Source: Thermoanaerobaculia bacterium (lineage in GTDB: Bacteria; Acidobacteriota; Thermoanaerobaculia; Multivoradales; Multivoraceae). From it: DNA of 64,000 nt. The translations under genes were made by a program, and so were the position numbers. The notes beneath the pieces were generated by a model that had not been told where the DNA came from, ran no database searches, and saw only the letters and a program-made list of their open reading frames with translations. Location: contig OY761158.1 of the NCBI GenBank assembly GCA_963664405.1, forward strand, positions 6,336,001 through 6,400,000, in the 5' to 3' direction. Numbering within the stretch: the first letter of the stretch is position 1; the number at the start of each line of letters is the position of its first letter. Below, piece after piece: positions 1-64,000 of the stretch.

Positions 1-93
1 TCCCATGGCGTCCTTGAGCTCATCCATGGTGGCCATCTGTTCGCTCATCAAGAGCTCGCGCACTGTTGCATCACGATCTTCGGCTCGTACCAT
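1..93 (-). CDS. 5' part of a hypothetical protein (MVRAEDRDATVRELLMSEQMATMDELKDAMG...), runs off the window; possibly IS-associated
   Basis: ATG at 93 with GGAAGGGG upstream; frame open to the window edge. Confidence 0.45.
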   Translation of the reverse strand, partial: MVRAEDRDATVRELLMSEQMATMDELKDAMG

Positions 94-771
94 TTGGTAT
101 AGTTCCCCTTCCAAAAGAGGTGACAGGGAAAACTATACCAAATGCGGGCAGGGCTATGCTAGCTCTAAACCTTGCAAACAAGGCGCGTACCGGAGGATTA
201 TGCGGTGGCTGAAGAAGGGGGCAGTGGTATGGTCACCCCAGATACTGGAAACTTATTTCCGCGCCGACCCTAAGGTGCCGAAAGGCATCCACACAATGAG
301 CTGCGGTCTGCGTGGGCCGGACTGGCTCAACGCTACCTTAATGTGCATGATTGGAAGAGTCAATCATTTGCATCAAGCAATCGAACGCCCGCTCAGCCTG
401 GCTGGAGCGTGAGCTTCAGCTTGCCGAGTTGCGTCGCCCAATCCAGCCCCGACCCAAGGCAGAATATCCGGCTGGCACCTTGGCAGCCGAAGGCTGCCCG
501 GGCTTTCCAACCGAAGTCCGAAGGCTATTCGTCGTCTCTTGGCGGCGGCAACACTGCAGATGATCGGACTACTTCGAGCGACGGATCTCATCGGCGGCTT
601 CCAGGCGTGGCGGGCGGCGGGTCTCCCCGTGGTCAGAGGCCGTTCACCATCGGCGCCTCGCTTGTTCAAGCGACCGTGAAACGCTGGGTAGGCATTGTCA
701 GCTTAAGAGTCTGCCCCTTACAAAGAGTTACCGAGGGACGCCACCCCGGCTCCGCCGTGAAGTGTTCGTCG

Positions 772-1017
772 CTAGAGGCTCACGGGGGAGCCGAGCTCCT
801 CCAAGTGCCGCGCGATCAACATCTTGATCAAGGACTGCCGAGGCACTCCTAGCCTCGAGGCCTCGCGATCAAGTGACTCGATCATCCAGATGGGGAAGTC
901 CACGTTGACGCGTCGTTGGTCGTGGCCGGGGCGACGCGCCTTCGTGAGGTCGAGGTACTTCAGGATGTCCTCGCCGGTGTCGAACTTCCGGTCGAGTTCC
1001 TTTGCCTTAGCCTTCAT
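772..1017 (-). CDS. brnA: BrnA/CopG-like ribbon-helix-helix antitoxin
   Basis: MKAKELDRKFDTGEDILKYLDL...RRVNVDFPIWMIESLDREASRLGVPRQSLIK; overlaps the 3' end of the toxin gene. Confidence 0.85.
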   Translation of the reverse strand: MKAKAKELDRKFDTGEDILKYLDLTKARRPGHDQRRVNVDFPIWMIESLDREASRLGVPRQSLIKMLIARHLEELGSPVSL

Positions 1018-1267
1018 AGAGTTCAACCTCCTCTCCGCGGGATCTGCGTACCGAGATGACCCGCGCGCGATCGCTTCGATAGGTGATCACGGCGGACCAA
1101 TGAACGTCGCCGATCTTGCCGACAACCAGGAACCGTGGTTCGTCCGTGGTGCGGGCCGGCACTTCGATTCGATCCGGGTCGTTCCATAGTTGCTGTGCCT
1201 CGGTGAAATCGATGCCATGCTTCGTCAGATTCGAGCGGCTCTTTCGCGCGTCGAACTCGAAGTTCAT
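1007..1267 (-). CDS. brnT: BrnT family ribonuclease toxin
   Basis: MNFEFDARKSRSNLTKHGIDF...RVISVRRS motifs; 86 aa from ATG 1267. Confidence 0.9.
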   Translation of the reverse strand: MNFEFDARKSRSNLTKHGIDFTEAQQLWNDPDRIEVPARTTDEPRFLVVGKIGDVHWSAVITYRSDRARVISVRRSRGEEVELYEG

Positions 1268-1284
1268 GGTATAGAAAGTATACC
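1268..1284. promoter_or_regulatory. Putative autoregulatory operator of brnTA
   Basis: GGTATA-gaaag-TATACC dyad directly upstream of the brnT ATG. Confidence 0.45.
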
Positions 1285-1641
1285 TTTCCCCGCCCTGTCC
1301 GAGAAATCGGCCGCGTCCTGAGTGCCTGCCAGATCGACGTTTGATGACGGCCAAGATCCCAGGATGAGAGGCGTGCTGCCCCGTAGAGCGCGAAAAAGCA
1401 GCCGGCACGGGCTTTCCAACAGAAGTGGAGCTACCCCGTTTCAGTGGACAGTTAGTTGTTGGGGTGATCGTACGGTGGCGCTCGGCCCGGTTGCTGTGAG
1501 CAGTCGGGCTCTGCCGTAGGATCGTCCTCGGGCCCCTCAGATTCCGTCTACCTACGCAGAAGGCATATCACTTCCCGGTTCGGTCTCCCTCACCGGTTCC
1601 GGCGCCGGCTCATGGCGCTGCGCGCCGTGCCTTGGCGCAGC

Positions 1642-1670
1642 AAAAAAAACCGGCGGCCGAAGCCGCCGGT
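1642..1670 (-). terminator. Rho-independent terminator of the TonB receptor gene
   Basis: Minus strand ACCGGCGGC-TTCG-GCCGCCGG followed by T8, about 40 nt after the stop at 1709. Confidence 0.9.
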
Positions 1671-1708
1671 CTCTCGCTGTCTCTGTCTTATCGAACGCGG
1701 AGTCGCGC

Positions 1709-1979
1709 TTAGAATAGGAAGCCCACTTTGAGGCGAAACTCCCGCGTGGTCTGGTAAGAACCGATCGTGTTGGGGGGCAGGCCGTTGGAGCGGGTGACAA
1801 CTGCTTGTTCCTGCTCGTCGGTGATGTTGGCGACCTCGAACCCGAGCTGGCCGCTGAACTTCCCGCCAACTGGGAATTCCCACATGGCGTTCACGTTGAG
1901 GGTGAAGAGCTCCTCGAGAGTATTCGCGTCGATCGGCTCGCGGGCCGTCGAGGTATTGATCCTCTGACCGGACACCGGG
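1709..1979 (-). pseudogene. C-terminal fragment of the TonB-dependent receptor
   Basis: PVSGQRINTST...REFRLKVGFLF, with the terminal Phe typical of beta-barrels; joins in frame to the 13082-10672 part. Confidence 0.9.
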
Positions 1980-2026
1980 GGCGGATTCAACTGGTCGTCG
2001 CAACATCTCGTGATGGAGGTGTTTCG

Positions 2027-3245
2027 ATGGGAGTTGGCAAGTGTCAGGGTGCGATTCGAGCGATGCGTGGCCAGATGCGGTCACCTGGCCGGCCCTCGAC
2101 AGCGCGGCGCGAGGACCGGATCCGGTTCTGGGAGACGATCGCTCGTGGGGCGTCCAGCGAGGACGCCGCAACAGAGGCTGGGGTGTCGCCGGCTGTCGGG
2201 TCGAGATGGTTCAGGCAAGCTGGTGGAATGCGACCTATCTCGTTGGCTCCGGTGTCGGGGCGTTATCTGTCGTTCGCCGAGCGTGAAGAGATCGCCATCC
2301 TTCACGCTCAGCATGTTGGGGTACGTGAGATCGCTCGCCGCCTGGGTCGTTCACCGTCGACGATTTCGCGGGAGCTGCGCCGCAACGCGGCGACTCGCAG
2401 CCGTGCCGTAACTTATCGGGCCACGACTGCGCAGTGGCACGCAGAGCGGCGCGCCAGCCGTCCGAAGGTCTCCAAGCTTGCCGCGAACGATGCCTTGCGT
2501 GAGTACGTGCAGAACCGCCTCGCCGGCGTGATCGCAAGGCCTGACGGGGAGCTGGTGCCGGGTCCGGATGTGCGTTGGATCGGCCGTCGGCACGGCCGTC
2601 GCCAGGATCGGCGTTGGGCGAAATCCTGGAGTCCGGAGCAGATCTCGAACCGGCTTCGGATTGATTTCCCCCATAATGAGTCGATGCGGATCTCTCACGA
2701 GGCGATCTACCAAGCGCTCTACATCCAAGGTCGAGGAGCCCTCAAACGCGAGCTCGTCGCGTGCCTGCGAACCGGGCGAGCGCTACGAGTGCCGCATGCG
2801 CGAACCCGGGGGAGAGGCAAGAAATTTGTAACTCCGGAGATCATGATCAGCGAACGCCCCGCCGAAGCCGGCGACAGGGCCGTGCCGGGTCACTGGGAAG
2901 GCGACCTGATCGTCGGGCTCGAGAGCTCAGCGATCGGGACCCTCGTCGAACGCACTACGCGGTTCACGATGCTGCTGCACCTGCCCCGCATGGAAGGGCA
3001 CGGGACCGAATCGAGGGTGAAGAACGGGCCGGCCCTCGCCGGGCACGGCGCCGAAGCCGTCCGTGACGCGATCGCGGTGTCAATCACCACGCTGCCCGAG
3101 CAGCTCCGCCGGTCCTTGACCTGGGACCAGGGCGCCGAGATGGCTCAACACGCTCAACTCCGCGTCGATACCGGCCTCGCGATCTACTTCTGCGACCCGC
3201 ACAGCCCCTGGCAGCGGGGCACCAACGAGAACACCAACGGACTAC
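2027..3245 (+). pseudogene. IS30 transposase, N-terminal part (interrupted by IS21)
   Basis: HTH RSPSTISRELRRN; GHWEGDLI; LTWDQG; PWQRGTNENTNGL; GGAGG before ATG 2027. Confidence 0.93.
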
Positions 3246-3604
3246 TGTTGATGGCTGCGAGCAAGCGCATCCCGTTGGCTGCGAGCGCAGTTTCCGGGAT
3301 GGAGTGAGCTGAGGGCTTCGCGACCGCGGGAAAGCTAGGCCTTCTTCAGGAAGGGCGGCATCATCCCGCCGGAACGGCGGTCCGGGTGCGTGGTCCCGGC
3401 GGCGTGTTTGCGGTCGGAAGAGATGCGTGAGTCGGTGTAGGGCTTTGCAGTGCGGGCTCTGCTCTGATAGAGCAGGCCGACCAGAGACGGCGAGAGCCCG
3501 GGAAAGCGAAGTAGAAAACGCCCCGGGCTCTGCCCCAAACCGCAGCATTAGCTGCGCTTGCAGTATGGCAGAGAGTCGGGGTCGTCGTCGAATGGGAGGC
3601 GACG

Positions 3605-4000
3605 ATGCGACCGGACTACCGACTCTTCGACTGTGCTCGATGCCGTCGGCGTATCTCGCTGTGCTCGCACTGTGACCGTGGCCAGCGTTACTGCCGGGCT
3701 TGTGCTCTGGTGGCTCGTCGGGAATCGACTCGGGCGGCCGGCCATCGGTACCAGCGAAGCCTCCGAGGTCGGCATTGTCATGCCGCCCGTCAGGCCCGCT
3801 ACCGTCGGCGCCAGCGCGAGCGGGCAGAGAAAGTGACGCATCAGGGTACCCCAGGCGGTACTTCGGGGAGGACACTGTGTCGGATCGAGACTCCGAGGCG
3901 CGAAGTGCGCTACGACCCGAGGAATCCGCGATGCATGCAGTGTGGAGAGGCCTGCCGAGAGTTTGTGCGAACGAGCTTTCGTCGTTGCCGACGGAGATAG
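3605..4000 (+). CDS. Cys/Arg-rich, probably zinc-binding, accessory protein of the IS21 element
   Basis: CARC, CSHC, YCRAC and CMQC motifs; ends 4 nt before istA. Confidence 0.7.
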   Translation: MRPDYRLFDCARCRRRISLCSHCDRGQRYCRACALVARRESTRAAGHRYQRSLRGRHCHAARQARYRRRQRERAEKVTHQGTPGGTSGRTLCRIETPRREVRYDPRNPRCMQCGEACREFVRTSFRRCRRR

Positions 4001-4004
4001 GGGC

Positions 4005-4684
4005 GTGATCGACGCACAGCTGCGCGGGGAGATCCGTCGTCTGTTCCTGGTCGAGAAGTGGAAAGTCGGCACGATCGCTCGACAGCTACAGCTGCACCCC
4101 TCAACCGTGCGCCGGGCGCTGGAGAAGTCCGGCGTGCTACCCCAGCAGCGACGAGGGAGGATGATCGATCCTTACCTGCCGTTCATCGAGCAGGTGCTCG
4201 GGACCTACCCACGACTGCCGGCGAGCCGTCTCTACACCATGGTGGTGGAGCGCGGCTATCCAGGAGGCCCGGATCAGTTTCGCCACCTGGTGGCCTCGAT
4301 GCGACCGAAGCCCCAGCGCGAGGCGTTTCTCTCGCTGCGCATGCTGCCAGGAGAGCAGGCGCAGGTCGACTGGGGCCACTTCGGTCGGCTCCGCGTCGGC
4401 CGGGCACATCGTCGGCTCTATGCCTTCGTCTTCGTGCTGTCGTTCTCGCGCACGGTCTTCGTGCACTTCACCCTCGACACTCGTCTCGAAACCTTCTTGC
4501 ACGCTCACCAGCTGGCCTTCCACTACGTCGACGGCGTCGTCAGGACCGTTCTGTACGACAACCTGCGAACCGCGGTGATCGAGCGGCAGGGAACCGCGGT
4601 GCGCTTCCATCCCGTGCTGCTCGATTTCGCCAGCCACTACGGCTTCCTTCCCACCGTCGCCGCGGTGGCTCGGGGAAATGAGAA
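4005..4684 (+). pseudogene. istA: IS21 transposase IstA, N-terminal part
   Basis: PGEQAQVDWG, LYDNLRT, ARGNEK; broken by the recombinase element. Confidence 0.92.
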
Positions 4685-4687
4685 GGG

Positions 4688-6781
4688 CTACGCTTCACAC
4701 TGCACCTCCTCCGTAGGGTTCGGTTCGACGTCGAGGCGGCGCCGTCGTTTCGAGAGTTTTCGGCCCTGCATTTTGACGGGCGGGTCGTCGCCGGGATGCT
4801 CGTAGAGGCACTCGTTCTTGTCGTTGTAGGCATGGGCACGCAGCAGGCCGTGGTTGCGCCATGTCTTCACCGTGTGGGTCGCGACACCCAGTAGGTCAGC
4901 CATCTCTTCGAGGGTAAGCATTCCCCCCTCACGCAGTCGGTCGTACCTCTTCTTGATGTCGTAGTCACGGCGCAGTCGCCGGACGATGCCGGCGTGAAAT
5001 CGTTTGCCCTCTCCGGAGAGATGGCCTCTGTCGTTGAGGATGCTCGCAATCTCGGCCTCGGTGTAGTCATCAAGCAGGGTATCAATCTCGGCAACGACCT
5101 GTTTCGAGGTTTGGCGTAACTCCCATGCTGTCGGCGGAATGGGCAGTTTGAGACTTCGTGTCGCGCCACCTCGGAAGCGGACACCGACAACGATCTCGTC
5201 GCCCTTCGTCAAGGTGACGTCCTCGATGAGCAAGCGCACCATGCGCTTGCGCTCGCGTTGAGGCGTCTTCGGGTCGTTCCACAACCGCGGGAAGTCGGTG
5301 GCGAGGGCGAGGATCTCTTCTCGTTGCTGGTCGCCGAGCTGTTGGTGATCTTGCTGGCGGCGCTGCTCGAGCTCCTCCTGTGCGTCGTGCAGCCCGCGCA
5401 GCCTCTCGTTCCACTCGGCCTCGAGGACATCCACCACGAGGCGGTTCCCCGGATCGACCTCCATGAAGCGACGCCGAGCCAAGTCAGCCTCCTGTCGAGC
5501 TCGCTGTACGTGCTGGCGCCGCAGGGAATCGGCCTCGTGGATCCGTGCATCGAGCTCGACCTGGACTTTCAGTGCAACCTCCAGAGTCACAGGCGTAACC
5601 GTCTCCACAAGCAGCTCTCCGATGGCCCGATCGATGCCCTTGCCCGGGATCGACTGACACTTGGGTGTCGCGGTGTCGATGCCCTCGCGCTGGCAGACGT
5701 ACTCGGGCCACTGAGTGCCCCTGCGCGTGTGATAGCGGACCGTCATCCGATGGCCACAAACGCCGCAGAGGACCAAGCCCTGCACCAGCGCTGGCCCCTC
5801 GCGCGGTGGGCTCTTGCGCCGGTCTCGGCCGTGGGCCTGGGCGTTGTCTCGTAGTCGTCTCAGGTTTTCTTCGAATTGTTCCCAGGGAATGTATCCGGGG
5901 TGCGCGTCGAGCAACAGCGCGGTCCACTCCTCCCGCGGAAGCGACTTGACCTCGACGGTGCCGTTGACGCGCCTTTGCGTGTGAGTGCGACCGAAACAGA
6001 AAGCGCCAGCGTAGCGGGGATTGTGCAGCACCCTCAGGACGCGCCAGTGGCGCAACGACTCCCACAACAGCTCTCCCTTGTGGGGGCCGAAGCGCGGCCG
6101 GCGCGGAAACCGCAAGCCTTGCTCGCGGAAGTGTTTGACCGTCGCCGAGGCCGAGCCCATACGCTCGAAGGTCTCGAACAGGTGCTCGAAGCTCCGTTGG
6201 ACCTGGCCGTCGGGATCGAGCACCACGTTACCGGTCGGGTCGTAGAGTAGGCCGACGGGTAACGGGGTTTGCAGCGCACCTCGGCGCGCCTGATTCAGAA
6301 TGCCTCCGCGCAGCCGAGCCCGCATCACGTGAAGCTCCGCCTCGCTCATCGTGCCCTTGAGCCCGAGCAGAAGGCGATCGTTGAAATCACTCGGGCTGTA
6401 GACCCCGTCCTCGTCAAGGATCAGCGTGTCGGTCAGCGCGCAGATCTCCAGCAGTCGATGCCAGTCCGTGCTATTGCGTGCCAGGCGCGAAACCTCCAGC
6501 CCGAGAACGATCCCGGCTCGGCCCATACCGACCTCGCCGACGAGCTTCTGAAAGCCCTCGCGGTCGACGCTGGAAGCTGCGGACTTACCCAGGTCCGAGT
6601 CGATCACGATGACTCGCTCGATGGGCCATCCCATCGCCACCGCGCGCTCTCGCAACGCGTACTGGCGTCTCGTGCTCTCCGTATTCTCGAACACCTGGCG
6701 CACGGTCGACTGGCGAACATACAGGTACGCATCGCGTCGCAGGTGGCTTGGGGTCACCTTCTGGTGGGCGCTTGCGCTCAT
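4688..6781 (-). CDS. Large serine recombinase (resolvase, recombinase, Zn-ribbon and C-terminal HTH domains)
   Basis: YLYVRQS catalytic Ser motif, DLGKS, EVSRLAR, LHNPRYAG, LCGVCGHRM. Confidence 0.95.
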   Translation of the reverse strand: MSASAHQKVTPSHLRRDAYLYVRQSTVRQVFENTESTRRQYALRERAVAMGWPIERVIVIDSDLGKSAASSVDREGFQKLVGEVGMGRAGIVLGLEVSRLARNSTDWHRLLEICALTDTLILDEDGVYSPSDFNDRLLLGLKGTMSEAELHVMRARLRGGILNQARRGALQTPLPVGLLYDPTGNVVLDPDGQVQRSFEHLFETFERMGSASATVKHFREQGLRFPRRPRFGPHKGELLWESLRHWRVLRVLHNPRYAGAFCFGRTHTQRRVNGTVEVKSLPREEWTALLLDAHPGYIPWEQFEENLRRLRDNAQAHGRDRRKSPPREGPALVQGLVLCGVCGHRMTVRYHTRRGTQWPEYVCQREGIDTATPKCQSIPGKGIDRAIGELLVETVTPVTLEVALKVQVELDARIHEADSLRRQHVQRARQEADLARRRFMEVDPGNRLVVDVLEAEWNERLRGLHDAQEELEQRRQQDHQQLGDQQREEILALATDFPRLWNDPKTPQRERKRMVRLLIEDVTLTKGDEIVVGVRFRGGATRSLKLPIPPTAWELRQTSKQVVAEIDTLLDDYTEAEIASILNDRGHLSGEGKRFHAGIVRRLRRDYDIKKRYDRLREGGMLTLEEMADLLGVATHTVKTWRNHGLLRAHAYNDKNECLYEHPGDDPPVKMQGRKLSKRRRRLDVEPNPTEEVQCEA

Positions 6782-7065
6782 GCGTGGTTCTCCTCTAGAT
6801 GGCTGAGAGCCATGGCGGCCAGCACGTTGATCAGATCCGCGCTCGTATCGTGAGGCAGTGCGGACGGCCTGGCTATCTCGGCGGACGGTGCCGGGGTCGG
6901 CGCGGGCATCTTGGACCCCTGTTCAACCCAAGCGGCCAGCCCTTGTCGCAGGAGAACGGCCAAGCCGAACCGAACCGATAGGAGCTGCCGCTTCGCCGCA
7001 TGTCCTCGGAGCTCCTCGTAGCGAGCGACATGGGCCGGAGCGTTCTGCTGGCGTGTCGCGCTCAT
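6778..7065 (-). CDS. Small hypothetical protein (Y4bB-like) of the recombinase element
   Basis: RYEELR...GLAVLLRQGLAAW; 4-bp overlaps with both neighbours. Confidence 0.8.
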   Translation of the reverse strand: MSATRQQNAPAHVARYEELRGHAAKRQLLSVRFGLAVLLRQGLAAWVEQGSKMPAPTPAPSAEIARPSALPHDTSADLINVLAAMALSHLEENHA

Positions 7066-7529
7066 GGCCGGCGTTTTTTTTCCTGGCGAGCCAGGGCTCG
7101 CTCAATGCTGCGCGGATGGATCGAGATGCCAAAGCGCTTCTGCACCCACTCGACCAGGGCGGTTGCATCTGCGTCCGGCTCCCCCTCCAGCCTGTCGTGC
7201 AGGGCCTCGACGACCTCCTCGGATAGCTTGTGGGCGCGGCGCGGCCCCGGCTTTCTTGGCAGCAACGCGGGTAGGCCGCCTTCTTCGTAAACCACCTGGG
7301 CGTGGTAGAAGGATGGGCGCGACAACCCGAAGCTTGCCGCGCTCCGGCTCACCGTGTGTCTGTCCACCCGGACACGGCGCAGCATCTCGTACTTGACCTG
7401 CACGAGGTCTCGAGGGTCGAAGAACTCGCTCGAGGTGAACAAATCGTCCGAGACCTTCTCCGGCTGGGGATGAAGGCACCCTCGTTGACGGAGGGCCTCG
7501 GCTTTCGGGTCGGGTCTGCGTCGCGGCAT
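7062..7529 (-). CDS. HTH protein (Y4bC-like) of the recombinase element
   Basis: FFDPRDLVQVKYEMLRRV, FGLSRPSFY, IHPRSIERAL; GAGGAG RBS before ATG 7529. Confidence 0.85.
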   Translation of the reverse strand: MPRRRPDPKAEALRQRGCLHPQPEKVSDDLFTSSEFFDPRDLVQVKYEMLRRVRVDRHTVSRSAASFGLSRPSFYHAQVVYEEGGLPALLPRKPGPRRAHKLSEEVVEALHDRLEGEPDADATALVEWVQKRFGISIHPRSIERALARQEKKRRP

Positions 7530-7541
7530 GGTCTCCTCATG

Positions 7542-7688
7542 GAATGTAATTCTAATTATGCCTTTCATGGATCCTCTGTCAAGGGGTGTCCACCAAGAGA
7601 GTACCGATAGATCGTGCATTAAATTGGCCTATCTCTACACTCCTGGTCACACTCTGGCACTCTTCCCGACATAATTGTGATTACATTC
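7542..7688. promoter_or_regulatory. AT-rich inverted repeat pair upstream of the HTH gene, putative operator/promoter
   Basis: GAATGTAATTCTAATTATG (7542-7560) vs rc of 7670-7688 GAATGTAATCACAATTATG, 16/19 match. Confidence 0.5.
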
Positions 7689-7741
7689 ACGGCATAATCT
7701 CCTTTACGCACGGTGCCCCTCAACCGTCCTCGCGCAGCTCT

Positions 7742-8036
7742 TCATCGCTCGCTCTCCCGGGTCAGCTTGGCGAGCTCGAGCAGGTCGGCCAAGCGGTACA
7801 TCGATCTGCCTGCGGAGAGGACAACCACGGGGTCCTCGGCCACCGCACTCGTCCAACGCGCTGGAAGGGAGCGTAGCTCCTCGCATTCATCCAGGTAGAA
7901 GACCCGGTCCTCGCCCCAGCACTGGCGATAGTGAGCCAGCTCGTACTCACGCCCCAACAGCGGGTGGAACGGATGGGTTACCCGAAAACGTCGTTGCTCA
8001 CAATCTGTATCGGGTGCATTCGACCATTGAGCCCAA
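7742..8036 (-). CDS. DUF5372 (Y4bD/Y4pK-like) protein; lacks a start codon in the integrated state
   Basis: FRVTHPFHPL...WGEDRV...LPARWT...LLEL; no ATG/GTG/TTG between attR and the conserved THPFHP. Confidence 0.8.
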
Positions 8037-8865
8037 AGGCCGCGTCGAGCGCGCAATCCGCTTCCTGCGAAGCTCGTTCTTCGGCGCCCGAACGGTGAGC
8101 GATTTGGATCGTCTGAATCGGCAGGTCCTGGAATGGTGCCAGAGGTCGCAGCGCAGACCCTGGCCGCAGGACCGACAGCGAACCGTGAAAAGCGCCCTGG
8201 CCCAGGAACGACCTCGACTGCTTGAGCTTCCCGGAGACGACTTCGAAACCGACCTGCGACTGGAGATCAAGGTCAGAAAGACGCCGATCGTGCGCTTCGA
8301 CCTCAACGACTACTCGGTGCCGCACAGTCATGTGCAGAGGACCGTCACGCTCCTCGCCAGCGAGCATCGGGTGCGGATCCTCGATGGCCAGGAGCTCCTC
8401 GCCGAGCACCCTCGCTCGTACTCCCGGGGCGAGCAGATCCTCGATCCTCAACACCTCGAGGAGCTCCTCGCTCACAAACGCAGGGCCCGACGACACCGGG
8501 GCTTCCATCGGCTGTTTTCCGCTGTGCCTCGATGCGAAGAGCTGATGCAGCAGCTCGCCGAGCGAGGCGAGAACCTCGGAACGCAGACCGCCGGCCTGCT
8601 CCGACTCCTGCGCCAGTACGGCCCCCAGCGACTCGACAAAGCCGTGCGCGAAGCGCTCCTGAACCACGCACCGCGATTCCAGTCCGTCCGGCTCCTACTC
8701 GAACGGCACCAGCGCGGCCTCGGTCAGCCCCCGGCTTTACCGGTGCCGCTCAGCCAGGAGCTCCAACAGCGAGATCTCTCCGTGAGACCGCACAACCTCG
8801 AGGACTACGACCAACTTGGAGGCAACGACGATGGCCCGACCCAGGAAGAGTCCAACGATCCCTGA
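8037..8865 (+). pseudogene. istA: IS21 transposase IstA, C-terminal part
   Basis: GRVERAIRFLRSSFF, VRFDLNDYSVP; in frame with 4005-4684 (1509 nt in total). Confidence 0.92.
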
Positions 8866-9625
8866 CGAACCACTACGAGAGCTCGCCCGATCCCTCGGCT
8901 TCTACGCCCTCGTCGACGACTGGGGCACCTACCGAGAACAGCCCTGGCTCGAACAGCTGCTGCGCAAAGAAGAGGCCGAGCGCAAACGGCGCAGCCTCGA
9001 ACGGCGCATCCGCACCAGCCGCGTCGGGCTCTTCAAGAGCATCGCCGACTTCGACTTCTCCTGGCCCCAGCGCATCGACCGCGAGCAGATCCAGGATCTG
9101 CTCACCCTCCAATTCCTCGACGACATCACCAACGTCATCCTCCTCGGACCCAACGGTGTCGGCAAGACCATGATTGCCAAGAACCTCCTCTACCAGGCGC
9201 TGCAACGAGGGGCCACCGCCAGCTTCGTCACCGCCTCCGACATGCTCAACGATCTCGCCGTCCAGGAAACCCCCTCGGCGCTCCAGAGAAGGCTCTCCAA
9301 ATACACCCGACCCTCGCTTTTGGCAATCGATGAGCTCGGCTATCTCTCCTACGACCACCGCCACGCGGATCTCCTCTTCGAGGTCGTCTCCAGGAGATAC
9401 GGCAACAAGCCCATTCTTCTCACCACCAACAAGCCCTTCGCCGAATGGGCCGAGGTCTTTCCCAACGCCTCCTGCGTCGTCACTCTCGTCGATCGACTCA
9501 CCCACCACGCCGAGATCGTCAAGATCGAGGCTAACTCCTATCGCCGCAAGGAGGCCAAGGAGGCTGCTGAAAAAAAGGCCAAGGACCGCGCCAAAAGGCG
9601 GAGCGCAGCACGACGACGCTCATGA
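8831..9625 (+). CDS. istB: IS21 helper ATPase IstB
   Basis: Walker A GPNGVGKT, Walker B LLAIDELGY, LVDRLTHH, SYR. Confidence 0.96.
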   Translation: MARPRKSPTIPDEPLRELARSLGFYALVDDWGTYREQPWLEQLLRKEEAERKRRSLERRIRTSRVGLFKSIADFDFSWPQRIDREQIQDLLTLQFLDDITNVILLGPNGVGKTMIAKNLLYQALQRGATASFVTASDMLNDLAVQETPSALQRRLSKYTRPSLLAIDELGYLSYDHRHADLLFEVVSRRYGNKPILLTTNKPFAEWAEVFPNASCVVTLVDRLTHHAEIVKIEANSYRRKEAKEAAEKKAKDRAKRRSAARRRS

Positions 9626-9978
9626 CCCGAAGCCACTATCGGCGCCAGCTCCTCCGCCTCTATCGACTCCTTCCCGACACCCCGCACCGCTTCCACCACG
9701 GCGACCGCGTCATCGTCGACCAGCTCTTCGACCAAGACCTGCCTCTCACCGTCCTCCAGGCCGCCCTCCTCCTCGGCTCCGCCCGACGCGCATGCCGAGA
9801 TCCGCGCCTACCAAAGCTCCAGCCCATCCGATCCCTCGCCTACTTTCTCCCCATCCTCCGAGAACTCCCCACGACGCCACCCCCCGAGGGGTACCTCGAC
9901 TATCTGCGCCACACCCTGAGTCACGCCTCGCGGGGACAAAAAACCGACTCGCAGCCAACTAAGTGCGCTTTCTCGTAG
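9622..9978 (+). CDS. Hypothetical accessory protein of the IS21 element
   Basis: ATGA overlap with istB; ends within the IRR; IRSLAYFLP. Confidence 0.7.
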
Positions 9979-9993
9979 CCGGTAACAGACTAC

Positions 9994-10172
9994 TACGCCA
10001 GTACTTCCCGAAGGGCACCGACCTTGTCAGATACTCCTGCGACGACCTCGCCGCGGTCGCGCTCGCACTCAACGGCCGACCCCGCAAGACCCTCGGCTGG
10101 AGAACCCCTGCCGAAGTCTTCGATGAGCTTGTACACTCTGCTCACCAAGGCAACGCTGCGACGACTCCTTGA
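9994..10172 (+). pseudogene. IS30 transposase, C-terminal part
   Basis: [10 protein letters not shown]...[16 protein letters not shown]; in frame with 2027-3245 after removing IS21 and one TSD. Confidence 0.92.
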
Positions 10173-10179
10173 ACCCAAG

Positions 10180-10593
10180 CAGTACGCCTCGAAGGCTTAC
10201 CAGGATCGGCTGGCTGAGCTGCGGTTTCGCTGCAGCATGTCCGGCGTCGGAAATTGTTATGACAATGCGGTCTTGGAGAGCTTCTTCGACAGTCTCAAGA
10301 CCGAGGTCTGGGACCGACCCTTCGAGACTCGTCAGCGAGCTCACGACGAAGCGGTTTCTTACCTCGAAGTGTTCTACAACCTGAGACGCCAGCATTCGAC
10401 GCTCGGATTCCTGAGCCCCGAGGCCTTCGAAGGGGCAGCGTGAACTCACGCGCGACCGGCGGTCGGATCCGAAGGGAGGCTGCGCTCCCCGAACCTCGCA
10501 CAGCCTCGTCCGAAGCTGACTACCCGAACTGATGCAGAATAGGAACTGCCCCGATGGGGCTTAACTTGGTGTCCACGAAACCGTGACCGCTCA
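10180..10593 (+). mobile_element. IS3-family remnant (transposase C-terminus 10180-10443 plus IRR)
   Basis: QYAS...SMSGVGNCYDNAVLESFFDSLKTE...FYNLRRQHSTLGFLSP; IRR rc TGAGCGGTCACGGTTTCGTGGACACC. Confidence 0.88.
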
Positions 10594-10671
10594 GAACCCC
10601 TGCCGAAGTCTTCGATGAGTTTGTACACTCTGCTCACCAAGGCAACGTTGCGACGACCCCTTGAACCCAAG
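10594..10671 (+). repeat. Second copy of the last 78 bp of IS30 (matches 10102-10179)
   Basis: Direct repeat with 3 mismatches. Confidence 0.93.
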
Positions 10672-13082
10672 GGGTGCACAACCGTCGTTGTGGGGCGGAG
10701 GCCCCAAGGCTCGCCGCTGCTCCAGCCGAAGTAGCCGCCCAGGACGAGGTCGTGCTTGCCGAAGGTGAGACGCTTCAGGCCAACGACGTTGACGATGGCA
10801 TCTCGGTGCACGGGGATCTGGCCAAAGTGGTTGGAGTTGCTGGTGGCGTCGGTGGCACCCGTGCCCACCTCGATGCCGCCGAGACCCTCGAAGAGGTTGT
10901 CGTTGTCGGTGCGGTCGTCGGTATTGCCTTCGGTATTGCCGAAGGTGTAGTTGGTTCTCAGCGTCCAGTTGTTGCGAAAAGCGCGGTTGAGCTCGAAAGT
11001 GATGGCCTGATACTCGCGCCGGGCGTCAGGCCAGTTGCGCACGTCGCGGACTACCGCGCCGGCAGCGTCGTACTGGTCGGAGGCGTGGAAGATATTGTCT
11101 GCCTCGCTTACTACGGCGCGGCTCTTGAGAACCCAAAGGTTGCTGAATTGCCAGTCGACTCCAGCCGAGACCTCGTCCTTGTAGTAGGGGACGACGTTAC
11201 CAACCGCGCCGGCGGGCTCCACGTGGCGCTGAAATCTGTCGTAGAGCCCCGTGGCGCGATTGAAACCGAACTGGTCGTAGGTGTTAGTGCCGCTGTTTTC
11301 GCTGGTGAACTCTGCGTTCACGACGTTAAGGGCGATTTGGTGGTAGTAGCGCCCGGCCGTTCCGCGCACCAGCAGTTTGCCATCGCTATTGACGTCGTAG
11401 ACGACCGAGAGACGCGGCACCACCTCGGTGTAGCTGAGGATCTCTTCTTGGGTGGTCTCCTGGAGCCCCTGATCGTCGAGACGCAGGCCGAGCTGGAAGG
11501 TCAGATGGTCACCGACCTCGAGACGGTCCTGGGCAAACAACGAAGACATGTCGCTGTAGGAGCTGACGGCGTCGGCGGGCTCGTTGACCCGCTTGAATAC
11601 AGGCCTCACAAAGCCTCCGGGGCATTCTCTGCAAAAGCCCCGGCCGGCGTACCAGAGGGGGCCGGTGGCCAGGTTAGCGAATTCGATTTCCTGGTAATCA
11701 CCGCCGAACTTGAGCTCGTGATTGCCCTTGAAGAGGGTCACCGACGCCTGCGCCGCTTCGCGCGGGAAGTCGTTATAGCCAAGGCCCTGGGGCGATGCCA
11801 GACCGTTACGAGCCTGGCCGGTAATGAGATCGCGGTAGAGATCGTTGTTGCCGTTGGGAGAATCGGGAGAGGCGTTGGGGTCGATCTCGTGCGACATAAA
11901 ATCTTGCCGGAGGACGAGCTCCTCGCGATTGGTGAGCTTGAGCTCGGAGAACACCGAGTTGGTGGCCGCAAAGCTCCAGGTCCCGGTCTGGAGTCGGCCG
12001 TTGAGCGGTATAGTCATAATGGCGAATTCGTCCCCGGGATTGCCCGCGAATGCGATTGCGCTGCTCGGAGTGTCGATAGCGGTGATCGCGATCTGGTGCC
12101 GGTCCGCGGGCGCGAGGTTCACCTTCCCGAGCAGAGGCTCGGCGGTCCTGCTGGTGTCTAACAGCGCGCCGCTGGCGAGTTGGTCCCACCTGTTGTTATT
12201 GATCTCGTTGTAGGAGGCGAAGAACCAGGCCTTGTCCTTATAGATCGGTCCGCCGAGCGAGGTCTCGAAACTGTTGATCTGGTCGTCCGGGCGCGGGAGC
12301 TCGAACACGTTCTCGGCTCTCCACTTCGGGTTCTGGCCGATGTAGAGAAAGTTGCCGTGAAATGTGTTGGTGCCGGTCTTGATCACTGAGTTGAGGATTC
12401 CGCCGGTCGCCCGGCCATACTCCGCGCCGAAGCCGGCGCTTTCCACTGAGGTCTCCATGATCGCGGTGCCGGGGATCAGCATCCGCGGCTGGCCGCCGAA
12501 ACGGGTCATGGAGGTGTCAACACCTTCGATAAAGGCCCCGGTCTCGCTCGAGATGCCGCCGTTCATCGAAAGGAAGGCCCTAGAGTTTCTGCGAAGCACG
12601 ACTCCAGGCAACTGGAGGACGGACGATTGGTAGAGGCGGCTTTCGTAGGTGACGTTCTGTGCCACCTCGGCCGAGATCGTGGCGGTGGACCCGGTCTCGT
12701 ACTTGCTGATCAGCGGCGCTTCGGAAGTGACGGTGATGGTCTCGGAGGTGGCGGCCTGCAGCGCGAGGTCGACTTCCTTGCGCGCTCCCGGGCTGAGCTG
12801 GGTCCCGAACTCGGCCGTGCCCAGGCCCTCCAGGGTAGCCGTCACCGTGTAGTACCCGGCTTGCAGCAGACCGAAGCGGTACTTGCCCTCCGTGTCAGTG
12901 ATGGCGTTCTTGGTGTCCTGAGGTCCGCTAAGGGTTACAGAGACGCCCGGGAGAGCTCCCCCCTGAGCATCCGTAACCACTCCGTCGATCATGCTTGTCT
13001 CCGGACCATCGGCGGATAGCGGCAGTGCGCAAAGGGCGATGGCGCAGATCCAAATAAATGACTTTCTTGCGATTACACTCAT
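10672..13082 (-). pseudogene. TonB-dependent receptor (Oar-like, with carboxypeptidase-regulatory N-domain), N-terminal part
   Basis: Signal peptide; GVVTDAQGGALPGVSV; AEYGRATGG; GGPIYKDKAWFF; GGAGGAG RBS; reconstitutes to 892 aa. Confidence 0.92.
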
Positions 13083-13223
13083 GGTTTTCTCCTCCAGAGT
13101 CCTTGGGTCCCGGCCATTCGACCGCGGGGTGTCTTGGTTAAAGGCCGCATATGGCCACGGCGCCCTAACAATCAAAAAGCTGCGAAGACATTTGTTAAAT
13201 TAACCTACACGCAAAATCTGTTC

Positions 13224-13270
13224 CAACTACATGTTGTGCCACCCGATGGGGGGGGGTACTATATATTGTG
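13224..13270. promoter_or_regulatory. Tandem NrdR-box-like sites
   Basis: CAACTACATGTTGTG (13224) and GTACTATATATTGTG (13256), 32 bp apart; match the consensus acaCwAtATaTwGtg. Confidence 0.65.
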
Positions 13271-13675
13271 GTTCTTTGCTCCGGATAAAACAGAAATTTG
13301 AATCTCGTATTCAATAAACTGCATCAGCCGCATAAAGCAGCTGCATACCCTCGCCGCTCCTCTACCAGAAACGGAATTGCCATCGGTTTGGACCATCACA
13401 TCTGACACGAGAGCCACCTGGAAGAACTCGCGTTATCGTCGAAGGGATCGCGCCGCCCAGGACGGGGCTAGTACCTATTTGGTCTCTAGACGCTATTCCA
13501 TTCGGGTGCTTTGTGCAAGTGAGTGCTTAATGCGAGTGGTTGACTCAAGAGATTCGAGGGCGCTAGAGTCGCAGTCGACTTGGCGCGCGCGACCAAGATG
13601 GCGACGGCAAGATCAGGTTTAGCGAAGCGCCGGCGCTGAGCATCATCGAGAGGCTCCCACCGACTACCGAGGACG

Positions 13676-14746
13676 ATGAATATGGATCACAAGAGTGTAT
13701 TGGCTCGCGTGATGAGTATCACGCTCCCCCCTACTTGCTTCCCGCCAAGCGCGGCTAGCGCCGCGCGGCTCAGGCCACTAGGCCCGAGTGAAGATGACGC
13801 ATCGATCAACATGCTGCCGGGCCTAGTGGCACTAGTGATGATGGCGATGGCCGCCCTGGTGCCGGCGACAAGCGGGGCCGGGGATGTGTTCGACCGGGTC
13901 GAGCATCATCAGACCGACAATGACGGCGTCTCTCTTCATTACGTCACTCTGGGCGAGGGGCCGGTGGTTCTCTTCGTTCATGGCTTTCCGGATTTCTGGT
14001 ACACCTGGCGCGAACAGATGGCGGCCCTTTCGGGCGACTTTTTGACCGTCGCCATGGACACGCGAGCCAACAATAAGAGCGGTAAGCCCGACGGTGTCGA
14101 GAACTACACCATGCCGCACCTTATGGCGGACGTCGAAGCGGTGATCGAGGACCTGGGCGTCGATTCGGTCGCCCTGGTCGGACACGATTGGGGCGGTTCG
14201 ATCTCGTGGCAGTTTGCGATGCACTACCCGCAGCTCGTCAACAAACTGGTGATCCTCAACTTGACCCACCCGAGGGGCCGCTCGACCGTGCGCCGCAACG
14301 CGACCGCGGAGCAGAAGGCAAATACCGAGTACATCACTCGCTTTCAGACGCCTGGGTTTGAAGATCGGTTCACGCCCGAGGTTCTTACCGGCATTACGGC
14401 TCGTGACGTTTCAGGCGAAGTGCGGGAGCGCTATCTCGAGGCGTTCTCGCGAGGCTCGACCAAAGGGATGCTCGACTATTACCGGGCGGCGTTCAACGGC
14501 CTGGATGCGGCGCCGGGTGAAGGCGAAGAGCTGCCCGCGCTGTCGATGCCGGTGCTGCAGTTCCACGGATTGAAAGACAAAGCCGTCGACAAGGACGGGC
14601 TGCGCGACACCTGGAACTGGATCAACGAGGACTACACTCTCGTCACGATCCCAAGCAGCGACCATTGGGTGCAACGAGAAGCCGCGGATATGGTCAGCAC
14701 TACAATGCTCTGGTGGCTGAAGAGTCGGCCTAGGCTCCACAAATGA
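13676..14746 (+). CDS. Alpha/beta hydrolase, epoxide hydrolase-like (real start may be 13811)
   Basis: HGFPDFWYTW, GHDWGG nucleophile Asp, DHWVQRE. Confidence 0.9.
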   Translation: MNMDHKSVLARVMSITLPPTCFPPSAASAARLRPLGPSEDDASINMLPGLVALVMMAMAALVPATSGAGDVFDRVEHHQTDNDGVSLHYVTLGEGPVVLFVHGFPDFWYTWREQMAALSGDFLTVAMDTRANNKSGKPDGVENYTMPHLMADVEAVIEDLGVDSVALVGHDWGGSISWQFAMHYPQLVNKLVILNLTHPRGRSTVRRNATAEQKANTEYITRFQTPGFEDRFTPEVLTGITARDVSGEVRERYLEAFSRGSTKGMLDYYRAAFNGLDAAPGEGEELPALSMPVLQFHGLKDKAVDKDGLRDTWNWINEDYTLVTIPSSDHWVQREAADMVSTTMLWWLKSRPRLHK

Positions 14747-14902
14747 TGAGTATCATTTGCTCCGCTAGGCGCGCCCCACCTAGTTGTTTCTTGGCGCCGA
14801 GGACGGCGCACTTTGAGCTTGCTTCCTATGCGCTTCGGAAGACGTTTTCGTTTCTTGCCGCGCAGACTCCTAGTGTCGAGAAAATCAGGAGCCCTTAAGC
14901 CG

Positions 14903-16714
14903 ATGAGACGAGTCCAACGCATTGCCGCGCTGACGGTCGGCTCCTTGGCTGCCACTTACGCCGCGGGTGCGGAGCGGAACGCCTACTTCGGTGATCTGCA
15001 CATCCACACCCAGTTTTCGTTGGACGCGTTCACCTTCGGCACGCGCTCGTCGCCCGACGACGCCTACAGGTATGCCCGCGGCGAAGCCATCAAACATCCC
15101 GTCGGCTTTGATATCCAGCTCGATCGCCCGCTCGATTTCTACGCCGTCACCGACCACGGCTTCTATCTCGGCATGTGGTTGGCGATGATGGACCCCGAAC
15201 ATCCACTCCACAACGATCCCGAAGCCCGTCGCTATCTCGATTCGGACCAGGGAACGCTCGTCACCGGTATGGGCCACGACCTCACTACTGCCATCCAGTT
15301 TCTCCGGGACCATCCCGACCCGGGGGCCTCACGTCCGGCATGGCGGGAGACCATCGCGTCGGCCGAGCGAAACTACGAGCCGGGCAAGCTCACGACGTTC
15401 ATCGCCTATGAATACAGTTCATCGGACGCCGACGGCGGCAACCAACACCGCAACGTCATTTTCCGCGGCTCGAAAGCGCCCGACCTGCCTTTCACTCGAC
15501 TCGACTCGCCGAACCCCGAGGATCTCTGGGATTGGCTCGATGACTTGCGTGCGCGGGGCATCGAAGCGCTGGCGATTCCGCACAACTCGAACCAGAGCCG
15601 CGGTAATAAGTTCGCGCTCCAGCAGGTGTCGGGCGAGCCTTTCGACGCGGCGTACGCCCGGCTGCGGATGCGCAATGAGCCACTCGTCGAGATGACCCAG
15701 ATCAAGGGCACTTCGGAGACACACCCCTTGCTCTCTCCCAACGACGAGTGGGCCGACTTCGAGATCGAGTACCTCTCCCCCGAGGACTCGAACCTGAAGA
15801 TCGTCCGTGGCAGCTATGTACGCGACGCCTACCTGACCGGTCTCGGGTTCGAGGAAAAGGAGGGCTTCAATCCCTACCGCTTCGGAATGATCGGCGCGAG
15901 CGACGGCCACAACGCGGGCTCGGCCTTCGAGGAGTCGAAATTCTTCAGCAAGCTCGGGCTCCACGATGGCAAACCGGAGCAGCGCGGGTCGGTTCCCCCA
16001 GGTGGCGCGAAAACCTGGGACGACACCGCACTAGCCGCGCGCAGTGCGAGGTATTCGAGTTGGGGTGCTTCTGGCCTGGCGGGGGTGTGGGCCGAGGAGA
16101 ACAACCGCGAGTCGATCTACGATGCGTTCCGCCGCAAAGAGACCTTCGCCACCACCGGTCCGCGCATCCGTGTGCGTTTCTTCGGCAGCTACGAGTTCGG
16201 CGACGATGCGCTCGAGAGCAGCGATCTCGTGGCCAAGGCCTACGAGCACGGTGTGCCGATGGGCGCCGACCTCCCAGCCCGGCGCCGTGGCTCACCGCAG
16301 TTCCTCGTTTGGGCGGTGCAGGACCCCGAGTCCGCGAGACTCCAGCGTGTGCAGGTGATCAAGGGCTGGATCGAGGACGGCGAGGCGAAGGAGCGCGTCT
16401 ACGATGTCGCCTGCTCGGACGATCTCGAAGTCGATCCTGAGACCCACCGCTGTCCCGACAACGGCGCCGAGGTGAATCTCGCCGACTGCAGCGTCAGCGC
16501 CGACGTCGGCTCTGCGGAGCTCAAAACACTTTGGACCGATCCCGAGTTCGACCGCGGGCAACGTGCCTTCTACTATGTTCGTGCCTTGGAGAATCCCACT
16601 TGCCGCTGGTCGACGTGGGATGCCATGCGTGCGGGCACGCCGCCTCGACCCGGTCTTGCGCTAACGCTTCAGGAGCGCGCCTTTTCGTCTCCCATTTGGT
16701 TGAACCCGCGATAG
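14903..16714 (+). CDS. DUF3604 secreted PHP-like metallohydrolase, copy 1
   Basis: YFGDLHIHT, AVTDH, HRNVIF, IPHNSN, SDGH, QERAFSSPIW. Confidence 0.92.
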   Translation: MRRVQRIAALTVGSLAATYAAGAERNAYFGDLHIHTQFSLDAFTFGTRSSPDDAYRYARGEAIKHPVGFDIQLDRPLDFYAVTDHGFYLGMWLAMMDPEHPLHNDPEARRYLDSDQGTLVTGMGHDLTTAIQFLRDHPDPGASRPAWRETIASAERNYEPGKLTTFIAYEYSSSDADGGNQHRNVIFRGSKAPDLPFTRLDSPNPEDLWDWLDDLRARGIEALAIPHNSNQSRGNKFALQQVSGEPFDAAYARLRMRNEPLVEMTQIKGTSETHPLLSPNDEWADFEIEYLSPEDSNLKIVRGSYVRDAYLTGLGFEEKEGFNPYRFGMIGASDGHNAGSAFEESKFFSKLGLHDGKPEQRGSVPPGGAKTWDDTALAARSARYSSWGASGLAGVWAEENNRESIYDAFRRKETFATTGPRIRVRFFGSYEFGDDALESSDLVAKAYEHGVPMGADLPARRRGSPQFLVWAVQDPESARLQRVQVIKGWIEDGEAKERVYDVACSDDLEVDPETHRCPDNGAEVNLADCSVSADVGSAELKTLWTDPEFDRGQRAFYYVRALENPTCRWSTWDAMRAGTPPRPGLALTLQERAFSSPIWLNPR

Positions 16715-16725
16715 AGGAGTAGTCG

Positions 16726-18540
16726 ATGAGAAGAGTCCGCATTGCCGCGCTGACGATCAGCGCATTGGCTGCCACCTATGCCGGTGCGGAGCGAAACGCT
16801 TACTTCGGTGATCTGCACATCCACACCCAGTTTTCGTTCGACGCTTTCATCTTGGGCACCCGCTCGTCGCCCGATGACGCCTACCGCTATGCGCGCGGCG
16901 AAGCCATCAAACATCCCGTCGGCTTCGATATCCAGCTCGATCGCCCGCTCGATTTCTACGCCGTCACCGACCACGGTTTCTATCTCGGCTGGTTCAAGGC
17001 GATGACGGATCCTGATCATCCGCTCCACGACGATCCCGAAGTCCGTCCCTATCTCGATTCGCACACCGGAACCCTCCTCACCGGGCAAGGTCCGAATACC
17101 ACTGCCGCCATCCGGTATCTCCAGGCCCACCCCGACCCGGAGGCCTCACCTTCGGCATGGCGGGAGACCATCGCGTCGGCGGAGCGAAACTACGAGCCGG
17201 GGAAGCTCACGACCTTCGTCGCCTACGAGTACAGCTTCACGGAAGGCAGGGGGGTGGGGAATCAACACCGCAACGTCATTTTCCGCGGCACGAAGGTGCC
17301 CGACGCACCCTTCACGCGACTGGACTCGTCGAACCCCGAGGATCTGTGGAAGTGGCTCGACGGCTTGCGAGCTCGGGGCATCGAAGGTCTCGCCATTCCC
17401 CACAACTCGAACCAGAGCACCGGCCAGAAGTTCGCGCGCCAGCAGACGTCGGGTGACCCCTTCGATGCGGCGTATGCCCGGCTGCGGATGCGCAACGAGC
17501 CACTGGTCGAGGTAACGCAGGTCAAGGGCACCTCGGAGACACACCCCCTGCTCTCGCCCAACGACGAGTGGGCCGACTTCGAGATCGAGCTCCGCTCCCC
17601 GGCAGCGTCGAAGCTCGAGGCCATCCGTGGCAGCTTTGTGCGCGACGCCTATCTGACCGGTCTCGAGTTCGAGGAGAACGAGGGCTTCAACCCCTACCGC
17701 TTCGGGTTGATCGGTTCGAGCGACTCCCACAACGCGGGCGCGTCCTACCGGGAGGAGAAATTCTTCAGCAAGCTCGGGCTCCACGATGGCGAGCCGGAGG
17801 GGCGCGCTTCGGTTCCTCCGGGGGGGGCAAAGACCTGGGATGACGCCGCTCTAACCAGGGGGGGATATAGCACCAGGATTCCGACGTGGGGCGCTTCCGG
17901 CTTGGCCGGGGTATGGGCCGAGGAGAACACACGCGAATCGATCTACGACGCGTTCCGCCGCAAAGAGACCTTCGCCACCACCGGACCGCGCATCCGTGTG
18001 CGTTTCTTCGGCAGCTACGAGTTCGGCGACGATGCGCTCGAGAGCAGCGATCTGGTGGCCAAGGCCTACGAGCACGGTGTGCCGATGGGCGCCGACCTCC
18101 CGGCCCGGCGGCGCGGCGCGCCGCGGTTTCTCGTCTGGGCGGTCCAGGACCCCGAGTCCGCAAGGCTCCAGCGTGTGCAGGTGATCAAGGGCTGGATCGA
18201 AGACGGCAAGCCGCAGGAGCGCGTCTACGATGTCGCCTGCTCGGACGATCTCGAAGTCGACCCTGAGACCCACCGCTGCCCCGACAACGGCGCTCAGGTG
18301 AATCTCGCCGACTGCAGCGTCAGCGCCGACGTCGGTGCGGCGCAGCTCAAGACTCTATGGGCCGATCCCGAGTTCGACCGAGGGCAACGTGCCTTCTACT
18401 ATGTGCGTGCCTTGGAGAATCCAACTTGCCGCTGGTCGACGTGGGATGCCATGCGTGCGGGCACGCCGCCTCGACCCGGTCTTGCGCTAACTCTTCAGGA
18501 GCGCGCCTATTCGTCTCCCATTTGGTTGAACCCGCGATAG
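16726..18540 (+). CDS. DUF3604 protein, copy 2
   Basis: Same motifs as copy 1; GAGGAG RBS. Confidence 0.92.
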   Translation: MRRVRIAALTISALAATYAGAERNAYFGDLHIHTQFSFDAFILGTRSSPDDAYRYARGEAIKHPVGFDIQLDRPLDFYAVTDHGFYLGWFKAMTDPDHPLHDDPEVRPYLDSHTGTLLTGQGPNTTAAIRYLQAHPDPEASPSAWRETIASAERNYEPGKLTTFVAYEYSFTEGRGVGNQHRNVIFRGTKVPDAPFTRLDSSNPEDLWKWLDGLRARGIEGLAIPHNSNQSTGQKFARQQTSGDPFDAAYARLRMRNEPLVEVTQVKGTSETHPLLSPNDEWADFEIELRSPAASKLEAIRGSFVRDAYLTGLEFEENEGFNPYRFGLIGSSDSHNAGASYREEKFFSKLGLHDGEPEGRASVPPGGAKTWDDAALTRGGYSTRIPTWGASGLAGVWAEENTRESIYDAFRRKETFATTGPRIRVRFFGSYEFGDDALESSDLVAKAYEHGVPMGADLPARRRGAPRFLVWAVQDPESARLQRVQVIKGWIEDGKPQERVYDVACSDDLEVDPETHRCPDNGAQVNLADCSVSADVGAAQLKTLWADPEFDRGQRAFYYVRALENPTCRWSTWDAMRAGTPPRPGLALTLQERAYSSPIWLNPR

Positions 18541-18551
18541 AGGAGGTTTCG

Positions 18552-20385
18552 ATGAGAAGAGTCTGCATTGCCGCGCTGACAATCAGCGCATTGGCTGCCA
18601 CCTATGCCGGAGCGGAGCGAAACGCTTACTTCGGTGATCTGCACATCCACACCCAGTTTTCGTTGGACGCGTTCACCTTCGGCACGCGCTCGTCGCCCGA
18701 CGACGCCTACAGGTATGCCCGTGGGGAGGCGATCAAACATCCCGTCGGCTTTGATATCCAGCTCGATCGCCCGCTCGATTTCTACGCCGTCACCGACCAC
18801 GGCTTCTATCTCGGCATGTGGTTGGCGATGATGGACCCTGAACATCCACTCCACAACGACCCCGAAGCCCGTCGCTATCTCGATTCGGACCAGGGAACGC
18901 TCGTCACCGGTGTAGGCCCCGACCTCACTACTGCCATCCAGTTTCTCCGGGACCATCCCGACCCGGGGGCCTCACGTCCGGCATGGCGGGAGACCATCGC
19001 GTCGGCGGAGCGAAACTACGAGCCGGGCAAGCTCACGACGTTCATCGCCTATGAATACACTTCATCGGACGCCGACGGCGGCAACCAACACCGCAACGTC
19101 ATTTTCCGCGGCTCGAAAGCGCCCGACCTGCCTTTCACTCGACTCGACTCGCCGAACCCCGAGGATCTCTGGGATTGGCTCGATGACTTGCGTGCGCGGG
19201 GCATCGAAGCGCTGGCGATTCCGCACAACTCGAACCAGAGCCGCGGTAATAAGTTCGCGCTCCAGCAGGTGTCGGGCGAGCCTTTCGACGCGGCGTACGC
19301 CCGGCTGCGGATGCGCAATGAGCCACTCGTCGAGATGACCCAGATCAAGGGCACTTCGGAGACACACCCCTTGCTCTCTCCCAACGACGAGTGGGCCGAC
19401 TTCGAGATCGAGTACCTCTCGCCCGAGGACTCGAACCTGAAGATCGTCCGTGGCAGCTATGTACGCGACGCCTACCTGACCGGTCTCGGGTTCGAGGAAA
19501 AGGAGGGCTTCAATCCCTACCGCTTCGGAATGATCGGCGCGAGCGACGGCCATAACGCGGGCTCGGCCTTCGAGGAGTCGAAATTCTTCAGCAAGCTCGG
19601 GCTCCACGATGGCAAGCCGGAGGGGCGCGGGTCGGTGCCCCCGGGGGGGGGCAAAGACCTGGGATGACGCCGCACTGACCGGGGGACCTAGTAGTGACAG
19701 GCCAGGAGGAGCGCCGAGCCGGAGGTCGACGTGGGGCGCTTCCGGCTTGGCCGGGGTATGGGCCGAGGAGAACACTCGCGAATCGATTTACGATGCGTTC
19801 CGCCGCAAAGAGACCTTCGCCACCACCGGACCGCGCATGCGTGTGCGCTTCTTCGGCAGCTACGACTTCGGCGACGATGCGCTCGAGAGCAGCGATCTGG
19901 TGGCCAAGGCCTACGAGCACGGCGTGCCGATGGGCGCCGACCTCCCAGCCCGGCGGCGTGGCGCGCCGCGGTTTCTCGTTTGGGCGGTGCAGGACCCCGA
20001 GTCCGCCAAGCTCCAGCGTGTGCAGGTGATCAAAGGCTGGATCGAGGACGGCGAGCCGCAGGAGCGGGTCTACGATGTCGCCTGCTCGGACGATCTCGAG
20101 GTCGATCCTGAGACCCACCGCTGCCCCGACAACGGCGCCGAGGTGAATCTCGCCGACTGCAGTGTCAGCGCCAACGTCGGTGCGGCGCAGCTCAAGACTC
20201 TATGGACCGATCCCGACTTCGACCGCCGTGAACGCGCCTTCTATTACGTGCGTGCCTTGGAGAATCCCACTTGCCGCTGGTCGACGTGGGATGCAATGCG
20301 TGCGGGCACGCCGCCTCGACCCGGTCTTGCGCTAACCCTTCAGGAGCGCGCCTTTTCGTCCCCAATTTGGTTGATACCACGATAG
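18552..20385 (+). pseudogene. DUF3604 protein, copy 3, with a +1 frameshift in a G9 run
   Basis: G9 at 19643-19651 where copy 2 has G8; homologous to copies 1 and 2 on both sides. Confidence 0.85.
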
Positions 20386-20445
20386 GCACAAAGCGGGTGG
20401 CGTTACCAGCCGCGGATCAACCCGTCCGACTTCCAGGAGATTGAG

Positions 20446-21612
20446 ATGAGCGATGCGATGATTCGTCAGAGAACCGCTGGCCTTGCGATTCCGGATTTAC
20501 CCAATTCCTCCTTCAACGTACCGCCGCCCCTCGCGGATGCGACCGTGGCGATCGTCACCAGCGCCGGTCTGCAGCGGCCGGGCGAGGAGATCTGGGGGGC
20601 GGGCGAGCAGAGCTTCCGTTCTTTCGGCTCGGAAGAGCGGGACCTGACGATCAGCCACCTGTCGAACAACTTCGATCGCTCCGGCATCGTCGCGGACCTC
20701 AATGTCGTCTATCCGATCGATCGGCTGGAGGAGCTGGCGGCCGATGGCGCCATCGGCCGCGTGGCTCCCCGCCACCTGAGCTTCATGGGTGCGCTCGACG
20801 AGACCATGGCGACGATTCGGGAGGACACGGGCATCGCGGCGGCGAAGCAGCTTCGCGAGGACGGCGTCGACATTGTGTTGCTCACGCCGGTGTGACCCCT
20901 CTGCACCCGGTCGATCGGTACGATCGCACACGTTCTCGAAGCCGAGGGTCTCACCACGGTAGTGCTGGCCCTCATCCGCGACCACGTCGAGCGCTTGAAG
21001 CCGCCACGCGCGCTCTACGTTCCCTTCCCTCTTGGCCGACCTCTCGGCAAGCCCGACGATCCGCCATTCCAGCGGTCGGTCATCGAAGCCGCCCTCGCTC
21101 TGACGACAGAGCAGGAAGGGCCGGTCCTCGTCGACTTTCCCATCGAGGTTGCCGACGGTGCGGCCGAGCCGCTGTCGTGTCCTCTACCACCGCGAGAGCA
21201 CGCCGAGCTGCCGGCGGCTGTGGATGAGGCGCTCGGCCTGCGAGCTGCCTACAGGCGCAATCTGGAGACGTCAGGTCGTACTCTTGTCGGCCGGGCTATC
21301 TCCGCCGACGAGGTGACCCGGGCGATCGAGGCCTTCATTGCCATCGCGGGTGGCGAATCTTGGAAGGAACAGGGCCTCCAAGGGCACCCTCTGCTGTGGT
21401 CACGCGACATCACCAGCTACTACGAGGAGGCCGCTGCCAGCCTCGCCGATCACGTGCCGGCCGCGCGGGCTGCCGAGACCTGGTTCTATCAGAAGACGGA
21501 AGCCGGCAAGGTCCTACTCGAGGCGCGGGCGAAGCTGAAAGAGGCGGGGGAGCCCTTCTGGTTCTACCTCGTTCCTTTCACCCAAGATCTCGAGCTCGGC
21601 AGCCCCGGGTGA
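20446..21612 (+). CDS. Selenoprotein, glycine/sarcosine/betaine/proline reductase selenoprotein B-like (388 aa, Sec at TGA 20893-20895)
   Basis: VAIVTSAG, DLNVVYPIDRL, LLTPV-TGA-PLC (UxxC); frame continues through PPRALYVPFPLGRPLG to 21612. Confidence 0.85.
20902..20928 (+). promoter_or_regulatory. Putative bacterial SECIS hairpin
   Basis: CGATCG-GTA-CGATCG at 20912-20926, 17 nt after the UGA, with G in the apical loop. Confidence 0.55.
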
Positions 21613-21627
21613 GACGCCGAAGAGGAC

Positions 21628-23160
21628 GTGGATAGCACAATTCACATCCGTGTTGCGGATCTGGTGGTCATCTTTCTTTACCTGGCGGGCCTGGCAGCGC
21701 TGGGAATCTACTTTTCGCGGCGGAACAAGACGACGGACCAGTATTTCCTGGGAGATCGGAATTTTCCCGGCTGGGCGATCGGGCTTTCGCTGGTCGGAAC
21801 CTCGATCAGCTCAGTGACCTTTCTGGCCCATCCGGCGGCGGCATACGCGCTGGATTGGCGCCAGTTTCACTCTAACTGGGCAGCGCCGGTTGGCGCGCTG
21901 CTGGCCGTTGTTTTTTTCATCCCCATCTTCCGGCAAAAAGGCCGCACCACGGCCTTCGAATATCTGGAAGAACGATTCGGTCCCGTGGCTCGGCTGTACG
22001 GAGCGATCAGTTTTATCGGCATTCAGGTCGTTCGCACCAGTTCCATACTCTATCTGGTGGCAATTCCTATCAGCGTCTTGACCGGGCTGGACGTAGTCTG
22101 GGTGATCGTAATCAGCGGTGTTTTTATCGGCTTCTATACAGTCGCGGGCGGGATTGCCGCCGTTATATGGACGGACGTCACTCAGACGATCATCCTGATC
22201 GCGGGAGGCGCCATCTGTTTGGCAATCATTGCCTGGGATTTGCCCGGCGGCTTGGTGGAAATTGTCAGCGTAGCCAACGCCCATGACAAATTCAGCCCGG
22301 GTTCGATGGCGTTCAGCCTCAGCGAAAGGACTTTTCCCACCGTCGTTTTCTTGGGATTGTTCATTTTTCTAACCAGCTACGCATCGAACCAAAGTATTGT
22401 GCAGCGTTACATGGCGGCTTCTTCCCTAGTCGAAGCACGCAAGGCGACCTTGATCTCCGCCGGGCTCAGCTTGCCGATCTGGGCCTCGTTTTTCTTCTTG
22501 GGCACATCGCTGTTTGTGTACTACAACGTCTTCCCGGACCAAGCCGTCGCCAAATTGGAACCGGATCAGGTGTTTCCTCATTTCATGTTCACGCAGCTGC
22601 CCCCCGGTGTCGCGGGGCTGATCGTCGCGGCGGTGCTGTCGGCCGCCATGTCGTCACTCGACTCGAGCATTAACGCCAGTGCCATGGTCGGGGTTACAGA
22701 CCTTGTGAAACGATATTTTGCTCCCCATCGCAAGGACGAGTACTACCTGAAGATAGGCTGGGCCCTCTCGGTTGCCTCCGCAATCCTGATGATTGGAGGC
22801 GCGATCGTGTTCCATAGCCTGCCGAAAGAAACGATCTTCGACCAAGTACTGATCGCCAGCTCTCTCTTCGGAGGCTGCCTGATGGGCATGTTTTTCATGG
22901 GATTTTTCACAACGCGGGTAGGATACCAGGCCGTCTTGGCCGCCTTGCTCGTGGCACTTCTAGTACATTTCTATCTGGTGCTGAACACGATGCACATCTT
23001 GCCGGCATCGCTACGATTGCAAATCCATGACTATTGGGTCGGCATGTTGGTAAATTTGGCTTTCGCACCGGCAGCCTATCTGTTGAGTTTTGCTTTTGGT
23101 CGACCTAGGTCCAAACTGGAGGGGTTGACCGTGTGGACACAAAGAAGTGGGCCTTCCTAG
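21628..23160 (+). CDS. Sodium:solute symporter (SSS family), copy 1
   Basis: YFLGDR, TSISSVTFL, AVIWTD, QSIVQRY, AAMSSLDSSIN; many TM segments. Confidence 0.93.
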   Translation: MDSTIHIRVADLVVIFLYLAGLAALGIYFSRRNKTTDQYFLGDRNFPGWAIGLSLVGTSISSVTFLAHPAAAYALDWRQFHSNWAAPVGALLAVVFFIPIFRQKGRTTAFEYLEERFGPVARLYGAISFIGIQVVRTSSILYLVAIPISVLTGLDVVWVIVISGVFIGFYTVAGGIAAVIWTDVTQTIILIAGGAICLAIIAWDLPGGLVEIVSVANAHDKFSPGSMAFSLSERTFPTVVFLGLFIFLTSYASNQSIVQRYMAASSLVEARKATLISAGLSLPIWASFFFLGTSLFVYYNVFPDQAVAKLEPDQVFPHFMFTQLPPGVAGLIVAAVLSAAMSSLDSSINASAMVGVTDLVKRYFAPHRKDEYYLKIGWALSVASAILMIGGAIVFHSLPKETIFDQVLIASSLFGGCLMGMFFMGFFTTRVGYQAVLAALLVALLVHFYLVLNTMHILPASLRLQIHDYWVGMLVNLAFAPAAYLLSFAFGRPRSKLEGLTVWTQRSGPS

Positions 23161-23203
23161 CGACGGAGACTTGCCGACTACGCCCCAGGCTGGCCGACCG
23201 CGC

Positions 23204-24862
23204 CTATCTTCCGTCTTGTGCAGCCACCGACTTCAGAATCGCCTCCAGCTCTCCCAGGTCGGTCCCGCCGTCGCCGTTGCCGTCGATGAGAGCAAAGTTC
23301 TGCTTCAACGCACCCTGTGCTTCGCTCTCGCTGATCTTCTTGTCGCTGTCTGTATCTAGCGTAGACAGGATTGACAGAGCCCGATCCGCAGAGGGCGATG
23401 CTTGCGATTGCCCACCTTGAGGCTCGGCCATGGTGGCGTTCCACTTGTCCCACAGAGCCTTCAGCTCTTCGACCTTGTCGGTCTCGCTCGCGGCGAGGTC
23501 ACGGGTTTCGCCAATGTCGTCGCTCAAATTGTACAGCCGGTGCGGGGTGAGCGACGGGTTGTCCGTGCGATGCACATCCCCTTCGTCGATCTTGTTCATG
23601 TACCTCACCAGCTTCCAGTCTCCCTGGCGAACGGCCATCTGTCCGACCGTGCGCCAATAAAGCGCGTCGTGGGGTGGAGCGGTGGATCGATTCTCGAGTT
23701 GGGGCAGAAGGTTCACCCCGTCGAGCTTCCAGTCCGGCTCCGCTTCGACTCCCGCCGCGGCCAGCGCCGTCGGCAGAATGTCCAATTGGATCACCGGCTG
23801 ATCGTAAACCTCACCGGCCGGCAGATGTCCTTTCCACGAAACGACGAACGGCACGCGGATACCGCCCTCGAGCGTGGTTCCTTTCGAACCGCGGAGCGGC
23901 GTGTTGCGTGAGGCGTTGTACGCAAACTTATGGATGGTTGGCCCGCCATTGTCGCTGAGAAAGAAGATCAACGTGTCCTCTTCCAAGTCGGCTTGTTTCA
24001 ATTTATCGATCACCCGTCCAATGGCATCATCCATTGCCAGCGTCATCGCGGCATAGGTGCGCCGGACCGGATCCTGGATGGCCGCGAACTTTGCCAACCG
24101 CACATCGTCAGCGTGCATCGGCGTGTGCACCGCGTTGAACGACAGGTACAAGAAGAACGGAACGTCCTGGTGTCGCTCGATAAACGAAACCGCCTCGCGA
24201 CCGAACGCATCGGTCAGGTACCCCGGTTCCTCAACCGACTCGGTACCGCGAAGAATTTTCCCCTCCATGCGGCTTCCAACGTCCTCTCCGGCCCCCGTGC
24301 GATCTGGGAAGGGGATGCTCGGCAATCCGTTCTGGTAGCTGTGCCCGCCGCCCAAGAACCCGAAGAGCTCATCAAAGCCTCGTTGTTGCGGATGAAAGTC
24401 GGGCGTGGTTCCCAAATGCCATTTCCCAACCATGCCGGTGGCATACCCGGCTGCCCGCAGACGATCCGCAATCGTGGTTTCCGACAAAGGCAAACTCATA
24501 ATAGGCCGGCCCGGGTCGGGCCTCCAATCGTCGAGTGATAAGCCTCCGACCCCGCGGGCGGGTGGTTCGTGCGCCCAGCGTTCTTGATATCGCCCGGTCA
24601 AGAGGCCGGCCCGGGTCGGGCTGCACCAGCTTGCCGACACATAACCGCTGGTAAACCGCACGCCGCTTCGGGCCAACGCGTCCAGATTTGGTGTGGGAAT
24701 GTCCCGGACTCCCTGGAAACCAAGGTCGCCATATCCCAAGTCGTCGGCCATGATGATCAAGATATTCGGCTTGCGCTCCGCAGCAGCCACCAGCGACGTC
24801 ATCAAGCACAGCACCGTCGCCACCATGATGAGTCGTGGCCCGTACTGGGACAGCCGTTGCAT
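23204..24862 (-). CDS. Arylsulfatase-like Cys-type sulfatase with a C-terminal EF-hand pair
   Basis: PNILIIMADDLG, CSPTRAGLLTG, GKWHLG, SDNGG; DTDSDKKIS and DGNGDGGTD loops. Confidence 0.93.
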   Translation of the reverse strand: MQRLSQYGPRLIMVATVLCLMTSLVAAAERKPNILIIMADDLGYGDLGFQGVRDIPTPNLDALARSGVRFTSGYVSASWCSPTRAGLLTGRYQERWAHEPPARGVGGLSLDDWRPDPGRPIMSLPLSETTIADRLRAAGYATGMVGKWHLGTTPDFHPQQRGFDELFGFLGGGHSYQNGLPSIPFPDRTGAGEDVGSRMEGKILRGTESVEEPGYLTDAFGREAVSFIERHQDVPFFLYLSFNAVHTPMHADDVRLAKFAAIQDPVRRTYAAMTLAMDDAIGRVIDKLKQADLEEDTLIFFLSDNGGPTIHKFAYNASRNTPLRGSKGTTLEGGIRVPFVVSWKGHLPAGEVYDQPVIQLDILPTALAAAGVEAEPDWKLDGVNLLPQLENRSTAPPHDALYWRTVGQMAVRQGDWKLVRYMNKIDEGDVHRTDNPSLTPHRLYNLSDDIGETRDLAASETDKVEELKALWDKWNATMAEPQGGQSQASPSADRALSILSTLDTDSDKKISESEAQGALKQNFALIDGNGDGGTDLGELEAILKSVAAQDGR

Positions 24863-24981
24863 AGTTAGTCGGCGGGAGAATTGCCCCAGCGCGTCACAGA
24901 TCATTCGCCTATCGGTTCGTATGTTTGGCATCTAGAGAGCGTGTCCTTTTAGTTATAGTTAGTCACGTGAATTACAGTCGC

Positions 24982-26139
24982 CTATCGCGAGGACATCATT
25001 TCCAGAACTTGCGTCAGCTCATCGAGATCGATTCCGCCATCGCCGTTGGCGTCGAGCATCGCGAAGTTGGCTTTCATATCGTCGACCGCTTCGTCCTCGC
25101 TGATCTTGCCGTCCTTATCGGAGTCGAGCGAGCTGAGGATGAACGGTGCTCGACCGGCGTCTAAGGACTGTTGGGGGCCTGCCGGTGAGAGATTACCCGG
25201 CGTCGGTGGATTTGCCGTCAAGTCAATACGGTCCTTGAGTCTGAGGGTGTACTCGTCTTCGATTGCGGCGGCGTGGTGATGTCCGAAATCGCTTGCACCG
25301 ATTTTCTGGACTACGTCCTTAAATGCGCGATGACTGGGAAATTTAAGCATGCGATAGTCGCTCCACGTGCGGCCATCGCCGAGGATTACGCCATCAACCT
25401 CAGCCCTCAGCATGGGCACGCCGCCCGCCGCATGGAGAATTCCCTCGACGGACTTCTCGAACAGCTCCATCGCTTCGCGGCCGCTGCGTTTCGGCTCGTT
25501 ACTGCCGGCGGGGTACTGGGCCACATCGCGATACTTGACGAGATGGAAATACGTGAACGGTTGATCCCCGGCAGTCGCCGGATAGGGGATATCCTTCGCG
25601 GCGAGGGGCGTCCTGTTAGAAAACGTCCACGGTTCCGGTATCGTCACTATGATCTGGGCTTCCTCTAAGCTGGCGCTTTTATGTTGGGCTGTATTCCTCC
25701 AGTCTGAACTCGAGGACATTCCCATCAACTTCGCGCGGCTCGGATACATGACGATGCCAACCGTGTCCCGAGCCGGGCCCTTTCCGACCAGCTGCTCTAT
25801 GACCGTACCGCCATAAACGAGCCCGCCGCCCGCTTTCGCAACTTCCGGCAGCGGATCGTAGAGCTGACCGGCTTCTCGTCCGCTCAATCCGGTCTCCCGA
25901 GCGTCGTCATACTCGGCCTTTTCCCGATACTTATTGACGTTGAGCATGTAGAACATGTTGTCGTCCTCGGGCGCAACCGCCATGAAGCTCGCCGAGTCGG
26001 GATTCGGCGTGCCGTAGCTGGGACCGCCGGGCCGGCGTTGCGCACCCGCTGCAGGAGAGAACATGAAAGCGGCTACTGCCGTGAGAACGAGCCCTGCCAT
26101 CTGGCGTGAATTGATGATCTTCGCTAAGTCGATACTCAT
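24982..26139 (-). CDS. Secreted tandem DUF1330-like protein with a C-terminal EF-hand pair
   Basis: Signal peptide; two repeats of (MLNxxKYRExAxY...SGREA...YPS...H); DSDKDGKIS and DANGDGGID loops. Confidence 0.75.
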   Translation of the reverse strand: MSIDLAKIINSRQMAGLVLTAVAAFMFSPAAGAQRRPGGPSYGTPNPDSASFMAVAPEDDNMFYMLNVNKYREKAEYDDARETGLSGREAGQLYDPLPEVAKAGGGLVYGGTVIEQLVGKGPARDTVGIVMYPSRAKLMGMSSSSDWRNTAQHKSASLEEAQIIVTIPEPWTFSNRTPLAAKDIPYPATAGDQPFTYFHLVKYRDVAQYPAGSNEPKRSGREAMELFEKSVEGILHAAGGVPMLRAEVDGVILGDGRTWSDYRMLKFPSHRAFKDVVQKIGASDFGHHHAAAIEDEYTLRLKDRIDLTANPPTPGNLSPAGPQQSLDAGRAPFILSSLDSDKDGKISEDEAVDDMKANFAMLDANGDGGIDLDELTQVLEMMSSR

Positions 26140-26397
26140 GATGCCTTCTCCTATGCGTACACGACGTTCTTCGGACATTTCCGCACGATCGCGTACATTG
26201 ACACATAAACCTGCTATTGTCACCGGGAGTGACAAATAGGTGAAGCAGGCGGCCTCCTCTTTTCTGAGCTAATCGCGAGGCCCGTAGTGCGGCGCGGCGC
26301 CAATGTCGTTTTGACTCGGCCCGAACATACTAGAGGTCTGTTCCATCGAAATACGAGGCCACGGCTCCGGCCGCGATCGCCCGACAGGAGATGCCCG

Positions 26398-27417
26398 ATG
26401 AAGAACCAGATCACCCTCCTCACTCTCTGCGCACTGACCACGCTTGCGACCTTCGCCGCCGACATTCCGCGTACAGCGAGCGGTAGGCCGGATCTTTCCG
26501 GTAACTACGATCTGGCGAGTCTCACTCCGATGGAGCGCGCTTCGCGCTTTGGCGACCGGCTCTTCTTGACTCGAGAAGAGGCGGAGCAGATGGCCGAGAA
26601 CGCGGCGAAGTTTCGCCGCTCGCGCGCGGAGGCCAGCGATCCGGAGCGCGGCGCGCCTCCCGCCGGCGGCGACGGATCGCCCGGACCCGCGGGCGACGTC
26701 GGTGGCTACAACTTCTTCTGGATCGACAACGGTAGCGAAGCCTTCTCGATCGACGGCAAGTTTCGCACCTCGATCCTCACCGACCCGCCCAACGGACGCC
26801 TGCCGCCGCTGTCCGCAGCCGGCAAGGAGCGCCGCAAAGACCTCCATCCCTACGCCTACAAGAACACCGGCGATGCCTGGTGGCTCGAGACCGGAGACGA
26901 CCCCTACGACGGGCCGGAGACACTGTCACTGGTGGATCGCTGCCTCTATTTGTCGCCCGCCGCCCTGCCGGCGCGCCCGGTCGCCTACAACAACATCAAG
27001 ACCGTCGTGCAGACCGACACCCACGTGAGCATCCTGGTCGAGTGGATGCATTGGGCGCGCATCATCCGGCTAGACTCCAAGCATCCGCCGGAGGACATCC
27101 GCTCTCTGGGCGGCGACTCGATCGGCTGGTGGGAGGGCGACACGCTGGTGGTCGACACCACCAACTTCCTCGCCGTCCCCGGAACGCCTCGCGAGGGCCT
27201 GCACATCGTCGAGCGTTTCTCGCGCACCGCGGGTGGGTTGCACTACCAATTCACGGTCAACGACCCCGACTACACGGCTCCTTATACCGGCGAGCTGCTG
27301 TGGCCGCAGACCGAGGACAGACTCTTCGAGTATGCGTGCCACGAGGGCAACTACGCCATGGGCAACATCCTCCGAGGAGCGAGACTGCTCGAGCGCGAGA
27401 CGCTGGAAAAGCCATGA
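26398..27417 (+). CDS. Conserved secreted hypothetical protein
   Basis: Signal peptide; PRTASGRPDLSG, GDSIGWWEGDTLVVDTTNF, FEYACHEGNY; AGGAG RBS. Confidence 0.85.
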   Translation: MKNQITLLTLCALTTLATFAADIPRTASGRPDLSGNYDLASLTPMERASRFGDRLFLTREEAEQMAENAAKFRRSRAEASDPERGAPPAGGDGSPGPAGDVGGYNFFWIDNGSEAFSIDGKFRTSILTDPPNGRLPPLSAAGKERRKDLHPYAYKNTGDAWWLETGDDPYDGPETLSLVDRCLYLSPAALPARPVAYNNIKTVVQTDTHVSILVEWMHWARIIRLDSKHPPEDIRSLGGDSIGWWEGDTLVVDTTNFLAVPGTPREGLHIVERFSRTAGGLHYQFTVNDPDYTAPYTGELLWPQTEDRLFEYACHEGNYAMGNILRGARLLERETLEKP

Positions 27418-27646
27418 AGTGCTCGAGGTCGAGGTCCCTGGTTGTCGCCGTCGTCGCGGCCTGGGTCGCATCGGTTGGCAGCGCGCATTCGGAACAGAAA
27501 CCGCCGTCGGTGGATGAACGGGAACGGGTAAACGGGTAGGAAAGGCAATCCACTACGGTGCAGGCAGAGGCGATGGAGTGGGCCCTTCGGGGAATGAGTG
27601 CCGTCGAGCTCGGCGGTCGCCCGGCCCAGATCGAAGAGCTCGACGA

Positions 27647-29602
27647 TGATGCCACGGAAGACGACAGCCCGTGACCTGCTGCGCCACGTGGCCGCCGGCC
27701 TGGTCGCTGCCTCGGTCGTCGGGGGAGCGACAGGCCTGGCGCTCACGCTTCGGGCGGCAACCCTGGAATTGTCCGACTTGCTCTTCGGTGGCGAGGGTCC
27801 CTGGGCCATCCTGGCGGCGTTCCTGGGTGCGACACTCTCTCTGTTGCTGATCGCGATCCTCTCGCCCATCGTGCTGATCATCGGCGGCCTGGGAAACAGA
27901 ATCCCGTGGATCGGAGCCCTGCGACCCGCCTGGACCTACTCGTTTGTCTGCATCGCAGCGCTGCTCTTTCTGCACGGGGCTTTCGTTGTGGTCTTCAACG
28001 TCGTACGTGACGCATCGAGCCCGCGGGGGCTCGTGCTGCTGGGATCCCTGTTCCTGGTGTGCGGCCTCGGCGCCGTCTCCTTGTCCATTCTGATGCGGCG
28101 ACGAGCACCATTCGAGGACGGGCCGCCTGCTCGGCGGGATCTGCTGGCGTTGCCCGGGCTTGCGGCCCTGGCCTTGATCTCCTGGGGCTCTTTTTCATGG
28201 CTTGGATCGGAGTCCGCGACCGCAGTCCGAGTGGTGCTGACTTCCCCGCTGGTGAAGAGCACGAGTGACCTCGCCCGAGCTCCAGACGTGATCCTGATAT
28301 CGATCGACACCCTGCGGGCCGATCATCTGAGCTGTTCTGGCTACGACCGGTCCACCACTCCGAACCTCGACTGGCTCGCCGCGGGGGGGGGCGCGCTTTC
28401 CCAGGATGCGCAGCAGCGCGCCCTGGACGCTGCCCTCGCACGCTTCGATGATGACGGGCCTCTACCCCTCGACCCCCGGCGCGCGCTTCTACTCCAACTT
28501 CAGCTTTCTGCGCACGGGCACCTCTGTGCGCCTGGGTGAGGAATTCGAGACGGTCGCCGAGTCCCTCGTGAACATTGGATTCGACAGCGCGGCGTTCACG
28601 ACCGCCACCTGGCTGAGCAGGAGCTTCGGCGTAGTGCAAGGCTTCGAGAACCTGGATACCCAGCTCGAGAGCCCGTCCAACCTGGTCGTGGATCGTGCCT
28701 TGAAGTGGCTCGACGACAGGGGGAATCGGCCCCTGTTCCTCTTTCTACACCTCTTCGACGTGCACGATTACACGTCCCCCCCGGAATTCGAGGCCCTCTA
28801 TGTCGATCCGGACTACGACGGAGTGTTGAGAGGCCGTGCTCGATCGATGATGTCCAATTCCTACGACGAATTGAGTCGAGAGGACCTGGCCTATGCCGTC
28901 GATCAATACGACGCGGCACTGCGGTTCGTGGACGCAGAGCTGGGCCGACTCTTCGCCGGGTTGCGGACGCGTGGGCGCTTCGAGAACGCGCTGATCATCG
29001 TGACCTCCGATCACGGCGAGGAGTTTTGGGAGCATGGCGGCAGCGGCCACGGATTCACGCTTTACGACGATCAGTTGCGCGTCCCGCTGATCGTCAAGCC
29101 GCCCGCGAATGAGGTGGTCACGGTCTCCGTGCCGCAGATGCTCGCGTCGACCGTCGATCTAGCTCCGACGATTCTCGACTATGCCGGGGTCGCGAGTGCG
29201 AAGGAGCGCTTCGAGGGCATTTCCCTCAGACCGGCAATAGAGGGTGGAGATCTGCCACCGAGGCGAAGCGTCTTCGCGGAGACCACCTACTTCTTCAACA
29301 CTTACGCGGTCGTCGAGGAGAGCCACAAGTACATTCACAACCGTGTGCCATCACCCATGCTGGCTGAGCCCGCGCTGCTGCTCTCCAACATTCGCTCGTT
29401 CTACAAGTTTCGCGGATCGGAGCTGTACGACTTGAGCGTGGATCCCGATGAGCTGGAGAATCGCGAAGGGGCCGCGGACTCCCTCGAAGCGAGCCTTCGT
29501 GACCAGCTGCTCGACCACGTATCCCGAATGCAGCGGGTGCAGGCGATGGACCTCAGCGAGAAGCTGCGTCAGCAACTGCGAGCGCTGGGCTACGTCGAGT
29601 GA
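27647..29602 (+). pseudogene. Membrane-anchored sulfatase/alkaline-phosphatase-superfamily enzyme with a +1 frameshift in a G9 run
   Basis: About 5 TM helices; ISIDTLRADH, then WTLPSH and TSDHGEEF in the shifted frame; G9 at 28383-28391. Confidence 0.85.
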
Positions 29603-29707
29603 ATTCGTGAGGTGCCCTGGAATCCTCGCACTCTTTGTGCAAACCACCTCCGGTCGCCTCGTGCGCATAGCGCGCAGCTCCGTTAGTGTTAAAGGCACAC
29701 CGCTACA

Positions 29708-30622
29708 ATGGAGGTCGCGATGACCCATCGTACGATGGCACTGCGCTCGAGCCTGTCCCTCGTCTTTTACCTGGCACTCGCCGGTGGCACGGTGGTGGCG
29801 CAGGACGCACCCCGGACCGAGCTGGGGAGGCGTCTGCTCGAGAATCATGGCGACGGCGCCTTCCTCCGCCTGGAGGAAGTGAAGCTGAGGCCAGCCGTCG
29901 CCTACCCGGACGGGACAGCGTTCGGTCTTAAGACTCCCACAGCCGCCTACCAGGCCTATCTCACGGGCCTGCGTGCGGTCGAGGAAGAGGCCGGCGTGAC
30001 GACCCTGCTCGTGAACAACGTCCTGCGCCGGACGACACCCGGCCGCCCAGAGGACTGGCCCATCAAACCCTACTGCGACTGGGACATCGTGGTGTTGAAG
30101 CAATACCCGAGCTGGCGGGCGTGGGAAACGGTGGAGGGGAGCGCAGCGCAGGAGGCGGCCCTCGTGCATCGCGAGGCCGCGGTGGAGGCCGAGCAGGTGG
30201 TGGTGGGCGTGGCGCGGCAGCCACCCGCAGCGCCGCGGCAGGCCGCCTCCGCCGACCCGGCCGACCCGGCAATGCATGTGGTGAACCTCATCAGGCTCCG
30301 CGAGGAGGCCTACTACCCCGACGGCGAGCATCCCGGCTCGTCCGGCCTCGAAGCCTACGGACGCTACCGCGGTGGCGGGGAGCTGGCGACCCTGGACCGC
30401 GAGCTCCTGGTCGGCGCCGACGTCCCCGACGCGCTCAACCCTCCCGACGTCCGCTGGTGGCGCCTGAACATCGTGCGCTACCCCAGCTTGCGCGACTTCA
30501 TGGAGATAGAACTGACCCCCGAGTTCCGCAGCATCTACCGCCACAAGGTGGCGGGCCTGAGTCCGATCTGCAGCCCGGCCACCGTGCCGACCCTGCCCGA
30601 GTCATCGCTGGGTGGCGAGTAG
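29708..30622 (+). CDS. Secreted tandem DUF1330-like protein (start probably 29720)
   Basis: Signal peptide; VNLIRLREEAYY...GLEAYGRY...IVRYPS...RHKVAGL and an upstream homologous repeat. Confidence 0.7.
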   Translation: MEVAMTHRTMALRSSLSLVFYLALAGGTVVAQDAPRTELGRRLLENHGDGAFLRLEEVKLRPAVAYPDGTAFGLKTPTAAYQAYLTGLRAVEEEAGVTTLLVNNVLRRTTPGRPEDWPIKPYCDWDIVVLKQYPSWRAWETVEGSAAQEAALVHREAAVEAEQVVVGVARQPPAAPRQAASADPADPAMHVVNLIRLREEAYYPDGEHPGSSGLEAYGRYRGGGELATLDRELLVGADVPDALNPPDVRWWRLNIVRYPSLRDFMEIELTPEFRSIYRHKVAGLSPICSPATVPTLPESSLGGE

Positions 30623-30777
30623 CAAGCGCAGCACCATGATGAGCGAAGCGCAACGGGGGGTCCCAGATAAGGAACTTCTCTTGATCGTCGCCGAAGGGCG
30701 CGGCCAACGATCAGCGCAAAGACGGAGCGGGCCGGGAGGACGCGAGGGGCAGGTAGGCGCTCGTCGACCGGTTCGGA

Positions 30778-31932
30778 TCAGGAAAGGGCCCCCGCCCACA
30801 ACTCCGCAAGGAACTCGGTGTAGGGAAGCACTTCTACTCCATCGATCTGGCGCCTTCGAGACTCGAGGGAAACGCACAGATAGCGGCGCAACTTTTTCTC
30901 CTCGGCCAGGGCTCGGAGGGGTCGCAGATCCTTCGCCGAGACGTTCTTCTTGGCCTTCACCTCGATCGCCGTGTGCTCGCCGAGGATGAAGTCGACCTCG
31001 AAGCCCGAGGTGGAGCGCCAATAGTGCAGTGACTCTTTCGTGCGGTAGTCGCAGTACGTACGGAGCTCGTGCATCAGCCACGTCTCGAAGGCTGCGCCGA
31101 ACTCAGGTGTCCCCTGCCGCACCTGACGACCCTGGAGCGCACCGACGACTCCGACGTCGAAAAAGTAGTACTTCGAGGAGACGATCGGCTTGCGACGGAT
31201 CGAGCGACGCCAAGCCGGGAGCTCGAGGAGGATGAGAGTGTCCTTCAAGATCTCGAAGTACTCATAGACCGTTGTTCGAGGCACTTGGGCATCATTCGAG
31301 ACATTGGTGAAGTTGACGGTCGTGCCGTTGCACCACGCTGCCACCTGCAGAAAACGGCTGAAGGCGGGCACGTTGCGCATCGCGCTCTCGGCGATGATCT
31401 CCTGCTGAAGGTAGGAGCCGGTGTAGGCATCGAGGTCGGCCGCCAAGTCGCTCGAGAAGTAGATCGACGGCAGGGTGCCACCTTCGATGGCCCGTGCCAA
31501 GCTGAAGTGCTCACCGAGCTCGAGCCACGTGAGTGGATGGAGGTATCGCGTACGCGCTCTACCCCCCAAGAGGTTGACGCCTCCGCGGCGCAGCTTGCGG
31601 GCACTCGATCCGGTGAGGAGAAAATGGATCCCGCGCTCCTCGATGAGTCGGTGGACCTCGTTGAGGAGGATCGGAAGTCGCTGAATCTCATCGATCGCGA
31701 CGATCCCGACGTTCGCCCCGAGCCCCTCGCCGAGCCGACCGGGATTCCTACTCAACGACAGAAAGACGGAGCTGTCAAGAAGGTCATAGACCTCCGCCTG
31801 CGGAAGCTGGCGTCGAATCAGAGTCGTCTTGCCGGTCTGGCGCGGCCCGAGAAGGAAGTGCGACTTCTCCTCCAGGAGCGCCGCGAGGTCGAGACTTCTC
31901 TCAATCTCCGAATGAGCTGGCCTCGTCGGCAT
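30778..31932 (-). CDS. AAA_14 ATPase with DUF4143 domain
   Basis: GPRQTGKT, IDEIQR, LTGSSA, KYYFFDVG, EVDFI...IEVK. Confidence 0.93.
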   Translation of the reverse strand: MPTRPAHSEIERSLDLAALLEEKSHFLLGPRQTGKTTLIRRQLPQAEVYDLLDSSVFLSLSRNPGRLGEGLGANVGIVAIDEIQRLPILLNEVHRLIEERGIHFLLTGSSARKLRRGGVNLLGGRARTRYLHPLTWLELGEHFSLARAIEGGTLPSIYFSSDLAADLDAYTGSYLQQEIIAESAMRNVPAFSRFLQVAAWCNGTTVNFTNVSNDAQVPRTTVYEYFEILKDTLILLELPAWRRSIRRKPIVSSKYYFFDVGVVGALQGRQVRQGTPEFGAAFETWLMHELRTYCDYRTKESLHYWRSTSGFEVDFILGEHTAIEVKAKKNVSAKDLRPLRALAEEKKLRRYLCVSLESRRRQIDGVEVLPYTEFLAELWAGALS

Positions 31933-31985
31933 TTATGTCATTTATCATGTCAAATGACAATTATAAGGTCAATAGTGATGAAATC

Positions 31986-32034
31986 GATTCGTAATCAGCA
32001 GGTCGGCGGTTCAAATCCAGGCGCCGGGCCACCA
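31986..32034 (+). other. Degenerate 3' half of tRNA-Thr(CGT), probable att site remnant
   Basis: GAT-TCGTAA-TCAGCAGGTCGGCGGTTCAAATCC...CCA; anticodon loop and T-arm are present, D-arm and 5' acceptor strand are absent. Confidence 0.7.
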
Positions 32035-32298
32035 ACCGGCAGGCATAGCACCAGCAGCCTTCGGGCTGCCAGCCAGCCACGGTGCCAGCCGAATATTTCA
32101 AGGAATCCTGCCCTATATAGATCCAATGATGTCAACAGGTTTACAAGTGGAGACACTGGGCCGGTGGCACCCCGGGCGGCCAGACTCGAGCGTCTCAATA
32201 AGAGGGTGGCACCCTATGAGCGAAGCGAACAGGGCCATGCGGTTCTGCCGGCGGCTTGCGGCTAAACTATCGCCAATCCGTGGTAAATCGATACAAAT

Positions 32299-33846
32299 AT
32301 GGATAGCACAATTCATATCCGTGTTCCGGATCTGGTGGTCATCTTTGTTTACCTGGCGGGCCTGGCAGCGCTGGGAATCTACTTTTCGCGGCGGAACAAG
32401 ACGACGGACCAGTATTTCCTGGGAGATCGGAATTTTCCCGGCTGGGCGATCGGGCTTTCGTTGGTCGGAACCTCGATCAGCTCAGTGACCTTTCTGGCCC
32501 ATCCGGCGGCGGCATACGCGCTGGATTGGCGTCAGTTTCACTCTAACTGGGCGGCGCCGGTTGGCGCGCTGCTGGCCGTTGTTTTTTTCATCCCCATCTT
32601 CCGGCAAAAAGGCCGCACCACGGCCTTCGAATATCTGGAACAACGATTCGGTCCCGTGGCTCGGCTGTACGGAGCGATCAGTTTTATCGGCATTCAGGTC
32701 GTTCGCACCAGTTCCATACTCTATCTGGTGGCAATTCCTATCAGCGTCTTGACGGGGCTTGACGTAGTCTGGGTGATCGTTATCAGCGGTGTCTTTATCG
32801 GCTTCTATACAGTCGCGGGCGGGATTGCCGCCGTTATATGGACGGACGTCACTCAGACGATCATCCTGATCGCGGGAGGCGTCATCTGTTTGGCAATCAT
32901 TGCCTGGGATTTGCCCGGCGGCTTGGTGGAAATTGTCAGCGTAGCCAACGCCCATGACAAATTCAGCCCGGGTTCGATGGCGTTCAGCCTCAGCGAAAGG
33001 ACTTTTCCCACCGTCGTTTTCTTGGGATTGTTCATTTTTCTAACCAGCTACGCATCGAACCAAAGTATTGTGCAGCGTTACATGGCGGCCTCTTCCCTAG
33101 CCGAAGCACGCAAGGCGACCTTGATCTCCGCCGGGCTCAGCTTGCCGATCTGGGCCTCGTTTTTCTTCTTGGGCACATCGCTGTTTGTGTACTACAACGT
33201 CTTCCCGGACCAAGCCGTCGCCAAATTGGAACCGGATCAGGTGTTTCCTCATTTCATGTTCACGCAGCTGCCCCCCGGTGTCGCGGGGCTGATCGTCGCG
33301 GCGGTGCTGTCGGCCGCCATGTCGTCACTCGACTCGAGCATTAACGCCAGTGCCATGGTCGGAGTTACAGACCTTGTGAAACGATATTTTGCTCCCCATC
33401 GCAAGGACGAGTACTACCTGAAGATAGGCTGGGCCCTCTCGGTTGCCTCCGCAATCCTGATGATTGGAGGCGCGATCGTGTTCCATAGCCTGCCGAAAGA
33501 AACCATCTTCGACCAAGTACTGATCGCCAGCTCTCTCTTCGGAGGCTGCCTGATGGGCATGTTTTTCATGGGGTTTTTCACAACGCGGGTAGGATACGAG
33601 GCCGTCTTGGCCGCCTTGCTCGTGGCACTTCTAGTACATTTCTATCTGGTGCTGAACACGATAAACATCTTGCCGGCATCACTACGATTGCCAATCCATG
33701 ACTATTGGGTCGGCATGTTGGTAAATTTGGCTTTCGCGCCGGCAGCCTATCTGTTGAGTTTTGCTTTTGGTCGACCTAGGTCCAAACTGGAGGGGTTGAC
33801 CGTGTGGACACAAAGAAGTGGGCCTTCCTCGACTCGCCGAGCATGA
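32299..33846 (+). CDS. Sodium:solute symporter, copy 2
   Basis: Near-identical to copy 1 (about 9 aa substitutions and a longer C-terminus). Confidence 0.93.
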   Translation: MDSTIHIRVPDLVVIFVYLAGLAALGIYFSRRNKTTDQYFLGDRNFPGWAIGLSLVGTSISSVTFLAHPAAAYALDWRQFHSNWAAPVGALLAVVFFIPIFRQKGRTTAFEYLEQRFGPVARLYGAISFIGIQVVRTSSILYLVAIPISVLTGLDVVWVIVISGVFIGFYTVAGGIAAVIWTDVTQTIILIAGGVICLAIIAWDLPGGLVEIVSVANAHDKFSPGSMAFSLSERTFPTVVFLGLFIFLTSYASNQSIVQRYMAASSLAEARKATLISAGLSLPIWASFFFLGTSLFVYYNVFPDQAVAKLEPDQVFPHFMFTQLPPGVAGLIVAAVLSAAMSSLDSSINASAMVGVTDLVKRYFAPHRKDEYYLKIGWALSVASAILMIGGAIVFHSLPKETIFDQVLIASSLFGGCLMGMFFMGFFTTRVGYEAVLAALLVALLVHFYLVLNTINILPASLRLPIHDYWVGMLVNLAFAPAAYLLSFAFGRPRSKLEGLTVWTQRSGPSSTRRA

Positions 33847-34067
33847 TCGGTGGAAGCTTACGAGGGCATCTGGTTGTTTCAGGGCGACGCGTTCCCCAGG
33901 CCTCGAGGATGACCTCGCTGCCGGTGCTGCGGTTCCACGGCGCTCGCCTCCGGAAGTGATTGGTATCACTTCCTGCCGCGCGGAGTTTGCCGCGCGGAGT
34001 GGAGGAGTTGTCGACTTCGTCGCGGCGGACCCTCGATTGGGAGAGAATAGGCGCGGAGGGTCGAGAT

Positions 34068-35426
34068 TTGGAGAAGCAGCATTTCGTCGTCATGGGTGCC
34101 GGAGAGGTGGGCTTCTACCTCGCACAGACGCTCTCCAGGCAGGGTCACGACGTCGTCGTGATCGAAAGTGACCCCGGACGCGCCGCCAAGGTCGAAGCGG
34201 AGCTCGATGTCACGGTCATCGAGGGCAACGGCGCACACCTGCCCGTCCTCGAGTCGGCGAGGGTGGATCGCTGCGATCTCTTCATGGCCGTCTCTCAGAA
34301 CGACGAGTCCAATCTCGCCGCCACCCTCCTGGCCAAGAACCTGGGCGCAGCTCGGGCTGTTGCGCGCGTCGGCAACGCTGAAGAGGTCTCTGTTTATCAT
34401 CGTACCTACGAGGCTCTCTTCCGTGCCGACCTGGTGGTGTCGAGCGAGCTTCTGGCGACAACTCGAATTCTCAACTACATCCTCGGCCACAACACGGTGC
34501 AGGTCGAATACCTGGCCCAGGACAAGATCCAGTTTCGCCGCATCCGCCTCGAAGAGGACTCGCCCCTGGTCGGCAACCGGCTCAAAGATGTCGCGATGCC
34601 GGCCCAGGGCCTGGTGGTCGCCTTCTTTCGTGGCGCCGAGCTCACCATCGCCGGAGGTGATGACCGAGCCGAGCCGGGAGACCACGCGCTGGTCATCGGT
34701 CGCACCGAGGTCATCGACGAGGTCGAGAGCTTCGTCAACCCCAAGCCGCGGCGAGCAGGGAAGGTCTTCATCGCCGGCGGCGGCGCAACGGGTGCAACCA
34801 TCGCCCACGCTCTCGCCGGCAAGGTCGGCCGGCTGAAGATCATCGAGTGGAATCGCGCCCGCGCCGAGGAGCTGGCGGCGTCGCTACCGGATTGCTCGAT
34901 TGTTCTCGGGGATGCGACCGAGCAGGATCTCCTCGAGACCGAGGGCGTTGGCGAGGCCAGCGCCTTCGTCGCTGCCACCGGGGTGGACGAAACGAATCTG
35001 ATGGCCAGTCTTCTCGCCAAGGAGTTGGGCGTACCCGAGGTGATCGCGATGGTCGATCGGGCTCAGACCACCAACCTGTGGCGGAAGCTCGGCCTCGTTC
35101 ATATCGTCTCACCGCGAACTGTGATGTACGAGCGCATCGAAGGCTACATCAGCAGCGGCTACAACGCCAATATCGTTTCTCTCAAACGCGGCTCGGCGCA
35201 GGTCATCGAGCGAGTCATTCACGGCGCCAGTCCCACAGCCGGAGTGAAGCTCGTGGACATGCAGCTCCCCAAGGGTCTGCGGGTGGGTGCCGTGATCCGG
35301 GGCGAAAAGGTGTTCGTCCCCCATGGCCCGCATCGCCTCGAGATCGGCGACCGTGTCATCCTCTTCGTTGCGGAAAGTGAAGTCTCCCTCCTGACTCTGT
35401 TCTTTCCCGGCCAGGAAGCAGAGTAG
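34068..35426 (+). CDS. trkA: Trk K+ uptake NAD-binding subunit
   Basis: Two RCK units (GAGEVG, GGGATG); TTG start with GGAGG RBS. Confidence 0.95.
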   Translation: MEKQHFVVMGAGEVGFYLAQTLSRQGHDVVVIESDPGRAAKVEAELDVTVIEGNGAHLPVLESARVDRCDLFMAVSQNDESNLAATLLAKNLGAARAVARVGNAEEVSVYHRTYEALFRADLVVSSELLATTRILNYILGHNTVQVEYLAQDKIQFRRIRLEEDSPLVGNRLKDVAMPAQGLVVAFFRGAELTIAGGDDRAEPGDHALVIGRTEVIDEVESFVNPKPRRAGKVFIAGGGATGATIAHALAGKVGRLKIIEWNRARAEELAASLPDCSIVLGDATEQDLLETEGVGEASAFVAATGVDETNLMASLLAKELGVPEVIAMVDRAQTTNLWRKLGLVHIVSPRTVMYERIEGYISSGYNANIVSLKRGSAQVIERVIHGASPTAGVKLVDMQLPKGLRVGAVIRGEKVFVPHGPHRLEIGDRVILFVAESEVSLLTLFFPGQEAE

Positions 35427-35438
35427 CGAGCTCTCCCC

Positions 35439-36902
35439 TTGAACGTTCGCCCGGTTCTTCACTTTCAGGGTCGCCTGCTGCTCTTCCTCTCCGGGGGAAT
35501 GCTCCTGCCGATGCTCTGCGCCGGGTGGTACGGCGAGATTGGCGACGTTCGCGCGTTCATCCTCTCGGCGATCGCAACATCGGGGATGAGCATGATCCTG
35601 ATGTTGGCCGGACGGCGCGGCACCGAAAATCTATATCGCAGCGAAGGCGTTTTGATCGTCGTCGGCGGGTGGGTGATCGCGTCCATCTTCGGCTCGCTGC
35701 CGTATCTCTTCAGCGGCAGCATCACCAGTCCGGTTAACGCCCTCTTCGAGTCGGCCTCCGGCTTCACCACCACCGGCTCCACGATCCTCCTCGATATCGA
35801 GTCGCTGGGCCGCGGCATGCTGTTCTGGCGGTCCTTCACCCAGTGGCTCGGTGGCATGGGCATCATCGTGCTCTTCGTAGCTCTGTTGCCCGAGCTCGGC
35901 ACCGGTGCCCGCTTTCTCTACAAGCTGGAAGTACCAGGCCCCACCGCCAAGACCCTGCATCCTCGAGTGCACGACACCGCCTCGGTGCTGTGGCGCATCT
36001 ACCTCCTCTTCACCGTGGTCGAGACCGGTCTGCTGATGCTAGCCGGCCTCGATCTCTACGACGCGCTCACCACCACCTTCTCGACCTTGGCGACGGCGGG
36101 ATTCTCGCCCTACAACGCTTCGATAGCGCACTTCGAGTCCGGGCTGGTCGAGATCGTCGTGATCCTGTTCATGCTGATCGCCGGAGCCAATTTCTCGCTC
36201 TACTACGGTCTGCGGGTTGCAGGGCTGAAGAGAGGTCTACGAGGGTTTGCCTCTGATCGGGAGTTCCTCTTCTACCTCGGCGTGGCCGCGAGCATCACCG
36301 TGATCACCTCTGCGACTCTGCTGCGCGCCGGCGTCTTCGAGGGTGTGGGCGCGAGCCTGCGCGGCAGCCTCTTTCAGGTGGTGTCGATCCTCACCACCAC
36401 CGGCTTCACCACGGTCGACTTCGATAGCTGGCCGAACTTCGCCCGCCTGTTGATCTTCAGCCTCATGTTCTTCGGCGGCTGTGCCGGCTCCACGGCGGGA
36501 GGTATGAAGTTGATGCGCCTCGTCATCGGCATGAAGTCCGCGCTGCGGGAGGTGAAGCTCATCTTCAACCCGAACGCGGTACTGGCGGTCTTTGTAGGAC
36601 GTGAGCCGGTGCCTAACGGGGTGGTGTCGAGTGTGGTTGCCTTCCTCTTTCTCTACATTGCGAGCTGGGTCGCTGGCAGCGCGTTACTGGCCATAGGAGG
36701 CGCCGATCTCGAGACTGCCGCGAGCGCGTCGATCGCCGCACTGGGAAACATCGGACCTGGACTCAACGCCGTAGGACCGACTGGCAACTTCGATTTCTTT
36801 GCCGGCTGGCAGAAGCTCGTGTTGGTGGGGCTGATGTGGCTTGGGAGGCTGGAGGTCTTTCCTCTGGCCGCCCTCGCAACGGTCGCCTTCTGGCGCCGTT
36901 GA
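35439..36902 (+). CDS. trkH: Trk K+ uptake membrane subunit
   Basis: [40 protein letters not shown]. Confidence 0.96.
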
Positions 36903-37033
36903 GCTCGGAGTTCAAGGGGCGCAGGGCGTGTTTTAGTGGATCGCAGAACTCGATTGCTCGAGGTGTTTGGTGCTACCGTCATGGAGTGCCGTTGCTGAGA
37001 AAATTCTTGTCCGAGGCGGGGGGAAGGATCCCC

Positions 37034-40000
37034 ATGACAAGAAGGGGGCGGCTCCGGACAGTCGCGGTGTTGCTCGCCTGCGCGGGAGGGGTGGGGGCTC
37101 CTCTAGCCGGCCAGTCCGACGATGACCGCATCGAATTGGCGGTGGCGGCTCGTGGATCTTCCGGAAGCGTTCTCGATGCCCTCGATCCGACCGAGCTCGA
37201 AGTGGCGATCGACGGAGCTCCCGTCGACGCTGAAAGGATCTCGCTGGCCGCTCCCTCGGGGCCCGTGCGCGTGGTTCTCTACATTGACCATGCGGCATCG
37301 CGTGCTTCTTCGGTGCAGAGGCTGGTGAGCTCTCTACTCGACCAGAGCGAACGCCTCTTGGACCTTCCCGAGCTCGAGATCGTCGAGGCGGACCCCGTCC
37401 CGCAGACGATGCCGCGAGTCGCCAGCGTCGAGGAGCTCGAGAGGAGTCTCAACCGTGTCTTCCTCCGTCGCGAAGACAGCGACGAGGTCGCTCAGCTGCG
37501 GTCGAGCTTCCTTGCGGAAGTGCGCAAAGGCGAGGAACCGCACCTCGTTATCGCGGAAGCTGCGTATGGGCTCGAGCTCGATTTGCGGCGAGATCAATTG
37601 GACGGCTTGCTCGAGTGGGTGGCGGCGCAGGGCCCCTCACGGGAGCCCAAGATCCTCATGCTGCTCAATGACAATCTGGGGCTCGAAGCCAAGGACTTCT
37701 ATTTGCGGGGCCTGACCGCGAGCGCGGAGGTAGTGGGCCAGTGGGCGGCCGAGCCCGATCTCACCGAGCTCGCTTCCGCGCTGGCCGTCTACGGCTGGAC
37801 TCTGGTGCCGGTTCGACCCGAGCTTGCGAAAGACGGCGGCCGCCTGAGCTACCAACCGAGTGAGGAGCTTCCGGTCGGCTTCCGCGTCGGGCTTGGCCGG
37901 CGCCCCAGGGCGGAAGCCGCTCCCAGTCAAGACTTGGGCTGGGATTTCGGTGCGGTTGCTCGGCTCGAAGAGGCCGCCGGCCTCACCGGAGGTGAAGTTG
38001 TTACCGATCTCGGGGCTCTTTCCGACTGGGTCGAGGCGTACTCTTCGAGATCCGTTCTACGCATTGCCGACGTATCTCTGCCACCTGGCGAGATGCGCAC
38101 CGTGCGAGTGGCTTCTCGAAGCTCGGGAGTGAACGTGCTGGCCCCGGGGAGGGTCGGGCGAGGGACCCCGAATAGTGTCGCTGCGATGAGGGCGCGCCGC
38201 GCGGTAGCCGGTGATTCTGGTCTTGCCGAGCTCCAAGTTCGCTCCGCGATCGAGTTCGACCCCGACCTCTTGGGCCGGCAGCCCGGCCGCTTCGAGGTAA
38301 GAGTCGACCTCTTCGAGCTCCGAGAGCGTCTTGGCCAGTTCGATCAGGGCAGTTTCAGGGTTACAGTGGCCGTGCATCTGGAGACCGAAGAGCTGCTGCT
38401 GAGGCATGAGATCGTGCGCGACGTGGATCTCAGGGGGCAGGACGAATGGCGTTACGAGGGGAGTCTCAGAGTTCCGCCCGAAACCGATGGCGCGGTGGTG
38501 CTGGTGGAAGTTCTCGAGAGTGGTGATTGGGGCGAGTCTTTCGCCTCTTTCATTACCAAGACGGTACCGACACTGGCGGCTACGAGCGAGGATCTCCCCG
38601 CTCCTCGCGGACTCCTTCCGGATCGCCGAATCATCCGGATCGAACCGCCGGCAGACGCGGTGCTGATCGGCAAGGTGCGAGTGGAGGCTGAGGCCGACCC
38701 GGCGGTGCAACGAGTCGTATTCACTCTCGACGGCGACAGAGTCGCGACGCGCCGCAGGGAACCTTGGGCGACCAACGTCGATCTCGGACCGAACCCTCGC
38801 CAGCGTCTACTCGGTGTCGTTGCCTACGGCGCCAGGGGAAAGGAGCTGGGTCGCGATACTTTGACCCTCAACGAGGTAACGAAGTCCTTCGGTGTGCGGA
38901 TCGTCGAGCCGCGGAGTGGACGCAGAGTCGGCCCGGTTGATGTCGAGGCGGAGGTGAACCTTCCGAGCCCGGCGAAGCTGGATCGACTCGAGTTCTTTTG
39001 GCAGGACCAGTTGGTGTCGACGATGCGCCGCCCGCCTTTTCGCCAGCGCCTCTTCATACCGGTGGCATCCGAGCCCGGTCTCATCCGTGTTGCGGCCTAT
39101 CTCGAAGATGGCAGGATCGCCGAGGACGTGGTCCTCATGAACACGGACCTGTTCGAGGAGCTACTCACCGTCAAGTTGGTGGAGCTCTACGCCGTGGTTA
39201 CCGACCGCTCAGGCAAGCCGGTCCGGGACCTCGAGAGAGAGGACTTCGAGATCCTCGAGCAGGGAGCTCCGCAAGAGATCGAAAACTTCTCTCGTGCCGG
39301 TGACCTTCCCATCACCGTCGGCCTTGCCCTCGACTCCTCGCTCAGCCTCTTCGTCAAGATGCCGGCCGTGCAGGAGGCTGCCGGCGACTTCGTTCGGGGT
39401 CTGATGGAGGATCGTGACCGCGCCTTCTTGGTTGGCTTCAGCTCGCGCCCGCGCGTGGTGCGGGCCACTACCTCTGATCTCGACAACGTCATCAGCGGTA
39501 TCGAGTCGCTGACTCCTACCGGGACAACGGCGCTCTGGGAGGCAGTCGTGCTTTCGTTGCTGCAGCTTCAGGAGGCTACCGGGCGCAAGGCCTTGGTGCT
39601 CTTTTACGACGGCGATGACGAGGATGAAGACTTCTCGTTTTCGACCTCTCTCAAGCTCGCCCAGAAGGTGGGCGTACCGATCTATCTCATCATCATGAAC
39701 AATTCGGCCGCTCGCAGTGGCGGCAAGAGCTTCGGCACCAAGAATCGAGCTTCACGCCTGGAGAAGATCGCCAGGGCAGGGGGTGGAAAGGTCTTCTACG
39801 TTCGAACAGATCAGGATCTCGGTGAGATTTTCACTGCGATTCGCGAGGAGCTCCGCGCCCACTACCTCTTGACCTACTACCCGAAGATCGTCGATGAAGA
39901 GGCGGCGGAGGGGGCCGAGTCAGACTGGCGGCCGATCGATCTCGTAGTCAAGCGTCCTGGTCTCGTCGCCCGAACGCTGGCCGGGTACCAGAAACCGTGA
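37034..40000 (+). CDS. Secreted VWA-domain protein with Ig-like domains
   Basis: Signal peptide; VELYAVVTD, LALDSSLS (MIDAS), TALWEA, YDGDD. Confidence 0.88.
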   Translation: MTRRGRLRTVAVLLACAGGVGAPLAGQSDDDRIELAVAARGSSGSVLDALDPTELEVAIDGAPVDAERISLAAPSGPVRVVLYIDHAASRASSVQRLVSSLLDQSERLLDLPELEIVEADPVPQTMPRVASVEELERSLNRVFLRREDSDEVAQLRSSFLAEVRKGEEPHLVIAEAAYGLELDLRRDQLDGLLEWVAAQGPSREPKILMLLNDNLGLEAKDFYLRGLTASAEVVGQWAAEPDLTELASALAVYGWTLVPVRPELAKDGGRLSYQPSEELPVGFRVGLGRRPRAEAAPSQDLGWDFGAVARLEEAAGLTGGEVVTDLGALSDWVEAYSSRSVLRIADVSLPPGEMRTVRVASRSSGVNVLAPGRVGRGTPNSVAAMRARRAVAGDSGLAELQVRSAIEFDPDLLGRQPGRFEVRVDLFELRERLGQFDQGSFRVTVAVHLETEELLLRHEIVRDVDLRGQDEWRYEGSLRVPPETDGAVVLVEVLESGDWGESFASFITKTVPTLAATSEDLPAPRGLLPDRRIIRIEPPADAVLIGKVRVEAEADPAVQRVVFTLDGDRVATRRREPWATNVDLGPNPRQRLLGVVAYGARGKELGRDTLTLNEVTKSFGVRIVEPRSGRRVGPVDVEAEVNLPSPAKLDRLEFFWQDQLVSTMRRPPFRQRLFIPVASEPGLIRVAAYLEDGRIAEDVVLMNTDLFEELLTVKLVELYAVVTDRSGKPVRDLEREDFEILEQGAPQEIENFSRAGDLPITVGLALDSSLSLFVKMPAVQEAAGDFVRGLMEDRDRAFLVGFSSRPRVVRATTSDLDNVISGIESLTPTGTTALWEAVVLSLLQLQEATGRKALVLFYDGDDEDEDFSFSTSLKLAQKVGVPIYLIIMNNSAARSGGKSFGTKNRASRLEKIARAGGGKVFYVRTDQDLGEIFTAIREELRAHYLLTYYPKIVDEEAAEGAESDWRPIDLVVKRPGLVARTLAGYQKP

Positions 40001-42750
40001 CGCGGCGCTGGATCGGGCTCTTCGTTGCCGGTTGTTTGCTCGCTCCGGTGAGCGCCACCGCGCAAAATCTCTTTCGGAGTCGTGAGCTCAGCTTTGACCT
40101 TCGGCGTGACGGTCGTGCGCCGGACTCCCTGGCGGTTTCCGACCTGCGTGTTGAGCAGGGTGGAGGGGACGCGGAGGTTCTCGAGGTTGCCCCCGCAGCC
40201 GGCCGTCTGTGGAGCCTGCTCGTCTATGTCGATGCCCTCAGTGCCTCGACGCAGGAGCTCGGGAGGGCGGCGGCGATTCTGAGCGAGGCGGCTGGGGTCC
40301 TCACCGGTCTCGGCGAGGTCACCTTGCTGGTCGTGGACGAGCTAGCGGAGCCCTGGCTCGAAGAGAGTCGCGATCGGGAAGAGCTCGAGGAAGCGTTCGC
40401 GGAACTGGCGCAAGCCCGTTTTTCGTCGCTCGACCGGGGCGCAGAGGGTTTTTTGCCTTGGCGTAGAGCGATGCTGGTGGACGCGTTGGTCGGACAGGCG
40501 AAGGAGAATCCACGGGCGGTCTTGATTGTCGGCGACGTCAACGGCGAGCGGGGGGCTTCGCCGGGACAAGAGATCGAGAATCTCGAGCGAGCTCACCTCG
40601 CGGCGCTCGCTGCGTCTTTGGACTGGGTTGCGTTTCCGTTGCACATGGCCTCCGAGGGTGGAGATGTCTTACTCTCGCCACTCGCGGCAGAGACCGGAGG
40701 CGCCGTCGCGGCAGATGCCGACGAGCTCTCGGACGAGCTGTTGCGTTTGCCGGAGCGGTTCATGGTGCGTATTCGAGAGCGTGTGGTGGGTGATGGCGAC
40801 ATCACAGCTCTGTCGATCTCGGCAGCCACGGGAGAGGTGCGTGCGGCCCGTTGGTCGGCGACAGTGAGTCCCGATGTAGTGCTGGTCTCGAGGGTCCGAA
40901 ACCATCTCCAAGAGGGTGTCGACGGTGATCTGGAGATCCGGAGCAGCGGCGCGTTAGAGAGCGACGCCAATGGCGAAGAGGAGCTGAAGCTCGAGATCCT
41001 GACCGACCTTTCCTCGCTTCCCCCGCTTCAACGCTCTTTCTTGGATGTGGCCGACGGAGCTCGCGGTTTCCATTCTTCGTCACGGATGCGAGTCAGTCTC
41101 ATGCTCGACATCATCGATCAATCGCCGTTCATCATGCATCTCCGTGGCCGCGGAGCGCGGCTCTCGGGCTCCGCCGGGTGGTTGGTCCAAGTGCGGGCCC
41201 CGGTACCGGAGGATCTTCAGCATGTCGTTGCCATCGTCGAGGATCTGGGGAGCGGTCAATGGGGAGTCGCAGAGGTCGATTTCGAGGGCGACTTGCTGGG
41301 AATACTCGATGCCGAGACGGTGGTCGAGGCGATCGATCTGCGCCCTCTCTATGGCGCGGCTCGGGGAGCACAGACTGCAGCTGCCGGCGATGCCGAAGCC
41401 AAACTGATCGAGCTGATTCCTCCTCGTGCCCACGATCTCACCGGTCCGCAGCAGTTCCGCACCATGGCTCTCAACGCTTTCATCCGTCGCGTGGTCTTCT
41501 ACCTCGATGGCAAGCAGGTGGGAGAGGACGAGAGGAAGCCTTTCTCTGCGCGGATCGATCTGGGCTCAGAGTTGAAGCCCCAGGAGATTGAAGTCGTTGC
41601 TTACGATCGAGCTGGGGGTGAGATCAGTCGCGACAGCTTGATCGTCAACCGGGGCCGTAGCGCGTTCGAGGTCGAGCTGACTCGGGTTGAGGGAGATCCG
41701 ATCGATGGCTTGCTGCAGGTTGCGGTAGACGTCACGGTTCCTCTCGAGCGTTCGTTGGAGCGGGTCGAGCTGTGGTGGAACGACAGTTTGAAGAAAACCT
41801 TCACCCGGGGTCCCTTTGCTGCCGACATCGAGGTGCAGGGGACGGGCGGTGCCGACTTCGTTCGCGCCGTGGCGTATCTCGACGACGGCAGCAGCTTCGA
41901 AGATGTCGAGCTCTTCGGCGTCAGTGGAGGGATGGAGGAGGTAGAGGTCAACCTGGTCGAGATCTACGCGGTGGTGACCGACCAGCAGGGGGTGCCGCGA
42001 CGCGATCTTTCCCAAGAGGAGTTCAGTGTCAGGCTGCGCGGCGACGAGGTTCAAATCGAGCGCTTCGGGCTGGCGGAGGACATCCCCCTGGCGATGGGTT
42101 TGGTGATCGACACTTCGCAGAGCATGGAGGCCCTGATGCAGGACACTCGCATTGCTGCAATCCGGTTCCTCAGCGATGTGGTGACCGAGGCCGATCGTTC
42201 ATTCTTGGTCGACTTCGACAGTCAGCCGCGTCTAGCGCAGGCGATGACCCAGGACCTCGGAGAGATGGTCAGGGGGCTCGGTACCATGCGCGCCGGAGGC
42301 TTTACCGCCCTCTACGACTCGATCATCTTCTCGCTCCTCCAATTCGACGAGCGAGAGGACCGAAGAGCGCTCATCCTGCTTACTGACGGTGACGACTACA
42401 AGAGTCGCTTCAGCGCCCGGCAGGCCTCCCTGCAGTCGCGAGCCATCGGGGTCCCGGTCTACATCCTTTCCCTCGCTCAGCTCGACTCCTTCCGCCTCGC
42501 TCAGCGCAAGGCCGATCTCGAAGCGATCGCACGCCAGACAGGAGGCCATGTTTTCTACGTTTCGTCTCGCGAGGAGCTTTCACCCGCCTACGCCAAGATC
42601 GGAGCCGAGCTGCGCAGCCAGTACCTACTCGCCTTTTCAACCCCACAAGAGCTCAGCGAGAAGGACCTGCAGAAGATCGAGGTCAAGGTAAGAGGACGAG
42701 GCCTCTCGATCCGCGCCGTCGTCGGTGGCCGGTCAGTTCAGACCCGCTGA
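39997..42750 (+). CDS. Secreted VWA-domain protein, paralog of the previous gene
   Basis: VIDTSQS (MIDAS), TALYDS, LLTDGDD, QTGG; GTGA overlap. Confidence 0.88.
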   Translation: MTRRWIGLFVAGCLLAPVSATAQNLFRSRELSFDLRRDGRAPDSLAVSDLRVEQGGGDAEVLEVAPAAGRLWSLLVYVDALSASTQELGRAAAILSEAAGVLTGLGEVTLLVVDELAEPWLEESRDREELEEAFAELAQARFSSLDRGAEGFLPWRRAMLVDALVGQAKENPRAVLIVGDVNGERGASPGQEIENLERAHLAALAASLDWVAFPLHMASEGGDVLLSPLAAETGGAVAADADELSDELLRLPERFMVRIRERVVGDGDITALSISAATGEVRAARWSATVSPDVVLVSRVRNHLQEGVDGDLEIRSSGALESDANGEEELKLEILTDLSSLPPLQRSFLDVADGARGFHSSSRMRVSLMLDIIDQSPFIMHLRGRGARLSGSAGWLVQVRAPVPEDLQHVVAIVEDLGSGQWGVAEVDFEGDLLGILDAETVVEAIDLRPLYGAARGAQTAAAGDAEAKLIELIPPRAHDLTGPQQFRTMALNAFIRRVVFYLDGKQVGEDERKPFSARIDLGSELKPQEIEVVAYDRAGGEISRDSLIVNRGRSAFEVELTRVEGDPIDGLLQVAVDVTVPLERSLERVELWWNDSLKKTFTRGPFAADIEVQGTGGADFVRAVAYLDDGSSFEDVELFGVSGGMEEVEVNLVEIYAVVTDQQGVPRRDLSQEEFSVRLRGDEVQIERFGLAEDIPLAMGLVIDTSQSMEALMQDTRIAAIRFLSDVVTEADRSFLVDFDSQPRLAQAMTQDLGEMVRGLGTMRAGGFTALYDSIIFSLLQFDEREDRRALILLTDGDDYKSRFSARQASLQSRAIGVPVYILSLAQLDSFRLAQRKADLEAIARQTGGHVFYVSSREELSPAYAKIGAELRSQYLLAFSTPQELSEKDLQKIEVKVRGRGLSIRAVVGGRSVQTR

Positions 42751-42808
42751 GCGCAGAGCGAGAGGGACGCCGCGAGACGTCTGATTCGGCTTGCACTAAA
42801 ATACCTAT

Positions 42809-43807
42809 ATGTCGATTAACCTGAGCTCGGATTCGACGATCTTCGTTGCCGGCCATGGTGGCCTGGTCGGGTCGGCGGTCGTGCGTCACCTCGAGAGCCA
42901 GGGCCTTTCCAATATCCTCACCGCGAGTCGCGAGCAACTGGACCTAAGAGATCAGGCTGCCGTCAACTATTGGTTTCGCGCCAACCGTCCCGACTTCGTG
43001 TTTCTCGTAGCCGGTACCGTCGGTGGTATTCTTGCGAATTCGACTCGTCCGGCAGAGTTCATCTACGACAACTTGATGATCCACGCGACGGTTGTTCATG
43101 CCGCCTATCTATACGAGGTGAAGCGACTTCTCTACCTTGGAAGCTCCTGCATCTATCCTCGAGATAGCCCTCAACCGATGGCCGAGACGGCTCTGCTCAC
43201 CGGGCCGCTGGAGCCCACCAACGAGGCCTACGCCGTGGCCAAGATCGCCGGCATTCGACTCTGTCAGGCTTATCGGCAGCAGTACGGATGCGACTTCATT
43301 TCGGCGATGCCGACCAATCTCTACGGTCCTGGGGACAACTTCGAACTCGAGAGCTCGCATGTGGTCCCGGCGCTGATGCGGAAGTTTCACGAGGCCAAGA
43401 TTCGAGGCGAGAGAGAGGTCGTCGTCTGGGGAACCGGTGCGCCCAAGAGAGAGTTCCTGCATGTCGACGATCTGGCAGACGCATGTCTGTTCCTGGTACG
43501 CAACTACGACGATGCCGACCACATCAACGTTGGAACGGGCGAGGATCTGCCCATCCGAGAGCTGGCTGAGCTGATCCGCAGCATCGTAGCTCCAGGAGTC
43601 GAGCTGGTGTTCGACACCTCCAAGCCGGATGGCAGCCCTCGCAAGCTTCTCGACGTCTCGCGCCTCACCGGCTTGGGGTGGAAACCGCGCATCGATTTCG
43701 AGCAGGGAATCGCCACTACCTATGAGTGGCTTCGCGAGCACTACGACGCTCTAGTGAGTGAGGAGTCTCGGGAAGAAGTCCCGGCGGGGTCGAGCGGCGT
43801 CGCGTAA
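42809..43807 (+). CDS. fcl: GDP-L-fucose synthase
   Basis: GHGGLVG, VGGILAN, GSSCIYP, YAVAK, PTNLYGP, REFLHVDD. Confidence 0.96.
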   Translation: MSINLSSDSTIFVAGHGGLVGSAVVRHLESQGLSNILTASREQLDLRDQAAVNYWFRANRPDFVFLVAGTVGGILANSTRPAEFIYDNLMIHATVVHAAYLYEVKRLLYLGSSCIYPRDSPQPMAETALLTGPLEPTNEAYAVAKIAGIRLCQAYRQQYGCDFISAMPTNLYGPGDNFELESSHVVPALMRKFHEAKIRGEREVVVWGTGAPKREFLHVDDLADACLFLVRNYDDADHINVGTGEDLPIRELAELIRSIVAPGVELVFDTSKPDGSPRKLLDVSRLTGLGWKPRIDFEQGIATTYEWLREHYDALVSEESREEVPAGSSGVA

Positions 43808-43988
43808 GCCTCCCTCGCCTCCTTGGGGCGGTCGATCCCTTCGAGGATCTCGCCTCGCCAAACCAACCAGTGCTCGGTCCGCGGCGAGGTCCCGGCGAGC
43901 GCAAGCAGACGAGCGGCCCCGCGGCGTCTGTAGGATTCCGGGCTGTGTAGCGCTCGAAGTAGGGGAGGGCCTTCTGAGGTTCGAGTCT

Positions 43989-45035
43989 CTATTCGGGGAG
44001 GAAAGTCTCTACCTCGGCCCTGGCGAGGAATTCGTCGACCTGTTCGAGCAGCATGCCCTGCACTTTTTGGGACGAAAGGACCTGGCCTATGGTCTCCTTC
44101 GCTTCGTCGAAAGAGGCGATACGCGAGGCTTGCGTGTCGATTCCCTTGATGATGTGGAAGCCGACCGGGGTCTCGACCAGGTTGCTGATCTCGCCCGGCG
44201 CCAGAGCGAAGGCCGTACTTTCGAAGGCGGGGAGTGTTTGGCCCCGAACCAGCCATGGAAGCTCCCCGCCCTGCGTCTTCGAAGCGTCTTCGGAGTGTTC
44301 GTAGGCAAGGGCGGCGAAGTCTTCGCCTTGCTTGGCGCGTTCGAGAAGAGCCACTGCCTTGCCTCGGGCCACCGCCTTGTCGTCGGCGGTCGCTTCGCGT
44401 TCGACTACGATCAAAACATGGCGCACCCTGACGCGCTCGGGCTGGCGGAAGCGCTCGACGTTCTCATCGTAGAAGAGGCGCATCTCTTCGTCACTGATGT
44501 TGACCTTGGGGGCTATCTCCGCATCCACATAGTGACCCCTCGAGATGTCTCGAGCGAACCTCTCGCGCAATTGTTCCTCGGTCGTTCCCTGATTCTTCAT
44601 GGCCTCCTGAAAAGCCTCTTCTGAGGGGGCGGCGGCGCGGGCCTGGAGGAGGCTCTGGTTGATCTCGTCGGCAGTGGCCGCGACCCCCTTCGCCCTCGCT
44701 TCTTGCGCGATGAGTTGGGCGGCGATCAGCTGTTGCAGTGCCTGCTGGTAGAAGTGGCGATCGGCGACCACCTCTTGGCCCATCTGGCGGAGCTGCGAAT
44801 ACGCACCCTGGGCCTCCTGCAGTAGCTCGGCCCGGGTGAGCTCGCGACCGTTGACCCGAGCCACGATCTCAGGAAGAAGGGCGGGGTCGAGGGCCGTCGG
44901 TGCTGTTGAAGCGGCGTCCGCTGCGGCTTGCGGCGATGCGGCTGTGGCGGTGCACAGCGCGAGTGCCACGAGACCCGCAGCCATCATCCTGGCGCAGGGG
45001 TTGTCTCCGGATTCGATTCTGTCTGGTCGAGTCAT
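43989..45035 (-). CDS. Parvulin-type peptidyl-prolyl isomerase (SurA/PrsA-like)
   Basis: VRVRHVLI, FAALAYEHSED, GGEL, VETPVGFHII. Confidence 0.92.
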   Translation of the reverse strand: MTRPDRIESGDNPCARMMAAGLVALALCTATAASPQAAADAASTAPTALDPALLPEIVARVNGRELTRAELLQEAQGAYSQLRQMGQEVVADRHFYQQALQQLIAAQLIAQEARAKGVAATADEINQSLLQARAAAPSEEAFQEAMKNQGTTEEQLRERFARDISRGHYVDAEIAPKVNISDEEMRLFYDENVERFRQPERVRVRHVLIVVEREATADDKAVARGKAVALLERAKQGEDFAALAYEHSEDASKTQGGELPWLVRGQTLPAFESTAFALAPGEISNLVETPVGFHIIKGIDTQASRIASFDEAKETIGQVLSSQKVQGMLLEQVDEFLARAEVETFLPE

Positions 45036-45066
45036 CTTTAAGCCCTCGAACCGAGCCTATCAATCT

Positions 45067-45232
45067 CTAGTGTCCTGTATCAGTGGTTCGTTGCATGAAT
45101 CGCGCAGTCATTTTGTGGGCTGCCAAGGCGCGCCGACGAAGTCATATTGGGAATATTTCGAGGAGGTGCAACGACGGCAGGACGCAAAGCGGCCAGCGAG
45201 TTATGTGACGAACTACTGGTACAGGACACTAG
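45067..45232 (+). repeat. MITE-like repeat, copy A
   Basis: Ends CTAGTGTCCTGTATCAGT and ACTGGTACAGGACACTAG; homologous to 50471-50637 in inverted orientation. Confidence 0.85.
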
Positions 45233-45244
45233 GGCCGCGGGCAG

Positions 45245-46285
45245 TTAGAGTAATCGGCCGAGGAGGAGCTCGGCGCTGAAGCCCGGCCCAAAGGCCCCGA
45301 GAAGCGAATATCCAGGCTCAGCCTCTCCTTCGAGCGCTTTGTGCAGCACCCAGAGAATGCTGGCGGACGACAGATTCCCCACTTCCCGCAAGGTGGCCCG
45401 CGAGAGGGCGAGCTGCTCCTCTTCGAGATCGAAGAGCTCACGCATAGTGTCGAGGATCTTGCGCCCCCCCGGGTGGAGTAGATAGTTGCGGATCTCTGCA
45501 CCCTCCACCCCGGCGTCGCTGAGGAAAGCCTCGACGACCGGCGACAGCTGGTCTCGGAGCAGCCGAGACACGCGTTTGTCCAGGATGATGCGAAATCCGT
45601 CGTCGTTGAGGTCGAAGCCCATCATCTCGGGGCTGTCCGGAAAGAGGTGAGTGCGGGTGCAGAGAATCTCGAGAGGGCCCCGGTCGCCGCGGACCAGGGC
45701 CGCAGCGCCGCCGTCTCCGAAGAGCGCGCTCGAGACCAGATTCGCGACGCTCATGTCACCGCGCAGGTAGGTCATCGAAGGGATCTCGATGGAGACGATC
45801 GCGATCTTGTGGTCCGGATAAGCCAGAAGGTGATCGTGGGCGTGAGAGATCGCCATAGCTCCAGCGGCGCAACCCAGCTCGGTGAAGGGAAGCCTCTTGG
45901 TGTCCGAGCGCATCCGGAAGTGGTTGATGAGATAGGTGTCGAGCGCCGGGATCATGAAACCGGTACAGGAGGTGGTGATGAGAACGTCGATGTCGGTCGG
46001 AGAGACAGAGCCCTTCTCCAGCAGCCGCCCCAAGAGCTCGATCCCGAGCTTCTGGCACTCTTCGATGTAGACATCGTTACGCCACTTGAGAGAGTGGTGG
46101 GCGAGAAGGGTGTCGACGTCTCGTACCAAGTAGCGGTTCTCCACTCCGGCGTTGCGGAACAAGCCGAGCGCCTGGTCGAGAAAGGCGACCTTGCCTTTGA
46201 GGACATCGCGCGCCAGGTCGATCACCCGCTCTTGGGAGAGCTGATGAGGAGGCAAAGCGGTGGTAACGCAATCAACGAAGCTCAG
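45245..46285 (-). CDS. Type III polyketide synthase (start uncertain, possibly CTG)
   Basis: Cys-His-Asn triad: LGCAAG, LLHPGG, GNLSSAS; also ALFGDG and FGPG. Confidence 0.92.
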   Translation of the reverse strand: MSFVDCVTTALPPHQLSQERVIDLARDVLKGKVAFLDQALGLFRNAGVENRYLVRDVDTLLAHHSLKWRNDVYIEECQKLGIELLGRLLEKGSVSPTDIDVLITTSCTGFMIPALDTYLINHFRMRSDTKRLPFTELGCAAGAMAISHAHDHLLAYPDHKIAIVSIEIPSMTYLRGDMSVANLVSSALFGDGGAAALVRGDRGPLEILCTRTHLFPDSPEMMGFDLNDDGFRIILDKRVSRLLRDQLSPVVEAFLSDAGVEGAEIRNYLLHPGGRKILDTMRELFDLEEEQLALSRATLREVGNLSSASILWVLHKALEGEAEPGYSLLGAFGPGFSAELLLGRLL

Positions 46286-47064
46286 GGCATATTCCAGGAG
46301 AAGTAGGAGGATCTTCCGGGCTCTCGAATCTCGAAAGTAGCTTGCGGGACACCCTGCGAAAGTGCCCAGAGAATCCCGAGGCCCGGTTCGAGACAGGGTG
46401 AGAACGGCCAATCAGCCGCCGGCGGCGAAGATGCGCTTGCACCCAGGACCATCGCTTCGCCACCGGTGGCGCGAGCGATGGTTCCCAACTCGCCGTCGCC
46501 GCTGAAGAGTAGCGCAATTGCGCCTTCGAGACCCTGGCTCGCCCCGGTTTGGAGAATATTGCGGCTCCTCTCTTCTGCTCGATCGCTCGCCGAGCTGAGG
46601 ACGAAGAGTACGGGGCGATCAGGTATTTCCAGGGCGGCCGCTGGAATCAGGTCCGCGAAGGCGGCCGCGGAGTCGATTGTGCTCAACGATGGCCCGCGAA
46701 GGTGGAAGTGAAGACTGAGACTGGCAGGCACCTGGTTGCGGAGCGAGAGCAGCAGCGCAAAGGGGTGAATCCGCCGTGATCTGCGCCGGCCGAACCCGGG
46801 TCCGACCAGACGACCGTCTGGGGAGTCCTTGCGGGCCGCATCGAAAAGGTGGAGACACGACCCGGGAGAGCCGGAGATCGTGTAGAGAGCCGCCTCAGCG
46901 GCCCGCTCCGCCAGTTCCTCCACCGCCGCTATGGCGTATTCGGCCGCCGCCGAGACTGCGTGGCTCGCCGGCGGTTTCTCGATGACCCGAACGCCGGGGC
47001 AGTCGAGGATCTGCGCTGGAGCGGCGCCGGCCAGAACGGCCCGGTAGTCTGCCAGCTTCAACAT
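46282..47064 (-). CDS. Degenerate ketosynthase N-terminal-like (chain-length-factor-like) protein
   Basis: IHPFALLLSLRNQVPASLSLHFHLRGP, EGAIAL; no catalytic Cys; lies between the KS and PKS genes. Confidence 0.65.
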   Translation of the reverse strand: MLKLADYRAVLAGAAPAQILDCPGVRVIEKPPASHAVSAAAEYAIAAVEELAERAAEAALYTISGSPGSCLHLFDAARKDSPDGRLVGPGFGRRRSRRIHPFALLLSLRNQVPASLSLHFHLRGPSLSTIDSAAAFADLIPAAALEIPDRPVLFVLSSASDRAEERSRNILQTGASQGLEGAIALLFSGDGELGTIARATGGEAMVLGASASSPPAADWPFSPCLEPGLGILWALSQGVPQATFEIREPGRSSYFSWNMP

Positions 47065-48215
47065 GGGTGATCGGCGGAGAGCAAGAGTGCGGAGTTGTGG
47101 CCGCCGAAGGCGAAGGCGCTGGAGAGTGCGAAGTCGCCGCTCAGAGCGCGGGGCTCGAGGGCCACATAGTCGAGATCACATTCCGGGTCGGGCTCGTGCA
47201 GGTTCAAGGTCGGCGGGGCCTGTTGTCGGCCCAGCGCCTCCAGGGTGACCACCACCTCCATCAGGGAGGATGCGCCGAGACAGTGCCCGGTCATCGACTT
47301 GAGCGAGCTCACAGGAATCGAGTGCGCCCGCTCTCCGAAGAGGTTCTTGTAGAGACGGGTCTCGCAGCGGTCGTTGCCAGGGGTTGCGGTGCCATGCGCG
47401 CAGATGTAGGAAGGAACGGTGCCGGCGAGCGCCGCTCGGCAGGCGGCCTCCATGGCGGAGAGATCCTCTGGCATGTCGGTGAACTTCTCGGCATTCATCG
47501 ACCTGCCGTGGCCACAGAGGTAGCCGGTGGGTTGTCGCGGCCGCCGGCTGCTGAGCCAACACGCGGCGCCGCCTTCGCCCATGACGAAGCCTTTGCGCCG
47601 GCGGTCGAAGGGGCGGCTGGCAGTCAGATCGTCTTCGGTGCTGAGGGCGTGAATGTTGTTGAAGAGAGCGATACCAACCGGGTCGAGCATCGATGCGGCG
47701 GCGACGACCAGAACGTCTTCGGCGATTCCGGCTTCGATCCATCGGTGGGCGAGGATGAGGGCGTCGCTCCCCGAGGCACATGCACTGTCGACTCGGGCCC
47801 GCGGTCCATGCGCGCCAAGGACCGAGGCCACGTACTCGAGCGGAAAGTCGCCGGCGAAGCCGAGGATCTCTTCCATCTGCTGCGGGTCACAACGATGCTG
47901 GAGTACGTGCTCTAGGTAGGCGGGCTCGGAGTGAAGGCTCGAAAGGGCCAATACCAGGCCATAGCTCGGTCCCTCTTCGCGCTCCAGTCTGCGCCCCGCT
48001 TCGACCGCCGCGAGAAGGCCCCTTGGGGCCAAAGCGTAGGGGAAGTTTCGGGGTCGGGGTGGGTCGGCGGCGAAGGGGGCGCCAACCGCGACCGCAAACT
48101 CTCCCTCGAGGCGGGTGACCGCCGAGCGACCCCGCACCAGGTCTTCTTTCGTCAGCTCACCAGGAGCAAAAAGAGACGTTGCGAGGATGGGGAGCGGCTT
48201 CAGCCGGGAGGACAC
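47058..48215 (-). CDS. Beta-ketoacyl-ACP synthase (FabF/type II KS-like)
   Basis: SACASG, RPFD, GEGG, AHGTAT, KSMTGH, FAFGGHN. Confidence 0.93.
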   Translation of the reverse strand: MSSRLKPLPILATSLFAPGELTKEDLVRGRSAVTRLEGEFAVAVGAPFAADPPRPRNFPYALAPRGLLAAVEAGRRLEREEGPSYGLVLALSSLHSEPAYLEHVLQHRCDPQQMEEILGFAGDFPLEYVASVLGAHGPRARVDSACASGSDALILAHRWIEAGIAEDVLVVAAASMLDPVGIALFNNIHALSTEDDLTASRPFDRRRKGFVMGEGGAACWLSSRRPRQPTGYLCGHGRSMNAEKFTDMPEDLSAMEAACRAALAGTVPSYICAHGTATPGNDRCETRLYKNLFGERAHSIPVSSLKSMTGHCLGASSLMEVVVTLEALGRQQAPPTLNLHEPDPECDLDYVALEPRALSGDFALSSAFAFGGHNSALLLSADHPC

Positions 48216-48763
48216 TACTCTCCAGAGATCTCTTTCGACTTCTCCTCGAGCCAGCTCTCGAGGATCTCATCACCGGTCGGGGGCGGTACGGGCTCGCCTG
48301 ACCCCTTGGAGATCACCTTGAGGCCTACGAGGACGGCTACTTCACCATTAGGAGACAGGTCCGGAGTCTGGTCGTAGAAATCCTTGATCAATCCCGCGAA
48401 AGTACGAATGCTGAAGTACTGGGGAATGTCCGCCGCGCGCAGCGAGCCAGGTAGCTCGACCTCTGCCAACGCCGGCATACGCTGGAGCAGGATCTTGGTA
48501 CCGAGGTCAGTGAGAAATCCCTCCCGGAGAATGATTCCGTCACCGACGACCCGATCGAGCTCTTCGATGGCATTACGCCCGCTGAACTCCACATCGAAGG
48601 CCTCTTCGAGTGCGAAACTGGCCTCGATCATATCCAGCGAGTCGAGGCCGAGCTCCTTCATCAGAGGGCTCGAGAGTAAAAGCTCGACCTCGGGAATGAG
48701 AGCCTCGGTCAGGATTTCTTGGATGGCCTCGGCGAGGGTATCGATAGAGGGTGGGTTCTTCAT
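48215..48763 (-). CDS. Acyl carrier protein with insertion/C-terminal extension
   Basis: LGLDSLD phosphopantetheine motif; 182 aa. Confidence 0.85.
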   Translation of the reverse strand: MKNPPSIDTLAEAIQEILTEALIPEVELLLSSPLMKELGLDSLDMIEASFALEEAFDVEFSGRNAIEELDRVVGDGIILREGFLTDLGTKILLQRMPALAEVELPGSLRAADIPQYFSIRTFAGLIKDFYDQTPDLSPNGEVAVLVGLKVISKGSGEPVPPPTGDEILESWLEEKSKEISGE

Positions 48764-48788
48764 GCTCGCGCTCCGTCGAAGCCTGATC

Positions 48789-50444
48789 TTACAGCCACTC
48801 TACTGCCAGTACCGTCGCCGGGATACCCGCCGTCTCGAAGTAGTCGAGCCAGCCGCGTTGCTCCGGTCGGAGCTGATCGCCCGGACCCTTGACTTCCAGT
48901 AGCTCGTAGCCGGGAGTCCCCTCACTCGGTACGAAGAGATCGGGAAAGCCGTTTCGGTACCGGCGCAGATCGCGGCTCAGGCGTGCGCACACCGAGGCCA
49001 GGTGCGGGCCGGGGAGGCGAGGAAGGACGAGCTCGAGGCTCGATCGCAATGCCTGGGACCACAAGACGAGGGAGTTGCGGGTCCCCTCCTTGGCTGCCAA
49101 CACTTCCAAGATACGCGCCGCCGGCCACTCGTCTTCCTCGATCTCCTGCAGGCGGCTTGCCACCGCCTGCTCTCGACGAGTGCGGAAGGCCGGGTCGTAG
49201 AGGTCGAGAGGGGCGGCCTGGAAGGGGTGCTGGAAAGCGCCTTGGATGGGTTGGAAGATGATGTCCCAGAAACTGAGACCGAAGAGACTGCTCCACAGCC
49301 AGTTCTCGCTATGGATACCGACACAGCCCTGCTTCGATAGCTCTTCGAGCACGTCGGTTTCGATTGGCTTGGTCCCGCTGCGCGACACTCGCAGCAGGCG
49401 CCGCCGACGTCGACTTCGGTAGGCCGGTGGTATCTGCCCCAGGCGCCGCCGCAGTAGATACGAGAAGCGAGGCGCGAAGACCCTTTCACTTTCGTCCCGA
49501 GGCGAGCTCTCGATCTGGCGACAGACTCGCAAAGCCGCCCTGGTGCGATCGAGGCGAGCGAGAATGCGGGCTCTCCGCTCCCTTGCCGGAGGGCGTTCGG
49601 CAGTGAAGAAGATCTCGAGGGCACAGGTTAGCTCTCCGGCGCGTTCGAGGCTGGAGGCTACCTCGCAAAGGGTGCGGTCGACGACCGGGAGTGCCAGGGG
49701 GTGCCATGCGGGGGTGCGCTCCACAAGGCGCTGAGCCAGGTCCCGGGCGGCGGTGAAATCGGCGTCGTGCAGATAGCGCCGAGCGAGAGCGAGCTCGGCG
49801 CGGACGGCGAGAGTGTCGTCGACTGCCTCCCGGGTCGGAAAGAGGCGCATCTCGTCGGTCAGCGCATAAGGCTCGTAGCGCAAGACCTCGAGGTCGGTGA
49901 GTACGAGCTCGGTCCAGTCCTGGCGAAGGTTGCCGAAGAAGAGAAGGCGAAAGACACGCACTTCGTGTTGGGCCAGGGGGCGGAGAACCTCGATTCGGTG
50001 GCGAAGCGCCGGGTGGAGGATCGTAGCGGGGAAGTTCTCGACAATCTGCTCGAGAAGCTCGCTCTTGGTTCGGCGAGTGACTTCGGGGCCGCCGAGCTCC
50101 CTTGCAAGCTCGTCGAGCTCGGAGCGAAGCAGCAGGCGCAGAAGGTCCAGGGGCTCTGCCTCCGGTGCCTGATCGAGAAGCGTGGCCGCGCTCAGCTCGA
50201 GGACGGCGCCGGCCAGATCGGGTACTTCGCCGTAGCAGAGCCGGTCCTGGCGAAAGAGCGGCCCCTTACGAGAGAGGAGACGCAGCCACAGGCAGCGGGC
50301 CGGCTGGGAGAGAGCGTGGTAGCGGTCGAGGAACGCAAGCTCCGCGGGGACCAAGAGATCTCGATAGCACTCCAGGACCGTCCCGAGGATCTTCTCGAAA
50401 TTCTCTACATAGTAAGGGCCGTTGGATGCCCGGGCATCGGCCAT
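48789..50444 (-). CDS. VRR-NUC domain nuclease (bacterial FAN1-like)
   Basis: YYVENF, LFFGNLRQD, GFPDL, EVKGPGDQL. Confidence 0.92.
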   Translation of the reverse strand: MADARASNGPYYVENFEKILGTVLECYRDLLVPAELAFLDRYHALSQPARCLWLRLLSRKGPLFRQDRLCYGEVPDLAGAVLELSAATLLDQAPEAEPLDLLRLLLRSELDELARELGGPEVTRRTKSELLEQIVENFPATILHPALRHRIEVLRPLAQHEVRVFRLLFFGNLRQDWTELVLTDLEVLRYEPYALTDEMRLFPTREAVDDTLAVRAELALARRYLHDADFTAARDLAQRLVERTPAWHPLALPVVDRTLCEVASSLERAGELTCALEIFFTAERPPARERRARILARLDRTRAALRVCRQIESSPRDESERVFAPRFSYLLRRRLGQIPPAYRSRRRRRLLRVSRSGTKPIETDVLEELSKQGCVGIHSENWLWSSLFGLSFWDIIFQPIQGAFQHPFQAAPLDLYDPAFRTRREQAVASRLQEIEEDEWPAARILEVLAAKEGTRNSLVLWSQALRSSLELVLPRLPGPHLASVCARLSRDLRRYRNGFPDLFVPSEGTPGYELLEVKGPGDQLRPEQRGWLDYFETAGIPATVLAVEWL

Positions 50445-50470
50445 GGCCCCATCTTATCGGCCGCGCTTCG

Positions 50471-50637
50471 CTAGCGTCCTGTATCAGTAGTTCGTCACAC
50501 AACTCGCTGGCCCTTTTGCGCGCTGCCGTCGTTGCTCCTCCTTGCAATATTGCCCAATATACCTTCGTCGTAGCGCCTTGGCAGCACCCAAAATGACTGC
50601 GCGATTTATGCAACGAACCACTGATACAGGACACTAG
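50471..50637 (-). repeat. MITE-like repeat, copy B
   Basis: Inverted homolog of 45067-45232; its terminal CTAG contains the htpG stop codon. Confidence 0.85.
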
Positions 50638-52601
50638 AGCCCTCTACCCATCAACTCCGCCAACAAGCGGTTGAATTTGGACGGGTCGGGCAGGTCCGAG
50701 CCCTCCGCGAGCAGGGCATAACCGAGGAGTAGCTCCGCGTAGTCGTCGAGTGCCGGATCTTCGCCGTCCTCGGCGAAGCGCTGTTGCAGCTTCGTCATCA
50801 CTTCATGCTTTGCGTTGAGCTCGAGGACCCGCTTTTGCGAAGGCACCTCCATCGCTCCTTCTGTCTGTCGAAGCAGGCGCTCGAGCTGGGGACTGATGTC
50901 GCCCTCTTCACCTACCAGACACGAGGGAGACGTGGTCAGGCGGCTCGACAGGCGCACTTCTTTCACCTGGTCGCCAAGCTTTCCCTGCAGCGCTTCGAGG
51001 AGGCTCTTGTACTCTTCCTTCTTTTCCTCGAGCTCCTTGTCGGCTTCGTCATTGTCTTCCTTGGCGCCGAGGTCGACCTCTCCCGAGGCCGCCGAGCGCA
51101 GCTTCTTTCCCTCCCACTCGGCGAGCGCCTGGACCAGGATCTCGTCGATGGCGTCGACCAGGTAGAGCACCTCGACGCCGCGCGCTGCGAAGGCCTCGAG
51201 ATGGGGGGAGCTCTCGACCGCGGTGCGGTTCTCGCCGCTGAGGTAGAAGATCTCTTCCTGGTCTTCTTTCATGCGCTCGAGGTAGCCGGCGAGATCGGTG
51301 AGCTTGGTGGAGTCCGCCGACGAGTTGAAGAGAAGAAGCGGCACGATCCGCTTCTGATTGTCGGGATCGCCGCTCACGCCCTCTTTGATCACAGAGCCGA
51401 ACTCATTCCAGAATTTGAGGTATTTCTCCTCATCTGTGGTCCGCATCTCTTTGAGGTGGTCGAGGACTTTGCGCGTGATCCACTTGCGCATCTGGTTGAT
51501 ATGTCGATCCTGCTGGAGCATCTCTCTCGACAGGTTGAGCTGCAGGTCGGCGGAGTCGACGACTCCCTTGACGAAGCGCAGCCAGGTGGGTAGCAGCGCT
51601 TCGCAGCGATCCATGATCATCACGCGCTTGACGTAGAGCTGAAGGCCGATGTTCTGGTCGCGGTAGTAGAGATCGAAGGGGGCCTTGCCGGGAAGGAAGA
51701 GCAGGGCCTGGTATTCGATCCTTCCTTCGGCCCGCGCCGACAGTCGATCCAGCGGCTCGGACCAATCGTGGGAGATGTGGCGGTAGAACTCGGTGTACTC
51801 CTCGTCCTTGACCTCGTCGGCGGGACGGGTCCAGATCGGCTTCATCGAGTTGAGGGTGACTTCTTCGATCTTTGAGGTGGTCTTCCCTGGGATCGGCTTG
51901 CCCTCGGAGTCGAGCTCGGGCTCTTGGAGGGGAATCTTGGTCCGGATCGGGTAGGGAATGAAGTCGGAGTAGCGCTTGACCACATTCTGGAAAACGTAGT
52001 GATCGGCAAAGTCGTCGAGACCGTTGTCGGGATCCGCCGGCTTGAGATGGAGGGTGACCGTGGTGCCGCGCAGGAAGCGGCTATCGTCGCCGATCTCGAA
52101 GCTGCCCCCTCCATCCGACTCCCAGCGGGTCGCCGTTTCTTCCCCGGCTCTACGGGCCACTACGGTGACCTTGTCGGCGACGATGAAGGAGGAGTAGAAG
52201 CCAACGCCGAACTGGCCGATCAGTTGGGCGATCGAGTCCCTCCCCTTGTCGCCTTTTTCGAGTTGTTCCAGGACCTCTCGGGTCCCCGACTTGGCGATCG
52301 TGCCGAGGTTGTCGATGACCTCCTGGCGCGACATGCCGATGCCGTTGTCGATGATCGATAGTGTTCTTGCGTCGGTATCCGCCTCGATGCGAATCTCCAG
52401 AATCTCGCCCTTCTCCATCAGCTCAGGAGAGGTGAGGGCTTCGAAGCGTAGGCGGTCGAGGGCATCCGAGGAGTTGGAGATCAGCTCGCGCAGAAAGATC
52501 TCTTTGCTCGAATAGAGCGAATTGATGACGATGTCGAGAAGCTGGCGAGTTTCGGCTTTGAACTCGTACGAGCCAGCGGTAGCAGTCGCTTGCGAACTCA
52601 T
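50634..52601 (-). CDS. htpG: Chaperone HtpG (Hsp90)
   Basis: IFLRELISN, DNGIGM, IGQFGVGFYS, LNLSREMLQ. Confidence 0.98.
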   Translation of the reverse strand: MSSQATATAGSYEFKAETRQLLDIVINSLYSSKEIFLRELISNSSDALDRLRFEALTSPELMEKGEILEIRIEADTDARTLSIIDNGIGMSRQEVIDNLGTIAKSGTREVLEQLEKGDKGRDSIAQLIGQFGVGFYSSFIVADKVTVVARRAGEETATRWESDGGGSFEIGDDSRFLRGTTVTLHLKPADPDNGLDDFADHYVFQNVVKRYSDFIPYPIRTKIPLQEPELDSEGKPIPGKTTSKIEEVTLNSMKPIWTRPADEVKDEEYTEFYRHISHDWSEPLDRLSARAEGRIEYQALLFLPGKAPFDLYYRDQNIGLQLYVKRVMIMDRCEALLPTWLRFVKGVVDSADLQLNLSREMLQQDRHINQMRKWITRKVLDHLKEMRTTDEEKYLKFWNEFGSVIKEGVSGDPDNQKRIVPLLLFNSSADSTKLTDLAGYLERMKEDQEEIFYLSGENRTAVESSPHLEAFAARGVEVLYLVDAIDEILVQALAEWEGKKLRSAASGEVDLGAKEDNDEADKELEEKKEEYKSLLEALQGKLGDQVKEVRLSSRLTTSPSCLVGEEGDISPQLERLLRQTEGAMEVPSQKRVLELNAKHEVMTKLQQRFAEDGEDPALDDYAELLLGYALLAEGSDLPDPSKFNRLLAELMGRGL

Positions 52602-52778
52602 GGTTCGGGGTCTCCGAGTCGTTGTTGGTTGTGTTTGAGCTCACGGCCTGGATCGGCCGTTTTCGTCGTCAGAAGATTCTATCGCGGTACGGTGTCTTTG
52701 GGTGCCGCGGTCTGCCCCATGCTAGGGTTTGCCTGACTAATTCGTGCTGGTTCCCGGCACGACCCTAGGGAGGCGACC

Positions 52779-54140
52779 ATGCATCGACCGTGGCGAATAC
52801 GAACGCAGATCCTTCTTCTCCCGGCCAGCCTCTTTCTTGTCGCTGCGAGCGCCTCGTTGGCGGACGACTGGCCGCAGTGGAGAGGCGAGAATCGCGAGGG
52901 CATCTGGCACGAGGACGGCATCCTCGATCGTTTCCCCGCCGGCGGTCCGGAGGTCAAGTGGCGGGTGCCTCTCGGCTCGGGATATTCGGGACCGTCGGTC
53001 GCGGAGGGCAAGATCTTCGTGATGGACTGGACGAAGACGGAAGGCACTAGAACCATGGAGGGAACGGAGCGTCTTCACTGTTTCGACGAGGAGACCGGCA
53101 AGAAGTTGTGGTCCCAGGAGTGGCCGGTTGCCTACGGCTCGTTGATGGTGTCCTACGCTACCGGCCCGCGTGCAACGCCGACGGTCGATGGGGATCTCGT
53201 CTACGCCCTCGGGGCGGTCGGCGATCTGATGGCCGCGAAAGTGACGAACGGTGAAGTGGTGTGGCGGCGTGACTTCGTCGAAGAATATGACGCCAGCGTT
53301 CCGATCTGGGGCACCACCAGCTCGCCGCTGGTTGATGGCGATCTCTTGATCACGGTGGCCGGAGCCGAGAACAACGGCAAAGTGATCGCCTACGACAAGC
53401 GCACTGGCGAAGAGCGTTGGCGGGCGATCTCCTCCGATTGGGAGATGGGCTACGAGCAGCCCGTGATCGTCGAGGCCGGCGGGGTGCGCCAGCTGATCAT
53501 CTGGGAGCCCAAGGCGGTGTTCTCGCTCAATCCGGCCAACGGCGAGGTCTATTGGAGCCAGGAGTGGGACGTTCGCAGCGGCATGTCGGTGGCGACGGCG
53601 GTGACCGACGGCAAACAGCTGCTCTTTACTCAGTTCTACAAGGGCTCGCTGATGATGGAGCTCGACGCCCAAGCACCGAAGGCGGAGCTGGTGTGGATGG
53701 GTGAGGGAAAGAGCGAGATGCCGGACAAGACCCAGGGTCTCCATTCGCTCATCACGACTCCCATTCTCGAGGGAGACACCATCTACGGCGTCGGCAGCTA
53801 TGGCGAGCTTCGCGCCCTCGATGCGAGTACCGGCGAGCGGCTGTGGGAGACCGACAAGATGACGCGCCAAGGCCGTTGGGGAGCCGCATTCATGGTCAAG
53901 AATGGCGATCGGTGGTTCGTCAACAACGACCAGGGCGATCTCATCATCGCCGACTTCAGCCGCGAGGGCTATCACGAAATTGATCGCGTCAAGCTTCTCG
54001 CCCCCGACTCCAACGCCGCGATCGGACCACGCAGGATGTTCGCGGCCGAGGTCAACTGGTCGCATCCCGCCTATGCCAACGGGCATGTCGTTGCTCGTAA
54101 CGACAGCGAGTTGATTCGCGTTAGTCTCGAAGCCAAGTAG
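52779..54140 (+). CDS. PQQ-like beta-propeller (BamB-like) secreted protein, copy 1
   Basis: DDWPQWRG, GYSGPSV, GPRATPTV, WSHPAYANG. Confidence 0.9.
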   Translation: MHRPWRIRTQILLLPASLFLVAASASLADDWPQWRGENREGIWHEDGILDRFPAGGPEVKWRVPLGSGYSGPSVAEGKIFVMDWTKTEGTRTMEGTERLHCFDEETGKKLWSQEWPVAYGSLMVSYATGPRATPTVDGDLVYALGAVGDLMAAKVTNGEVVWRRDFVEEYDASVPIWGTTSSPLVDGDLLITVAGAENNGKVIAYDKRTGEERWRAISSDWEMGYEQPVIVEAGGVRQLIIWEPKAVFSLNPANGEVYWSQEWDVRSGMSVATAVTDGKQLLFTQFYKGSLMMELDAQAPKAELVWMGEGKSEMPDKTQGLHSLITTPILEGDTIYGVGSYGELRALDASTGERLWETDKMTRQGRWGAAFMVKNGDRWFVNNDQGDLIIADFSREGYHEIDRVKLLAPDSNAAIGPRRMFAAEVNWSHPAYANGHVVARNDSELIRVSLEAK

Positions 54141-54146
54141 GCGAAC

Positions 54147-55508
54147 ATGCATCGACCGGCGCGGATACGGACCCGGATCATCCTCCTCTTCGCGAGCCTT
54201 GTTTTTTCGGCTGTGAGTGGGCTCTTCGCAGACGATTGGCCACAGTGGAGAGGCAAGAATCGAGAGGGCGTCTGGCATGAGGACGGCATCCTCGATCGTT
54301 TTCCCGCCGGCGGCCCTGAGGTCAAGTGGCGTGTGCCACTCGGCTCGGGGTATTCCGGGCCGTCGGTCGCAGACGGCAGGATCTTCGTGATGGACTGGAC
54401 GAAGACGGAAGGCACCAGAGCGATGGAGGGCACAGAGCGTCTTCACTGCTTCGACGAGGAGACCGGCAAGACGTTGTGGACGCAGGCATGGCCGGCTGCC
54501 TACGGCTCGCTGATGGTGACCTACGCTACGGGCCCGCGCGCCACGCCCACCGTTGATGGGGATCTCGTCTACGCCCTTGGAGCCGTCGGTGATCTGGTCG
54601 CGGCAAAGGCGGAGGACGGCGAGGTGGTCTGGCGGCGGGACTTCGTCGAGGAATATGGAGCCAGCGTACCGATCTGGGGCACGACCGGCTCCCCTCTGGT
54701 CGACGGCGACCTCTTGATCACGGTCGCCGGGGCCGAGAACGACGGCAAAGTGATCGCCTACGACAAGCGCACCGGCGAAGAGCGTTGGCGCGCGATCTCG
54801 TCCGATTGGGAGATGGGCTACGAGCAGCCAGTGATCATCAAGGCCGGCGGCGCGCGCCAGCTCATCATCTGGGAGCCCAAGGCGGTGTTCTCGCTCAATC
54901 CGGTCAACGGTGAGGTCTATTGGAGCCAGGAGTGGGATGTACGCGGCGGCCTGTCGGTTGCCACGGTCGTGACCGATGGTCGGCAGCTCTTGTTCAGCCA
55001 GTTTTACAAGGGCTCGCTGATGATGGAGCTCGACGCCCACGCACCGAAGGCGAAGCTGGTGTGGATGGGTGAGGGGAAGAGCGAGATGCCGGACCAGACT
55101 CGGGGACTGCACTCTCTCATCACCACACCCATCTTGGAGGGAGACGCCATCTACGGAGTCTGCAGCTATGGTGAGCTTCGTGGTCTCGACGCGCGCACCG
55201 GCGAGCGCCTGTGGCAGACCGACCAGATGACGCGCCAGGGCCGCTGGGGGGCCGCCTTCATGGTCAAGAATGGTGATCGGTGGTTCGTCAACAACGACCA
55301 GGGCGAGCTCATCATTGCCGACTTCAGCCGCGAGGGCTATCACGAGATCGATCGCGTCAAGCTTCTTGTGCCGAACTCCGACGCCGCGATCGCGCGGCGT
55401 AGGGAGGATGCCGCCGACGTCAATTGGTCGCACCCCGCCTACGCCAACGGACATATCGTCGCTCGCAACGACAGCGAGCTGATCCGGGTCAGCCTCGAGG
55501 CCGAATAG
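54147..55508 (+). CDS. PQQ-like beta-propeller protein, copy 2 (tandem paralog)
   Basis: Same length (453 aa) and mostly identical to copy 1. Confidence 0.9.
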   Translation: MHRPARIRTRIILLFASLVFSAVSGLFADDWPQWRGKNREGVWHEDGILDRFPAGGPEVKWRVPLGSGYSGPSVADGRIFVMDWTKTEGTRAMEGTERLHCFDEETGKTLWTQAWPAAYGSLMVTYATGPRATPTVDGDLVYALGAVGDLVAAKAEDGEVVWRRDFVEEYGASVPIWGTTGSPLVDGDLLITVAGAENDGKVIAYDKRTGEERWRAISSDWEMGYEQPVIIKAGGARQLIIWEPKAVFSLNPVNGEVYWSQEWDVRGGLSVATVVTDGRQLLFSQFYKGSLMMELDAHAPKAKLVWMGEGKSEMPDQTRGLHSLITTPILEGDAIYGVCSYGELRGLDARTGERLWQTDQMTRQGRWGAAFMVKNGDRWFVNNDQGELIIADFSREGYHEIDRVKLLVPNSDAAIARRREDAADVNWSHPAYANGHIVARNDSELIRVSLEAE

Positions 55509-55578
55509 GCGCCGCCCGCCGTATGGCCTCAGAGGGGCAGCCACCAGTTGTAGAATCCGCGTCGAGGAGAAGGAAGCC

Positions 55579-56991
55579 ATGAAGAACCTCGTTTTTGTCA
55601 CGCTGTTGGTCCTACTCTCTGCAGCCGGTCTCGGTGCCGCCGAACCGGCCGGCGACTTTGATCAGTATTGGCCGCATTGGCGGGGTCCTGGCGATGACGG
55701 AGTTGCTCCACATGCCGACCCGCCGGTGACCTGGTCGGAGAGCGAGAACATTCGTTGGAAAGTGCCGATCGAGGGCGAAGGCTCGGCCTCGCCGATCGTC
55801 TGGGGAGATCTCGTTTTCGTCACCTCGGCGGTGGACACCGGCGAGGGGACCGGCGAAGAGGATGGCTCGGCGGAGGTGGCCGCCCCGCAGCCACCGCCGC
55901 GGCCCCCCCGGCCGCCCGGTGCTCGAGGACCTGGTGGCCGCGGTGGAGGTCGTGGCCGCGGTGGCGGGCGTCCGAGCGGGCGCACCTCGAGCAACGATTG
56001 GCGTTTTGTCGTAACGGCCCTGCGCCGCACTGACGGTGAGACAGTATGGCAACGAACCGCCAACACCGAACGCCCTCACGAGGGGATCCATCCGACAGGA
56101 ACCTTCGCCTCCAACTCGGCGGTCACCGACGGCGAGAGCCTGTTCGCCTATTTCGGTTCGCGCGGGATCTACGCCTACGACCTCGAAGGAAACCCGAAAT
56201 GGAAGCGCGATCTCGGCGACATGACCAAACGTCTCGGCTTCGGCGAGGGGAGCTCGCCGGCCGTCGCAGGCAACGCGCTGGTGATCATCTGGGACCACGA
56301 GGGGGAGTCCTTCGTCGTCGCGCTGGACAAGCATACGGGTGACGAGCTTTGGCGCACGCCGCGAGACGAGATGACGTCGTGGACAACTCCGTTGATCGTC
56401 GAGGAGGGCGGGCGAGCCCAGGTCGTCACCAGTGCGACCGGTAAGGTGCGTAGCTATGCCCTCGACAATGGGGAGCTGCTCTGGGAGTCGAAGGGCGTGA
56501 CTCTGAACGCCATTCCCGCGCCGGTCTACGAAGACGGCATCGTCTACCTCATGAGCGGCTTCCGAGGCAGCGCGCTACAGGCGATTCGACTCGCCGACGC
56601 CAAGGGCGATGTCAGCGGTTCCAAAGCGGTTCTGTGGGAGTACGACCAGGACACGCCTTATGTACCCTCTCCGCTTCTCTACAACGGCGATCTCTATTTC
56701 ACCAAGAGCAACAATGCGATCCTGTCGGTCTTCGACGCCGCCAGCGGCAAGCCGCACTACACGACACAGAGGATCGAGGGACTCACCAACCTCTACGCCT
56801 CCCCGGTCGGCGCCGCGGGTCGGGTCTACATCACCGACCGCAAGGGCAATACCACGGTCATCAAGGCCGGTAGCAGCTATGAAGAGTTGGCGCAGAACTC
56901 GCTCGACGACGCCTTCGACGCGTCGGCGGCCGTAGTCGGCGGCGAGATCTATCTCCGCGGTAAGAATCTCTACTGCATCGCTGAGAACTAG
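55579..56991 (+). CDS. PQQ-like beta-propeller protein with a Pro/Gly/Arg-rich insert
   Basis: WPHWRGP, SPIVWGD, YVPSPL, YASPV. Confidence 0.9.
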   Translation: MKNLVFVTLLVLLSAAGLGAAEPAGDFDQYWPHWRGPGDDGVAPHADPPVTWSESENIRWKVPIEGEGSASPIVWGDLVFVTSAVDTGEGTGEEDGSAEVAAPQPPPRPPRPPGARGPGGRGGGRGRGGGRPSGRTSSNDWRFVVTALRRTDGETVWQRTANTERPHEGIHPTGTFASNSAVTDGESLFAYFGSRGIYAYDLEGNPKWKRDLGDMTKRLGFGEGSSPAVAGNALVIIWDHEGESFVVALDKHTGDELWRTPRDEMTSWTTPLIVEEGGRAQVVTSATGKVRSYALDNGELLWESKGVTLNAIPAPVYEDGIVYLMSGFRGSALQAIRLADAKGDVSGSKAVLWEYDQDTPYVPSPLLYNGDLYFTKSNNAILSVFDAASGKPHYTTQRIEGLTNLYASPVGAAGRVYITDRKGNTTVIKAGSSYEELAQNSLDDAFDASAAVVGGEIYLRGKNLYCIAEN

Positions 56992-57013
56992 CGTGCATCG
57001 CTGAGAACTAGCG
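56974..57013 (+). repeat. 20-bp tandem duplication spanning the stop codon
   Basis: TGCATCGCTGAGAACTAGCG twice. Confidence 0.9.
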
Positions 57014-57044
57014 CGTTCACGTACTTATTAGAGAGGCTGATGAC

Positions 57045-58235
57045 ATGAGCTCTGTTCTAGCGGGAACTCGCGTTCTCGATTTCGGGCGGTATATCGCCGG
57101 GCCCTATTGCGCCACCCTTCTCGGCGACATGGGGGCGGACGTGGTGCGGGTGGAGAAGCCTGGCACTGGCAGTGAAGATCGCTGGACGACTCCGATCGCC
57201 GAGGGCGGGGAGGGTAGCTTGTTCATGCAGGTCAATCGCAACAAGCGCTGCCTGACCCTGAACCCCAAGAAACCGGAGGGCCGGCGCATCGTCAAGGAGC
57301 TGGTCTCACGCTCTGACGTGGTGGTGGCCAATCTGCCGCCGCAGACTCTGAAGTCGATGGATCTCGACTACGAGTCGTTGAAAGCGACCAAGCCGGACAT
57401 TATTCTTTCCACCGTCTCGGCCTTCGGTCACGGCGGACCCTACAGTCACCGGGTCGGCTTCGACGGTATCGCCCAGGCGATGTCGGGAGCGATGTACATG
57501 TCGGGTGAGGCGGAAGAACCCGCCAGGCTCTACTACCCCTGGGTCGACTTCACCACCGCCATCCTCACTGCCTTCGGCACAATGGCGGCGATCGTCGAGC
57601 GCCAGAAGACGGGCGAAGGCCAGCAGGTCGAAGGCTCTCTTCTCGCCTCGTCGCTCACCGTCGGTAACAGCACCCTGATCGAGCAGGCCGTCATCGAGGC
57701 GAATCGCACTGCCACCGGGAACCGGGGCCAGACCGCGGCGCCGGTCGATTGCTTCCGCACCAAGGACGGCTTTGTCCAAGTGCTCGTGGTCGGTCAACCC
57801 CTCTTCGAGCGCTGGGCGCGTCTCATGGGTGACGAGCGCCAGTGGCTCGACGACGAGCGCTTCAAAGACGACCTCGCCCGCGGAAACAACGGCGTGGTGA
57901 TCTCAGAGCGAATGCAGCGCTGGTGCGACGATCGCACAACGGCGGAGTGTTTAGAGGATCTGGACGAAGCGAGAGTTCCGGTTGGCCCGGTGTACTCGCC
58001 TCAGCAGGCCTTGGACGATCCTCATATCCAGGCGATGAAGTTCATGGAGCCGGTCGACTACCCCGGCTTGCCGCGGCCCGCTCCGATCGCGGGGACACCG
58101 GTGCGCCTGTCGCGGACGCCGGGTGAGATTCGCCACCGCGCCCCCCTGTTGGGGGAGCACACCGACGAGATCCTCGCCGAGCTTGGCTACGATACCGTTG
58201 CGATAGAGGGGCTTCGCGCAGACAACGTGGTGTGA
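57045..58235 (+). CDS. CaiB/BaiF family (class III) CoA transferase
   Basis: LAGTRVLDF, AGPYC, NRNKR, GFDGIAQA, APLLGEHT. Confidence 0.95.
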   Translation: MSSVLAGTRVLDFGRYIAGPYCATLLGDMGADVVRVEKPGTGSEDRWTTPIAEGGEGSLFMQVNRNKRCLTLNPKKPEGRRIVKELVSRSDVVVANLPPQTLKSMDLDYESLKATKPDIILSTVSAFGHGGPYSHRVGFDGIAQAMSGAMYMSGEAEEPARLYYPWVDFTTAILTAFGTMAAIVERQKTGEGQQVEGSLLASSLTVGNSTLIEQAVIEANRTATGNRGQTAAPVDCFRTKDGFVQVLVVGQPLFERWARLMGDERQWLDDERFKDDLARGNNGVVISERMQRWCDDRTTAECLEDLDEARVPVGPVYSPQQALDDPHIQAMKFMEPVDYPGLPRPAPIAGTPVRLSRTPGEIRHRAPLLGEHTDEILAELGYDTVAIEGLRADNVV

Positions 58236-58239
58236 GCGC

Positions 58240-58689
58240 CTACGGGAGCGGAATCAGGTCGTCTCGCTCCGTCAGCTCTCGTAGCCGCTCCTCGCAGCGA
58301 GCGATGACCTGCACCGCGTCGAGGTCGGGGAAGCGCTTGGCGTCTGAAGAGACGTTGCTCCAACGGATGGTGGTCCGGCGCGGCGCGGCACGACCGCCGG
58401 GCTGCGCGACCAGCATACGGATCACCGTCTCGCTGGTGTCGGAGACGTGGAATAGTTCGCCCCGGCTCTCCTCTTCGGCCACGGCGCCCCGGCGCAGCAG
58501 CTCTCCGCCGGCCACATCCAGTGTCGGCAGCCCCTCGCCTTCGAGATCCGCGAGCAGATTCCGCATCTCGTCGGTGGAGAGTTGCAGCTCGTAGTCGCCG
58601 GCCCTCTTCATATAGACGGGGTAGTGAACGCGAGCTCGGCCGTCACCGTAGAGGCGCAAGAGCGGGGTCGGGTCCTGCTCGGCGAGCAT
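58240..58689 (-). CDS. Hypothetical protein, possibly 5'-truncated
   Basis: Protein-like 149-aa ORF convergent with the CoA transferase; the frame stays open upstream without a start codon. Confidence 0.55.
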   Translation of the reverse strand: MLAEQDPTPLLRLYGDGRARVHYPVYMKRAGDYELQLSTDEMRNLLADLEGEGLPTLDVAGGELLRRGAVAEEESRGELFHVSDTSETVIRMLVAQPGGRAAPRRTTIRWSNVSSDAKRFPDLDAVQVIARCEERLRELTERDDLIPLP

Positions 58690-59044
58690 GTGGTGGATCT
58701 GGGTGTACTCCAGAATGACGTCGGTGGGCAGCGCACGGGCGGGCGGGCGCCGATGACCAGACGAGAAGTGATTGCTCCAAGAAGTGCCACCCGAGTATCG
58801 AGTGAGGACTTGAATGGCGGGGAGAGCTCGAAGCTGTTGATGCGTCGAGGACCCTGCGCGTCCTCTTCGGCGCTAGGTTTGCTCTGTCTGACCGTGCACC
58901 CGCCGGGAGTCCTCCTCCCCCGAGACTAGACCTCGAGAGCGAAGTGCGCTAGAAGGCACACGAGGGCGCCCGGTTCGGATTCCGAGGAGAGTTGCCGCCG
59001 TTCTCTGAGCCTTTCCGCTCGAGACGACCGGTGAATGTCGAGAA

Positions 59045-59950
59045 TCAGGTGACAACGAAGGGCAAGGCGGGCGGGAAACATCGCTGCGGAAAGCCGACAG
59101 GCCCAAATTCGGGGAGCTTTCCGCAGGCCTCGCGATAGACAGCTACAAAGCGTTCGTAGGCTTCGTGGAATTGACGAGCCCTTCGCCTCGTAGCCGCGTG
59201 AACGAGCGGAGCGGGGGATCTCGCGCTCGTGCTTGGTCTTCCGTGACGATCCTGTTTCATGATGCCTTCTCTCCCAAGAGGTCGTCCGCCACGCCGGCGC
59301 TGCGTCTCTGCAATGTGTCCAACGCGTTCCCGGAACCATTCAAGACGATCCTCGGGCCTCCAGGCCACCATACAGGGCAGCGGGGTCAGCGTGACCACGC
59401 GACGCTCGACAAAGCGCTCGACCGATGTGTCTGCACCCCGTTGATGTGCCTGATACTGAGCTGTCCGATTGACCCATTCGCCTTCGATTTCGCTCCTTTC
59501 ATGGAGAAGGGCGTGAGTACTCTGCGCTCCTGGCCAGTCCTGGGGCTTCGCGACTAGGCCCTCCTTGCAACCCTGTGCGAGGACGTAATCCATACGCGAG
59601 AGTTGCGCAGTCTCTTCCTCCGTCACCACGATCGCCTGGTATCGGCGGCCCCAGAACTTCTCCCGCCACTGGGCGAGTCTTCCTGCCTCTCGAGCTACGT
59701 TGGATTGAACGTAGTTCATGAAGCGAGCCATCTGCTCGGCATCATCGACGGTTATGAGCAGATGGCAGTGGTTTGAAAGGTAGGTGAAGGCGTGGATCTC
59801 GACCTCATAGAGCTCCTGCGCGCGGCTAAGGACTCCTATGATGCGACGCTTGAGACGCCTCGAAGGACGCAGCAGAAAGCGCCCCTGCATCGTGCGACAA
59901 GTGATCTCGACCAGAGATCGCTCGGGAACAAAGCGGATTCGACGGCTCAT
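59045..59950 (-). CDS. REP-associated tyrosine transposase (RAYT / Y1 HUH)
   Basis: EITCRT, YLSNHCHLL (HUH), FWGRRY, DYVLAQ, PQDWP. Confidence 0.88.
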   Translation of the reverse strand: MSRRIRFVPERSLVEITCRTMQGRFLLRPSRRLKRRIIGVLSRAQELYEVEIHAFTYLSNHCHLLITVDDAEQMARFMNYVQSNVAREAGRLAQWREKFWGRRYQAIVVTEEETAQLSRMDYVLAQGCKEGLVAKPQDWPGAQSTHALLHERSEIEGEWVNRTAQYQAHQRGADTSVERFVERRVVTLTPLPCMVAWRPEDRLEWFRERVGHIAETQRRRGGRPLGREGIMKQDRHGRPSTSARSPAPLVHAATRRRARQFHEAYERFVAVYREACGKLPEFGPVGFPQRCFPPALPFVVT

Positions 59951-60422
59951 ACCCATCTAGGGTGCGTGGGCGGCGGGAAAAATGCGCTCTGCGTCAACCT
60001 TTTTCGGGTGGCAGTGCGACACGAAGGAGGAATCTGATGACCTGATCGAAAGACAGAGATAGGAGACCTCTGGGTCTCGAAGGCCGACGGGTGAAAGTCC
60101 CGCCCGGGGAGTTGTCGGTACACCCCGGTAGCCGCCGGAGCAGTCGATGCGGGTGACCGTCCGGCTGAAGCCTCCGGAACAGCTGGAGTAAGTCCAGTGG
60201 GCAAAGGTGCAGGCCGCAACGCGAGTGAACCCTGAGAAGGCCCCGAAAGTTACTTGCTGGAGCCGACCCTCCTGCCATAAGGGGAAGGCCGCCGCTCGAC
60301 GGAGGAGCAACCGACCGTTGAATCCGCCGAATCCAGCCGGGGTAGTGGGGGTGGCATGTACCGAAGGTCTTTGAGGCAACGTGTGAGACCCACGTCGGTG
60401 GCGGGTTGCGACCGCCAACCGG

Positions 60423-60899
60423 TGAGAGTGAGCACGATAATCGATGGGAATGTTGGCCATTCTGAGCACGGTAGGTGAGGGAAGGGTGTTTGGTCCCTCA
60501 AGTAGTGTGCTCAAGACTAGGTCCGTCGGCATCATCCCCGCCGAAGGCGGGCCGTCGGGGCCTGACGCGCAGTCCATACTTGTTCTTTCGCTGATCACGC
60601 TGAACGAGGGCTGACACGCAGCGATGGGATGAACGGCACGCTATCTGATGGGCGATCGAGGCGGTTCGCCGAGCTTCCATCGCGCTTGGGCCCCTGGTTG
60701 CGCCCTCAGATACCTTGAACGGAACACCCATTCCCACCAGACAACGTGATCGGGTTTCCTCGAATCGCCATCAAATACTGTGAACAAGACCGTCTGAGGC
60801 AAGTGGCAGCGAAACGCAGCTTCGGCTAAGTCCTTCAAAAGGCTACGCGACCATCACTTATCGTGATCGGACCGCCATCGATTATCGTGCTCACTCTCA
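60423..60899. mobile_element. 477-bp non-autonomous element (IS21-like MITE) inside intron 1
   Basis: Perfect 25-bp TIR TGAGAGTGAGCACGATAATCGATGG; 5-bp TSD ACCGG at 60418-60422 and 60900-60904; subterminal repeats. Confidence 0.9.
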
Positions 60900-61594
60900 A
60901 CCGGGAAGGCGTAAAAGGTCGTTCTCGGGCCGTTGTGGGAGTCGGAGGGGCTTGTATTGTGCGCCAGGCAGCGCGTTGATCGGGAGGGTTTGAGTCCCTC
61001 CGGCGCTCGGATGAGGGGCGTCGTATCCAAAAGCGGGGGTAATGCCTCGCTGGCCGAAGAGGGAGACAGGTATGGAGAGCTCTAAACGGGCACGAAGGGG
61101 AAACCCGGAAACAGCCAAGGGTGACCTGGAGCCAGCTCTCGTGAGACTTCGGAGGGCAGGGTGTCCACCGCGAGGTGGGATCCGAAGGGCTTGCGGAGAA
61201 GTACCGGGCCGTAGTCGATGGGGGCCACCCCGAAGACGAACCGGTCGGCCAAAGGTGGGACAAGGTCGAGCCTGCAGTATGGAGGCGAAGGCATTTTTCA
61301 TCCACCCACCGCACCAAGGTGTTTGCGGACGGCACGGTACGGAAGATCAGCGTGTGACCCTGGGAGAGCTCGTCGTGTCTGCGGGTGGCACCGCGGTAAC
61401 GGACCCTATAAGCGCAAGCGAAGTGGGAAGGGATGCGCGGCGAGCAGTCGGACGGTCGAGTAGTACTTCAAGCGCGGTGAAAGCCGTGTGACCGCGAGGA
61501 GCGGCAGCTGTGTGAGCTGGGGAAGGCGGCCGGCGAAGACGGTAGGGGAGAGAAGGAAGGCGAGCGAGTAAGGCGGTCGAGGCTGGATAGTTCC

Positions 61595-62348
61595 ATGAGT
61601 GAAAAACCCGAACATCGACAGCCGAGGAGACTGGCTGACTGGATCAACCCGTCGGGAGAGAGGAAGATTCACTCTCTGATCGACAAGGTGTACAAGCGCA
61701 AGAACCTGGAGATCGCCTGGGAACGCGTCAAGTCCAATCGGGGCGCGGGCGGCATCGACGGCCAGAGCATCGAGGAGTTCTCCGAGGGGCTCTCTGAGCA
61801 CCTCGACAGACTTCACGAGGAGCTGTGTCGTGATGAGTACCGACCGCAACCCGTGAGGCAGAAGCGGATCCCGAAGGCGGGCCAGCCGGGGAAGTACCGC
61901 ACGTTGGGCATCCCCACGGTCTATGACCGTGTCTGCCAGCAAGCGATGCTGAATCGGTTGGAGCCGATCTTCGAGCCGGTATTCGATGCTGCCAGCTTCG
62001 GATACCGTCGAGGGCGATCCCAACACGGGGCTCTGCGCAAGGTTTGGAAGGAGATCCAATCGGGCAAGGAGTGGATCGTGGACGCGGACCTGAGGGATTT
62101 CTTCGGGAGCGTGGACCACGAGAAGCTGTTGACGCTCGTGAGCCAACGGGTTTCCGACGGTCGGGTGCTGAGGGTTTTGCGCTCAGTACTCAAAGCCGGG
62201 AGCTACGGGGAGGGTCGCCTGTTTCCGACCGAGCGTGGGACTCCGCAGGGCGGGGTCGTATCGCCCTTGCTGAGCAACATTCTTCTGACTCCTTTTGATC
62301 AGGAGATGCGACGCAGAGGGTTTCGACTCACGCGGTATGCCGACGACT
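61595..62348 (+). CDS. ltrA: Group II intron RT/maturase of intron 2, N-terminal part (interrupted after YADD)
   Basis: NRGAGGIDG, LGIPTVYDR, DADLRDFF, GTPQGGVVSPLLSN, RYADD. Confidence 0.93.
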
Positions 62349-64000
62349 GTGCGCCACGACGGCGCGAAAGGAGTACTCATGTAATTGGGTGTTCTAGAGC
62401 AGCCTTGCTACACGAGAGATGAGGGTGGGCCCCTCGGAGCCGGCATGCAGGTGCAGGCTTCAAACCGCCACGAGCTGCGCGGGTCAAGAGCCCGGGTGGT
62501 GAGCGTCGCTGGAAAAGGCGGGACAAGATTCCGTCAGGTGTGGATCGAGGAGACGAGCGCAAGCGAACCGTCGATGACCTGTCGAAAGCGTAGGGACGAC
62601 GTCAAAACCGGAGGGAGTCGTTACTCCGGGAGGAGTCTGGGTGTTACCTGCCTACAGCCCAGGCGGCGTCCGGCAGCAAGGCGGCGTGACCTCGATGCAG
62701 GCTCTCGTGTGGAACGTGGGAACCTGTCGTCCCGATGCGAAGGGAGAATTCCAAGTGGTCGACCCATGAGGAAGAGAGTACCGATGCGGGGCACAGGGGC
62801 GGAGTCGCGCGTAGTAGTGAGGAAGGTCCTGTAATGGGGCCGGAGCGAAGGCGCGGCACCAACCAGCCGGGTCCGGAGGCCAACCGGCAACGGGAGGAGT
62901 CTTTGGCGAAGGCAAAGCCCTTTCGCATTCCCAAGCGGTGGGTTTGGGAGGCGTACAAGCGGGTAAAGGCAAACCGAGGCGCGGCAGGCGTGGATGGGCA
63001 GTCGTTGGCAGCTTTCGAGGAGCGTCTGAGAGACAATCTGTACAAGCTGTGGAATCGGCTGTCATCAGGGAGCTACATGCCGCCGCCGGTCAAGCGGGTA
63101 GAGATCCCGAAGCCCGGCGGTGGAACGCGTCCCCTGGGTGTGCCAACCGTGGCGGATCGGATCGCGCAAACGGTCGTGAAGAGGATCCTGGAGGCCGAGG
63201 TGGAGACACACTTCCACCCAGACTCCTACGGGTACCGGCCCGGGAAATCAGCGCTTGGTGCGTTGGGTGTGGCGCGGCAGCGATGCTGGCGCTACGACTG
63301 GGTTTTGGATCTCGATGTCAAAGGTTTTTTCGACGCGATCGATCACGATCTTCTGCTGCGGGCGGTGCGTTACCACACGGATTGCCGTTGGGTGCTGCTC
63401 TACATTGGGCGGTGGCTCCGTGCCCCCGTTCAGTTGAAGGATGGCACTCTTGAGTCTCGGGAGAGGGGGACTCCCCAGGGGTCGGTGGTTTCACCACTGC
63501 TGGCGAACCTCTTCTTGCACTATGCGTTCGACCGGTGGATGGCGCGTCACCACTCGGACATTCCGTTCGAGAGGTTTGCTGACGATGCGATCTGCCATTG
63601 CCGAACGGCGGAGCAAGCGCAGAGACTGAAGCAGGAGCTCGCGGGTCGCTTTGCGGCATGTGGGCTTGAGCTGCATCCGCGCAAGACGAAGATCGTCTAC
63701 TGCAAGGATGACGACCGACGGGGGACGTACGAGAACGAGAAGTTTGACTTCTTGGGCTACACGTTTCGTGCTCGGCGATCGAAGAATCGCTGGGGTAAGT
63801 ACTTCGTCAACTTCAGTCCCGGCGTGAGCAACGCGGCGGGTAAAGCGATGCGTCAGACCATTCGGGGCTGGCGTCTCGACTGTCGGATCGACAAGCAAGT
63901 GGACGACCTGGCTCGGATGTTCAATCCGATCGTCCAGGGCTGGATCAACTACTACGGTCGGTACTACAAGTCGGCGCTCTATCCGTCCCTTTGCCATCTT
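62349..64000 (+). mobile_element. Group II intron 3 (inner; class D/RmInt1-like)
   Basis: 5' GTGCGCCACGACGGCGCG; GGAACGTGGGAACC; GGGGCGGAGTCGCGCGTAGTAGTGAGGAAG...GTAATG...GGAGCGAAGG. Confidence 0.88.
62903..64000 (+). CDS. ltrA: Group II intron RT/maturase of intron 3 (3' end beyond the window; absent from the ORF track)
   Basis: TTG start after GGGAGGAG: MAKAKPFRIPKRWVWEAYKRVKANRGAAGVDG, GTPQGSVVSP, ERFADD, FDFLGY, GWINYY. Confidence 0.92.
   Translation, partial: MAKAKPFRIPKRWVWEAYKRVKANRGAAGVDGQSLAAFEERLRDNLYKLWNRLSSGSYMPPPVKRVEIPKPGGGTRPLGVPTVADRIAQTVVKRILEAEVETHFHPDSYGYRPGKSALGALGVARQRCWRYDWVLDLDVKGFFDAIDHDLLLRAVRYHTDCRWVLLYIGRWLRAPVQLKDGTLESRERGTPQGSVVSPLLANLFLHYAFDRWMARHHSDIPFERFADDAICHCRTAEQAQRLKQELAGRFAACGLELHPRKTKIVYCKDDDRRGTYENEKFDFLGYTFRARRSKNRWGKYFVNFSPGVSNAAGKAMRQTIRGWRLDCRIDKQVDDLARMFNPIVQGWINYYGRYYKSALYPSLCHL

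What the first reader, a model, noticed from the sequence alone, without database searches (positions are those of the whole stretch)
4683..8036. Excision-assembled gene: circularisation of the serine-recombinase element gives the DUF5372 gene its RBS and start codon
Seen: the DUF5372/Y4bD-like ORF (minus strand, 8036-7742) has no start codon inside the element ahead of its conserved THPFHP core. At the opposite end, overlapping the last codons of the recombinase, is GGAGGAGG-TGCAGT-GTG (4712-4696). In the integrated state this start reads into antisense istA. Joining the two ends gives GTG AAG CGT AGC CCT TGG GCT CAA TGG..., a 102-aa in-frame ORF (MKRSPWAQWSNAPDT...FRVTHPFHP) overlapping the recombinase stop. 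The frame holds whether the crossover is at AA or at the nearby GGC. Inference: attP lies inside this gene, so the protein is made only from the excised circle. That would be a recombination-state switch, for example a directionality, targeting or circle-maintenance factor. I do not know of this being described for DUF5372.
Basis: partly seen in the sequence, partly recalled or inferred. Interest (0 to 1): 0.92.

Follow-up and report, generated by a model that had tools for sequence, protein, structure and literature searches.

The report
Gene completed only in excised circle
A 3.35-kb jumping element keeps the body of a small gene at one end and that gene's ribosome-binding site and start codon at the other end, so the protein, which is predicted to dock on the element's own recombinase, can only be made once the element has cut itself out and closed into a circle.

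Summary
Window 4683-8036 is a large-serine-recombinase element. The genome holds 5 copies at 99-100% identity. It also holds 21 exact empty sites, and these fix the crossover at a shared TT.

Joining the ends puts the GGAGGAGG plus GTG at 4712-4696 in frame with the start-less DUF5372 body at 8035-7742, giving 102 aa.

The layout is conserved. Of 81 loci examined, 45 had both ends recognisable and 42 of those carry the same central dinucleotide at both ends. All 42 have an ATG, GTG or TTG directly after the right-arm motif, or one codon later. In all 42 that start is in frame and open into DUF5372. The mirrored left arm has a start at that position in 2 of 39 distinct arm pairs, against 36 of 39 on the right.

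New here: a complex prediction places DUF5372 on the zinc-ribbon domain and the base of the coiled-coil of the recombinase. That is where directionality factors bind. The score was 0.69 and the best control 0.00.

No circle junction was found in contigs. Expression and function are untested.

The scan found this layout before on other DNA, in at least 7 other genomes. No paper in the searched library mentions DUF5372.

The parts
4683..8036 (-). Whole element. It is 3354 bases including both copies of the shared TT, and 3352 bases are skipped in the empty site.
   Evidence: Five copies at 99-100% identity. The ends were defined by comparing copies, by the empty-site joint 4682->8035 in 4 of 4 runs and by 21 exact empty sites in the genome.
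4683..4684 (-). Crossover dinucleotide TT (AA on the + strand) at the recombinase end.
   Evidence: It is the only sequence shared by the ends in all five copies. It sits at the exact centre of TGCA-N16-XX-N16-TGCA.
8035..8036 (-). Crossover dinucleotide TT at the DUF5372 end. Its second T is the first base of the first element-internal DUF5372 codon.
4685..4706 (-). Right attP arm: the GGTGCAGT motif plus 14 bases up to the crossover. It carries the start codon and four further codons of DUF5372.
   Evidence: The motif and its spacing are conserved in 45 loci. Per-position profile.
4705..4712 (-). Shine-Dalgarno-like GGAGGAGG, 6 bases upstream of the start. It overlaps the last recombinase codons.
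   Evidence: An SD-like 4-mer is present in 34 of 39 right arms against 3 of 39 mirrored left arms.
4696..4698 (-). GTG start codon of the joined DUF5372 gene. It lies 8 bases upstream of the recombinase stop at 4690-4688.
   Evidence: A start is at this position in 36 of 39 distinct right arms and one codon later in the other 3.
8013..8034 (-). Left attP arm: 14 bases plus the mirrored motif. It encodes part of the unstructured DUF5372 leader.
   Evidence: The leader residues are low-confidence in the model.
7742..8035 (-). DUF5372 body: 97 codons plus a stop. It has no start codon of its own ahead of the conserved core.
   Evidence: Pfam PF17342 at E 1.9e-20. No internal start. Structure model with mean pLDDT 77.
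7555..7582 (-). Sigma-70-like promoter TTGACA-16-CATAAT (11 of 12 matches) in the AT-rich gap, upstream of the HTH gene.
   Evidence: 2 sites found against a mean of 0.5 in shuffles. This is a consensus match only.
7062..7529 (-). HTH protein gene (155 aa from the ATG at 7529). Its stop overlaps the next start (ATGA).
   Evidence: Pfam HTH_32, HTH_29 and HTH_28. Homologues align from residue 1. Conserved in 41 of 41 two-ended relatives.
6778..7065 (-). Small ORF of 95 aa with no family match. Its stop overlaps the recombinase start.
   Evidence: Detectable in 22 of 41 two-ended relatives at E <= 1e-3.
4688..6781 (-). Large serine recombinase of 697 aa. It has the resolvase, recombinase and zinc-ribbon domains, a coiled-coil at 397-478, and a C-terminal HTH_17/MerR-like stretch.
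   Evidence: Pfam. Structure model with mean pLDDT 79.

Best explanation
The element is a four-gene operon that is circularly permuted by its own attachment site. In the joined form the order is promoter, HTH gene, small ORF, recombinase, DUF5372. Each gene start overlaps or closely precedes the previous stop.

attP has the geometry TGCA-N16-crossover-N16-TGCA. It lies inside the first roughly 13 codons of DUF5372. These codons encode an unstructured leader that tolerates the DNA-site constraints.

Integration cuts the gene after codon 5. The Shine-Dalgarno sequence, the start and five codons stay at the recombinase end and read into flanking DNA. The 97-codon body sits at the other end with no start codon of its own and no promoter identified ahead of it.

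So the recombinase is made in both states, but DUF5372 is made only from joined ends, meaning the excised circle or a head-to-tail tandem. There it is translationally coupled to the recombinase.

I infer that DUF5372 is a recombinase cofactor that docks on the zinc-ribbon domain and the base of the coiled-coil, the site used by recombination directionality factors. The enzyme would then have one cofactor state on attL/attR and another on attP. That would give a directionality switch set by the DNA state itself.

Which way it pushes is not shown. My preferred reading is that it favours integration of the circle, or blocks the reverse reaction. A canonical excision-promoting factor made only after excision would trap the circle.

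My odds: gene architecture and junction-only start 0.85; binds the recombinase 0.6; favours integration 0.35.
For: Shown by sequence:
- The ends and the TT crossover are fixed by 5 copies, by empty-site joints in 4 of 4 runs and by 21 empty sites in the genome.
- The joined frame is open for 102 codons.
- Two of the 5 copies have an in-frame stop six codons outside the element and no start.

Conservation across relatives:
- Of 81 loci (the window's copy plus 80 relatives at 37-79% identity from many phyla), 45 have both ends recognisable. Of those, 42 have equal central dinucleotides: TT in 34, and CT, AT, AA, CG (three loci), TC and GC in the other 8.
- All 42 have a start directly after GGTGCAGT (39) or one codon later (3). 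All 42 are in frame and stop-free into the core.
- The start and the SD are specific to the right arm.
- The recombinase stop ranges from 16 bases after the start of the motif to 44 bases before it, and the recombinase reads the motif in different frames, including an ATGA stop/start overlap. So recombinase coding does not explain the conservation.
- The leader is 20 codons long in 39 of 42 loci.
- A Mesorhizobium plasmid copy that NCBI annotates as Y4bD/Y4pK shows the same layout.

Operon logic: a promoter-like site lies upstream of the HTH gene, and gene boundaries overlap.

Cofactor inference:
- Complex prediction scored 0.69, with the best of 3 controls at 0.00. That mark was reached by 58 of 80 solved complexes and 2 of 110 mismatched pairs. 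The counts hold only roughly because my own alignments were used. The runs agree in at least 86% of contacts, and the partner's pLDDT is at least 69.
- Contacts are recombinase 338-343, 394-413 and 482-541, and DUF5372 21-26 and 69-96. These include the invariant HPFHP motif and the C-terminal helix.
- The recombinase model places the coiled-coil at 397-478, so the contacts flank its base.
Against: - No molecule with joined ends was seen. There was no back-joint in Logan contigs of 4 runs (which left 22 loose ends unlisted). The junction occurs 0 times in the assembly. The consensus junction motif gave 5 hits in metagenome contigs and 4 in viral contigs, all from one unrelated AT-rich family with no DUF5372 or recombinase.
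- No RNA, ribosome or peptide evidence was obtainable.
- The right-arm ATG could in principle be an asymmetric recombinase contact.
- 14 of 42 relatives have GTG as the Val codon two residues before the core. 7 of 42 have another internal in-frame start. 11 of 42 have an in-frame start in the flank. Gene callers use these in 47 and 27 of 120 database homologues. So some copies might make a shortened or flank-fused protein while integrated. The window's own copy has an in-frame TTG seven codons outside the element.
- One locus, L015, has unequal end dinucleotides and a stop if the right-end letter is used.
- Many loci are MAG contigs and several are near-duplicates, leaving 39 distinct arm pairs.
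- The complex result is a model's own confidence, not binding.
- The fold search gave only weak matches: best E 4.1e-3, to SH3/KOW-like barrels of ribosomal protein eS4.
Confidence: 0.72

Rival explanations
1. The conserved ATG/GTG and the purine run in the right arm are asymmetric DNA contacts of the recombinase, not translation signals. DUF5372 is translated while integrated, from the Val GTG, an internal TTG, a near-cognate codon or a start in the flank.
For: The start and SD lie inside the recombinase-binding arm. 14 of 42 loci have GTG at the Val codon, 7 of 42 have other internal starts and 11 of 42 have flank starts. Gene callers pick such starts.
Against: The window's element and 20 other loci (21 of 42) have no internal in-frame start at all. 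Starting at the Val codon or downstream would remove part of the Pfam-matched core. When the canonical position is not a start, the next in-frame codon is (3 of 42 loci). The DUF5372 frame has 0 of 39 stops against 27 and 26 of 39 in the other frames. The 20-codon leader length is conserved.
Confidence: 0.1
2. The architecture is real, but DUF5372 is a canonical excision-promoting RDF. A rare first circle makes it, and it acts in trans on the other integrated copies (5 in this genome). This gives a burst of excision. Integration follows when the protein is diluted.
For: The predicted binding site is the RDF site. The element is multi-copy. One copy, L004, has chimeric flanks, which suggests recombination between copies.
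Against: In canonical systems the RDF inhibits attP x attB (PMC11722253 passages). A circle that keeps making it would then block its own integration. The first excision would still need another route.
Confidence: 0.15
3. The joined form that matters is a head-to-tail tandem of two element copies rather than a free circle. The gene would then be expressed from tandem junctions in the chromosome.
For: A tandem gives the same junction sequence. From my own knowledge (not checked in any call), tandem junctions drive expression in IS21.
Against: No tandem junction exists in this assembly (0 matches) or in any of the 80 relatives' loci. Recombinase hits upstream of DUF5372 in L025 and L031 end about 0.9-1.4 kb away.
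Confidence: 0.05

Closest known systems
SSV-type ('suicidal') integrases of archaeal viruses and plasmids (SSV1, pTN3, pT26-2)
   Same: The attachment site lies inside a gene of the element. That gene is therefore whole only in the circular form and is split by integration (passages of the review PMC8371274).
   Different: There the split gene is the tyrosine recombinase itself, and it is split in mid-gene. The review says such recombinases are found only in archaea. Here the enzyme is a bacterial large serine recombinase that stays intact. The split gene is a small accessory protein, and the cut separates the SD, the start and five codons from the body.
Tn4451/Tn4453 (large serine recombinase TnpX) and related Tn5397
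   Same: A small non-phage element moved by a large serine recombinase through a circle. It uses a 2-bp crossover and has many target sites. No RDF is needed for excision (passages of PMC5704250 and PMC3158075). From recall only (Lyras & Rood 2000, seen in no call): the circle joint forms the tnpX promoter.
   Different: That case assembles a promoter for the recombinase, not a coding sequence for a cofactor. The multi-targeting clade typically carries DUF4368 (PMC10083194 passages), which Pfam did not find in this recombinase. Here a promoter-like site lies inside the element.
Tn916: circularisation places the transfer genes behind the xis-int operon
   Same: Excision physically links genes at one end to expression signals at the other end (PMC5812530 passages).
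   Different: That link is at the level of transcription and the genes keep their own starts. It is a tyrosine recombinase ICE of 18 kb.
Recombination directionality factors of large serine integrases (SprB, gp3 of phiC31, gp47 of Bxb1)
   Same: A small protein encoded by the element and predicted to bind the zinc-ribbon domain and the coiled-coil base. A C-terminal helix is in the interface (PMC11722253 passages).
   Different: There is no sequence or fold relation. Known RDF genes are intact in the prophage and are regulated by transcription. Here the gene is dismantled by integration, so its logic is probably inverted or different.

Membership tests
Pfam PF17342 (DUF5372; NCBI names 'DUF5372 family protein' and 'Y4bD/Y4pK family protein') | Match to the family profile above the curated cut-off | tested here: met
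   E 1.9e-20 and 73.1 bits against a cut-off of 25, covering profile positions 1-73 of 78. Database homologues carry PF17342. NCBI names are seen on plasmid homologues.
Large serine recombinase (integrase) family | Resolvase catalytic domain, recombinase domain and zinc-ribbon domain, with an inserted coiled-coil | tested here: met
   Pfam Resolvase at 18-169, Recombinase at 199-312 and Zn_ribbon_recom at 334-389. Long antiparallel helices at 397-441 and 447-478 in the model.
Large serine recombinase (integrase) family | Conservative recombination at a central 2-bp crossover, with no target duplication | tested here: met
   TT is shared by attL, attR and the empty site, and 3352 bases are skipped. 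The dinucleotide is equal at both ends in 42 of 45 loci.
Recombination directionality factor (functional class) | Binds its cognate integrase at the zinc-ribbon domain and coiled-coil base | tested here: inconclusive
   Prediction only. The score was 0.69 against a best control of 0.00, with contacts at 338-343, 394-413 and 482-541. No experiment.
Recombination directionality factor (functional class) | Switches the allowed reaction between attP x attB and attL x attR | not testable with these tools
   Needs recombination assays.
SSV-type 'suicidal' arrangement | The att site lies inside an element gene that is split on integration | tested here: met
SSV-type 'suicidal' arrangement | The split gene is the element's own tyrosine integrase | tested here: not met
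   The recombinase is a serine enzyme and is intact at 6781-4688. The split gene is DUF5372.
TndX/TnpX-like multi-targeting LSR clade | DUF4368 domain, present in 63% of that clade according to PMC10083194 | tested here: not met
   No DUF4368 among the Pfam hits at E <= 0.01. An HTH_17/MerR-like stretch at 621-660 is found instead.

The most novel reading that the evidence does not exclude
A widespread, undescribed family of 3.3-kb serine-recombinase elements solves the directionality problem without regulation. The gene for the recombinase's cofactor is built by excision and dismantled by integration. The enzyme therefore carries the cofactor only when its substrate is attP. The cofactor works with logic inverted relative to phage RDFs, being needed for or favouring integration rather than excision. 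The TT-type members aim this machine at the codons just before the catalytic glutamate of other elements' DDE transposase genes.
Probability: 0.35. Interest if true: 0.9.

Novelty: new variant of a known kind. Interest (0 to 1): 0.8.

Why it matters
How a recombinase knows which direction to run is a central question for serine integrases and for their use as genome-engineering tools. Known answers rely on a separately regulated directionality factor. Here the DNA state itself would decide whether the cofactor gene exists, which amounts to a hard-wired one-bit memory.

If DUF5372 is confirmed as a cofactor, three things follow:
- It gives a function to a family of unknown function that no paper in the searched library mentions.
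- It adds a new structural class of integrase partner.
- It suggests a compact, self-resetting switch for synthetic biology.

There is also an annotation consequence. Gene callers give these genes arbitrary starts. Among the 120 listed database homologues, the conserved core begins after 2 residues in 27 proteins and after 17 residues in 47, and after other, scattered lengths in most of the rest.

Tried and rejected
Looking for the joined form in public data:
- Logan contigs of runs X1-X4 laid on window 4300-8400 showed only the empty-site joint and flanks of other copies. No back-joint was listed, and 22 loose ends were not shown. Contigs cannot show rare molecules.
- An exact search of the genome assembly found the junction 0 times.
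- The consensus junction motif gave 5 loci in metagenome contigs and 4 in viral contigs. All belong to one unrelated AT-rich family with a 5-codon ORF and no DUF5372 or recombinase by tblastn.
- Terminal-overlap tests for circular assembly on 35 short contigs gave 0 overlaps.
- Among 120 database homologues, no protein had a junction-type N-terminus.

My first end-finder, based on inverted repeats, was too noisy. The second and third mis-set some ends: L018, L048, L050, L054 and L078. That call did not require a start codon when choosing the right motif.

Loci dropped before the count of 45:
- 30 loci without a full recombinase 3' part in the locus.
- 3 loci without a right motif (L026, L031, L071).
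- 2 loci without a recognisable left end. L032 is frame-shifted between leader and core. L064 is the other.
- 1 locus without the core (L081).

Of the 45 counted, L015, L051 and L061 failed.

Fold and sequence searches for DUF5372 gave no informative relative:
- A PDB profile search gave a best E of 0.2.
- Foldseek against PDB gave a best E of 4.1e-3, to SH3/KOW-like barrels.

Three annotated plasmid homologues were examined. In L096 and L098 my search found no right-end motif with a start codon. L097 shows the layout.

Literature:
- 'DUF5372' gave 0 papers.
- 'y4bd' searched anywhere in a word gave 6 papers, of which 5 were listed. All are on unrelated topics by title and abstract start.
- A six-term search on circular form, attP and start codon gave 24 papers, of which 15 were listed. 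By title and abstract start, none describes a split accessory gene.
- A search for the Tn4451 joint promoter found no usable passage, so that point rests on recall.

Supplementary files were not opened. They might list such elements, for example in PMC10083194.

Full report
WHAT IS THERE

On the minus strand, window 8036-4683 is a compact element with these parts in order:
- A DUF5372 reading frame at 8035-7742. Pfam PF17342 matches at E 1.9e-20.
- An AT-rich gap holding a near-consensus sigma-70-like promoter at 7582-7555 (11 of 12 matches).
- A helix-turn-helix protein gene at 7529-7062.
- A 95-codon ORF at 7065-6778.
- A 697-aa large serine recombinase gene at 6781-4688.

The last three genes overlap by ATGA at their boundaries.

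The element interrupts an IS21-type istA gene on the opposite strand. The rebuilt empty site reads through the conserved glutamate motif of that transposase.

ENDS AND CROSSOVER

The genome is one contig of 6.78 Mb. It holds five copies at 99-100% identity in three kinds of flank. The only letters shared by both ends in all five copies are TT.

Contigs of four of four public runs join 4682 directly to 8035. They skip 3352 bases, with two letters fitting either side. The assembly holds 21 exact copies of that empty site.

So the element moves by conservative exchange at a central TT, without target duplication, as serine recombinases do. The two arms are mirror images with the geometry TGCA-N16-TT-N16-TGCA.

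THE OBSERVATION

The DUF5372 frame has no ATG, GTG or TTG between the element end and its conserved HPFHP core.

In two of the five copies an in-frame stop lies six codons outside the element with no start in between. In the window's own copy an in-frame TTG happens to lie seven codons out in antisense istA.

At the other end, GGAGGAGG, six bases and GTG overlap the last recombinase codons. With TT as crossover, that start is in frame with the DUF5372 body, giving 102 codons.

IS IT MORE THAN CHANCE?

I fetched 80 relatives of the protein (37-79% identity) from one-genome-per-species contigs. They span many phyla. The gene order DUF5372, HTH, recombinase recurs.

The count covered 81 loci, with the right-arm motif chosen without regard to a start codon:
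- 45 loci had both ends recognisable.
- 42 of those had the same central dinucleotide at both predicted ends. It was TT in 34, and CT, AT, AA, CG (three loci), TC or GC in the other 8. This validates the end calls independently.
- All 42 had ATG, GTG or TTG directly after the GGTGCAGT motif (39) or one codon later (3).
- All 42 were in frame and stop-free into the core.

Controls used the 39 distinct arm pairs:

| Feature | Right arm | Mirrored left arm |
|---|---|---|
| Start at the fixed position | 36 of 39 | 2 of 39 |
| Start there or one codon later | 39 of 39 | 4 of 39 |
| Shine-Dalgarno-like 4-mer | 34 of 39 | 3 of 39 |

Stops in the five leader codons occur in 0 of 39 arm pairs in the DUF5372 frame, against 27 and 26 of 39 in the other two frames.

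The recombinase stop wanders from 16 bases after the start of the motif to 44 bases before it. The recombinase also reads the motif in different frames, including an ATGA stop/start overlap. Recombinase coding therefore cannot explain the conservation.

The leader is 20 codons long in 39 of 42 loci. 21 of 42 loci have no internal in-frame start, 14 have only GTG as the Val codon of the core, and 7 have another one. 31 of 42 have no in-frame start in the flank.

A Mesorhizobium plasmid copy that NCBI calls 'Y4bD/Y4pK family protein' shows the same layout.

Exceptions:
- L015 has TT against TC at its ends, and a stop if the right-end letter is used.
- L051 and L061 had ends that were not truly found.
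- L032 is frame-shifted.

WHAT THE PROTEIN MAY DO

The structure model (mean pLDDT 77) has a disordered N-terminus (residues 1-12 below pLDDT 50), four strands and two helices. The only structural matches are weak ones to SH3/KOW-like barrels.

The att site thus sits in a leader that carries no fold.

A complex prediction with the recombinase passed its controls. The score was 0.69 and the best of 3 controls 0.00. That mark was reached by 58 of 80 solved complexes and 2 of 110 mismatched pairs, and the counts hold only roughly because my own alignments were used. The runs agree in at least 86% of contacts, and the partner's pLDDT is at least 69.

The interface uses the invariant HPFHP motif and the C-terminal helix of DUF5372. 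On the recombinase it uses residues 338-343, 394-413 and 482-541. In the recombinase model these are the first zinc-ribbon strand and the segments that flank the coiled-coil at 397-478.

[quoted passage not shown] The resemblance is in binding mode, not in sequence or fold. It is a prediction, not a measurement.

MECHANISM PROPOSED

In the joined form the element is one operon: promoter, HTH gene, small ORF, recombinase, DUF5372. DUF5372 is translationally coupled to the recombinase.

Integration cuts the last gene after codon 5. The recombinase is therefore free of this cofactor on attL/attR and loaded with it on attP.

The gene layout and its conservation are shown. Three steps are inferred:
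- that the junction start is used;
- that the protein binds the recombinase;
- that it biases the reaction.

I prefer a bias toward integration. A factor that promotes excision and blocks integration would trap the circle if it were made only after excision. Passages of PMC5704250 show a precedent, Tn4451, for a transposon-type serine recombinase that excises without an RDF.

WHAT IS NOT SHOWN

No circle or tandem junction was found in contigs or assemblies. No junction-type protein appears among 120 database homologues.

COMPARISON WITH KNOWN SYSTEMS

- SSV-type 'suicidal' integrases are the closest in principle. They have an att site inside an element gene, but the split gene is the tyrosine integrase, and the review says they are archaeal only.
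- Tn4451 is the closest in enzyme and lifestyle. Its joint promoter is recalled and was not seen in any call.
- Tn916 links genes to signals across the joint at the level of transcription.
- The multi-targeting LSR clade of PMC10083194 typically carries DUF4368, which is absent here.
- No paper in the library holds 'DUF5372'.

The scan itself has reported the same layout in at least 7 other genomes. Those notes agree with my counts but are not independent evidence.

VERDICT

The new element here is a predicted RDF-site interaction. I class it as a new variant of a known kind and score interest at 0.8.

Noticed in passing
window 4660-4700 and 8020-8060; loci L001-L086: Most TT-type elements with readable flanks sit antisense inside DDE (rve-type) transposase genes of several IS families. 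They sit at the codons for K/N-G-x-V/I-E, just before the catalytic glutamate. Elements with other central dinucleotides sit in other genes; for example, the CG-type sits in a Cys-rich motif.
   Followed up: partly
L004 (own genome, copy 4): This copy has an IS21 istA flank on the DUF5372 side and an IS3-like flank (antisense ...CWDN) on the recombinase side. No reciprocal copy is among the five. This suggests recombination between two copies followed by loss.
   Followed up: no
L073, L079, L080 (CG), L044 (AT), L083 (GC): Some family members have palindromic central dinucleotides at both ends. In serine recombinases this should abolish the polarity of strand exchange. The true crossover may be offset by one base, or polarity may be set in another way.
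   Followed up: no
window 7530: A 3-base insertion/deletion polymorphism distinguishes the copies (2 without, 3 with). It lies between the Shine-Dalgarno sequence and the ATG of the HTH gene, and is also seen in contigs of 3 of 4 runs. It changes the SD-to-start spacing of the first operon gene.
   Followed up: no
window 4801-4920 (recombinase residues 621-660): The recombinase carries a C-terminal HTH_17/MerR-like stretch below the Pfam cut-offs (23.8 bits against 27; 21.7 against 21.6). The model has further helices after the zinc-ribbon domain. This extension is unusual for serine integrases and might read the target.
   Followed up: no
L087-L095: An unrelated AT-rich sequence family in phage and freshwater-type metagenome contigs matches the same palindromic motif geometry (GGTGCAGT-ATG-N11-TT-N14-ACTGCACC). 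It has no DUF5372 or related recombinase nearby. It may be another recombinase site or a chance palindrome.
   Followed up: partly
L027, L060 and L052: In some relatives the recombinase gene is itself interrupted by another recombinase-bearing insertion, or the element is about 6 kb long. This suggests nesting of elements within elements.
   Followed up: no

Follow-up and report, generated by a model that had tools for sequence, protein, structure and literature searches.

We have found that a transposase gene of a Thermoanaerobaculia bacterium is split by an element that is a parasite of parasites, inserting precisely into the transposase active-site codons of many insertion sequence (IS) families. 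In the window, by which is meant the whole 64,000-nucleotide stretch analysed (GCA_963664405.1, OY761158.1:6336001-6400000), the element occupies positions 4683..8036 (3354 bp counting one core copy) and splits the istA gene of an IS21 element. It is very probably an autonomous element of ~3.35 kb, moved by its own large serine recombinase (LSR), with the [N/K]-x-x-x-E codons of rve-type transposases as its attB and with DUF5372 as a cofactor. No prior description of such an element was found in the literature.

The complete IS21-family element carrying the insert lies at 3246..9987 on the plus strand, as delimited by the limits of identity with other copies, terminal inverted repeats and a GACTAC target duplication, and measures 3390 bp without the insert. 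The 5' part of istA (3942..4682, plus strand) holds 247 codons encoding the HTH domains and both catalytic Asp residues; it has a Pfam rve match at residues 136-241 and was aligned to the solved IstA, and the istA frame continues for 40 codons inside the element to end at 4805 (ORF 3942..4805). The 3' part (8037..8865, plus strand) begins within the Lys codon of KGRVER, contains the catalytic Glu and matches Pfam Mu-transpos_C_2, while istB, encoding the AAA+ helper protein of IS21, lies at 8816..9625 on the same strand (Pfam IstB_IS21, 1.8e-62). The intact IstA scores 244.8 bits against the NCBIfam IS21 model (cut-off 160), and in an alignment with the solved IstA the Glu of KGRVE falls on E233, which is named as the catalytic Glu in the available text of the structure paper (PMC10122671). 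Through the insertion istA loses this Glu and its C-terminal part. A truncated DNA-binding transposase fragment is left behind at the occupied istA.

At the left junction istA reads ...GGGGAAATGAG, then AA, then GGGCTACGCTTCACACTGCACC, and at the right junction GGTGCATTCGACCATTGAGCCC is followed by AA and by AGGCCGCGTCGAGC. The attL site spans 4668..4706 (B arm 4668..4682, core AA 4683..4684, P' arm 4685..4706) and attR spans 8013..8050 (P arm 8013..8034, core AA 8035..8036, B' arm 8037..8050); the sequence that a first-pass annotation of this DNA had quoted for both stretches was correct. The P' arm is identical at all five element copies of the genome. The attP that the annotation had reconstructed was found as claimed, being an imperfect dyad of ~46 bp around the AA core with inner arms AGCCC/GGGCT and outer arms GGTGCA/TGCACC at equal distances, and the outer arms are kept in relatives down to ~60% protein identity. 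Its predicted attB was recovered in all 21 printed IS21 copies of this genome that carry no insert, which read ...GGGGAAATGAG AA AGGCCGCGTCGAGC (GAG-AA-AGG); one further IS21 copy has a 1-bp insertion adjoining the core. In IstA the catalytic Glu codon follows the attB site at a distance of four codons, in agreement with the placement of the attB just ahead of that codon by the annotation. For a second target, too, an unoccupied paralogue exists in which one AA separates the two flanks. Because the empty sites hold a single AA between their flanks, the crossover is the 2-bp AA and not GGC, and the alternative empty allele that was to move it to GGC was not seen among the printed copies. One AA is present at each end of every element copy and a single AA in the empty sites, so that no target duplication arises, and the same TT/AA is found at the element ends in relatives. 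Since the empty alleles are exactly flank, AA and flank, istA would be restored by conservative excision. No circle (attP) junction was found in the contigs of four runs holding the element, contigs being a form of data that drops rare forms, and contigs ending at the element's ends were seen.

The 697-aa recombinase (4688..6781, minus strand) belongs to the LSR (serine integrase) family, which its domains, its motif, the 2-bp core and the attP dyad all match. Pfam finds a resolvase domain (PF00239, 2.5e-17, residues 18-169), a recombinase domain (DBD1; PF07508, 1.9e-11), a zinc ribbon with a coiled coil (DBD2; PF13408, Zn_ribbon_recom, 2.2e-07) and a C-terminal HTH_17/MerR-like domain at 621-660; no DUF4368 was found, the Pfam scan giving Resolvase, Recombinase, Zn_ribbon_recom, HTH_17 and MerR_1 only. 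Residues R23-Q24-S25-T26, as well as C339, C342, C363 and C375, are invariant across 37 aligned recombinase sequences, and an AF2 model of moderate quality (pLDDT 68.3) places long helices at 397-441 and 447-478 between the strands of the zinc domain. The earlier reading of this DNA as an LSR element with defined att sites is upheld, both att sites agreeing exactly with its reconstruction. The recombinase is probably active, including in attP x attB catalysis, and the accompanying proposal of a candidate integrase, and of an element that reversibly inactivates its target, may be right. Bearing indirectly on recombinase activity are the five near-identical copies, the exact empty sites and the contigs that stop at the element ends.

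As judged from the insertion flanks, the target is the conserved [N/K]xxxE motif of the rve-type transposase superfamily and not IS21 specifically. The genome contains five near-identical copies of the element (98.7-100% identity), with the same two ends every time, and these lie in IS21 (at the NCBIfam score given above), IS3 (249.3 bits) and IS481-like genes and in another rve-type transposase gene, with the flanks ARGNE/KGRVER, RPYRPRT/NGKAERF, SRKGDCWD/ and SPWQ/NPYAERVIG (slash, junction). The relatives come from more than 10 phyla, and of their 47 right flanks (45 unique) 44 carry [N/K]xxxE; the first residue is N in 33 flanks and K in 14, and one of the three misses is a false end call. 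Four codons upstream of the catalytic Glu in rve-type DDE transposases stands an Asn/Lys codon, and its first two bases are the AA core. Left-flank peptides of at least 40 aa match Pfam rve in 22 of 46 cases and transposase HTH domains in most others, and among the rve matches listed for left flanks the match stops at the junction. The other four copies and nearly all relatives occupy the equivalent codon in IS3, IS481-like, Mu/TnsB-like, ISNCY-type and unclassified rve-type families. Plasmids of cultured strains show insertion at this same site (3/3 copies on pNGR234a, and a Burkholderia plasmid, in an IS3 gene), as do 9/9 loci read from three other genomes of the phylum, while a diverged sister lineage sits in IS66 Orf2.

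It could be argued that the element homes to IS21 istA only and that the other contexts are secondary rearrangements, as the window copy lies in IS21, with a perfect empty allele in every printed copy, and as five relatives (L011, L014, L049-left, L074 and L081) are also located at ARGNE/K of IS21-type genes. We give this next to no credence, since one of the targets in this genome that is not IS21 is matched by an exact empty paralogue of its own, since by reading of the flanks just ~7 of the 47 right flanks are IS21-type and the others belong to IS3, IS481-like, Mu-like and other rve genes, with left and right halves that match in many loci, and since the sister lineage is found in IS66 Orf2; if non-IS21 sites count as primary insertions, the proposal is already refuted. 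Rearrangements do blur the record, as two of the five copies here (c3 and c4) and the relatives L025 and L049 have flanks that stem from two different genes. The homing that was originally proposed stands at the level of the rve [N/K]xxxE motif and falls at the level of IS21, of whose 23 copies in the genome one is occupied. Comparison with the insertion sites of related recombinases divides the same claim in the same way: other genes are used, which speaks against IS21, yet the motif in them is homologous.

The target motif amounts to ~27 bits as the sum of per-position values (right 16, left 7.5, core 4), a logo that is confounded with amino-acid conservation and from which the bases read by the protein are not separable. 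With a matrix built from other organisms only, rve motifs rank top among the 467,596 AA sites in this genome. The recombinase would read the motif at the DNA level. Some sites do lie outside the rve motif: a luciferase-like monooxygenase, an IS256-family gene, an ORF of no known kind (L017), L021 and several unclassifiable flanks. Relaxed specificity, with insertion nearly anywhere at AA and a transposase bias that only reflects the survival of harmless insertions, could draw on these few non-transposase or off-motif sites (L060, L062, L017, L021) and on multi-targeting LSRs, described in the available part of 10.1101/2021.11.05.467528, whose core is TT (= AA) and whose flanks are weak. It is nevertheless very unlikely, because survivorship cannot set the core on the same motif codon in unrelated IS families (44/47, 3/3 and 9/9), and because intergenic DNA, pseudogenes and other parts of IS elements would be equally harmless yet are unused. 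Dozens of other high-scoring sites in this genome are empty, and this, together with the single occupied IS21 copy, suggests that a recombinase directed to the rve motif has a low or tightly controlled activity.

The distribution of the element is patchy, as it was found in 16 of 401 genomes of the phylum and in one of nine other genomes of the same family; one genome (G279) holds 11 copies, and recombinases that are 78-90% identical occur across more than 10 phyla. These observations also bear on the idea that the insert serves the host as a brake on insertion sequences, or is a domesticated off/on switch of a transposase, and not a selfish element. Removal of the catalytic Glu, possible inhibition of sister copies by the truncated DNA-binding transposase fragment, and an excision that would leave no scar would all suit such a role. 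We regard it as improbable in view of the patchy spread, the near-identical multicopy spread within genomes (5 here and 11 in G279), the likeness of recombinases across phyla, which indicates horizontal spread, and the fact that only 1/23 IS21 copies is hit.

The selfish element proposed here carries two further genes ahead of its recombinase. A 155-aa HTH protein (7062..7529, minus strand) matches Pfam HTH_32/29/28 and resembles the N-terminal DNA-binding part of IS630/IS481 transposases (NCBIfam matches at positions 12-109 for IS630 and 2-109 for IS481), and has 70 near-full-length stop-free matches. A conserved 95-aa ORF (6778..7065, minus strand) overlaps both the HTH gene stop and the recombinase start; it has 48 near-full-length stop-free tblastn matches with a median identity of 49%, and no family match to it was found in Pfam, NCBIfam or Atlas. 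A sigma-70-type promoter, TTGACA-16-CATAAT (7555..7582, minus strand; 11/12 consensus matches), faces the operon of these two genes and the recombinase, is flanked by inverted repeats (7542..7560 and 7670..7688), and keeps its position in 45 of 47 unique relatives, with a spacer between the hexamers that varies.

A fourth gene, for a DUF5372 protein, is split by integration. Its 5' piece (4684..4712, minus strand) comprises a Shine-Dalgarno sequence GGAGGAGG (4712..4705), a GTG start (4698..4696) and five codons up to the core, and overlaps the stop codon of the recombinase; its 3' piece (7742..8035, minus strand) holds 97 codons plus stop (Pfam PF17342, 1.9e-20). A start codon is found at the recombinase end in 77/77 loci (65 unique; GTG in 57, ATG in 20), the 3' piece is open from the core in 52/52 loci, and the joined frame is intact in all 42 loci holding both ends. 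As the gene spans attP and its pieces lie at opposite ends of the integrated element, it is whole only in the excised circle. Complex prediction gave DUF5372 with the recombinase a score of 0.69 against 0.00 for the best of three controls, a model confidence whose calibration holds only roughly as own alignments were used; the mark for this score is reached by 58 of 80 solved complexes and by 2 of 110 mismatched pairs. Between runs, at least 56% of the contacts coincide, the partner pLDDT is at least 69, and the predicted interface (338-343, 394-413, 482-518 and 523-541) corresponds in the AF2 model to zinc-domain strands and the coiled-coil base. The prediction thus places DUF5372 on the recombinase where zinc domain and coiled coil meet, which is the site of directionality factors (RDFs), and verified RDFs are predicted to bind at the DBD2/coiled-coil junction in the available text of PMC12286644.

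We infer that DUF5372 is a directionality cofactor whose supply would report the topological state of the element, most likely by switching the recombinase to integration when the circle has formed, or by blocking its excision mode. A gene that becomes whole only after excision is paradoxical if its product is a classical RDF needed for excision, which argues against that role. The same element could still use DUF5372 as an ordinary RDF driving excision, supplied by internal starts, by read-through or, in trans, by the circles of other copies; its predicted binding site coincides with that of RDFs, and the protein is small and encoded beside its integrase. An in-frame ATG, GTG or TTG lies between the core and the conserved domain in 28 of 45 unique relatives, and in public records for NGR234 and Burkholderia the annotated start of the gene is an internal one, an in-frame ATG/GTG being present in some distant relatives. 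We consider this unlikely, while according it real weight. No conserved internal start codon was found in the 3' piece among the 45 unique relatives: the internal starts vary in position, and the Val/Ile codon where the Pfam match begins is GTG in only 13/45, with a Shine-Dalgarno-like motif in 1/45, against a cross-junction start with its Shine-Dalgarno sequence in 77/77 loci. Moreover, the integrated DUF5372 gene lies upstream of the sole conserved promoter, and an RDF produced only after excision would inhibit re-integration.

Taken as a cofactor of the circular state, DUF5372 would fit a cycle in which the element's own LSR moves it through conservative site-specific recombination, between attP and a degenerate attB that consists of the codons for the active-site motif most conserved among rve DDE transposases. 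As the non-palindromic core would fix the orientation, the element genes come to lie antisense to the transposase gene, and this was always the case. Insertion would sever the catalytic Glu and so disable that IS copy; since the IS keeps both ends, intact sister copies could mobilise it in trans. Since every rve transposase is under constraint at this motif, several harmless landing sites would be available in almost any bacterial genome or plasmid, and this ubiquity could explain the closely similar recombinases in so many phyla. The single conserved promoter would drive the HTH gene, the 95-aa ORF and the recombinase, and in the excised circle the complete DUF5372 gene would become the last gene of this operon.

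Among known systems, the clostridial transposons Tn4451/Tn4453 (TnpX) and Tn5397 (TndX) encode an LSR of ~700 aa, excise as circles and use several sites with a 2-bp core. The present element resembles them in its LSR, core and multiple sites, and also in having an expression signal confined to the circle, as Lyras and Rood reportedly found in 2000 for Tn4451, whose circle joint is said to create a promoter for tnpX that is present only in the circle. Here, however, the joint rebuilds a separate cofactor gene and not a recombinase promoter, and the element targets transposase active-site codons and has no cargo gene and, by Pfam, no DUF4368. The phiRv1 element of Mycobacterium tuberculosis integrates into the REP13E12 repeats, and is likewise a serine-integrase element with a repeated, probably mobile sequence as alternative attB sites; it uses one repeat family in one genus, whereas the target here is a superfamily-wide protein motif across phyla. 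In IS607 the enzyme is a small serine recombinase that has its HTH at the N-terminus, lacks recombinase and zinc-ribbon domains and shows low target specificity. IS607 elements share with the present one the minimal serine-recombinase design and a MerR-type HTH in the enzyme, but the enzyme described here has 697 aa, a full LSR architecture (PF07508, PF13408) and a C-terminal HTH. Like inteins, homing endonucleases and group II introns, the element homes to conserved catalytic motifs that cannot drift, and its removal would leave no scar; unlike these, which rely on splicing or double-strand-break repair and leave the host gene working, it recombines and disables the gene.

Phage and prophage serine integrases (SPbeta, Bxb1, phiC31, LI/A118) have the same domain order, a 2-bp core, an attP of ~46-50 bp and inner and outer arm motifs, and the small partner predicted at the DBD2/coiled-coil junction recalls their RDFs as far as these are described in the available text of PMC12286644. 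In contrast to them, the present element has no phage and its attB is multiple and degenerate, and as the DUF5372 gene is interrupted by integration, it cannot be regulated in the way that a phage RDF is. In the available part of their report, Durrant et al. (10.1101/2021.11.05.467528) describe a multi-targeting LSR clade with DUF4368, A/T-rich relaxed sites and a TT core, and that part makes no mention of transposase genes as targets. Their LSRs are comparable to ours in that one recombinase cluster is found in many target genes and a logo can be inferred from natural sites; as the clade is presented there, the recombinase described here differs from it in its HTH_17/MerR-like C-terminus and in a target of ~27 bits that is tied to a protein motif.

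The element lies within a complete IS21-family insertion sequence (window 3246..9987) in which both inverted repeats and a GACTAC target duplication are present. The istA gene is broken after ...ARGNE at base 4682 by an insert of 3354 bp and restarts at 8037 as (K)GRVERAIRFLR; the junction sequences quoted in the first-pass annotation were found to match exactly. The genome (G000, 6.78 Mb in one contig) harbors 23 copies of this IS21, and occupancy is low (1/23). In all 21 of the uninterrupted copies that were read, the sequence is ...GGGGAAATGAG AA AGGCCGCGTCGAGC, as results when the left and right flanks of the window copy meet at one AA. Thus, the GAG-AAA-GGC empty allele that had been predicted does exist, and the crossover is the AA dinucleotide. 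In an alignment with the solved IstA structures (8q4d/8b4h), the glutamate of KGRVE corresponds to E233, and the IstA catalytic triad is described as D124, D187 and E233 in PMC10122671. The insertion leaves a 247-aa IstA fragment with the DNA-binding domains from which the catalytic Glu has been removed. Since the IS21 carrying the insert still has both of its ends, the 6.7-kb composite could be moved by sister IS21 copies.

Another of the 23 IS21 copies (L124, G000:C1 ~2648203) has an extra A two bases to the left of the AA core, a 1-bp insertion that throws istA out of frame right at the attachment site; chance in an A-rich run, an element-resistant site or the trace of a faulty recombination could explain it. 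An IS30-like ORF of 500 aa (HTH_38 and rve, window 1805..3307) runs 61 bases into the left IS21 end at 3246, so that the element-bearing IS21 itself appears to be inserted in, or to abut, a further transposase gene, which would make the nesting three levels deep. Elsewhere in the window we noted two adjacent full-length DUF3604 paralogues (14813..18540; 633 and 604 aa, about 740 bits each), two large VWA-domain proteins (36836..42750) and an Hsp90 gene (50634..52601).

All four genes of the element are on the minus strand. They encode a large serine recombinase (LSR) of 697 aa (4688..6781) with Resolvase, Recombinase and Zn_ribbon_recom domains and a C-terminal HTH_17/MerR-like domain, a conserved 95-aa ORF without a family (6778..7065), a 155-aa helix-turn-helix (HTH) protein similar to the DNA-binding N-terminal portion of IS630/IS481 transposases (7062..7529), and DUF5372 (PF17342; 7742..8035). 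In the recombinase, R23-Q24-S25-T26 and four Cys residues are invariant among 37 sequences, and by every sequence-level criterion the enzyme is an LSR. No match to the 95-aa ORF was found in Pfam at E values up to 5, nor in NCBIfam or Atlas. From the HTH gene through the 95-aa ORF to the recombinase gene, neighboring genes share 4 bases at each boundary, indicating that the three form one operon. A sigma-70-type promoter (TTGACA-16-CATAAT, 7582..7555, 11/12 consensus matches) located in a 212-bp A+T-richer spacer faces the HTH gene; its position is kept in 45 of 47 unique relatives, with varying bases between the hexamers. Behind 7530, next to the HTH start codon, 3 bp are inserted in the contigs of all four runs (X19, X20, X21 and X23) and likewise in the 3357-bp copies c3-c5 of G000. 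In run X23 ("organism B"; window 6302..8027) contig depth over the DUF5372/HTH half is about threefold that over the recombinase half (130.9 vs 41.3), which hints at extra partial element copies in that strain.

Five copies of the insert are found in G000 (100, 99.97, 99.5, 99.3 and 98.7% identity), all with identical ends. It had been proposed in the first-pass annotation that the element homes to IS21; this restriction was not borne out, as copies also reside in IS481-like, IS3 and another rve gene. What these targets have in common is [N/K]xxxE, the motif of rve-type DDE transposases in which E is the catalytic Glu. Besides the window copy (c1; ARGNE and KGRVER of IS21), copy c2 lies between RPYRPRT and NGKAERFIQTL of an IS481-like gene, and c5 between PRSPWQ and NPYAERVIGSMRREC of an rve gene below family cut-offs, an empty paralogue of which reads ...CCTTGGCAG AA TCCCTATGCTGAG. 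In every interpretable case, AA forms the first two bases of an Asn or Lys codon located four codons before the catalytic Glu. The flanks of the two remaining copies come from two genes each. Copy c3 (L120, G000:C1 2342092-2345448) has on its left an ORF beside an IS1182-like fragment and on its right an IS481-like half, and copy c4 (L121, G000:C1 3059614-3062970) has SRKGDCWD of an IS3 gene (249 bits) on its left and an IS21 fragment on its right. No reciprocal partners of the c3 and c4 flanks were found. These mixed flanks fit deletions between directly oriented copies, and the element may therefore drive genome rearrangement. A resembling mixture was seen in the relatives L025 and L049; in L025 the recombinase stop codon is CAG instead of TAG/TAA, and the frame would continue across the element end. 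Guidance by RNA was also considered and is unlikely, since one and the same element is found in different targets; an Rfam scan of window 4500..8200 with E values up to 1 matched no family and gave no sign of a guide RNA.

The same habit was observed in relatives. In a protein search the best 120 recombinase matches were 78-100% identical and nearly all exactly 697 aa, on contigs mostly of 2.2-8 kb bearing names from several phyla. Scanning one genome per species, we obtained 30 loci, with MAG labels of Deltaproteobacteria, Phycisphaerae, Binatia, Planctomycetota, Gamma-, Alpha- and Betaproteobacteria, Gemmatimonadetes, Acidobacteriota, Armatimonadetes, Spirochaetia and others. From a metagenome scan the best 80 of 158 relatives were used, and element ends were located through fuzzy matches to both end motifs; several of these contigs start or stop exactly at the element ends. 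The motif [N/K]xxxE was present in 44 of 47 right flanks (44 loci and three from G000; 45 unique 24-mers), N being found in 33 and K in 14. The three flanks off the motif are L016, in which Lys replaces Glu, L021, and L077, a false end call. On the other side, the left flanks close with rve-transposase motifs (SPNL, SPWQ, ARGNE, PYRPQG, GRGRCxD, RVSDD, HPQS). Pfam assigned rve to 22, HTH_21 to 12 and HTH_32 to 11 of 46 unique left-flank peptides of at least 40 aa, with one IS256-family (Mutator) transposase and one luciferase-like monooxygenase in the same set. Where individual left-flank matches were inspected the rve match stops at the junction, and by eye about 65 of 73 left flanks read as rve-like. 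The monooxygenase and Mutator flanks just named belong to two off-motif insertions (L060/L062), one in a Bac_luciferase gene (3.1e-20) and one in the IS256-family transposase at profile position 287/379.

A tblastn search of plasmids returned 530 records, the best places showing 52-62% identity. Plasmid pNGR234a of Sinorhizobium fredii NGR234 holds the same four-gene module, annotated as DUF5372 family protein, helix-turn-helix protein, "transposase" and recombinase family protein, in three copies at ANTPQA/KGRVERANQTL, RPRRPRD/KAKVEAAV and RPRRPQA/KAKLENAV (slash, insertion point), and on a Burkholderia plasmid an element copy divides an IS3 gene at MSRKGDCYD/NAPMESFW. PF17342 occurred in 16 of 401 sampled genomes of the window's phylum and in none of 14 controls. 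One of these genomes, G279, has 11 copies, and [N/K]xxxE was present at 9/9 loci read from G279 (7 of its 11), G332 and G258; L140, L143 and L146 are not among the loci so read.

A diverged relative was found in G353 (L166-L168), with a recombinase N-terminus 71-74% identical and with the HTH gene and a small ORF present. It is located in IS66 Orf2 in 3/3 cases, at ...LYWDRDGWAIWY/KRLEAGTF, the shared pattern being ...W(Y/A)/KRLExG. The Pfam TnpB_IS66 match of this target (4e-5) falls below the cut-off because only one third of the domain lies on that flank. The P arm of the G353 elements differs (TT GTAAC...AAATGCAGAC), and the cross-junction GTG start is kept. As this sister lineage resides in IS66 Orf2, the rve specificity is younger than the habit of homing to conserved IS-gene codons.

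The DNA logo of the target is strongest on the right side at +2 G, +8 G, +11 to +15 GARCG and +21 T, and on the left side at -9/-8 CC and -5 A. Summed over positions, its information comes to roughly 16 bits for the right side, 7.5 for the left side and 4 for the core, the logo being confounded with codon conservation. In attP, the circle joint, the inner P' arm (GGGCTACGC) is similar to the commonest target (CGCCTACGC, the codons of N-A-Y-A). A site matrix derived from other organisms only was applied to all 467,596 AA dinucleotides of G000 (mean -23.8, sd 9.0), and the top ranks were occupied by rve motifs: an SPNL/NAYAER site (32.2), the empty c5 paralogue (27.1) and 21 IS21 sites (16.2). 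In the same scan many candidate sites were unoccupied, including those of an IS3-like family (14 copies) and of a second IS21 family (8). The scan shows that the motif is rare enough to serve as a DNA address, with the proviso that the matrix, built from rve sites, is partly circular. Given that the scan ranks rve motifs at the top, a DNA-level address is in principle sufficient.

The integration site also divides a gene. From the core onward, the reading frame of DUF5372 is open in 52/52 loci, and no start codon is conserved inside this end. The Val/Ile codon with which the Pfam match begins was rejected as an internal start, GTG being present in only 13/45 and a Shine-Dalgarno sequence in 1/45. 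At the opposite (recombinase) end, 14 nt inside the core, a GTG (57) or ATG (20) was found in 77/77 loci (65 unique); it is preceded by GGAGG and overlaps the recombinase stop codon, the two frames differing by one base. In the window this start is at 4698..4696 and its Shine-Dalgarno sequence at 4712..4705. When the ends were joined in silico, an intact ORF of 99-116 aa was obtained in 42/42 loci holding both ends, and by eye the joined ORF is likewise intact in the distant NGR234, Burkholderia and G353 elements. With its start at one end and its body at the other, DUF5372 is, as judged from the reading frames, whole only across attP in the excised circle. In the circle arrangement it comes last in the operon that the promoter drives; when the element is integrated, the body of DUF5372 is found upstream of this promoter and has neither ribosome-binding site nor start codon. 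No go-back joint of a circle junction was found on 4000..8700 in the contigs of runs X19, X20, X21 and X23, which cannot show rare circles; their sole joint, a skip from 4682 to 8035, corresponds to the empty IS21 copies.

The AF2 model of DUF5372 is a five-stranded small beta-barrel followed by two C-terminal helices (pLDDT 76.6). A Foldseek search of the PDB gave nothing at E <= 0.001, the best match being the KOW/SH3-like domain of eS4 (6.5e-3), and the fold points to no function. In complex predictions DUF5372 and the recombinase scored 0.69, compared with 0.00 for the best control, with contact agreement between runs of at least 56% and a partner pLDDT of at least 69. Of 80 solved complexes, 58 attained the score mark, compared with 2 of 110 mismatched pairs; these counts are only rough here as our own alignments were used. 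The predicted interface on the recombinase (residues 338-343, 394-413, 482-518 and 523-541) comprises, in its AF2 model (pLDDT 68.3), strands of the zinc domain together with the proximal coiled coil (helices 397-441 and 447-478). Our inference is that DUF5372 serves as a directionality cofactor and that its availability depends on the topology of the element. Verified directionality factors have themselves been predicted to bind at this junction of zinc domain and coiled coil (DBD2-CC; PMC12286644), and the main rival explanation is that DUF5372 is a classical recombination directionality factor. We favor a role in the integration phase, since DUF5372 would be made only after excision; it might promote attP x attB recombination, attB being the empty target site, or shut off the excision mode, and on the excision side the 95-aa ORF or the HTH protein would be the candidates.

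We tentatively propose, at somewhat less than an even chance, a cross-phylum "transposon of transposons" whose LSR reads the DNA of a superfamily catalytic motif (IS66 Orf2 in the sister lineage) and whose direction is set by a circle-only cofactor gene, making DUF5372 an integration-phase (reverse) directionality factor. If true, any insertion sequence would be both landing pad and vehicle, attP would have a topology-gated switch built into it, and the factor would be of a kind so far undescribed. A circle-only gene would also offer a solution to an open problem, namely how excision and integration are ordered in a minimal serine-recombinase element. Site-specific homing to transposase active-site codons, across IS families and phyla, is a selfish strategy that we did not find in print and that bears on how insertion sequences are kept in check. 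This strategy also accounts for the many 3.3-4 kb metagenome contigs that stop exactly at these elements, and DUF5372 and the long-unexplained four-gene module of pNGR234a gain a first context and a candidate role. From a practical point of view, the elements provide attP/attB pairs as a naturally occurring series across many hosts, a single enzyme with a defined but degenerate site, and a candidate cofactor.

A literature search restricted to freely accessible papers, apart from supplements and ISfinder, turned up no account of DUF5372 and none of any serine-recombinase element targeting transposase genes. The element would work similarly to the TnpX/TndX transposons and to the "multi-targeting" LSRs of Durrant et al. 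(preprint 10.1101/2021.11.05.467528). It differs from both in that its recombinase lacks DUF4368, a domain of TnpX/TndX and of the multi-targeting LSRs, that its target has a high information content and is linked to a protein motif, and that its circle joint would restore a candidate cofactor gene rather than a promoter.
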